From positions 1-28,748 of the forward strand of contig DASXQR010000046.1 of the NCBI GenBank assembly GCA_036507075.1: a DNA stretch of 28,748 nt, given 5' to 3'. The DNA comes from Acidobacteriota bacterium. Lineage in GTDB: Bacteria; Acidobacteriota; UBA6911; JACQSX01. Shown here in pieces: positions 1 through 28,748 of the stretch (position 1 is the stretch's first letter; the number at the start of each line of letters is the position of its first letter). The notes beneath the pieces were generated by a model. The model was not told the origin of the DNA, made no database searches, and worked only from the letters and a program-made list of their open reading frames with translations. The position numbers and the translations under genes are program-made.

Positions 1-71
1 AACTAAGGGCGGACAAGTTGGAGCTTGTCGCACGCAGCTAATGACGCTTGGAATCATTGCCGGGTCGATTG

Positions 72-309
72 CTCTGGAAGTTCATGTCCCTTGACCAGGT
101 GACTGAAGCATTCTTAGATGAAAACATTCAACGTGAATGTCAAAGGCGTCCTGTTCACTGTGCAGAAACCGCTGCCGCTGATGAGGTCCGGGTCGGCCAT
201 CGTGTTGAATGCCTCGATCAACGGCCATAAGGCGGTGCTCAACTCCTCCGTCTACGCCGCGTCCAAGGCTGCGGTCCTCAACTTGACCAAAAACCTCTCG
301 ACGGGCTGA
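72..309 (+). pseudogene. Short-chain dehydrogenase/reductase (SDR) internal fragment, frameshifted and truncated
   Basis: KFMSLDQVTEAFLDE in one frame continues as TFNVNVKGVLFTVQ...VYAASKAAV (YxxxK catalytic motif) in another; no N-terminal TGxxxGIG; ends at the repeat element at 308. Confidence 0.8.
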
Positions 310-562
310 CTAAGGCCTGTCACCCAGGCGGACGCGTAATGACTGACGGATTTGAAATTTGACTTGAACGCCTTCTGTTTTCCCGGCGCAGACCAGGGAA
401 GATGTCCGCTGAACTCCGCCCGCTGCGATTATCCGCGGGACTTCGCGCTTGCGAATTAGAGAAACCGACAGCGATAAGCGAAATCTTGGCCACTGCAAAC
501 ATCAGCATCTGGAAAAAAAATCTACATCCTGAGGTAAATTTGCGGGGTGACAGGCACTGGTC
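308..562. mobile_element. Small non-autonomous element (MITE-like) with terminal inverted repeats
   Basis: GACTAAGGCCTGTCACCC at 308-325 and GGGTGACAGGCACTGGTC at 545-562 are inverted; the left ~100 bp recurs at 17164-17269 and 17289-17366; no transposase. Confidence 0.55.
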
Positions 563-579
563 CTTCTCAGAAAGACCAC

Positions 580-891
580 GCCCAGTTGTTCATCGGCGAC
601 AAAGGGATGCTGTTCAGTGACGGGCCCGGCGCCCACGGTTGCTGCCTGAAGAGCAGTTCAAAGACTACCCGACGCCGCCTGAAACGCTCCCGCGTTCGCC
701 CGGCCACTATAACGAGTGGATCCTGGCGTGCAAATGCCTCGGCTCGGCGCCCGTCTCGAACTTTCCGGCTGGACCACCGAGTCGAACCACCCCGGCAGCG
801 TGGCCTACGGACTGGAAAGAAGATTGAGTGGGATTATGCAAAGCTGCGCGCCAGTAACGCCCCGGAAGTGGACAAGTTCATCCGTCGCTGA
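580..891 (+). pseudogene. Gfo/Idh/MocA-family oxidoreductase C-terminal fragment, several frameshifts
   Basis: Pieces LFIGDKGMLFSD / LLPEEQFKDYPTPPETLPRSPGHYNEWILACK / TESNH / RTGKKIEWDYAKLRASNAPEVDKFIRR spread over three frames. Confidence 0.75.
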
Positions 892-906
892 GAGACTCAA
901 ACACGT

Positions 907-937
907 AAATAGTGGGCACAGTTGAAGATTTACTTTC
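907..937 (+). repeat. 31-bp direct repeat, copy 1 (copy 2 at 18255-18285)
   Basis: AAATAG(TG/CA)GGCACAGTTGAAGATTTACTTTC; last 23 bp identical in both copies. Confidence 0.9.
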
Positions 938-1013
938 GAGGGTTCTGTTTGAGTCTTAGGCGCCGACACGAGTTTCCGGAGTTGCCTTCAGTTACTCATG
1001 CCTTCCACGCATG

Positions 1014-1076
1014 GATCATATGATCTAAATCTCTTGAAAAATTCTATTGTTTTTCTGAAGTTAAGATCATATGATC
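1014..1076 (+). promoter_or_regulatory. Sigma70-like promoter with two perfect palindromic operators
   Basis: GATCATATGATC at 1014-1025 and 1065-1076; TTGTTT (1047-1052), 17 bp, TATGAT (1070-1075), with the -10 inside the second palindrome. Confidence 0.7.
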
Positions 1077-1127
1077 AAAAGAGGCAGAATCCACGAATGC
1101 TGTTTTTTCTATTGCTAGGAATTCCTA

Positions 1128-1493
1128 TTGGAACGCAACTTACGAGAGCAACTGGCCAGTTTGGCTCGAAGTAGAAAAACTCGGCGGGTAGCGTATGAAT
1201 TCCCATGTGAATGGAAACCTAGTGAGGTGGTCAACCCCTGCGACGGCCTCGTATTTACCGACGTCGGCGCCTGGGAGTTCATAGCAGAACTACTCGAAGC
1301 AGACCATCCGATTGAAATCGTGAAGCTTGCAAAACCTCAGGGTCGAACGGCGTTCGTGATGAAGGTGGAAATGGGAAACGAGTATCCGAGGCTGTACATA
1401 AAGCTTCAGGCAGGCAGTGGCCAGGTCCTTGGGCGCAGTTTCCATTACAGCGAGCACGGCCGAGGAGTAAGAAAAGATGAAAACGAACAATAG
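1128..1493 (+). CDS. MqsR-like (RelE-fold) putative toxin
   Basis: 121 aa, C-terminal LYIKL...SFH signature as in MqsR-type RNases; overlaps an MqsA-like gene; TTG start uncertain. Confidence 0.65.
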   Translation: MERNLREQLASLARSRKTRRVAYEFPCEWKPSEVVNPCDGLVFTDVGAWEFIAELLEADHPIEIVKLAKPQGRTAFVMKVEMGNEYPRLYIKLQAGSGQVLGRSFHYSEHGRGVRKDENEQ

Positions 1494-2019
1494 TTTAGGC
1501 GAAATTTCTCCGAGTATTTTGAGTTGTCCTAATTGCGATAGCAACTTGATCGAAACTCAAACGGTTGAGCACCAATTCAAATACGGAGTCGGAAGCGACG
1601 CAGCAGAACTCGTAGCAGACCTCCCGGTCAGAATTTGCAAACGTTGCAATTTAAAATTCTTAGATGAGGCTGCTGAGGTACTGAAGCACGAAGCGATATG
1701 CCGGCATCTAGGCGTTTTAACGCCGGCTGAAATTATGGAGGTCAGACAGGAGTATCAACTAAGCCGAGCAGAATTTTGCGAAATTACAAAAATCGGGGAG
1801 GCAACGCTGGGACGTTGGGAGAGAGGAGCGCTCATTCAGAATGCTGCAAACGATCAATTCCTTTGCCTGCTGAAATTCCCCGAGAATCTCGAACGTCTAA
1901 AACAGCGGAGCAAAGGTTGTTTTCAGAAAGATACAAGTAAACGATTTAAGTTTCTTCAGCCTGATGTTGATCTTTGGACGAAGGCTCGCTGTTTCAGATT
2001 GCGACGGCTAGGAGCTTGA
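1477..2019 (+). CDS. mqsA: MqsA-family antitoxin (Zn ribbon + XRE HTH)
   Basis: CPNC...CKRC zinc ligands, then LTPAEIMEVRQEYQLSRAEFCEITKIGEATLGRWERG HTH; extra C-terminal tail. Confidence 0.85.
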   Translation: MKTNNSLGEISPSILSCPNCDSNLIETQTVEHQFKYGVGSDAAELVADLPVRICKRCNLKFLDEAAEVLKHEAICRHLGVLTPAEIMEVRQEYQLSRAEFCEITKIGEATLGRWERGALIQNAANDQFLCLLKFPENLERLKQRSKGCFQKDTSKRFKFLQPDVDLWTKARCFRLRRLGA

Positions 2020-3831
2020 ATGTACGTACTTACGTTTTATTCGTTTAAAGGCGGCGTGGGGCGAAGTATGGCTCTGATGAATGTTGCAGCCAGTCTCGCT
2101 GAGACAGGCCGCAGAGTTTTGGTTGCGGATTTTGATTTGGAAGCTCCAGGCCTCGATACTTTCGGAATACCTAAGCCATCGGGCCCTACAGCTGGCTTAA
2201 TTGAATATGTAACGACATATTTGAAAACGTCTACATCCCCGCATTTGCTGGATTATGTATACGAATCCGTAGGTATAGGAAAGGACGGCGGCCGCTTGTG
2301 GGTTATGCCTGCCGGTCGACGGGATATGTCATATGCTCAGCAACTTAATTCTATTGATTGGCAGGAACTCTACGCGCGCCAGGATGGATTTCTTATGTTT
2401 GAGGATCTTAGGCTTCAGTGGAGAGAACTCCTTAAACCGGATTATGTCCTAATCGACTCTAGAACTGGCCACACTGACGTAGGAGGAATTTGCACTCGGC
2501 AGCTTCCGGATACTGTAGTCGTTTTCTTCTTTCCCAATGATCAGAATTTGATTGGTCTTCAGCAGATAGTTAGCGAAATACGTGCGGAACGCAAACCGCC
2601 ACAGAATAAGGAAATCCAGCTTATGTTCGTAGCGTCGAACGTCCCAAACCTTGATGACGAAGAGGAGATTCTAGCCGACCGCCTGAGGATCTTTCGTGAG
2701 CGCCTGAAATACCGGGAGTTGGCCGCCACTATCCAAAGGTACGACAGCCTGACTCTGTTAAACCAAAGCATTTTTACCAAAGAGCGACCCCGAACTAGTC
2801 TTGCTAGACAATATCATCAGCTTGCCAAGACTATTATCGAACAGAATCCGGAAGATGCGGAGGGAGCAGTCACATTTATTGAACACCTCAGTGCAGGGCG
2901 TTTAAGAGGGCGGCCATGGCGCCAGCAAGATCTGTCGAAACGTCTTGATTCAATTCAGCGGCTTCATTCAACCGACAAGCAGGTGTTAGTTGCACTTGCT
3001 AAGTATCGAAAGCTGCAGGGCCTCCACAAAGATGCAATTGATCTCTTCGATAGAGTTGAGCAGCTGGGGCTAAAGACAGCCGAGGTATTTGTTGAACGTG
3101 CAGAAAGTAAATTGGTTTTAGAAGCAGCGGATGGTGCCAAGAACGACCTCTTTGAAGCTTTACAGACGACCGGTGGCTCGTCAACTCACATTTTAAGGGC
3201 GATTCGTTTGATTGGCCAGATCGACGACCAGCTTTTGCCGAAAGCTGTAATTCTAAACGGTGTCTCAGGGCTCGATGCAGGCCAAAGGTATGTCCTGGTG
3301 AAGGATTTGCAGCGCTCATATGCTGGTCATGAGGCAGTGCTAAAGCTCTTTGGAATAGAATCTGGCATTGGACCTATTAGCAGCAATATAAAAGCGGATA
3401 TAGTCCTTAGCCTTATCGGCTTGGGACGTTACAGAGAGGCCATGCAGACGATTAGCCTCATAAGAGATCCGGAGAGCTTTGATGTCGTCGAAGCATTTAA
3501 CTACGCCATGGCGGAATGGGGAGATACAGGTGTGCCTCCGGCCGATTTGTTCCGTCGGGCAGCAGCCTTCAGTAAGCAGTTTGACACTGGCAATTTCAAA
3601 CAATGCATGGCGGTGAGTTTTTGGGCAATCGGGAACGTTGCCGAGGCCAGACAGTCTTTAGACAAATCACGGGAGATCAAAAAACGAGTTTCTGGTACGG
3701 AATTCAGTTGTTGGCGGTATCTGCAGGTCGAAGATGACGAGTTTTTTACAGACCTTGGAGAAATCGAACAATTACTAGAAGGCAGCACTCTGTTGCCGTA
3801 CTTTATGAGGCGTCAAACGGCGACAAATTGA
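2020..3831 (+). CDS. ParA/MinD-like ATPase (KGGVGR variant) fused to a TPR-like helical region
   Basis: TFYSFKGGVGRS deviant Walker A, DFDLEAPG, YVLIDSRTG; helical repeat-like C-terminal half; ATG directly follows the mqsA stop. Confidence 0.85.
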   Translation: MYVLTFYSFKGGVGRSMALMNVAASLAETGRRVLVADFDLEAPGLDTFGIPKPSGPTAGLIEYVTTYLKTSTSPHLLDYVYESVGIGKDGGRLWVMPAGRRDMSYAQQLNSIDWQELYARQDGFLMFEDLRLQWRELLKPDYVLIDSRTGHTDVGGICTRQLPDTVVVFFFPNDQNLIGLQQIVSEIRAERKPPQNKEIQLMFVASNVPNLDDEEEILADRLRIFRERLKYRELAATIQRYDSLTLLNQSIFTKERPRTSLARQYHQLAKTIIEQNPEDAEGAVTFIEHLSAGRLRGRPWRQQDLSKRLDSIQRLHSTDKQVLVALAKYRKLQGLHKDAIDLFDRVEQLGLKTAEVFVERAESKLVLEAADGAKNDLFEALQTTGGSSTHILRAIRLIGQIDDQLLPKAVILNGVSGLDAGQRYVLVKDLQRSYAGHEAVLKLFGIESGIGPISSNIKADIVLSLIGLGRYREAMQTISLIRDPESFDVVEAFNYAMAEWGDTGVPPADLFRRAAAFSKQFDTGNFKQCMAVSFWAIGNVAEARQSLDKSREIKKRVSGTEFSCWRYLQVEDDEFFTDLGEIEQLLEGSTLLPYFMRRQTATN

Positions 3832-3996
3832 CACACTGACGACGTGACGTCCGGTAAGGTTTCATGATCCGGGCCAATAATTCGAATCATAGAGGTATCG
3901 CAAGAGGCGATACTTTCTTTTATGCGTCTCACCATCAAATGATGTAATTTACTGAAAACTGGACTTTCTCACCGAGGAATTCAATCCTGGTAATAA

Positions 3997-4118
3997 TGAA
4001 GAAGCCGTTGCTGAAATGAAGCCGGTTTTGAAAACGCCACGATGAAAGTCCCCCGTGCACTCGTTCCAGAGGTCCGACAATTAATTGCAAAGAGAAGGAA
4101 GGCTCGTGCAAAGAAGAC
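3997..4118 (+). pseudogene. C-terminal remnant of an antitoxin-like protein of the DUF4258-partner type
   Basis: With one frameshift reads NEEAVAE-EAGFENATMKVPRALVPEVRQLIAKRRK, resembling from memory the EEAVAEDEA...MEVP.ELVP.VRELIAK tail of such proteins; directly precedes attC. Confidence 0.55.
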
Positions 4119-4215
4119 GCGTAGCAAAACATTGCAGCCGTCCAGGCGCGCGACGGTAACCCACCCTTGCAACAGTTTGCTTGCCCCGCTTGCGGCCGAA
4201 CGTAAAACGTTATGC
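4119..4215 (+). other. attC site 1 (slightly degenerate)
   Basis: R'' GCGTAGC (4119-4125), 5 nt, L'' ATTGCAGCCG ... CGGCCGAAC L', 7 nt, R' GTTATGC (4209-4215). Confidence 0.7.
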
Positions 4216-4258
4216 AGAAGCAGACGACCCGCTGCGGTCGCCCAATGAAGGCTGACCC

Positions 4259-6703
4259 GTGGCTCTGAAGAAATCCCAGCTCTACAGCTCGATCTGGCAA
4301 AGCTGCGACGAACTGCGCGGCGGCATGGACGCATCGCAGTACAAGGACTACGTCCTCACACTACTGTTTATGAAGTACGTGTCGGACAAGCACGCCGGCA
4401 AGTCTGACGCGCTCATCGAAGTGCCCAAGGGAGGCGGCTTCGCCGACATGGTGAAGCTGAAGGGCGACAAGGAGATCGGCGACAAGATCAACAAGATTAT
4501 CGGCCGGCTCGCCGAGGCCAACGACCTCAGCGGCGTGATCGATCAAGCCGACTTCAACGACGAGAGCAAGCTCGGCGCGGGCAAGGAGATGCAGGATAGG
4601 CTCTCGAAGCTGGTCGCGATCTTCGATGGCCTCGATTTCCGCGCCAACCGCGCTGAAGGCGATGACCTCCTGGGCGACGCCTACGAGTACCTGATGCGCC
4701 ACTTCGCCACGGAGAGTGGCAAGAGCAAGGGGCAGTTCTACACCCCGGCTGAGGTGTCCCGCATCATGGCTCAAGTGGTTGGCATCGGCGCCGACACCCG
4801 GCAGGACCAGACCATCTACGACCCCACCTGCGGCTCAGGATCGCTGCTGCTCAAGGCGGCAGACCAGGCGCCGCACGGCATCACCATCTACGGTCAGGAA
4901 AACGACGTTGCCACATGGGCGCTAGCGCGAATGAACATGTTCCTGCATGCCCATCCGACCCACGATCTTTGGCGCGGCAACACGCTCGCCGCACCGCATT
5001 TCAAGAATGAAGACGACAGTCTCAAGACCTTTGACTTCGCGGTGGCGAATCCGCCCTTCTCCGCTAAGGCCTGGTCCAGCGGGCTCGACCCGGCCAACGA
5101 CGCGTTCCGGCGTTTCAAGTACGGCATCCCGCCTGCCAAGAACGGGGACTACGCTTTCCTTCTGCACCTGATCGCCTCGCTCAAGAGCAACGGCAAAGGC
5201 GCGATCATCCTGCCACACGGCGTGCTCTTCCGCGGCAACAAGGAGGCCGACATCCGCCGCAACCTCATCCAGCGTGGCCTCATCAAGGGCATCATCGGCC
5301 TGCCCGCGAACCTCTTCTACGGCACCGGCATCCCGGCCTGCATCGTGGTTATTGATAAGGAGAACGCCCACGCCCGCACTGGCATCTTCATGATCAACGC
5401 CAGCAAGGGTTTCCTCAAGGACGGCAATAAAAACCGCCTGCGTGCCCAGGACATCCATAAGATCGTGGACGTATTCAACCGGCAAGTCGAGCTGCCGCGC
5501 TATGCGCGCATGGTGCCGGTGAGCGAGATCGCGAGCCCCTCTAACGACTACAACCTCAACATCCCCCGCTACATCGATTCGAGCGAGCCAGAGGATCTGC
5601 ACGACCTCGACGCGCACCTGAACGGCGGCATCCCCAATCGCGACATCGACGCGCTCGATGCCTACTGGACCGTCTTCCCCTCGCTGCGCCAGGCGCTGTT
5701 CAAGGATCATGGCCGGACGGGCTACAGCGTGACCCGCGTCGAGACGCACCAGGTGAAGCCCGCCATCCTCGGCCATTCTGAGTTCAGCGCTTATGCGAGG
5801 AGCGTCGGGGCCGTCATCAATGTCTGGTGCAAGGCGCACGAGCCGCAGCTCAAGGGCCTCAAGGTCAATGACCTTCCAAGACAGGTCATCCACACCCTGT
5901 CGGAAGACCTGTTCGCAAGCCTCGGCGACTTGCCGCTGCTAAGCCGCTACGACGTCTACCAGCGCTTGATGGACTACTGGGCGGAGACGATGCAGGACGA
6001 TGTGTACCTGATCGCCGCGGACGGCTGGGTCGAGGCCGCCAAACCGCGCGGGATCATCGACGACAAGGAAAAAAAGATCAAGGAAACGCCGGACCTGACC
6101 ATCGGCCGCAAAAAGTACAAGATGGACCTGGTCCCGCCGACACTGATCGCCGCGCGCTACTTCGCCAAGGAGCAAGCCTCCATCGACGCGTTACAAACCA
6201 AACAGGAAATCGCTGCCCGCGAGTTGGAGGAATTCGTCGAGGAACACACCGGCGACGAGGGCTTGCTGACGGACGCCACCAACGACAAGGGCAAGGTCAC
6301 CAAGGGCGGCGTGAAGGACCGGATCAAGGCTGTCGAAGGTGAGTCGGAAAACGACGAAGAGCGCGATGCCCTTACGCGTTGCCTGGAGCTGATCGAAGCG
6401 GACAGTGACGCCAGCAAGGCCGTCAAGGACGCCCAGGCTGCACTTGATGAGCAGGTGCTGGCAAAGTACGTCACGCTCACAGATGCCGAGATCAAGACAT
6501 TGGTGGTCGAGGACAAGTGGTTCGCCAGCATCCGCGACGGCATCGAGGGCGAGGTGCAGCGGCTGACCCAGCAACTGGCCGAGCGGGTGAAGGAACTGGA
6601 AGGACGCTACGCCCGGCCGCTGCCGGAACTGGAGCAGGGGGTGGAGGCGTTCACCGCCAAGGTCGAGGGACACTTTAAGAAGATGGGACTGGTTTGGGGA
6701 TGA
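4259..6703 (+). CDS. hsdM: Type I RM N6-adenine methyltransferase subunit M (long form)
   Basis: GQFYTP, DPTCGSGS (motif I), NPPF (motif IV), LPHGVLFRG. Confidence 0.97.
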   Translation: MALKKSQLYSSIWQSCDELRGGMDASQYKDYVLTLLFMKYVSDKHAGKSDALIEVPKGGGFADMVKLKGDKEIGDKINKIIGRLAEANDLSGVIDQADFNDESKLGAGKEMQDRLSKLVAIFDGLDFRANRAEGDDLLGDAYEYLMRHFATESGKSKGQFYTPAEVSRIMAQVVGIGADTRQDQTIYDPTCGSGSLLLKAADQAPHGITIYGQENDVATWALARMNMFLHAHPTHDLWRGNTLAAPHFKNEDDSLKTFDFAVANPPFSAKAWSSGLDPANDAFRRFKYGIPPAKNGDYAFLLHLIASLKSNGKGAIILPHGVLFRGNKEADIRRNLIQRGLIKGIIGLPANLFYGTGIPACIVVIDKENAHARTGIFMINASKGFLKDGNKNRLRAQDIHKIVDVFNRQVELPRYARMVPVSEIASPSNDYNLNIPRYIDSSEPEDLHDLDAHLNGGIPNRDIDALDAYWTVFPSLRQALFKDHGRTGYSVTRVETHQVKPAILGHSEFSAYARSVGAVINVWCKAHEPQLKGLKVNDLPRQVIHTLSEDLFASLGDLPLLSRYDVYQRLMDYWAETMQDDVYLIAADGWVEAAKPRGIIDDKEKKIKETPDLTIGRKKYKMDLVPPTLIAARYFAKEQASIDALQTKQEIAARELEEFVEEHTGDEGLLTDATNDKGKVTKGGVKDRIKAVEGESENDEERDALTRCLELIEADSDASKAVKDAQAALDEQVLAKYVTLTDAEIKTLVVEDKWFASIRDGIEGEVQRLTQQLAERVKELEGRYARPLPELEQGVEAFTAKVEGHFKKMGLVWG

Positions 6704-7995
6704 GCACTGAGGCCAGACAGGTCAAGGAACCTTCCGCCAGCAACTTGGCCCAGGCCGACGTGGCCGACGTACCGCCGGGCTACAAACGTACTGAGGCGGG
6801 AGTGATTCCGCAAGATTGGAACGCAGAGCCGCTTCTGACCGTGCTTCGGCTCCCGACGGGTCAGGTTGACCCGCGTCGCGAGCCATACCGCTCGATGGTA
6901 CTGGTTGCACCTGATCACGTAGAAGTGGCAACAGGTCGCCTACTCACGAGGGAGACATCGGCTGAGCAGCAGGCTATCAGCGGCAAGTACCCGTTCAGGT
7001 CGGGAGACATTGTCTACAGCAAGATTCGCCCTTACCTGCGAAAAGCAATCCTTGCGGACTTCGACGGTCTTTGTAGTGCGGACATGTATCCGCTGTCACC
7101 GACACCCGATGTCTCACCCGGCTTCATGCTGGCAGTTCTACTGGGTCACGACTTCTCGACCTTTGCTGAAGGTGTCTCTGCGCGCAGTGGCATTCCGAAG
7201 ATCAACAGAGATGAACTAGCTGAGTACCGTGTCGCCCTCCCTTCGCACCCCGAACAACGCGCCATCGCCGAGGTGTTATCGGATGTGGCTGGATTGCTCG
7301 GGGCGTTGGAGACGCTAATCGCCAAGAAACGGGCCATCAAGCAGGGCGCCATGCAACAACTCCTCACCGGCAAGACCCGCCTGCCGGGCTTCAGCGGGGA
7401 GTGGGACGCGAAGCGGCTGGGGGACTTCGCGTCGATCCGCAATCAGAAGCTGCTTCCAGCCAACCTGGCTCCAGAGACCCCGTGCGTGGAACTGGAGCAT
7501 ATTGGTCAAAACGACGGGCGGCTGCTGGCGTGTTCAGCGGCAAAGAATTCAACATCGATCAAGTACAAGTTCCTAACTGGCGATGTGCTGTTTGGCCGCC
7601 TTCGTTCGTATCTTCGCAAGTTCTGGCTCGCCGACCGTGACGGAATCTGCACGACAGAGATATGGCCACTGGTTGTCGATCCTCAGCAGGCTGTCGGCGG
7701 GTTTCTTCATGCTGTCGTGCAAACCGATCGGTTCATCGAGGCTTCGAGCATTTCATACGGCACTCACATGCCACGTGCAGACTGGGGAGTGATGCGAAAC
7801 TTCGAGATCTATCTTCCCCAATTAGATGAACAGACTGCTATCGCGACAGTCCTTTCGGACATGTATGCCGAGATCGTCGCGCTGGAGCACCGCCGCGACA
7901 AGACCCGCGCGATCAAGCAGGGCATGATGCAGCAGCTCCTCACCGGCCGCCTGCGGTTGGTGAAGCCGGCATCGCAACCGGAGGCGGCGTGCTGA
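6700..7995 (+). CDS. hsdS: Type I RM specificity subunit S
   Basis: Two TRDs each followed by EQxAIAxVLSD...AIKQGxMQQLLTG; ATGA overlap with the hsdM stop. Confidence 0.95.
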   Translation: MSTEARQVKEPSASNLAQADVADVPPGYKRTEAGVIPQDWNAEPLLTVLRLPTGQVDPRREPYRSMVLVAPDHVEVATGRLLTRETSAEQQAISGKYPFRSGDIVYSKIRPYLRKAILADFDGLCSADMYPLSPTPDVSPGFMLAVLLGHDFSTFAEGVSARSGIPKINRDELAEYRVALPSHPEQRAIAEVLSDVAGLLGALETLIAKKRAIKQGAMQQLLTGKTRLPGFSGEWDAKRLGDFASIRNQKLLPANLAPETPCVELEHIGQNDGRLLACSAAKNSTSIKYKFLTGDVLFGRLRSYLRKFWLADRDGICTTEIWPLVVDPQQAVGGFLHAVVQTDRFIEASSISYGTHMPRADWGVMRNFEIYLPQLDEQTAIATVLSDMYAEIVALEHRRDKTRAIKQGMMQQLLTGRLRLVKPASQPEAAC

Positions 7996-8525
7996 ACACC
8001 TTCGCCAAGTTTCTTCTGGTCTCAACTTCCTTGTCCCCGCTGTTGGGCGCGGTAGCCGTTAACCAATTCGCCCGTGGCGAGCCCATGGGGCGCTGGGGTG
8101 CTTGGCTGGTTGCAGCTCTGCTCCTGGTGTTCCTCTGCTGGGCTCTCTTGCGATACTCGGCCAAGAACGCGCAACAGCACGCTTTCCGCATCAAGGAGTT
8201 CGAGCGCAACGACAAGGAAGTGCTGGCTTTTCTAGTCACGTATCTACTGCCGTTTCTATCCACCGACAAGATGGGCTTCACCGGCAGCTGGCTAACGGGT
8301 GCATATGTGCTCGCCATCATCTTTCTCGTCATCGCTCATGCAGGCGCGTTTCACTTCAACCCGGTCATGGGGCTGCTCGGATATCACTTCTATGCCGTCA
8401 AGAACGACGACGGTATTTCCCATCTGCTGATCAGCAAGGAAGAGTTGCGGCGGCCGGGCAAGGACGTTCCGACAGTGCGGCTCGCTCACAACCTCTATCT
8501 GCACACCGGGGGTGCGGATGCTTGA
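7989..8525 (+). CDS. kwaA: Kiwa KwaA-like membrane protein
   Basis: Four hydrophobic segments, TYLLPF and FNPVMGLLGYHFY motifs; directly upstream of a KwaB-like gene. Confidence 0.7.
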   Translation: MLNTFAKFLLVSTSLSPLLGAVAVNQFARGEPMGRWGAWLVAALLLVFLCWALLRYSAKNAQQHAFRIKEFERNDKEVLAFLVTYLLPFLSTDKMGFTGSWLTGAYVLAIIFLVIAHAGAFHFNPVMGLLGYHFYAVKNDDGISHLLISKEELRRPGKDVPTVRLAHNLYLHTGGADA

Positions 8526-9396
8526 GAACTTCCAGCTTGTGGCGGTCGTCAAGCAAGGCCAGATTCGTCTGCTGCGGATTCCACTTCATCAGAGTTTGCA
8601 GCAGAAGCTTGCGGAGAGCTGGCAAGTTCAGTTCGACGCATTTGTCGGAGACGTACAGGAGATCGACTTCAACCCCGGCTACCAGCCGGAGCAGCACGAA
8701 CGCTTCTGTCTGCAAGACTATGACCTGCCCGACTCGTTGGCGAACGAAACCAGCCAGACAATTCAGAACCTCGACCCAATCAATAACAACGAAGCGCTCG
8801 TCGATTCGATCAAGGGCATCGTGGCCTTCGCGCGCGACGCCGAGGGAGCGGAACTTGTATTATTTCAGAATTTCAGCCGCTCCCACGTGATCCAGCCCGG
8901 ACGCTTTCTGTTCCTGCAGAACAATACCTATAAGACAACGGAACACTCGGGGCTGACCCTCGACAGCAGATTGAGCGCTGTGTATCTGCCCGTCGACAGG
9001 AAGCTGCTCTTCCACAACTTCCGCACTGTCAATAGTTTTCTGCCGCTAGCCGACTTCTATGAGGAGGCCTCGGAGCAGCAGATTCGCGACGTGCTGGCTC
9101 ACGAGCGACTGGCCGCGGAGGACGCGGACGCCTTGGCGACGGATTCCAATCAATGGTTTCGTAAGCGGTTTGCGATGCTCAGGGATTCAGGTGTCCTCGA
9201 CCAGTACTCCGCGAAGCAGATCCAACAGCGGGCAAAGGGGTACGACGTGGAAGTTCATATCTCAAAGGGCAAGATCGTCTTTCCCGCGGAGAAGCCGGCG
9301 GCCAAGAAGCTATTGCAGTTTCTGAATGAAGAGCTCTTCCTGGGAGCGATTACCGACACACTGTACGAAACCAACTCAAAGAGGGAAGCTGACTGA
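8518..9396 (+). CDS. kwaB: Kiwa KwaB-like (DUF4868) protein
   Basis: ~290 aa soluble; LFQNF, GLTLD, LLFHNF and terminal LLQFLNEELF...YETNSKR pattern typical of DUF4868. Confidence 0.75.
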   Translation: MLENFQLVAVVKQGQIRLLRIPLHQSLQQKLAESWQVQFDAFVGDVQEIDFNPGYQPEQHERFCLQDYDLPDSLANETSQTIQNLDPINNNEALVDSIKGIVAFARDAEGAELVLFQNFSRSHVIQPGRFLFLQNNTYKTTEHSGLTLDSRLSAVYLPVDRKLLFHNFRTVNSFLPLADFYEEASEQQIRDVLAHERLAAEDADALATDSNQWFRKRFAMLRDSGVLDQYSAKQIQQRAKGYDVEVHISKGKIVFPAEKPAAKKLLQFLNEELFLGAITDTLYETNSKREAD

Positions 9397-12300
9397 TGAA
9401 CGCCGTCGGCCAGCGGGAACTCCTCACGCAGAAGAGCGTGGTTGCGTTCCTCAAGGACGTGCTGGGCTATGCCTACCTCGGCCACTGGAAGGACCGCCCC
9501 GACAACAGCAACGTCGAGGAGGCCCTACTCACCGATTGGCTTAAGCGCCAGAGCCATAGCGAGAAGATCATCGGAAAGGTGCTGTTCGAGCTGGGAAAGG
9601 CCACCGCGTTCGGCGGCAGCAAAACACTCTACGACGCGAACCGCGAGGTGTACAGCTTGCTCCGCTACGGCGTGAAGGTCCGGCCGGACGTGGGCGAGCA
9701 GCACGTCACGGTCTGGCTGATCGACTGGGAGAACCCTGGCTATAACGACTTCGCCATCGCCGAGGAAGTGACCGTGGCCGGGGAGAATAACAAGCGGCCC
9801 GACATCGTGCTCTACGTCAACGGCATCGCCCTCGGCGTGCTGGAGCTGAAGCGTTCCATCGTATCGGTAACGGAAGGTATCCGGCAGAACCTGGACAGCC
9901 AGAAAAAGGACTTCATCCGGCCGTTTTATGCCACGGTGCAACTCGTAATGGCGGGCAACGACACCGAGGGACTGCGTTACGGCGTGATCGAGACGCCGCA
10001 GAAGTACTGGCTGCGCTGGAAGGAAGGCGACGCACAGGCGGCTGCCGGCGACAACCCGCTGCTGCGCGAGTTGGGCCAGCTCTGCGCGAAGGAGCGTCTG
10101 CTCGAGCTCGTGCATGATTTCATCGTGTTCGACGCAGGCATAAAGAAGACCTGCCGCCACCACCAGTACTTCGGCGTACGCGCAGCGCAGACGCGCGTGC
10201 AGCGGCGCGAGGGCGGCATCCTCTGGCACACCCAGGGCAGCGGCAAGAGCCTAATCATGATCTGGCTCGCAAAGTGGATCCGCGAGCACGTGACAAATAG
10301 CAGGGTATTGATCATTACCGACCGCACGGAGCTAGACGAGCAGATAGAGAAGTTCTTCCTGGGCGTCAACGAAGGCATCTATCGCACGAAGAGCGGCGCA
10401 GACCTCGTACGCGTTCTCGACGTGGGCGAGGAGTGGCTGATCTGCTCGCTGATCCACAAGTTCGGCGCGTCGGAGGAAGGCGACATCGATCTCTTCCTCG
10501 AGGACATTCGAAGCCACTTGCCCAAGGGGTTCTACGCCAAGGGTGACATCTTCGTCTTCGTGGACGAGTGCCACCGCACGCAATCCGGCAAGCTGCATGA
10601 CGCGATGAAGGCGCTGCTGCCGGGGGCGATGCTGATCGGCTTCACCGGGACGCCGCTGCTAAGGGACGACAAGCGGCGGAGCATCGAGACCTTCGGGCCG
10701 TACATCCACACCTACAAATACGACGAGGCGGTGCGCGACCGCGTGGTGCTCGACCTGCGCTACGAGGCGCGCGACATCGACCAGAACATCACGTCGCAAT
10801 CCAAGATCGATCAGTGGTTCGAGCTCAAGACTCGGGGATTGACCGACGTGGCGAAGGCGCAGCTCAAGCAGCGCTGGGGCACGATGCAGAAGGTGTTGAG
10901 CGCCCGCGACCGGTTGACCCAAATCGTCAACGACATCCTGCTTGACATGGAGACGCGCGATCGGCTCAAGAGCGGCCACGGAAACGCACTGCTGGTCTCG
11001 GGCAGCATCTACTCGGCCTGTCGGTTCTTTGAGATGTTCCAGAAAACGGATCTGGCGGGCAGGTGCGCGATTGTCACGTCCTACAGGCCGTCGCCGGCGG
11101 ACATCAAAGGTGAGGAGACAGGCGAGGGACTGACGGAGAATTTGCGGCAGTACGACATCTACCGGAAGATGCTCGCCGCGCACTTCAACGAGCCCGAAGA
11201 AACGGCTATGTACAAGGTCGAGCAGTTCGAGAAGGAGGTGAAGAAGCGCTTCGTCGACGAACCCGGCCAGATGAAGCTGCTGATCGTTGTGGACAAACTG
11301 CTGACCGGATTCGACGCGCCGCCAGCCACCTACCTCTACATCGACAAACAGATGCAGGACCACGGGCTGTTTCAGGCGATTTGCCGGGTCAACCGCCTGG
11401 ATGGTGAGGACAAGGAGTACGGCTACATCATCGATTACAAGGATCTCTTTCGGTCGCTGGAGGAGTCCATCAAGGACTACACCGGAGAAGCCTTCGCTGG
11501 CTACGATAAGGCCGACATCGAGGGCTTATTAAAGGATCGGCTTCAGCAGGACCGGGACCGGCTGGAGGAGGCGCGCGAGGCGGTCAAAGCGCTGTGCGAA
11601 CCGGTGGAGCCGCCGCGCGATACGGCGGCTTATCTCCGCTACTTCTGCGCAGTCGACAGCGGCAATGCCGAGCAGTTGAAGGACAACGAGCCGAGGCGCG
11701 TAGCGCTCTACAAGCTCGCTGCCGCGTTCCTGCGGGCTTACGCCAATCTGGCCAACGAAATGCTCGAGGCCGGGTACTCCGCGGCGGAGGCGCGTGAAAT
11801 CAAGGGCGAGGTCGACCACTACGAGAAAGTGCGCGAAGAGGTCAAGCTAGCCAGCGGTGACTACATCGACATGAAGATGTACGAGCCGGCCATGCGCCAC
11901 CTGCTGGACACCTACATCCGGGCCGAAGAAAGCGAGAAGCTCTCGGGCTTCGACGATCTGACGCTGGTGCAGCTGATCGTGGAGCGCGGCGAAGCGGCCG
12001 TTGACGCGCTTCCCAGGGGCCTGCGCGAAAACCGCGAGGCGGTGGCGGAAACAATCGAGAACAACGTCCGCCGGCTGATCATCGACGAGATGGCCGTTAA
12101 CCCGAAGTACTTCGAGAAGATGTCCGAGCTCCTCAACGCTCTGATCGCGCAGCGCAAGCAGGAGACGATGGACTACAAGGCCTACCTGGCAAGGATCGTC
12201 GCGCTTACCAAACAAGTGAGCCAGCCAGAGACCCAGTCGTCCTATCCCTCGAGCATCAACAGCGCCGCACTGCGCGCGCTGTATGACAACCTGGAAGATG

Positions 12301-12539
12301 CCAGGGTGCTGGCAGTACGGGAGCGATCGGCGCCTTACGGCTCCGCTCCAGACGCGGAAGCCAGAGAAGCAAAGGCTCTGGCGCTGGATCGTGCCGTCCG
12401 CCGGATAAAGAAGGCGGACTGGCGCGGCAACAAGTTCAAGGAACGCGAGGTCCGCAACGCTATCCAGTCGGTACTCGGTGCGAATAGGGGTCTGGTGGAC
12501 ACTATCTTTGAGATTGTAAAGAATCAGCGTGAGTACTAA
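9396..12539 (+). CDS. hsdR: Type I RM restriction subunit R
   Basis: RPDIVLYVNG..ELK nuclease motif, HTQGSGKS, DECHR, GFTGTP, LLTGFD, QAICRVNR. Confidence 0.97.
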   Translation: MNAVGQRELLTQKSVVAFLKDVLGYAYLGHWKDRPDNSNVEEALLTDWLKRQSHSEKIIGKVLFELGKATAFGGSKTLYDANREVYSLLRYGVKVRPDVGEQHVTVWLIDWENPGYNDFAIAEEVTVAGENNKRPDIVLYVNGIALGVLELKRSIVSVTEGIRQNLDSQKKDFIRPFYATVQLVMAGNDTEGLRYGVIETPQKYWLRWKEGDAQAAAGDNPLLRELGQLCAKERLLELVHDFIVFDAGIKKTCRHHQYFGVRAAQTRVQRREGGILWHTQGSGKSLIMIWLAKWIREHVTNSRVLIITDRTELDEQIEKFFLGVNEGIYRTKSGADLVRVLDVGEEWLICSLIHKFGASEEGDIDLFLEDIRSHLPKGFYAKGDIFVFVDECHRTQSGKLHDAMKALLPGAMLIGFTGTPLLRDDKRRSIETFGPYIHTYKYDEAVRDRVVLDLRYEARDIDQNITSQSKIDQWFELKTRGLTDVAKAQLKQRWGTMQKVLSARDRLTQIVNDILLDMETRDRLKSGHGNALLVSGSIYSACRFFEMFQKTDLAGRCAIVTSYRPSPADIKGEETGEGLTENLRQYDIYRKMLAAHFNEPEETAMYKVEQFEKEVKKRFVDEPGQMKLLIVVDKLLTGFDAPPATYLYIDKQMQDHGLFQAICRVNRLDGEDKEYGYIIDYKDLFRSLEESIKDYTGEAFAGYDKADIEGLLKDRLQQDRDRLEEAREAVKALCEPVEPPRDTAAYLRYFCAVDSGNAEQLKDNEPRRVALYKLAAAFLRAYANLANEMLEAGYSAAEAREIKGEVDHYEKVREEVKLASGDYIDMKMYEPAMRHLLDTYIRAEESEKLSGFDDLTLVQLIVERGEAAVDALPRGLRENREAVAETIENNVRRLIIDEMAVNPKYFEKMSELLNALIAQRKQETMDYKAYLARIVALTKQVSQPETQSSYPSSINSAALRALYDNLEDARVLAVRERSAPYGSAPDAEAREAKALALDRAVRRIKKADWRGNKFKEREVRNAIQSVLGANRGLVDTIFEIVKNQREY

Positions 12540-13257
12540 ACGGCATCAAATCGAGGTCCGAGGGCTGCCCATCGAGGTGGTCCGCAAGGACATCAAGAAT
12601 CTCCATGTGGGCGTGTATCCCCCGGGTGGACGGGTACGAGTAGCCGCACCGCTGCGCCTTGATGATGACGCCGTGCGGCTCGCCGTCATCTCACGCCTGG
12701 GATGGATTCGTCGGCAGCAGGCGGGCTTCGTGCAGCAGGTGCGCCAGTCAGAGCGCGAGTTCGTGACTGGCGAAAGCCACTACTTCGAGGGCCGTCGCTA
12801 CCGTCTCCGTGTGATCGAACATGCGGGCCCGCCGTCTCTGGGCCTGCCGAATAACACCACCATGGAATTGCGTGTGCCTCCGGAGACCAACCGGCAGAAG
12901 CGGGAAGCCTTGCTTCAGGCCTGGTATCGGCGACGGCTTCGGGGGCATATTCCACCACTTCTCGCCAAGTGGGAAACCAGGGTCGGCGTAATGGTTGCCG
13001 AAGCACGCATTAAGAAGATGAAAACGCGCTGGGGGAGCTGCAATGCCGCGGCACGGCGTATCTGGCTGAATCTCGAGCTGGCCAAGAAGTCGCCTTCGTG
13101 CCTGGAGTACATCCTAGTGCACGAGATGGTCCACATCCTTGAACGGTGCCACAATGAACGGTTCCGCGTGCTGATGGACACGCTGATGCCCACATGGCGC
13201 CTATGCCGGGAGGAACTGAATCGGGCACCCTTGGCGCATGAGGAGTGGAAGTATTGA
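12529..13257 (+). CDS. M48/YgjP (DUF45)-family metallopeptidase-like protein, common hsdR neighbour
   Basis: KMKTRWGSC, LNLEL, HEMVH zinc motif, HNERF. Confidence 0.9.
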   Translation: MSTKRHQIEVRGLPIEVVRKDIKNLHVGVYPPGGRVRVAAPLRLDDDAVRLAVISRLGWIRRQQAGFVQQVRQSEREFVTGESHYFEGRRYRLRVIEHAGPPSLGLPNNTTMELRVPPETNRQKREALLQAWYRRRLRGHIPPLLAKWETRVGVMVAEARIKKMKTRWGSCNAAARRIWLNLELAKKSPSCLEYILVHEMVHILERCHNERFRVLMDTLMPTWRLCREELNRAPLAHEEWKY

Positions 13258-13272
13258 GCCACCCTGGGCACT

Positions 13273-13334
13273 GCATAACAATCGGTTCCAGCGGCTGGCG
13301 CTGCGCGGCCTGCCACTGAACCGGAGCGTTAGAC
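13273..13334 (+). other. attC site 2 (canonical, 62 bp)
   Basis: R'' GCATAAC, 5 nt, L'' GTTCCAG ... L' CTGAAC (one extra-helical base), 6 nt, R' GTTAGAC; 15 nt after the stop codon. Confidence 0.9.
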
Positions 13335-13339
13335 CGCCG

Positions 13340-14080
13340 ATGAACCGTCCGCACGCCATGAATACCGACAACTTTCTGGCAGGTCACAGGAGGTACTTTT
13401 TAGGATCGTACGATCAATTCGTCTCATTCGGTGGACCATGCGTTTACTTCCATCGCGAATGCCTCCGCGAGCGAGATAGATCGTTTCTCTCGCGTCGCCA
13501 TATTGAGATGTTGTACGCAACGCTCGCCGCGTGGGGCATGCACCGAATGGGCGACGCAGACAGAACGAAGACGAAGCTGACTGACTGGGAACAGTTTCAC
13601 GGATCCATTCTTGCGAATGCATCAGCGCTTGGCGACTTCCGCGAGTACAAGATCCTGGAAATCTCCGACGGCGATTACTCCGCTGCACTCAAGAGACTCC
13701 GGCCCATCTACGAGTCCCTCCGGTTGTCTGCGTCGGGAGCCACCGTTGTCGTGAACTCGAAGGCCTTGCACCACGTGCTGCCGGAGTTCATTCCTCCGAT
13801 TGATCGGCAGTACACGATTCGATTCTTCACCCAATCTCCCGATCGTTGGCGGGATTCGAAAGGGAAGTTCCGGCTGATCTCTTTGCCATCTGGACTGGAA
13901 GCTCAATTCTGCACCTTTTGTGAGACGTGCATTGCGTTCAAGCACCTGGCTGATCGGGTAGACCGCGCGCTGTTCGACAACGAGCGCAATCAGCATGGCG
14001 TCACCGCGCCAAAGGCCTTGGACAATGCGATAGTCAACTACGTCAGAATTGTCGGAGCAGCGAAGCCACCGGCGGTCTAA
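13340..14080 (+). CDS. Cassette-borne hypothetical protein, possibly HhH DNA-glycosylase-like
   Basis: Fills the cassette 13329-14148; YATLAAWGM and SKALHHVLPEFIPPIDR motifs; start is 13340 or 13358; TAA stop lies inside R''. Confidence 0.8.
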   Translation: MNRPHAMNTDNFLAGHRRYFLGSYDQFVSFGGPCVYFHRECLRERDRSFLSRRHIEMLYATLAAWGMHRMGDADRTKTKLTDWEQFHGSILANASALGDFREYKILEISDGDYSAALKRLRPIYESLRLSASGATVVVNSKALHHVLPEFIPPIDRQYTIRFFTQSPDRWRDSKGKFRLISLPSGLEAQFCTFCETCIAFKHLADRVDRALFDNERNQHGVTAPKALDNAIVNYVRIVGAAKPPAV

Positions 14081-14154
14081 CAAGGCGATGGGCCCAACGC
14101 CGGGGTAGCCGTTCTCGCGTCCCGCCCGGCGCCGATCGTCGCCAAACATTATGC
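14075..14154 (+). other. attC site 3 (R' degenerate)
   Basis: CGGCGGTCTAAC (14070-14081) is the exact 12-bp complement of the cassette start GTTAGACCGCCG; stems GGCGATG/CGTCGCC and CGCCGGG/CCCGGCG; R' reads ATTATGC. Confidence 0.8.
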
Positions 14155-14199
14155 GTACAACCAATCCGCCACGGTCCTGCGGTCGAGCTAGATAACCGC

Positions 14200-14481
14200 G
14201 TGCAGATCCGCTATGGTAATGATCCGACAACAGGACTATCCATACTTCTATCAACACGATGTTTCGGAGTGGGAAGTTGAAGATATTCTTGGCGACCGTT
14301 ACAAGACATTCTTGGACGGGATGATTATCGAATTGCAATCGGCCAGACTGAAGAGGGACGATATTTAAGGGGGTCTACGTTCCAGATCCTGACTCCCCAT
14401 TCTGTTTTCGTCATAACGGGATATGAGCTGAGTCCTAAGGCAAAGCCGGCAATCCGCCGTAGGAAAAAGAATAAACGATGA
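14200..14481 (+). pseudogene. DUF4258/BrnT-like toxin, multiply frameshifted
   Basis: Fragments QIRYGNDPTTGL, YQHDVSEWEVEDIL, GRDDYRIAIGQTEEGRYL, YVPDPD, SVFVITGYELSPKAKPAIRRRKKNKR; ATGA overlap with the next gene. Confidence 0.75.
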
Positions 14482-14520
14482 CTAAGGAAAAATATCTGGA
14501 TGGAATCAGGCTCGAGTTCC
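14478..14520 (+). pseudogene. N-terminal remnant of the cognate antitoxin
   Basis: MTKEKY then, after a frameshift, GWNQARV; similarity lost after about 14520. Confidence 0.55.
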
Positions 14521-14594
14521 TGGGGTGCGCAGTGATGATCGTTACAAGTACCGGGTTCAGAGGTCTCATGTCCGGGGACGGAGCCGCTCAGGGT

Positions 14595-14651
14595 TCCATC
14601 GCCGCGCAAAAAACGCACGGCTCGGCGTGGCTCATCGTTAAGCCATTAGCA
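14595..14651 (+). other. Right half of a degenerate attC (site 4)
   Basis: GCG-AAAAAA-CGC type loop, L'-like GCTCATC, then ATTAGCACAC just before ATG 14662; left half not recognisable. Confidence 0.4.
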
Positions 14652-14661
14652 CACACGTGAC

Positions 14662-15429
14662 ATGAACCTCGCCTTGCTGGACAGCCGACTCGTTGTAGCC
14701 GTGATTGCGGGCGTCCTGGGTTTCATCTTAGCGCTCCTGACCCAGAGGATCCTCGGCAAGCGGGGTCTCTTCACCTACTTCGTGTGGCACAACAGACTTG
14801 GCGTCTCCGCAGACGATGCGATATTCGGATCTGTGCGAGTTACGTGGAACGACAATCCTGTCGCGAACCTGTATTCTTCGACCGTCGAATTGCGGAATGA
14901 GAGTTTCAACGACTACGACAATGTCGTCGTCCGTGTGTTCACGAATGATACGTTTCTCCTTACGGAAAGGACAGACATCGTCGGAACCACCCACTTCCTC
15001 AACTGGACCGACGAGTTTTCGAATCGGCTTGTAGTACAGCCAGGCACACAGCCAACTATAGCTCAGCAAAATCTGTATAGGAGCCAGCGTGATTACTTGG
15101 TTCCGACTATGAATCGTGGGCAGATCGTGCGTTTCACTTTTCTAAATGCGCCGACGTCGGACAAGCCGTCGCTCTGGCTCGATATTTTGCATAAGGGCGT
15201 CAGGCTCAAGTTTCGCTTGGCCCAGACTCAGTTCCTCGGCGTTCCTCAACCTGCTGCCGCACTAGTGGGTGCGGCCCTCAGCCTGGTCGTTCTGGCAGTA
15301 GTGGTCTCACTCGTTGATAGTGTGTGAGTGGCGGCAATTCTGTGCCTAGTGTACGGATTGATCGTTCTGGTACCAGGAGCTCTGTCGATCAGGTTGTGGC
15401 GGTGGCTCAAAGATTTGTTGGGCGGTTGA
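14662..15429 (+). pseudogene. Cassette-type membrane protein (TM - soluble domain - 2 TM) with a premature stop
   Basis: TGA at 15325-15327 is followed in frame by VAAILCLVYGLIVLVPGALSIRLWRWLKDLLGG and a stop at 15429. Confidence 0.7.
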
Positions 15430-15445
15430 TAGCCCCGAATGTGCG

Positions 15446-15511
15446 CGGTAACAAATAAATGGTTATTGTCGCCCGCGAGTCTGCGGATCTGGCAACATCC
15501 GAGTGTTAAGC
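15446..15511 (+). other. attC site 5 (degenerate)
   Basis: CGGTAAC 16 nt after the restored stop, ATGGTT ... AACAT inner boxes, 6 nt, R' GTTAAGC. Confidence 0.5.
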
Positions 15512-15984
15512 CGCGACAAAAACCCTGGGTTGAACTAAATCCAGGGTCAGCCAGTGCGCAGGTGTTTGGAATCTCAATGTGCTTTCGAGCAGAAGCAGTC
15601 AGCCGGTGTTGCGAAAAGAGCGTCACTGAAGGAATGAAATCCATACAAGCGGCAATTGGTGAGGCGAAGTAGCCTGCTGAAGACCATCCAAATACACGAG
15701 TGACCTGCCGCCGTCCGTCGAGGAGGGAACGAGAACTTGGCCGGTGAGAAGGTGGAACCTCCTTAATACGTAGCTCACGGATGGCGGTTCGAACTCCCCA
15801 GTATCGCGACTATTGGAGGATGAGAAAACATTCAGAATTATCAGAGGGCGTACAGAGCCCTTACTGAGTTGATGGAACAACTTAATCCGTCTAAAACGAG
15901 AAAGAACGTATAATATGTACAGCGAGAGTCGACAACGTCAACCAAATCTCGGACCCTCGCCTTCATATCAAACGGAACCGCAAT

Positions 15985-17133
15985 ATGCCTGACCCGATCG
16001 AGACGTATCGCGCAGAGGCCACACAGCGCATCCAACTTGCAAATTCCCAAGGTGGGTGGGAAGGAATTCACACCGATTTCAAGGTATCGCTCGGTACAAC
16101 ACCGCGGGACCTCGCAAGACTCCTAAAACACATCCTGGCGTTTGGAAATACCCCGAGGAGCACCGAGGCATACATAATTTGCGGCGTCAGTGAGAATAAG
16201 CAAAATGGCACGTTCACTCACGTGGGCGTCTCAGACCAAGGATTCCCTTCATCCGAGAGACTGTATTCGTTGCTTAAAGAATATACCGATATCCGTGACG
16301 TCTTTATTGACGCCCATTTCTACCTCGACGACCGTCGGACACCGTACATCGTGATTCCACTCCAGTACGAGGGGCCGTGCGCCTTAATAAAAAAGTTTCA
16401 GGGAGCCGCTAGCACTGTGATCCCAGACGAAATTTACTGTCGGTACGGCAGTAGCAGCATGCCAGCAATGCCAAGAGACGTTCGCAGGATGCATGCGGAT
16501 TGGGCCACGTGGTTTCTTGATTGCCGATACGAGAAGAGTGCGGCTGCGATGGTAACGGCGCTATCAAAAAGATTTCCTCGGCACTCGTCGCTGACTACCA
16601 CAGGTGATTACGTCCGTCTCGTGTATGAGAGCGACGTCAGTGACGAATTTGGCCAGCGGACTGCGCCGGCTCTCATTCATGCATACTGGGGATTTGCTCC
16701 CGTACCACGCGCGGCATATGTCGCGAAACTCCCTCTCCGCGTCTTATTACGTAGCCTTCCCGATAAACGAGTTGTACAAGCCACAGTGCCGCTGCTTTCG
16801 CTAATCGCCGCGACGGATTCTCAAGAAAGCATTCAGCTAGCGAAGGAAACGCTGGAGCACTTGACCACCCATGGTCGCAATTTCTGCGACGTGCTTCGAA
16901 AAATCAAGCAGGATAAGGGAACATGGGTGGATTCGATGCTGCTGAGAGACCTCAATATCAAAGAGACTGACCTGCTTGACAGCAGTTATTACGAGTCACT
17001 CTTCACAAAAATGCTCAGGATGCAATCGGTTGATCGAAAAACACAACAGTATGTAGACCGCACCATTCGCGCGATTCAGGGAGAGAAGCATCGGCAAACG
17101 GCACGCGTGAAACAGTACCGCAGCGCTCGCTGA
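15985..17133 (+). CDS. Schlafen/AlbA_2-domain protein, possibly internally deleted
   Basis: DFK...LLKHILAFGNT...YIICGVSE and YCRYGSSS pattern of AlbA_2; remainder not recognised. Confidence 0.7.
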   Translation: MPDPIETYRAEATQRIQLANSQGGWEGIHTDFKVSLGTTPRDLARLLKHILAFGNTPRSTEAYIICGVSENKQNGTFTHVGVSDQGFPSSERLYSLLKEYTDIRDVFIDAHFYLDDRRTPYIVIPLQYEGPCALIKKFQGAASTVIPDEIYCRYGSSSMPAMPRDVRRMHADWATWFLDCRYEKSAAAMVTALSKRFPRHSSLTTTGDYVRLVYESDVSDEFGQRTAPALIHAYWGFAPVPRAAYVAKLPLRVLLRSLPDKRVVQATVPLLSLIAATDSQESIQLAKETLEHLTTHGRNFCDVLRKIKQDKGTWVDSMLLRDLNIKETDLLDSSYYESLFTKMLRMQSVDRKTQQYVDRTIRAIQGEKHRQTARVKQYRSAR

Positions 17134-17163
17134 GGCGCCTTGGAACGACTGCCTAGAACGACT

Positions 17164-17366
17164 GACTAGAGCCTGACACCGAGACGGACGCTAAATGGCT
17201 GCCGGGTTTGAAATTTGACTTGAACGAATCTTGTTTTCCCGGTGGGGCAGACCAGGGAAATGTTCGCTGGTTTTGCCGAGAAAGAAAAGACCAGTGCCTG
17301 TCACCCAGAAGGACGCTAAATGACTGCCGGATTTGAAATTTGACTCGAACGACTATTGTTTTCCGG
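17164..17366 (+). repeat. Two tandem diverged copies of the left end of the 308-562 element
   Basis: GCCTG(T/A)CACC..GGACGC..TTTGAAATTTGACT(T/C)GAACG..TGTTTTCC at 17164-17269 and 17289-17366. Confidence 0.85.
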
Positions 17367-17664
17367 GTGAGCCAACTAGGAAGGGCCTGTCTTGGCTGCC
17401 GGAACTGGCCCTTGCGCGCGCCAAACCGGTAGACGAGAAAGGCGCGCCCTGTCCTCTGGCTCGAGCACGTCTAGGCTCGCCCAGGCGGCCTCAATGGTTC
17501 CACGATTGGTCCGAGCTCGTCACCAGTGGCGAGCGGACATGGAATCGTCGAAGGCCTGATTCTTCGGACCGTCGCGTACATAGGTCCGGAGTAGATGCGC
17601 GGCAGATGAGGCGATCGGCACGCGGACATCTGGGCCCTTCGGGTGCGTCCTCTTCGACATCGAC

Positions 17665-18022
17665 TCAGTAAACATCCAGATCCCGGCCGACTACCACTTT
17701 GCCCGGGTAACGTGATTGCAGCTCTTTCAGCAATTCTTCAGGCGCGGACGCGGTGGGGCTCAGGGCTGGGCGCAGGACAATTGAGGCGTGATAGACAATC
17801 AGCAGGCGGGGTTTCGCTTTGGCGGCGAGTTCGGCTAGTTGCACGGTCGACGTGTGGTATTTGGCGGCAAAGGATTGGAAGGTCTCGGGATGTTTTGCCA
17901 GCGAGGCCAGGGTGTTGGCTTCGTGGATCAGCACGTCGTAGCCGCGGCAGGCATCGATGGTCGCCTGTGTCGGGTTGGTGTCGCCTGAGATGACGATCCT
18001 GCGGTCCGGTCTGTCGAACCGG
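17665..18022 (-). pseudogene. Duplicated 3' third of the MBL-fold hydrolase gene at 20813-21766
   Basis: 17663-18022 aligns without gaps to 20811-21170; last 118 aa differ at 8 positions. Confidence 0.93.
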
Positions 18023-18058
18023 CCTTCGGGGGTGAGTTCAAACAAAGATTTTTTTAGA

Positions 18059-18082
18059 CACAAAGGCACAAAGGGCACAAAG
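18059..18082 (+). repeat. Short tandem repeat CACAAAG x3
   Basis: CACAAAG-G-CACAAAG-GG-CACAAAG near the truncation point of the MBL duplicate. Confidence 0.75.
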
Positions 18083-18168
18083 TAAGCTGGATGCAGGCAG
18101 AGCCGAGCGGCTGAAACCGGTGGCATTATGAAGCTCTCTTTATGAACCGGTCTAAATCGATCGACTTC

Positions 18169-18218
18169 CGATCTACCAACTCTCCATGAACGTAGCGATG
18201 GAGAACACTACCAATCAG
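18169..18218 (+). repeat. 50-bp direct repeat, copy 1, downstream of fic
   Basis: 47/50 identical to 19747-19796; last 35 bp exact. Confidence 0.95.
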
Positions 18219-18254
18219 GGGGGCGGAAACGATGCCTCTCACCATGGGCGGTGA

Positions 18255-18285
18255 AAATAGCAGGCACAGTTGAAGATTTACTTTC
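18255..18285 (+). repeat. 31-bp direct repeat, copy 2
   Basis: Matches 907-937 with 2 mismatches. Confidence 0.9.
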
Positions 18286-18404
18286 AACAGTACTGTCTAA
18301 TTCTGACGGGCTCGAACCGGATGCGAGGATGCGGACCGCGACCGCGCCATTTGGGGCAAGCGCCGAGGGCACTTTGTCAGCGCGCGACTAACACCTTCCC
18401 AGCC

Positions 18405-19553
18405 TCAAGATCCTCTCTCATGCGCGCCTCCCATCTTCTTTTGCGAAATACTTGCCAGTGCATAGCTCGTGCTCCGTCCGCCTTCCGGATTACGAACAAG
18501 AATGCCGCGCTCGACAAGGGACAAAATGTCGCGCAGAGCCGTATCGTGGGAACATTTCGCCAGCTTGCCATATTTTGACGTCGTGAGCTTTCCTTCGAAG
18601 CGATCAAGCAGGGCGTTAAGAACGAGGGTCTGCCGCTCATTGAGGGCGATTCCTTGCACGTTTTCCCAAAAACGTGCTTTGGCAAGGACCGCGCCGAGAG
18701 CGCTTTGTGCGCCTTCAATGGCGCGGCCCAGACAGACAAGGAACCATTCCATCCACGGGGTGATGTCCATCGTTCCTTTCTGCGTCCGCTCAAGAATGTC
18801 GTAGTAGGCGGCGCGCTCCTGCCGAATCTCTGCCGACATGCTGTAGAAGCGTTGCGAACTGTCTTCGGAACGGGCGAGCGCCATATCAGCAATGGCGCGC
18901 GCAATTCGGCCGTTGCCATCATCAAAAGGGTGGATCGTGACGAACCAGAGGTGAGCCAGTCCAGCTTTAAGGACTGCGTCGATATCAGCAGGCTTGTTAA
19001 ACCAATCGAGGAAGGACTCCATTTCCCGGTCAAGGCGTGGCGCCGCCGGCGCTTCAAAGTGGACATGCTCCTTGCCGACCGGCCCGGAGACTACTTGCAT
19101 AGGGCCAGTGCTGTCGTCACGCCAAGCCCCTGACCTGATCTTGCTCATGCCACTGCGTCCGGTGGGAAACAGAGCTGCATGCCACGAAAAGAGCCTTTCG
19201 TTGGTGAGCGACTGATTATAATGACGCGTGGCGTCGAGCATCATTTCCACGACGCCTTCAACATGGCGATCTGCGGGCTTTAGACCGCCGATATCCATAC
19301 CGAGCCGGCGCGCAATTGAGGACCGGACCTGTCCAGCATTCAGTTTTTCCCCTTCGATTTCACTGCTCTTAAGTACATCGGCTGTAAGGGTTTGCAGAAC
19401 GGCCTCCTGGCGGAGCTTAAACCCGAGGGCCTCCATATGACCCGTCAACCAACCCTGCCGATGTCGGACCCCGGCTAAAGGTTCGGCAAGGCGCTCTCGG
19501 TCCCAATGAAATCTGGGCCAATTCTGAAGCTCATGGATGTATAATCTACGCAT
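18405..19553 (-). CDS. Fic family protein (DUF4172 - Fic - winged HTH)
   Basis: YIHELQNWPRFHWD N-terminus, canonical HPFDDGNGRIAR, C-terminal CSHDTALRDI...GGRSTSY. Confidence 0.95.
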   Translation of the reverse strand: MRRLYIHELQNWPRFHWDRERLAEPLAGVRHRQGWLTGHMEALGFKLRQEAVLQTLTADVLKSSEIEGEKLNAGQVRSSIARRLGMDIGGLKPADRHVEGVVEMMLDATRHYNQSLTNERLFSWHAALFPTGRSGMSKIRSGAWRDDSTGPMQVVSGPVGKEHVHFEAPAAPRLDREMESFLDWFNKPADIDAVLKAGLAHLWFVTIHPFDDGNGRIARAIADMALARSEDSSQRFYSMSAEIRQERAAYYDILERTQKGTMDITPWMEWFLVCLGRAIEGAQSALGAVLAKARFWENVQGIALNERQTLVLNALLDRFEGKLTTSKYGKLAKCSHDTALRDILSLVERGILVRNPEGGRSTSYALASISQKKMGGAHERGS

Positions 19554-19621
19554 TTTATGCGTAGATTATAGCCAACATTCGCCGCAAACGCAAATATTCT
19601 ACGCATAAATTGCGTAGAATA
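19540..19621 (-). promoter_or_regulatory. fic promoter with two palindromic operators
   Basis: Minus strand TTGCGT (19593-19588), 17 bp, TATAAT (19570-19565); palindromes TCTACGCA-N5-TGCGTAGA within 19540-19570 and 19595-19621. Confidence 0.8.
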
Positions 19622-19746
19622 ACGGCCCTAATCGCCGCATCCCACCCCACGCTCCTACTGCAGCTTGACGGAGTGATCGATCAGTACCGCGCCTTGGTCC
19701 CCAGTTGCGTGCTGAGCGCGAGGGTTTAGTCGAGCCCGTTAAAGCG

Positions 19747-19796
19747 CGATCTATCAAGTCCCCATGAACGTAGCGATGGAGAACACTACCAATCAG
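19747..19796 (+). repeat. 50-bp direct repeat, copy 2, upstream of fic
   Basis: See 18169-18218. Confidence 0.95.
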
Positions 19797-19803
19797 TGTC
19801 TAA

Positions 19804-19846
19804 TCTATTTGACGCCTTCAGCGTCCAGACCGAAAACTCAATCCTT
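19804..19846 (+). repeat. 43-bp repeat, also at 22118-22160
   Basis: TCTATTTGACGC(C/T)TTCAGCGTCCAGAC(C/G)GAAAACTCAATCCTT. Confidence 0.9.
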
Positions 19847-20113
19847 TGGGCGCCGTTTCAACTGGGGACGTGCTCTTATTGGTTGTGGCCTTAGGTCCAC
19901 AAAGCGGATTATTCACAAACTGCAGGAACTAGCCGCCGATTTACGCGGACAACGCTGATGGTATCGCGGTCGAGGGATGGGCGTCGATCCCAGGAGAGGA
20001 CTGACAGCCGAAAAGACTAATGGGTCTCCCATCCTCGGTTGAACAGACCAAGTATGATCTTGGAGCGCCATCAGGTGGAATTTACCGCGGAGTGGCTCGA
20101 TCGGTTTCTTCCG

Positions 20114-20326
20114 TTAGCTCATGACAACGTCGACAGGAAGCTCGTCCAGCTCTGATTTTTTTGAAACGAAGTTCAGTTTCTCGAAGCCGATGACTTTTTT
20201 TGTGCGCGGATCCTTTTTCAGAATGACCTCTCCCCCGGTCTCCTCGCTCACAACCTTTCTCGGCTTCTCGAACCAGACGTCGAGCGTGTTGCCTTCTTTG
20301 TCAAAAAACACTCTGATCTTTTTCAT
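20114..20326 (-). CDS. DUF2283-family small protein (putative antitoxin)
   Basis: 70 aa, IRVFFDKEGNTLDVWF...VILKKD...VIGFE; TAATG coupling with the upstream gene. Confidence 0.8.
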   Translation of the reverse strand: MKKIRVFFDKEGNTLDVWFEKPRKVVSEETGGEVILKKDPRTKKVIGFEKLNFVSKKSELDELPVDVVMS

Positions 20327-20650
20327 TACGGCCTCTGGTCAACTCTGTCGCCTTCCTTGATTCTATCAGTTAAATACGCAGTGATGACAAATCCGTCACC
20401 GTTACGGTGCTTGACGACGACCGTGAGCCACAGCCTGCCGCGGCATCGGTAGTAAAGAAAAACCAATACTATCGCTCTTGCTGCGCCGGATTTCGTCAGG
20501 CACACGCACTGTTCGTTTGACTTCGGATTCCTGGCCCTCAATTTCGGGATGTTTCGTCTTGACGATAAGATCCCACCTCGATCTTGTGACCCGAATCGGC
20601 TTACCGAGCTTGGATGTGACTTCAAAGTAAATGGCATCCGTTTGGGACAG
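20326..20650 (-). pseudogene. DUF4258/RelE-like toxin, frameshifted
   Basis: AIYFEVTSKLGKPIRVTRSRWDLIVKTKHPEI...PDEIRRSKSD in one frame; VFLYYR...VVVKHRNGDGFVITAYLTDRIKEG in another (shift near 20465). Confidence 0.75.
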
Positions 20651-20812
20651 TGTGATCGGCGCTATTTAGGAATCTCGATATGCTGGACGCTTTGATATGC
20701 CGTCGGCAAGCTACTAGAGCGCGGCGTCAGACGTCAAACTCCAGCCGCTGTCCGCCGAATCAAACGGATGTTTTACTCGCGCTTCTGTCAGGCTGACGGG
20801 CCCACTGTTCAC

Positions 20813-21766
20813 TCAGTAAACATCCAGATCCCGCCCAACCACCACTTTGCCCGGGTAACGTGATTGCAGCTCTTTCAGCAATTCTTCAGGCGTGGACGCG
20901 GTGGGGCTGAGGGCCGGGCGCAGAACAATCGAGGCGTGATAGACGATCAGCAGGCGGGGTTTGGCTTTGGTGGCGAGTTCGGCTAGTTGGACTGTCGACG
21001 TGTGATATTTCGCGGCAAAGGCTTGGAAAGTCTCGGGACGCTTTGCCAGCGAGGCCAGAGTGTTGGCTTCGTGGATCAGAACGTCGCAGCCGCGGCAGGC
21101 ATCGATGGTCGCCTGTGTCGGGTTCGTGTCGCCTGAGATGACGATGCTGCGGTCCGCCGTGTCGAACCGGTAGCCATAGCTCTCCATCGCATGTTTGGTC
21201 GGGAAGGCGGTGACGGTCACGTTGGCGTCTTTGTAGATGAGGCCGGCGCTGATTTCGTGCGCGTTCACTTTATATCCGTCGGGGAAGTCACGCTGGTTGC
21301 CGTCGGCGTTGGTGCGTGTCTCGATGTCAGCGCGGTAGGCTTCAATGATGTGCCCCGTCATGGCCTTGATTCCCTTCGGGCCGTAAACCTCCAGCGGTGC
21401 TCTGCGCCCCATAGTCCAGGTGCTGAAAATCAGATCGGGATAGCCGACCGTATGGTCCGAATGCAAGTGGGTCACAAAGGCAACTCTCAGACTCGTGGGC
21501 TCAAGGGCTGCGATCCCCTTGTCAACCACCGCGGCCTTGGCGCGCCGCACCACGCCCGGCCCGAAGTCCACCAGGTAGGCGCTGCCATTGACCACGATTG
21601 CCGTGGCCGGGCCGGAGCGGTCCGGATCGGGCAGCGGATTGCCGGTGCCCAGCAGTACGACTTGGGTCTTGCTCGTCCGCGCCGCAGTGGTTTGAGCTTC
21701 GGCCTGACTGAGAGCAAAGGAAGAAGCCGCAATCGCCAGCACGGTGATGACCAGGATTCGCTTCAT
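20813..21766 (-). CDS. Secreted MBL-fold metallohydrolase (RNase Z/AtsA-like)
   Basis: Signal peptide MKRILVITVLAIAASSFA, LLGTG, THLHSDH, SGDT, LIHEA; AGGAG RBS before ATG 21766. Confidence 0.9.
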   Translation of the reverse strand: MKRILVITVLAIAASSFALSQAEAQTTAARTSKTQVVLLGTGNPLPDPDRSGPATAIVVNGSAYLVDFGPGVVRRAKAAVVDKGIAALEPTSLRVAFVTHLHSDHTVGYPDLIFSTWTMGRRAPLEVYGPKGIKAMTGHIIEAYRADIETRTNADGNQRDFPDGYKVNAHEISAGLIYKDANVTVTAFPTKHAMESYGYRFDTADRSIVISGDTNPTQATIDACRGCDVLIHEANTLASLAKRPETFQAFAAKYHTSTVQLAELATKAKPRLLIVYHASIVLRPALSPTASTPEELLKELQSRYPGKVVVGRDLDVY

Positions 21767-21790
21767 TGGTTCATCTCCTTGCATAGAACG

Positions 21791-21956
21791 TGAGAAAAAA
21801 TCAGACGCCGCCGGGCTTGTCCCGGTGGTGAACGCGATTCTTCACCAGACCGCCGGTCCTACTATGCCTTGGTATTCCAAAAGGTGAGGCAGGGACGGCT
21901 TTAGTGAAGAATCGTACTCACCACCGGGGCAAGCCCGGTGGCGTCGATTTTTCTCA
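21791..21956. repeat. REPIN-like long inverted repeat (~55-bp arms)
   Basis: TGAGAAAAAATCAGACGCCGCCGGGCTTGTCCCGGTGGTGAACGCGATTCTTCAC and its near-complement at 21904-21956; each arm has a CCGGG-hairpin. Confidence 0.85.
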
Positions 21957-22040
21957 AGTTTATAGGTTAGTGGTTTAATCAAACGCAATATCGAGACTGT
22001 CAATTCGGTACTGGTGACGGCGATCCTGCAAACGATTCTG

Positions 22041-22295
22041 GCACCCTTCCAGGGTGCGGTGATTTGGAAGAAGCTCACCGGGGGCGGCGCGCAAAAAACG
22101 CGCTTGCCCCCGGCTATTCTATTTGACGCTTTCAGCGTCCAGACGGAAAACTCAATCCTTAATCTGTTTCCCGCTCGCTTTATTCTGTCGCCCGCCCCAA
22201 AAAAACAGGTCGGGCTCATGGGCTGGGAAACGGCTCGGGTCCCAGGGCTGTGCAAGCTCCGCCCTGGGCTTTATTCTTCCGCCCGGCCAAAAAGC
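22041..22295. repeat. Cluster of REP-like GC-rich hairpins
   Basis: GCACCCT-TCC-AGGGTGC; CCGGGGGC...GCCCCCGG; CCCAGGGC...GCCCTGGG; TGTCGCCCGCCCC-A7-CAGGTCGGGCT. Confidence 0.7.
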
Positions 22296-22325
22296 GGCCC
22301 AGGCTGGCCGAGACCATGGGCAAGT

Positions 22326-22413
22326 GCGGTAGCGGTTCGAGCGGTTCGGGTTGATGCGATAAGAGGCAAGCGGTAGCGGTTCGAGCGGTTGGGGCTGATG
22401 CGATAAGAGGCAA
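22326..22413 (+). repeat. Tandem duplication, 2 x 44 bp
   Basis: GCGGTAGCGGTTCGAGCGGTT(C/G)GGG(T/C)TGATGCGATAAGAGGCAA twice. Confidence 0.95.
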
Positions 22414-22414
22414 A

Positions 22415-22443
22415 TTGACATCAATCTTGGGTTAGCGCATCAT
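22415..22443 (+). promoter_or_regulatory. Putative vapBC promoter, probably leaderless
   Basis: TTGACA (22415-22420), 17 bp, CATCAT (22438-22443), ATG 7 nt later, no RBS. Confidence 0.55.
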
Positions 22444-22450
22444 TTAGACT

Positions 22451-22678
22451 ATGAGGACTACGTTGACGCTGGATGATGACGTAATCGAGGCTGCTTCAAA
22501 GCGGGCGAGATCTTTGAACATCTCTTTGGGCAAAGCGGTATCGGATCTCGCGCGACGCGGGTTGGAATCCACGATCCCGGTGAAAGAAGTAAACGGCCTG
22601 GTGGTAATCAGTCCGCCAAAGGGAGCACCCAAAATCACGATGAAGAAAGTGAAGGAAGCTCTCAGTGACTTTCCATGA
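22451..22678 (+). CDS. vapB: VapB-like RHH antitoxin
   Basis: MRTTLTLDDDV...SLGKAVSDLARRGL; ATGA overlap with the PIN gene. Confidence 0.88.
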   Translation: MRTTLTLDDDVIEAASKRARSLNISLGKAVSDLARRGLESTIPVKEVNGLVVISPPKGAPKITMKKVKEALSDFP

Positions 22679-23118
22679 GGGTTTACTTGCTCGATATCAA
22701 CCTGCTGGTGGCGCTCTTGTGGGCGAACCATGAGCAACACGAAGCAGCCGCTGATTGGTTTCGGGCTCATCGGCAGTCGGTTTGGGCGACGTGTCCGTTG
22801 ACCCAGGCCGGTTTCGTTCGGATCAGTTCCAATCCGCGAGTATTTCCGGACACTCCGGCGCCCCTGAAGGCGTTGGAAATCCTTGAGACCAACTTGCGCC
22901 ATCCAAGACACCGTTTTTGGAAGGACGACATCTCTTTCGCGGATGCAGTCGCACCTCTTGCCGGTCGTTTTGCAGGGCACCAACAAACGACTGATGCCTA
23001 CCTTCTTGGGCTGGCGATCCACAAAACCGGCGTCCTGGCTACGTTTGACGAAAGTATCGCTGCTCTCCTGGAGCCAAGAGCGCTAAACGTAAAATTCCTT
23101 GAAATAATCCGAGCATAG
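22675..23118 (+). CDS. vapC: VapC PIN-domain toxin
   Basis: LLDINLLVAL, TCPLTQAGFVR, TDAYLLGLA, LATFD. Confidence 0.92.
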   Translation: MRVYLLDINLLVALLWANHEQHEAAADWFRAHRQSVWATCPLTQAGFVRISSNPRVFPDTPAPLKALEILETNLRHPRHRFWKDDISFADAVAPLAGRFAGHQQTTDAYLLGLAIHKTGVLATFDESIAALLEPRALNVKFLEIIRA

Positions 23119-23185
23119 CGCTGAGAATCGTTGGCAGGATCGCCGTTACCACGATGGGCGGCAAAGCCGCAACTCGAGTCACCAA

Positions 23186-23243
23186 TTTTTTCTCACGTTC
23201 TTGCCCCGGTGGTGAGTACGATTCTTCACTAAAGCCGTCCCTG
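23186..23243 (-). repeat. Partial rearranged copy of the 21791-21956 element
   Basis: 23200-23243 is the exact reverse complement of 21890-21933; 23186-23201 is the reverse complement of 21785-21800. Confidence 0.85.
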
Positions 23244-23279
23244 AAGCGAAATTTCTCAGCTGCGCTAACATAGTCATGC

Positions 23280-24677
23280 ATGTCCGAGCAACCCGATGTC
23301 CTCGTTCTTGGCGCCGGCGCAGCCGGTTTGGCGGCCGCGGCTGAGCTTTCGGCTGCCGGACGCAGTGTGTGCATTCTTGAAGCGCGAAATCGCGTCGGCG
23401 GCCGCATCTGGAGCGTGCACAATCCCGAGATTGCCGCGGAGATCGATCTCGGCGCCGAGTTCATTCACGGCAGGCCTTCTGAATTGTGGCGAATCATTCA
23501 GGCGGCGCGGCTGAAAGTTTGCGAGGTGAAAGGCGAAGCCTGGCGTCGCGCGGGCTCGCGCTGGGCCAGGGCCGACAGCGCATGGAAGGCCGTCGACAAA
23601 CTCGTGGACGATATGAAGAAACTGCGCGCCGACAAGAGCGTCGCCGATTACCTGGCCGGCTGCCGTAAATTGAAGGGTTGGCAGCGCGCGCTCGTTATCG
23701 GGTACGTCGAGGGCTTTCATGCCGGCCTGAAGGAGCGCATGAGCGCACGTGCCTTCGCGCAGGCTGAACAGGCGGGCGAAGAGATCCAAGGCGATCGCGC
23801 CTTCCGGCTCGTCGATGGTTATGCGCAGATCACCGATTCGCTTGTGGCTTCACTGCATCGCCATCGGTGTGCGCTGCATTTGGACACAGTCGTGCTGGCG
23901 GTCCGCTGGAGAAGACATCGCGTCGAGGTGACCGCACAAGACGCGGGCGGGCAGCGTAAGATCTTCACTGCGCCGCGCGCCGTCGTGACGCTTCCCCTGG
24001 GTGTACTCCAAGCGCCGCCGGGCGAACCGGGAGCGGTGGAGTTCGCGCCCGGTCTAGGTCTGAAAAAGAATGCAATCAAGCGCCTGGCGATGGGCAATGT
24101 AGTCAAAGTAATCCTCTGCTTCCGCCGCCGTTTCTGGGGTCCTCCTTTGCCAGACGATTTGCGTCGAAAATCGCAAATCGCAAATCGAAAATTCCCTGAC
24201 TTCGGCTTTCTCCTCTCCAACAACGACGTGATGCCCACGTGGTGGGGCCTTTCTCCGTTGATTGCGCCGGTGCTCACAGGCTGGGCCGGCGGCCACTGGG
24301 CCGAAACATTCAAAGATCTCTGCGGCCCGGGTGACTATGTGGAGAATCCCCGTTTATCGACCCATGCACCATTGACAGGCGAAGCCGTCAACGCGCTGGC
24401 CGGTATCCTGGAAGTCTCCGGCAGCGAGGTTGCCCAACTTTTGCAGGCCGCGTACTTCCATGACTGGCGCGCCGACCCTTACTCGCGCGGCGCCTACAGC
24501 TACGTCCCCGTCGGCGGCCTCACAGCCCAGAAAAAACTCGCCGAGCCGCTGGACCAAACGCTTTACTTTGCCGGTGAAGCCACCGACACAAGTCACCAGC
24601 AGGGAACCGTCCATGCCGCCCTGGCCACCGGCCGCCGCGCCGCCTGCGAGCTGCTTTCCCACCTCTCCGGCATCTGA
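23280..24677 (+). CDS. Flavin monoamine oxidase family protein
   Basis: GAGAAG FAD motif, EARNRVGGRI, GAEFIHG, GAYSY, YFAGEAT, GTVHAA. Confidence 0.93.
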   Translation: MSEQPDVLVLGAGAAGLAAAAELSAAGRSVCILEARNRVGGRIWSVHNPEIAAEIDLGAEFIHGRPSELWRIIQAARLKVCEVKGEAWRRAGSRWARADSAWKAVDKLVDDMKKLRADKSVADYLAGCRKLKGWQRALVIGYVEGFHAGLKERMSARAFAQAEQAGEEIQGDRAFRLVDGYAQITDSLVASLHRHRCALHLDTVVLAVRWRRHRVEVTAQDAGGQRKIFTAPRAVVTLPLGVLQAPPGEPGAVEFAPGLGLKKNAIKRLAMGNVVKVILCFRRRFWGPPLPDDLRRKSQIANRKFPDFGFLLSNNDVMPTWWGLSPLIAPVLTGWAGGHWAETFKDLCGPGDYVENPRLSTHAPLTGEAVNALAGILEVSGSEVAQLLQAAYFHDWRADPYSRGAYSYVPVGGLTAQKKLAEPLDQTLYFAGEATDTSHQQGTVHAALATGRRAACELLSHLSGI

Positions 24678-24713
24678 CCAATTTTGGGCGATTTCACACC
24701 GATAGCAAGCAGA

Positions 24714-24799
24714 AGCCCGGACCGTTTTTTGGGGCGGGAGACAGAATTCCGCAGATCTGCCAAAAAATTCTGTCGCCCGCCCCAAGAACGGGCCGGGCT
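24714..24799. repeat. Inverted REP-like pair between convergent genes (possible terminator role)
   Basis: AGCCCGGACCGTTTTTTGGGGCGGGAGACAGAAT ... ATTCTGTCGCCCGCCCCAAGAACGGGCCGGGCT. Confidence 0.8.
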
Positions 24800-24836
24800 C
24801 GTTGGGAGATGATCGGCCATCCCATTAATACGCGAG

Positions 24837-25388
24837 CTAAGCCTGTTCCCGGGGTGCTTCCGCTCTTCGTCGTCCTTGGAGGGCAATGTAGGTGACGGCA
24901 TCCCAGGCATTGTGGATTCCGACGAACAGAAGAAGGACGGCAGCAGCGCCGATCACGAACAGGGATGGCACGGGCTGTCGCCCGAGTGCGACCGAAGCCG
25001 CCAGAAGAGCCGCGTAAGCGATGAGCGGAAGAGCGCCGTGCCATAGCCAGTCCTCAAGCACCGGCACGTATTCAGTTTGCCGCCGCGCACGCCTGACAAC
25101 CAACGCGGCGTAGACGAATCCCGCCATCCCGCAGGCGGCAAGACAAAACGCGGCGCCCGCGAGCGCGCGCCACGGTGCGCTCAGAATCGCCGAGGTGAGC
25201 AGCACGGCGCAGAAGTGGACCACCGTCGGAGTGCCAAATGCGCGCGTCGTTGCGGCGTCCAGCCCCTTCACTTCGGCGCCCAGAACAATCACGACAAACT
25301 GTAAACCCGTTAGCGCACCGGCCGAGGACCCGATGATAACGTAAAAGCTTTCCCAAGCGACGAACGGCGACAGCGCGGCTTGTTCCAT
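24837..25388 (-). CDS. Hypothetical multi-pass membrane protein
   Basis: 183 aa, about five hydrophobic segments, WESFY...AGALTGLQFV and GIHNAWD motifs; GGAG RBS. Confidence 0.85.
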   Translation of the reverse strand: MEQAALSPFVAWESFYVIIGSSAGALTGLQFVVIVLGAEVKGLDAATTRAFGTPTVVHFCAVLLTSAILSAPWRALAGAAFCLAACGMAGFVYAALVVRRARRQTEYVPVLEDWLWHGALPLIAYAALLAASVALGRQPVPSLFVIGAAAVLLLFVGIHNAWDAVTYIALQGRRRAEAPREQA

Positions 25389-25447
25389 AGTTTCTCTCCA
25401 ATGTTAGCTGATGAAGGACCCGGCCATCACCGCCTGGGCCTCACCCA

Positions 25448-25770
25448 GCCCGCCGCTTTTTGGTAGGCGTTCAGCCTGTGGCCTACGCGGAGCGAAGCGC
25501 AGCCGTGGGAATTGCGGTTCTCTCTTCAGCCCGACCGCTTTTCGGGACGGGCGACAGCCGGTGGCACGGAAAATTGGCTTAATTCCTATCCGCTCCTGTT
25601 CTCCCAAAAGTCGACTGCTGTCGCCCGCCCAAAAACGGCGGGCTTTAACGAGTGGAATGCTGCTGTTCCCACGGCTCCGCTTCGCTGCGCTGTGGGCCAC
25701 AGGCTCACGCCCGCCCAAAAGCGGCGGGCTTTGAAGAGTGGAATGCTGCCGTTCCCAAGGTCGCTCGCTT
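25448..25770. repeat. Compound REP/BIME-like palindromic cluster
   Basis: Four CGCCCG-A-run-CGGGCT units, two inverted and two direct; 25448-25511 is near-complementary to 25666-25730. Confidence 0.85.
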
Positions 25771-25786
25771 CCCCCGTTCGATGCCG

Positions 25787-28748
25787 CTAGCGAATGGTCA
25801 CTGAAAAGCTCGATTCTGAACTAAGTATCTGCAGGTCTTCGATGAAGGGAGCGATGACGCCTCCACTTCGGAGAAATACCGGGTTGATTTCGTCGCCCTC
25901 AGGCTTGTTTTCGCCGCCGGCAATGGTGTCGACGGTTTTAAAATCTGCTCCCGTTAAGATGATTAGCAAAAGCGCGGGCGCATTGGAATCCAGCGCGCGG
26001 ATTCTAGGGTTGCTCGCGGAAGCGATCTCATTTAAGGCCGGGAAGTCGAAGTCCATCAACACTGCTACTCCCTTTTGCCGGTCTGCTGCGGCCAATACGC
26101 GTTGCCCATTGAACGTAAAGCTGCGCGTCTCAGTCGCGACCCCGCTGATTACGCTTGAAAAGTTTAGGGTTCCCGACAGGCTTCCAAAGGAGTTGGGAAC
26201 CATGCTTCCGATGTCAAAGAACACACGATCCAATGGGAGGAATTTGCCGTTAATCAATGTTGTACCGGCAAAGGTAAGATTTATCGTCAGCGAAGCTGTT
26301 TCGGTTTTACCGACATCAAAACCTTCCAGATGCTTAACCACCAGCTTACTACTGCCGGAAATGGTAATCGTCACCTTGCCGCCGGTCAGGTCCGGATCCA
26401 CGACCGGCACGATCGGTTCGGTTTGTGTGGTGTACAATTTGCTGACTTGTGTCTGCTGAATGCTGGTTTGGTCAGACACTGAAATCGATGCTTGATTTGG
26501 ATCATCTGCAAGATTATTTCCCTGAGGCAGAAAAGCGAGGTCCCTCGGAGCATTCAAATTGGAAAGGAAGACCAGTGGAGCCGGGCTGATCTGTGGAGCA
26601 ATGCACAGCACCCTATTACCTCCTTCTTCTACGACAAACAAGGTGATGCCGTTGGGACAACGCATTCCCCTGCGCCGCAGGATCAGAATCTCAGTCGGCT
26701 TCACCAGGCCCGATGCCACGACGCGAGTTTGTCCAGCCAAAACGCCGATCAGATTCCCGTTCGGGTCGGTAAAGAAAATCTCCCCGGTGCACGTGTCGAC
26801 CGCGACTCCTTGTGGAGCACTGGCGGCTACAATCCGGCGAACCTCGGGGGCATTTGTTTTTGTCGAATCCAATTGAGATCGCGGAGTGATCTGAATCTGA
26901 TTTGCTCCTTGCTCGGCCACGGCAAGGTCCCCTGTATCGGTGAACGCCATGGAAGTCGGCTGCAGCAGTCCGGTAATGATCGGAACCAGAGCCGGCGGGG
27001 TAGCGTTTGGATCCAAGCGGTAGATTCTCCCTGTGTCAAAGCCCGCCAGCAGCAAGATTTCCTTCCCGGTTCGATCAACGAACGGAAGGATTTTTTCCAC
27101 CGTTTCGTCGACGTTGATAAGGAGTTGCTGAGCCGTCCCCTTAAGTTCCGAGATTCTTGTTGATCCTCCGCTGGTGACTTCTTTGCTGAGTCCTTGTTGT
27201 TCGGCTAAAAAGAATCGCTTGCTTGACGTAAGATAGGCGACAGCCCGCACTACCGATAAGCCGCTGGCCAGAGTGTTCCTTTCGATGATGTCTACAGTGG
27301 CCCCCGTCTTTTGGCTGCCATCCGCGGCCGTGGCCACCAGACTTACGGTGCGTGATTCGGGCGGCCTGTCAGGCGCAGTGAACAGCCCGGTCGCCGCATT
27401 GACTGCGCCGGGCGATCCCGTTCCGGCAGCAGCGTCCACAGACCAGGTCACATTGGTGATTCCGCTGGCTTGGAACTGCTGCGTTGTTTTCGTCTCCAGC
27501 ACAGCCATCGGAGGAAGAACTTTCAGGTTGGGAATCGAGGCAGCAGGATTCAGGTCCGTCTGAATCGGTTGAGGCGGCACATTGGCCAGTGCCGTCAGGC
27601 TTGCCGTGCCGAACACTTCAGTGGCGATGACGGGCACATCCGATCGAAGAAGAATATAACCACCCGCCACTCCTTCGGCCGCCGGCACCCATTCGCGCAG
27701 TACTTTACTTTGACGCTGGTTGGGTTTGAGCGCCTGTTTCGTTCTGCCGCGCAGCGAACCATCGGCGTTGAGTGAAAAGACTTCAACATTAGCGGTAAGA
27801 GCGCTGGCATTCAGGACCGCCAGTCCGGTAAAAAATCCTGCTGCTTCCGCCTGATGGGAGAAGACGGCCCGAGTCACCGGCGTGTGCTGCGCCGCTACGA
27901 CGGCGCGGGTGGGATTGGAACGGGTGCCGTAGGCGATAAATCCGGTCAACCCTGCATCATTTGCCTCTACTTGGAGCCAGCCGGCCTGGGTGACATCCTG
28001 CCGAAAACCAAAGACTTCAGCCGCCGAGGTTTTCAGAATAGCCCGGGGTGATAATGTGCGCTGCACCGTGTTGTTTGTCAAAGCCGGAGGGACAAACAAC
28101 GCGCCATTCTCCTGGAAAGCCCGAAATGTCAGGATCAGGGGCGTATCACTCAGGCTCAGCACTGTGATTTCCGAAGACCAGTCACCTCCGTCGACCAGTT
28201 GTGGAAAATTCAACAGGCGCGATTGGGCAACCGTCCGTTGCGCGCCCAAAACGGCCAGCGAAGGGCGCTGAGCGTCCTGTACCAGGGCATCGGCTGCCAG
28301 AGCAGTGTCGGATTTTAGATTCAGATACGCCGTGTCAGGAGAACGATTGGGAAAAAGTTCGCTCGCTGTTCCCTGCAGCGCCGCCTTTGCGGCAAGCGGC
28401 GGCAAGTTGGAAGTCCCCGCCACTGTGCCATCGGCCCTGCGGAATTCCACGCTGATGTTGGCCACCGCGTCTCCAGGATTAACGATCCTCAGATCAGTGC
28501 TGATGCCCGCGCCTTCATCCAGCAGCAAAAATACAAAAGTAGTTAGACCGGCCGAAGGATCCGAACCGTCCAGCGTCTGCAGCGTGTTGTCTCCCTGCAG
28601 ATAAAACCCGGTCAGTCCGCTCACCGGACTGGTGGCCTGCAGCCAGAGGCGCACCGGTTGGGTGCTGTTTATCAGCTCGGGCGTTGCGCCAAAGATATCC
28701 CGATCACTCAGCAGAAATGCTCTTTGCCGTCGAGCCGAGATAGTCACC
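25787..28748 (-). CDS. Large extracellular/surface protein, 5'-truncated by the window
   Basis: Open for 986 codons; repeated beta-sandwich modules (FPQLVDGG..., FSHQA...FFTGLAVLN), Ig-like segment (QQFQASG...VTWSV...GLFTAP), NHL-like propeller repeats. Confidence 0.85.
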   Translation of the reverse strand, partial: VTISARRQRAFLLSDRDIFGATPELINSTQPVRLWLQATSPVSGLTGFYLQGDNTLQTLDGSDPSAGLTTFVFLLLDEGAGISTDLRIVNPGDAVANISVEFRRADGTVAGTSNLPPLAAKAALQGTASELFPNRSPDTAYLNLKSDTALAADALVQDAQRPSLAVLGAQRTVAQSRLLNFPQLVDGGDWSSEITVLSLSDTPLILTFRAFQENGALFVPPALTNNTVQRTLSPRAILKTSAAEVFGFRQDVTQAGWLQVEANDAGLTGFIAYGTRSNPTRAVVAAQHTPVTRAVFSHQAEAAGFFTGLAVLNASALTANVEVFSLNADGSLRGRTKQALKPNQRQSKVLREWVPAAEGVAGGYILLRSDVPVIATEVFGTASLTALANVPPQPIQTDLNPAASIPNLKVLPPMAVLETKTTQQFQASGITNVTWSVDAAAGTGSPGAVNAATGLFTAPDRPPESRTVSLVATAADGSQKTGATVDIIERNTLASGLSVVRAVAYLTSSKRFFLAEQQGLSKEVTSGGSTRISELKGTAQQLLINVDETVEKILPFVDRTGKEILLLAGFDTGRIYRLDPNATPPALVPIITGLLQPTSMAFTDTGDLAVAEQGANQIQITPRSQLDSTKTNAPEVRRIVAASAPQGVAVDTCTGEIFFTDPNGNLIGVLAGQTRVVASGLVKPTEILILRRRGMRCPNGITLFVVEEGGNRVLCIAPQISPAPLVFLSNLNAPRDLAFLPQGNNLADDPNQASISVSDQTSIQQTQVSKLYTTQTEPIVPVVDPDLTGGKVTITISGSSKLVVKHLEGFDVGKTETASLTINLTFAGTTLINGKFLPLDRVFFDIGSMVPNSFGSLSGTLNFSSVISGVATETRSFTFNGQRVLAAADRQKGVAVLMDFDFPALNEIASASNPRIRALDSNAPALLLIILTGADFKTVDTIAGGENKPEGDEINPVFLRSGGVIAPFIEDLQILSSESSFSVTIR

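Follow-up and report, generated by a model that had tools for sequence, protein, structure and literature searches.

How could a ParA-type ATPase act on a toxin-antitoxin (TA) pair encoded directly in front of it? This question is raised by three coupled genes in the window, the whole 28,748-nucleotide stretch of an Acidobacteriota genome that was analysed here. The features are as follows, with positions in the window.

1014-1025, no strand: palindrome 1, GATCATATGATC; likely MqsA operator
1065-1076, no strand: palindrome 2, GATCATATGATC; likely operator, overlaps the putative -10
1128-1493, + strand: gene 1 (TTG start, 121 aa); predicted RNase toxin of MqsR fold (BECR/RelE), from a family without a Pfam model
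1477-2019, + strand: gene 2 (180 aa); MqsA-family antitoxin with zinc ribbon, XRE HTH, variable linker and conserved tail
1939-2007, + strand: tail motif of gene 2 (residues 155-177); predicted ParA-docking peptide
2020-3831, + strand: gene 3 (603 aa); KGGVGR ParA with TPR-like repeats
2020-2844, + strand: gene 3 residues 1-275; SIMIBI NTPase of MinD/ParA fold
2845-3831, + strand: gene 3 residues 276-603; TPR-like helical repeats, putative sensor
3892-3926, + strand: candidate intrinsic terminator 3' of gene 3; 10-pair stem and T run

Organization and recurrence of the triad

The tight packing of the genes that the preliminary description had seen was confirmed in position: genes 1 and 2 overlap by 17 bp, and the TGA of gene 2 (2017-2019) directly abuts the ATG of gene 3 (2020). 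An AGGA(G)-type site lies 5-10 nt upstream of each of the three starts. Terminator-like matches over the region show no excess (3 versus 4.0 in shuffles). The triad is indeed more AT-rich than the neighbouring hsd genes (GC 0.483 versus 0.608 for hsdM+hsdS+hsdR; 0.561 for the genome), and the adjoining defence array reads hsdM-hsdS-kwaA-kwaB-hsdR-YgjP. A repeat of ~80 bp flanks a 16.8-kb block in the window.

That the triad recurs came from neighbourhood searches in two directions. Of 67 related ATPase loci whose upstream DNA is long enough, 61 have all three genes in the same order, and in a search that started from the toxin the ATPase adjoins it at 13/13 loci (9/9 genomes, 4/4 plasmids), none of which has toxin and tailed antitoxin without ParA. 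At 70% identity, the 70 triad loci fall into 60 clusters, and all four full-length matches on viral contigs carry the triad. We consider it almost certain that the three genes are a functional unit. In two genomes, the toxin and tailed antitoxin are followed by exactly the ParA domain (profile positions 1-274); no TPR lies within 19 kb, and the tail is intact.

The distribution is patchy. In the phylum, 9 of 401 genomes have the triad, as do 2 of 40 relatives; it is present in 1 of 301 genomes of a Planctomycetota sample (the centre genome only), and at one locus in a GTDB scan with gene 2 alone; members are found on plasmids and viral contigs and near integrases. Defence genes are neighbours at 13 of 31 loci and, among arbitrary windows, in 2 of 17 (p 0.05, with taxa and thresholds unmatched), but at only 1 of 8 loci in same-phylum genomes, while 12 of 23 long metagenome/MAG loci adjoin RM, CBASS, Thoeris/BREX, HerA, SIR2 or DarT-NADAR genes. 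The link to defence islands is modest.

Gene 1 is a predicted MqsR-type toxin

The database gene call begins at residue 34 and would give an 88-aa form of gene 1. We rejected this start: homologues align from residues 2-7, R6, L12 and R19 are conserved, and the N-terminal helix is modelled at pLDDT >90, so the 121-aa form is taken as correct.

Searches with gene 1 and its family returned no match in Pfam, NCBIfam, PADLOC or PDB sequences, and none of 130 family members matches Pfam MqsR_toxin (PF15723) at E 0.1. The family has 420 representatives at 50% identity, and on 4/4 plasmids the toxin gene is unannotated. The MqsR/RelE fold proposed in the preliminary description is supported by the AF2 model (pLDDT 92.5), for which E. 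coli MqsR (3hi2_D) ranks top of 48,161 chains with Z 8.9 and rmsd 2.6 over 87 residues, the runner-up scoring 5.3. With Foldseek, nothing matched at E 0.001 and NTF2-like folds came first at low TM-score; MqsR, at E 0.15 by Foldseek alone, has the highest probability and TM-score among the matches listed. The ESM Atlas offered leads towards MqsR clusters and nothing firmer.

Y90, K92, F105 and H106 are invariant in 130/130 members. Of the MqsR toxicity residues K56, Q68, Y81 and K96, Y81 aligns with the invariant Y90 as an exact match and K96 with the invariant H106, while K56 and Q68 are unmatched, in chained alignments with an HHalign probability of 13.8. Gene 1 is very probably a toxic RNase.

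The antitoxin carries a conserved C-terminal tail

Gene 2 passes TIGR03830 (64.9 bits; cut-off 61.8), falls below the Pfam MqsA_antitoxin cut-off (PF15731; 27.3 versus 30), has its zinc ribbon cysteines at C17/C20/C54/C57, and its profile matches MqsA (3gn5) across positions 2-123 (E 2e-7). The C-terminal tail noticed in the preliminary description extends ~40 residues past the TIGR03830 match and has a conserved motif, (R)F-x-x-L...F-x-L, represented in gene 2 by R156, F157, L160, F173 and L175. Among 73 sequences, the anchors are F in 62, L/I/V in 61, F/W/Y in 72 and L in 66, and in 58 the residue before the first anchor is basic (R 47, K 11). The length of the tail was considered as a marker of the system and rejected, since unlinked MqsA-family proteins are extended too, with other sequence.

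The motif itself separates the two groups. A tail profile scored 2.7-29.7 bits on all 13 held-out ParA-linked antitoxins and 2.1 bits or less on all 14 unlinked MqsA-type controls, the marginal scores being 2.7 for one of the linked antitoxins and 3.1 for a HicB-like antitoxin. In the same subfamily, 3/3 MqsA copies without a coupled ParA have neither tail nor toxin. The tail persists on a second toxin/MqsA type (type B), whose ParAs form a single clade nested within the family (SH-aLRT 85, from a quick tree); HHalign did not show the two toxin types to be homologous, nor type B to be homologous to MqsR (probabilities 1.3 and 0.7). It is also present on a HicA/HicB-like pair of a Polymorphobacter plasmid beside a 37%-identical ParA-TPR, while the E. 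coli and Janthinobacterium homologues of that pair have neither tail nor neighbouring ParA. Judged by sequence, the tail follows ParA across differing toxin-antitoxin cores and is absent from uncoupled MqsA.

The free end of the tail mostly runs 4-7 residues beyond the last anchor. Acidic ends are rare, at 1/85 tails compared with 51/130 for gene 1 and 428/2325 genome ORFs. Ala-Ala ends occur in 14/85 tails; gene 2 in the window ends in LGA. Unlinked control MqsA tails frequently end in AA as well, and Ala-Ala by itself is insufficient as a degron (PMC10862746). The composition of the tail end would thus hint only softly at a protease degron.

The ParA-TPR protein and predicted docking of the tail

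Gene 3 passes the KGGVGR model NF047398 (174.8; cut-off 90), and its TPR matches, including those of Pfam, are weak. Its motifs comprise Walker A KGGVGR(S/T), DxD at 37/39, PG at 43-44, Walker B at D141-D146, and N207. Walker A/B, DxD and N207 are conserved at 93-100% across the family, with K10-G-G-V-G-R15 in 98%, D37/D39 and P43 invariant, and G44 at 96%. The NTPase domain superimposes on MinD (4v02) with Z 23.7 and rmsd 2.6 over 233 residues. Residues 276-603 are all-helical repeats in the AF2 model, of which 318-405 match TPR structures at Z ~13, a score level usual among helical repeats, and a conserved FSCWRY hairpin at the C-terminus closes the TPR-like part. Conservation is 0.41-0.50 in this part compared with 0.61-0.77 in the ParA domain. 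In PADLOC, gene 3 matches PDC-M28B (E 7.9e-36) and genes 1 and 2 have no match, so only the B component of PDC-M28 is present; a literature search on KGGVGR and PDC-M28 found nothing relevant.

How the tail could meet this protein is suggested by complex modelling. The tail and the ParA domain, modelled as a monomer, scored 0.76 against 0.47 for the best control; 116 of 157 solved complexes score at least as high as this mark, as do 2 of 215 mismatched pairs. The runs used our own alignments and ligands, outside the calibration of the tool. Contacts agree in at least 90% between runs, with partner pLDDT of 68-70. Because ParA/MinD-peptide complexes have already been solved, likeness to them may help the score. 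The predicted site is a surface of ParA (residues 71-76, 114-136, 151-161 and 186-195) made of the insert that follows the DxD strand and of the helices beyond Walker B. Three runs with full-length gene 3 gave no contact between tail and TPR, and the physical link between antitoxin and ATPase is accordingly refined to a predicted contact with the ParA domain only.

Interface residues are not more conserved than the remaining ParA (0.725 versus 0.695, p 0.61). The predicted contact residues are kept at 13-14 of 20 positions in tail-linked ParAs, compared with 3-9 of 20 in TIR/FxsC-linked or PDC-M28-type ParAs. We judge it probable from the models that the gene 2 tail binds the ParA domain of gene 3.

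Relation to known systems

The preliminary description knew of no system that combines an MqsRA pair with a KGGVGR ATPase. This is superseded by a preprint on TA-ParA apoptosis systems, which are ternary with TPR sensors and whose listed subtypes include MqsR-MqsA (Li, Burroughs, Aravind, bioRxiv 10.64898/2026.10.19.760177, October 2026). The architecture is therefore already described, its antiviral role there being only proposed. By its motifs, the operon agrees with the BECR subtype of ConB2 as the main text of the preprint gives it: a type II TA pair of MqsR-MqsA type (BECR toxin and HTH antitoxin in an operon) with a ParA fused to TPRs in conserved gene order, Arg in place of the second Walker A Lys, and PG following DxD. 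The preprint, a purely computational study, proposes a 'switch' without specifying it. In its main text the words operator, palindrome, degron, protease and ClpX do not occur, and 'tail' is used once, in an unrelated sense; the conserved antitoxin tail and the palindromic candidate operator ATCATATGAT found here go beyond that text.

E. coli MqsR-MqsA (PDB 3hi2, 3gn5; PMC2791442) shares the toxin-first order, the MqsR fold, the zinc-ribbon and XRE-HTH antitoxin, and two promoter palindromes (here putative operators). In contrast, gene 1 has 12% identity to MqsR and a C-terminal SFH in place of SFK, and the 40-residue antitoxin tail and the third gene are present only here. TAC systems (MqsRAC, HigBAC, CmdTAC) likewise have three genes, and their antitoxins have a C-terminal extension with aromatic anchors that can move between TA families and is recognised by the third protein (here predicted), the ChAD tails being the precedent (10.1101/2024.02.24.581848, PMC5105189). 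The third protein here is a 603-aa ParA-TPR NTPase instead of a SecB-like chaperone, docking is assigned to one domain and putative sensing to another, and the tail sequence is conserved family-wide. PDC-M28 and TIR/FxsC-linked KGGVGR ParA systems have the same NTPase family (PDC-M28B; NF047398), but their upstream genes lack the tail.

A possible mechanism and its alternatives

We argue that the predicted MqsR-type RNase is probably neutralised by the MqsA antitoxin, whose zinc domain would bind the toxin and whose HTH dimer would repress the operon at ATCATATGAT, as in MqsRA. In the third protein, the ParA domain is the predicted docking site of the conserved tail, and the antitoxin would therefore likely need ParA to survive. 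By analogy with TAC systems, ParA could shield the tail, whose free end may serve as a protease tag. If the TPR repeats then receive a signal, likely in the form of a phage product, ParA may change its nucleotide or dimer state and free the tail, so that the antitoxin would be destroyed and the RNase released to arrest translation. This TAC-like 'addiction' of the antitoxin to ParA, with ParA as the release switch of the toxin, is our best reading, offered tentatively at slightly less than an even chance. The preliminary description had already suggested that the ATPase controls antitoxin stability; that the toxin is controlled in this way is, on our analysis, evenly balanced, and an anti-phage role of the operon is somewhat favoured.

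A wider version of this reading is possible, if doubtful: the tail could be a portable 'ParA-addiction' tag grafted on unrelated antitoxins (two MqsA types, one HicB-like, and perhaps the helical antitoxin of an REase-like toxin), bringing them under a ParA NTPase switch that has a TPR sensor of its own. TAC logic would then have evolved a second time, independently, with a nucleotide switch in the place of the chaperone deciding during phage infection whether the antitoxin survives, and TA-ParA systems in general would be coupled in this way.

The same tail could instead be a MinE/ParB-like regulatory peptide that sets the ATP cycle of ParA, the toxin being freed when a stable ternary complex switches conformation, with no degradation of the antitoxin; this would be the switch model of the preprint with the tail as the coupling. 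The predicted site falls, by our mapping, in the region that the preprint's main text names as the ParB/MinE partner surface, and the frequent basic residue before the first anchor (58/73) and the conservation of every ParA catalytic motif fit such a peptide. Contact between tail and ATP is not readable from a monomer model, however, and this alone would leave unexplained both the non-acidic tail ends and a sensor-less ParA kept beside an intact TA pair. We regard it as unlikely, though with an appreciable share of the probability. Still less probable is a selfish module for addiction or stabilisation that belongs to mobile islands and plasmids and that ParA regulates with no phage trigger. 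The patchy spread, the plasmids, viral contigs and integrases, the ~80-bp repeat around the 16.8-kb block, the single defence-flanked locus among eight in the phylum and the two genomes that have lost the TPR all suit it. A 330-residue TPR-like part would, however, be superfluous for simple addiction and is retained in most members, and 12 of the 23 long metagenome/MAG loci lie beside defence genes.

TPRs commonly bind C-terminal peptides, and the repeats instead of ParA could be the receptor of the tail, with a phage peptide competing for it; the three full-length runs without TPR contact and the intact tail in members wholly without TPR speak against this. Alternatively, the KGGVGR domain could be a catalytically dead scaffold, since related MinD/ParA-like domains were called predicted inactive (PMC7159879), but the 93-100% conservation of Walker A/B, DxD and N207 argues otherwise. 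Together, we think these two very improbable.

TA-ParA systems were proposed only weeks earlier from genomics, with no link between ParA and the TA pair stated in the main text of the preprint. The tail motif with its predicted site, the candidate operator and the variants that naturally lack the TPR make that proposal open to point-mutant experiments. If true, a ParA/MinD-type switch would gate a toxin via a MinE- or ChAD-like peptide, which would add a sensing logic to bacterial immunity and provide a portable tag for ParA control of proteins.

Candidate operator and promoter

The GATCATATGATC palindrome stands in perfect form at 1014 and at 1065, and the 6.1-Mb genome has no further copy. 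Both copies had escaped the preliminary description. If 1 mismatch is allowed, the core ATCATATGAT precedes 61 of 68 family loci compared with 7 of 2267 background windows; going by these sequence counts, it is likely a family-wide palindromic operator. A promoter scan called none upstream of gene 1, and the site at palindrome 2 is not among its calls. In the family, 22 of 104 palindrome sites have a 5/6-or-better match to TTGACA 16-18 bp upstream, a count without a control. In the window, palindrome 2 contains a putative -10, TATGAT (1070-1075), preceded by a weak -35, TTGTTT (1047-1052).

Results

The preliminary description knew of no system that combines MqsRA with a KGGVGR ATPase-TPR. That claim of novelty falls, since a preprint (bioRxiv 10.64898/2026.10.19.760177) already defines such systems. 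In its available passages, a TA-ParA system is a type II toxin-antitoxin (TA) pair with a ParA carrying a C-terminal sensor, mostly TPRs; the clade is marked by a Walker A Arg and a PG motif, and MqsR-MqsA is one BECR subtype. The triad of the window has all the sequence features tested, and is a member of this recently predicted kind rather than a new system. The passages returned from PMC7159879 and PMC11980606 contained no such triad.

The three genes are coupled by a 17-bp overlap and a TGA-ATG junction, are more AT-rich than the hsd genes (GC 0.483 against 0.608) and adjoin a defence array (hsdM-hsdS-kwaA-kwaB-hsdR-YgjP, downstream), all as had been described. The features are (positions on the forward strand):

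1128-1493, gene 1, predicted MqsR-fold toxin
1477-2019, gene 2, MqsA-family antitoxin
2020-3831, gene 3, ParA-TPR ATPase
4259-13257, type I RM with Kiwa between hsdS and hsdR, then YgjP-like metallopeptidase
7989-8525, kwaA
8512-9396, kwaB
13238-14080, 14662-15327 and 15985-17133, three orphan ORFs after YgjP

Gene 1, with 420 relatives at 50% identity clustering, had no match in any family library searched. Its structure model (pLDDT 92.5), compared with 48,161 chains, matched E. coli MqsR best (Z 8.9, rmsd 2.6, 87 residues; next row 5.3), and many RelE/ParE toxins ranked below, which upholds its earlier reading as MqsR-like. Toxicity of MqsR requires four residues, Y81, K96, K56 and Q68, according to passages of PMC2791442. 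In gene 1, Y90, K92, F105 and H106 are invariant (130 sequences); chained alignments pair Y90 with MqsR Y81 and H106 with K96, and give no counterpart for K56 and Q68. Because of the fold match and the invariant residues, with two of the four toxicity positions aligned, the predicted RNase activity of gene 1 is likely. Gene 2 is an MqsA-family protein with a zinc ribbon and an HTH. Residues 1-275 of gene 3 form a MinD/ParA-fold NTPase (Z 23.7 to MinD) with Walker A (KGGVGR), DxD, Walker B and N207 all intact, followed by TPR-like helices that are less conserved than the ParA domain.

Recurrence of the triad was borne out from both ends. Of 546 confirmed metagenome matches to the ATPase, the best 80 were taken together with three genome loci, one being that of the window, a sample skewed to close ATPase relatives. 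Toxin and MqsA precede the ATPase in the same order in 61 of the 67 of these loci with at least 1200 nt upstream; MqsA alone was found in five and neither gene in one. Three of the five MqsA-only loci have a different toxin, one has lost the toxin and one is apparently chimeric. The 70 triad loci make 60 clusters at 70% identity. From the toxin side, the gene occurs in 9/401 genomes of the phylum (five of one genus, one the window's own genome) and adjoins MqsA and the ATPase in all nine, as it does in 4/4 plasmids (Rhizobium, Massilia). The triad is also on four viral-database contigs, and its distribution is patchy (2/40 close relatives).

Two perfect 12-bp palindromes lie upstream of the window triad, with no further copies in the 6.1-Mb genome. 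Within 200 nt upstream, ATCATATGAT (at most one mismatch) is present in 61/68 toxin-bearing loci, three of 71 being excluded for short upstream DNA; 40 have it exactly and 42 have at least two sites, compared with 7/2267 windows from other parts of these loci and 6/1360 shuffles. As ATCATATGAT contains TATGAT, with a near-consensus -35 at 16-18 bp for 22/104 sites (an uncontrolled count), the putative operator would likely repress by covering the -10. The element was absent from three loci checked that have a second toxin family and a different MqsA subtype, as expected if the HTH reads the site. E. coli MqsA likewise binds two promoter palindromes (PMC2791442, in part). At L077:5200-7863, which has no toxin gene, two perfect operators directly precede MqsA and ParA-TPR, and a CBASS locus adjoins.

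After a variable linker, the antitoxin ends in a conserved tail, (R/K)F-x-x-(L/I/V)-x12-14-(F/W)-x-L, with the anchors in 62, 61, 72 and 66 of 73 sequences. The tail profile recovered held-out ParA-linked antitoxins (7/7, then 6/6) at 2.7-29.7 bits, a margin that is thin in two cases over unlinked MqsA-type proteins (14/14 at 2.1 bits or less) and six genes that lie upstream in other KGGVGR systems (2.2 bits or less). Length was ruled out as a marker, as several unlinked controls are also extended, by other sequence. Where an MqsA of this subfamily has no ParA coupled to it, the protein stops after the HTH (3/3) and a toxin is lacking (3/3).

The tail goes with ParA when the TA core is swapped. 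It is retained at seven loci where MqsA is of another subtype, four of which show the second toxin family; the ParAs of these seven group in a single nested clade (support 85 in a quick tree). That toxin family (~115 aa, unannotated, no Pfam match) is seen in L016, L028, L063 and L070; L017, L022 and L048 were assigned by antitoxin. On Polymorphobacter plasmid NZ_CP081849.1 (L174:3091-5842), a pair that we take to be HicA/HicB-like, with no Pfam match, carries a tail of similar kind (3.1 bits) together with a full-length ParA-TPR of 37% identity. Two HicB-like homologues examined out of 353 records both lack tail and ParA. The subtypes that section 24 of the preprint (bioRxiv 10.64898/2026.10.19.760177) lists do not include HicAB.

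A complex of antitoxin residues 135-180 with the full-length gene 3 protein and ATP/Mg, modelled with our own alignments, scored 0.76 against 0.47 for the best control. That mark is reached by 116/157 solved complexes and 2/215 mismatched pairs, a rough guide only given our alignments and ligands; the score may also have been raised by resemblance to ParA/MinD-peptide complexes of known structure. Contacts agree between the three runs to 90% or more, at a partner pLDDT of 68-70. The confident contacts join ParA 71-76, 114-136, 151-161 and 186-195 to tail residues 155-177; none involves the TPRs. By our own mapping, the predicted site would fall in the general region that the preprint's available text names for ParB/MinE partners. 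Of 20 predicted contact residues, 13-14 are kept in tail-linked ParAs with other TA cores and 3-9 in TIR-type or other unlinked ParAs; among family members, conservation at the interface does not exceed that of the remaining ParA domain (p 0.61).

Discussion

We favour, with slightly less than even confidence in the whole chain, a mechanism in which antitoxin stability would depend on ParA docked at the tail. A precedent comes from toxin-antitoxin-chaperone (TAC) systems, where, in the accessible parts of 10.1101/2024.02.24.581848 and PMC5105189, a C-terminal antitoxin extension with aromatic anchors confers SecB dependence and is portable between TA families, and a phage protein can trigger the toxin. 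The tail behaves in the same way across genomes, with ParA as its predicted receptor in place of SecB. The preprint's model, a computational proposal, is that a ParA switch reorganises the TA pair after sensing (bioRxiv 10.64898/2026.10.19.760177, in part). We regard a purely allosteric switch, in place of ParA-dependent stability, as somewhat less likely, and the data are compatible with both. Tail ends are acidic in 1/85, against 51/130, 28/121 and 428/2325 in controls, and Ala is the final residue in 29/85, which is compatible with a candidate protease tag beside the docking motif; however, Ala-Ala occurs in only 14/85, unlinked antitoxins have the trait too, and an Ala-Ala end is not sufficient alone (passages of PMC10862746). 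A general role of the tail as a ParA-addiction tag is a tentative suggestion, somewhat doubtful. Neither tail-ParA coupling nor the operator was found in the literature searched or the preprint's main text; its supplements may bear on both.

In two genomes (L154/G221 and L155/G367), ParA stops where its domain ends and no TPR lies within 19 kb. Toxin, tail and operator-like sites are all preserved there, and congeners have the full protein at the same locus. This fits a ParA that is not losable and a sensor that is, although simple decay is possible. Shorter TPR parts occur in L022, L028 and L069.

The association with defence is modest. Defence-type neighbours within 5 kb were seen at 12/23 long metagenome/MAG loci and 1/8 same-phylum genome loci, or 13/31 pooled against 2/17 arbitrary 10-kb windows (p 0.05), by our own reading of Pfam hits, with thresholds and taxa differing between loci and controls, three of 20 control windows excluded for size, no neighbours from the selected locus L041, and a gene caller often on the wrong strand in GC-rich DNA. 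An addiction role is possible, because members are on plasmids and beside integrases and a 16.8-kb block of the window lies between copies of an ~80-bp repeat. The copies (308-386, 17164-17249 and 17289-17374; 82-86% identical) flank the triad, the RM-Kiwa array and the later orphan genes, have two weak matches elsewhere in the genome, and are possibly an island boundary or integration-site relics.

Several minor observations were made. Orphan ORFs 13238-14080 and 14662-15327 gave no significant match; 15985-17133 has a weak N-terminal match to PADLOC PDC-S50 (E 1.7e-8). In L013, L029 and L050 a gene of ~375 aa and one for a HerA helicase come directly after the triad as recurring fourth and fifth neighbours, two of the three loci also having a DNA methylase. 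L162:7243-10765 (G379), a lead for a fourth TA core, has a presumably REase-like gene, a small helical protein whose end is loosely tail-like (2.2 bits, inside the control range) and a distant 861-aa KGGVGR ParA. ParA-less MqsA-family antitoxins at L126-L128, L133 and L137-L139 have in common a different C-terminal extension, with a conserved Trp near its end and often an Ala-Ala terminus. Window positions 17663-17962 and 20811-21110 are 300-nt duplicates (93% identical) in which the 3' end of a gene with a metallo-beta-lactamase fold is repeated, with a Fic/DUF4172 gene and a small DUF2283 gene pair between them.

Follow-up and report, generated by a model that had tools for sequence, protein, structure and literature searches.

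IntI acts on folded bottom strands, recombining two attC sites at the G|TT crossover, and a cassette circle inserts at an attI, at an attC or at short sites in the genome, where its attC can later be lost (as described in 10.1101/2022.09.11.507474). The largest cassettes reported in PMC4889954 are about 2 kb, and attC sites are clustered there within 4 kb, twice that size. Darracq et al. describe 783 defence systems in cassettes found with default IntegronFinder, never with more than two components (10.1101/2024.07.02.601686), R-M and Kiwa genes are listed among Xanthomonas cassette genes (10.1101/2025.06.18.660453), and an XbaI R-M cassette is cited in PMC10661359.

Type I R-M operons with a second system inside them are described separately. 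The RRDM island of EPEC (RptR-hsdM-hsdS-darTG-hsdR-M48) is 9.8 kb long and is shown to protect against phage (PMC12255303). Payne et al. describe embedded-defence type I R-M operons with variable passengers between the hsd genes; their main text contains 0 matches for integrons and 0 for Kiwa (10.1101/2024.01.29.577857).

The locus described here has features of both. Like the CALIN and SALIN cassettes of PMC4889954 and 10.1101/2022.09.11.507474, it has an attC with R and L boxes and a bottom-strand fold, a stop codon just before R'', a G|TT crossover and no nearby integrase, but it spans 9.1 kb and six genes against a known maximum of about 2 kb (PMC4889954). It shares defence cargo, including R-M and Kiwa genes, with the anti-phage cassettes of 10.1101/2024.07.02.601686, 10.1101/2025.06.18.660453 and PMC10661359. 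The Darracq cassettes favour small type II and IV systems, whereas the present cargo consists of a type I system with three subunits, a two-gene system nested in it and a peptidase (10.1101/2024.07.02.601686). As in RRDM, hsdS and hsdR enclose the second system and the last gene is of M48 type; RRDM, in contrast, has insertion-sequence flanks, its own promoter and repressor, and DarTG, whereas the present locus has attC-type ends, no repressor gene, and Kiwa (PMC12255303). The size and gene number of this cassette are thus outside the published range, and the layout of its cargo is already known. We found no report of a single cassette made up of a type I R-M operon in a literature covered mostly at abstract level; supplementary cassette lists of preprints could include cases.

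Genes and ends of the 9.1-kb segment

The window, that is, the whole stretch of DNA analysed, is a complete 28,748-bp contig (C46) of a 6.1 Mb genome that is 95.7% complete. The two metagenome runs with the window's DNA (X1 and X2) are from soil. The segment of interest and its neighbour comprise:

4210..13328, + strand: focal cassette, hsdM-hsdS-kwaA-kwaB-hsdR-ygjP-like (9,119 bp, 60% GC)
4210..4258, + strand: non-coding leader, homologous to the leaders of two relatives, L176 and L050
4259..6703, + strand: hsdM, long form, 814 aa (PF02384, PF12161; PADLOC MTase_I 1317 bits; DPTCGSG and NPPF motifs)
6700..7995, + strand: hsdS (PF01420), with an ATGA overlap with hsdM
7989..8525, + strand: kwaA, Kiwa membrane subunit (PADLOC KwaA, E 1.7e-47)
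8512..9396, + strand: kwaB, Kiwa, DUF4868 (PADLOC KwaB, E 8.9e-63)
9396..12539, + strand: hsdR, 1047 aa (PF04313, PF18766, PF22679; PADLOC REase_I 1487 bits)
12529..13257, + strand: ygjP-like (DUF45/M48-type) metallopeptidase gene (PF01863, E 4e-59; HEMVH)
13329..14148, + strand: next cassette, with one 246-aa ORF (13340-14080) and ends complementary over 12 bp

The type I R-M set is intact by Pfam, PADLOC and a motif check, with catalytic motifs in place; in the hsdR product the nuclease, Walker A and DECH motifs are all present. PADLOC profiles place kwaA and kwaB side by side, which identifies the pair as Kiwa. The original prediction, made from the sequence by eye, was of an operon of type I R-M, Kiwa and an M48 gene: PADLOC bears out the first two, and the third is a PF01863 YgjP-like gene with HEMVH. 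Its claim that all six genes overlap holds at all five junctions, given the choice of start codons, and so do the complementary boundaries that it proposed: GTTATGCAG lies at 4209-4217, 50 nt before the hsdM GTG (4259), and CTGCATAAC at 13271-13279 is its exact 9-bp complement.

GC content is 60% in the cassette, 47% in the upstream flank and 53% in the downstream flank. One contig of run X1, possibly the source sample, bridges each of the left and right cassette junctions with 0 differences. No sigma-70-like promoter consensus was found in 3800-4300 around the left end, and an Rfam scan of the window gave 0 matches. Language-model look-alikes of the 246-aa ORF in the next cassette are hypothetical and DUF6308 clusters.

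attC sites and integrase genes

We searched with a covariance model built from 13 attC sites elsewhere in the same genome, with the window's sites left out and filters off. Three sites lie in or beside the segment:

4119..4215, + strand: upstream attC, decayed (R'' GCGTAGC instead of ...AAC); 29.5 bits, E 7e-6
13273..13334, + strand: the focal cassette's own attC, intact, 62 bp, R'' GCATAAC; 36.4 bits
14075..14154, + strand: third attC, decayed (R' ATTATGC); 10.1 bits, E 0.96, R-box pairing probability 0.02

Rejection of the flanking sites by such a model, or a hidden attC within the operon, had been named beforehand as grounds for abandoning the single-cassette reading. The model accepts both flanks (36.4 and 29.5 bits), and it finds no attC inside the operon, where the best match reaches 7.3 bits (E 5.4). 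The upstream R', GTTATGC (4209-4215), contains the crossover G|TT at which the focal cassette begins; at the other end, the R' GTTAGAC within 13273-13334 is part of the next cassette. No cassette start was found upstream of 4119 with the attC model.

Folding of the bottom strands, also proposed as a check, gave a mixed outcome. For 13273-13334 the recombinogenic fold has the lowest energy (z -2.1 against shuffles, R-box pairing probability 0.63), so this site is canonical. The upstream site is decayed and barely folds (z +0.7); its AAC is changed to AGC, and its R-box pairing probability is about 6e-7.

Long gaps between attC sites arise by array decay, but the focal gap has the mark of a single cassette, because its R' and R'' match at 7/7 positions, unlike those of the genome's other three gaps above 4 kb (4,886, 8,685 and 9,222 bp), where complementary runs are 1-5 long. 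The genome has 34 attC-like sites, with GCATAAC as R'' box in 2/34. Among 19 consecutive same-strand attC pairs, a perfect 7/7 match occurs in two, the focal cassette and a 762-bp cassette.

The locus is CALIN-like, with no intI on C46 to make a complete integron. No IntI above cut-off, and no intact IntI, was found in this 95.7%-complete genome; its intI copies are truncated or internally deleted and lie on other contigs. An integrase beside attC sites on contig C81 was considered as a candidate IntI and rejected by score. With decay in both the upstream attC and the integrase genes, the local copy of the cassette is probably frozen, and would stay fixed unless an IntI enters from outside.

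Relatives of the operon with and without attC

We fetched 79 HsdR loci from genomes and the best 80 of 444 metagenome YgjP loci, and added 40 more by targeted searches. The covariance model places an attC immediately downstream of ygjP in nine relatives (L050, L113, L115, L120, L121, L134, L136, L141 and L176), two of which, L120 and L121, are near copies of each other. Scores range from 14.9 to 45.2 bits, the three weakest being above E 0.1. Each of the nine sites opens with GCATAAC, or with that box changed at one base, 15-18 nt beyond the stop codon of ygjP. Exact GCATAAC occurs at 15-18 nt in 8/174 scorable loci, window included, and in 13/174 when one mismatch is allowed; the corresponding figure in control windows is 123/8,898 (1.4%). 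When the attC-bearing loci are aligned, homology runs up to the crossover G|TT and is followed by different bases in every locus. The attC stem covaries, with 86% of cells paired and 0/500 shuffles as high in a comparison that does not control for kinship.

The hsdM start is present in four attC-bearing loci (the window, L176, L050 and L113), and only two intact, full-length examples of the cassette were found. The second is L176, a metagenome locus of 9,086 bp with the same six genes, collinear and at 75-78% DNA identity to the focal cassette; the two HsdS proteins are 35% identical. GTTATGCAG stands before hsdM at -50 in the window and at -51 in L176, where a homologous attC follows ygjP and the ends are complementary over 12 bp. 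The L176 neighbours differ from those of the window: upstream is a TIR-domain cassette whose own 7-bp ends match and whose attC is truncated, and downstream is unrelated DNA. In L050 an attC follows ygjP and the left end carries GTTACACAG at -50 before hsdM, with 2 mismatches. Its hsdM contains a group II intron-like RT; the genome is of Ardenticatenaceae and has four intI matches that pass the TIGR02249 cut-off, one of which has a stop. L113 has the attC and no left R'. The same ends therefore recur in different arrays, both of them in L176, an imperfect left one in L050 and the right one in nine relatives.

These loci bear on the simplest alternative, that an ordinary R-M island happens to lie between two unrelated attC sites. 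Operons of this type are common outside integrons, and a genome with 34 attC-like sites and gaps of 8-9 kb elsewhere offers room for such an accident. It would not place both ends at this spacing again in L176 and, imperfectly, in L050, nor an attC after ygjP in nine relatives; L176 largely refutes it, and of all the explanations we give it the least credence. By its sequence, 4210-13328 has the anatomy of a single integron cassette, with the same ends in diverged relatives and with swapped HsdS and passengers.

The expectation that homologues would share these boundaries was borne out for attC-bearing loci, which share them amid other neighbours, and not for the close relatives at large: at YgjP identity of at least 68%, 75/84 relatives have no attC, a result that we count against the excision reading. 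All nine attC-bearing relatives fall within this group, against 0/91 below it. In a quick YgjP tree they do not form one clade (AU p about 1e-88, for a clade test on a thinned set of 46 rows).

To explain such a scatter, the site must have been lost repeatedly, operons captured repeatedly, or genes exchanged. On sequence grounds we favour loss, because R'' and the spacer are shared and because R''-like remnants occur at +18. The remnants are weak; they lie at exactly +18 nt in the attC-less loci L040, L081, L116 and L063 (three independent). Capture would mean that R-M operons of this clade became cassettes several times, as a recurring substrate of some unknown cassette-genesis process. The scattered attC-bearing YgjP and the attC bodies, which fall by eye into three sequence types, agree with it. 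We nevertheless regard it as very improbable, since leaders and spacers are homologous and all the sites have the GCATAAC R'' or its one-base variant 15-18 nt from the stop, a box so infrequent (2/34) in this genome.

Widespread left-end remnants were also considered and rejected, their frequency being about that of chance apart from L050's position. Among 74 loci with an hsdM 5' end, GTTATGCAG is exact in two (the window and L176), has one mismatch in one and two mismatches in three. No further attC-bearing full-length copies were found in 17 loci from 400 genomes of the same phylum plus 3 viral loci, or in 20 further loci from the same class and the class of genome G405. Four other genomes of the same family gave only a weak ygjP match, in 1/4. 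On plasmids, 540 records match YgjP, all below 60%.

The original prediction took R-M and Kiwa together as a two-layer module. The R-M chassis is indeed the conserved unit; Kiwa is a variable passenger rather than a fixed layer, present in 8/71 complete hsdM-ygjP operons. The window and L176 carry Kiwa, L113 carries DUF4357, L050 Fic and an RT, and L136 an AlbA/RecG-like gene.

Probable movement of a 9-kb unit

Probably the focal segment is a member of an old family of giant cassettes with hsdM-hsdS-[passenger]-hsdR-ygjP cargo, cycled as a unit by IntI. We infer the past cycling of the 9-kb unit from its ends, because complementarity beyond GTT/AAC matters only in the circle, yet it has been kept. 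Between the window and L176, 12 bases beyond the obligatory GTT/AAC are identical, against about 24/43 columns in the rest of the leader (counted by eye); kept ends amid a drifted leader suggest selection on the circular form. In the model, the circle junction folds at -19.0 kcal/mol with an R-box probability of 0.97, compared with -14.7 kcal/mol and 0.63 for the integrated site.

Recombination between two attC sites (attC x attC) would let IntI release the 9.1-kb unit as a circle, in which the cassette's 5' end would pair with R'' and so give a perfect attC stem. The circle would re-integrate at a G|TT, whether in an attI, an attC or a genomic site. Given an upstream promoter in the host, HsdM-HsdS would, by homology, methylate and HsdR would cut unmethylated phage DNA, with Kiwa predicted by homology to add a membrane-triggered second layer of defence.

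Alternatively, the segment has genuine cassette ends but became too large for IntI to excise when an R-M operon came to fill a small cassette; the unit would then move only in larger DNA transfers while its small neighbours turn over. Length does lower excision: in PMC5371416 excision declines with cassette length in tests up to about 3 kb, and the capture screen of 10.64898/2026.03.17.712381 failed to recover a 4-kb one. Differing neighbours could arise without the big unit moving, and most relatives are without attC. No circle joint, nor the empty-site joint 4209-13329, is among the 15 joints listed, of 17, from X1 and X2 contigs over 1-20000; contigs drop rare variants, so this search shows nothing about the absence of either. 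An immobile unit, however, needs only GTT/AAC, and here complementary ends of 9 and 12 bp have been kept across 22-25% DNA divergence, while 17/19 of the genome's attC pairs are missing a perfect 7/7 match. The copies, moreover, have no flanking DNA in common. We therefore hold a cassette that has outgrown its integrase to be unlikely, and prefer cycling by IntI. Rare excision at 9 kb is plausible because cassettes of 3 kb with well-folding sites are still excised efficiently, as PMC5371416 describes for the lagging-strand template.

A wider reading is tentative, and we lean somewhat against it: the cross-phylum R-M clade (YgjP at least 68% identical, named hosts in 12 phyla) may descend from, and have been spread by, one family of 8-12 kb IntI-excised cassettes whose attC was usually lost afterwards. 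Its chassis may swap HsdS specificity and nested defence systems, and giant multi-gene cassettes may form a regular class that the 4-kb default of the usual detection tool conceals.

That integrons carry only streamlined defence systems is put down to a strict limit on cassette size. Such a limit is challenged by a natural family of 9-kb cassettes with six genes and conserved ends. Surveys with the default 4-kb threshold cannot set such a unit between two attC sites, which points to a detection bias. The family offers a natural substrate for testing the greatest distance at which two attC sites still recombine. Models of cassette genesis are constrained too, since a 9-kb operon must be copied or taken up in one piece, and the family may offer large R-M systems a route across phyla.

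Flanks of the giant cassette

Upstream of the giant cassette, the six-gene unit running from hsdM to a ygjP-like gene, lies an AT-rich block (window 1128-3831), which is probably a further defence unit; a cassette start for it was looked for and none was found. It contains the following genes:
within 1128-3831: unnamed ORF, 121 aa
within 1128-3831: MqsA-like antitoxin
within 1128-3831: ParA/MinD-like ATPase, 603 aa, matching PADLOC PDC-M28B

Downstream, two possible additional attC sites, both decayed, lie either side of a 221-aa ORF (14541-14650 and 15444-15535), the second scoring a mere 7 bits with the attC model. Window 15450-15700 has an 80% copy on contig C132 of the same genome, where it adjoins an attC. 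The 3' end of a metallo-beta-lactamase-fold gene is duplicated (300 nt, 93%; 17663-17962 and 20811-21110).
15985-17133: ORF, 382 aa, weak match to PADLOC PDC-S50 (E 1.7e-8), end of defence region
18405-19553, minus strand: Fic/DUF4172 gene, between the two 300-nt copies

The entire defence region is flanked by two direct-repeat families, each with a few copies elsewhere, on other contigs of the genome:
308-393, 17164-17249, 17289-17374: family 1
907-963, 18255-18311: family 2

Integrase remnants in the genome

An intact integrase was not found in the genome, which holds 34 attC-like sites. Each of its five intI remnants is either cut short or has an internal deletion, and the contigs bearing them also carry attC sites.
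C29:7082-7591: remnant 1
C29:18648-18947: remnant 2
C150:217-411: remnant 3
C10:34622-34720: remnant 4
C167:4146-4229: remnant 5

Homologous cassettes and operons

In the homologous metagenome cassette (L176), the preceding attC (1688-1707) retains only R'', 6 nt and R' (GCCCAAC-GTGGAC-GTTATGC). This copy, like that in the window, has thus lost its upstream partner site, and it is fused to a TIR cassette. The Ardenticatenaceae cassette (L050) reaches 11.7 kb, lengthened by a reverse-transcriptase (group II intron-like) insertion interrupting hsdM (2907-5248) and by a Fic gene (7401-8480) ahead of a duplicated hsdM tail. At three loci from Latescibacterota/Gemmatimonadota MAGs (L035, L038 and L042), a conserved gene lies upstream, and the operon starts 2-3 nt past its stop codon with neither leader nor attC. 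It looks as if cleanly inserted between host genes.
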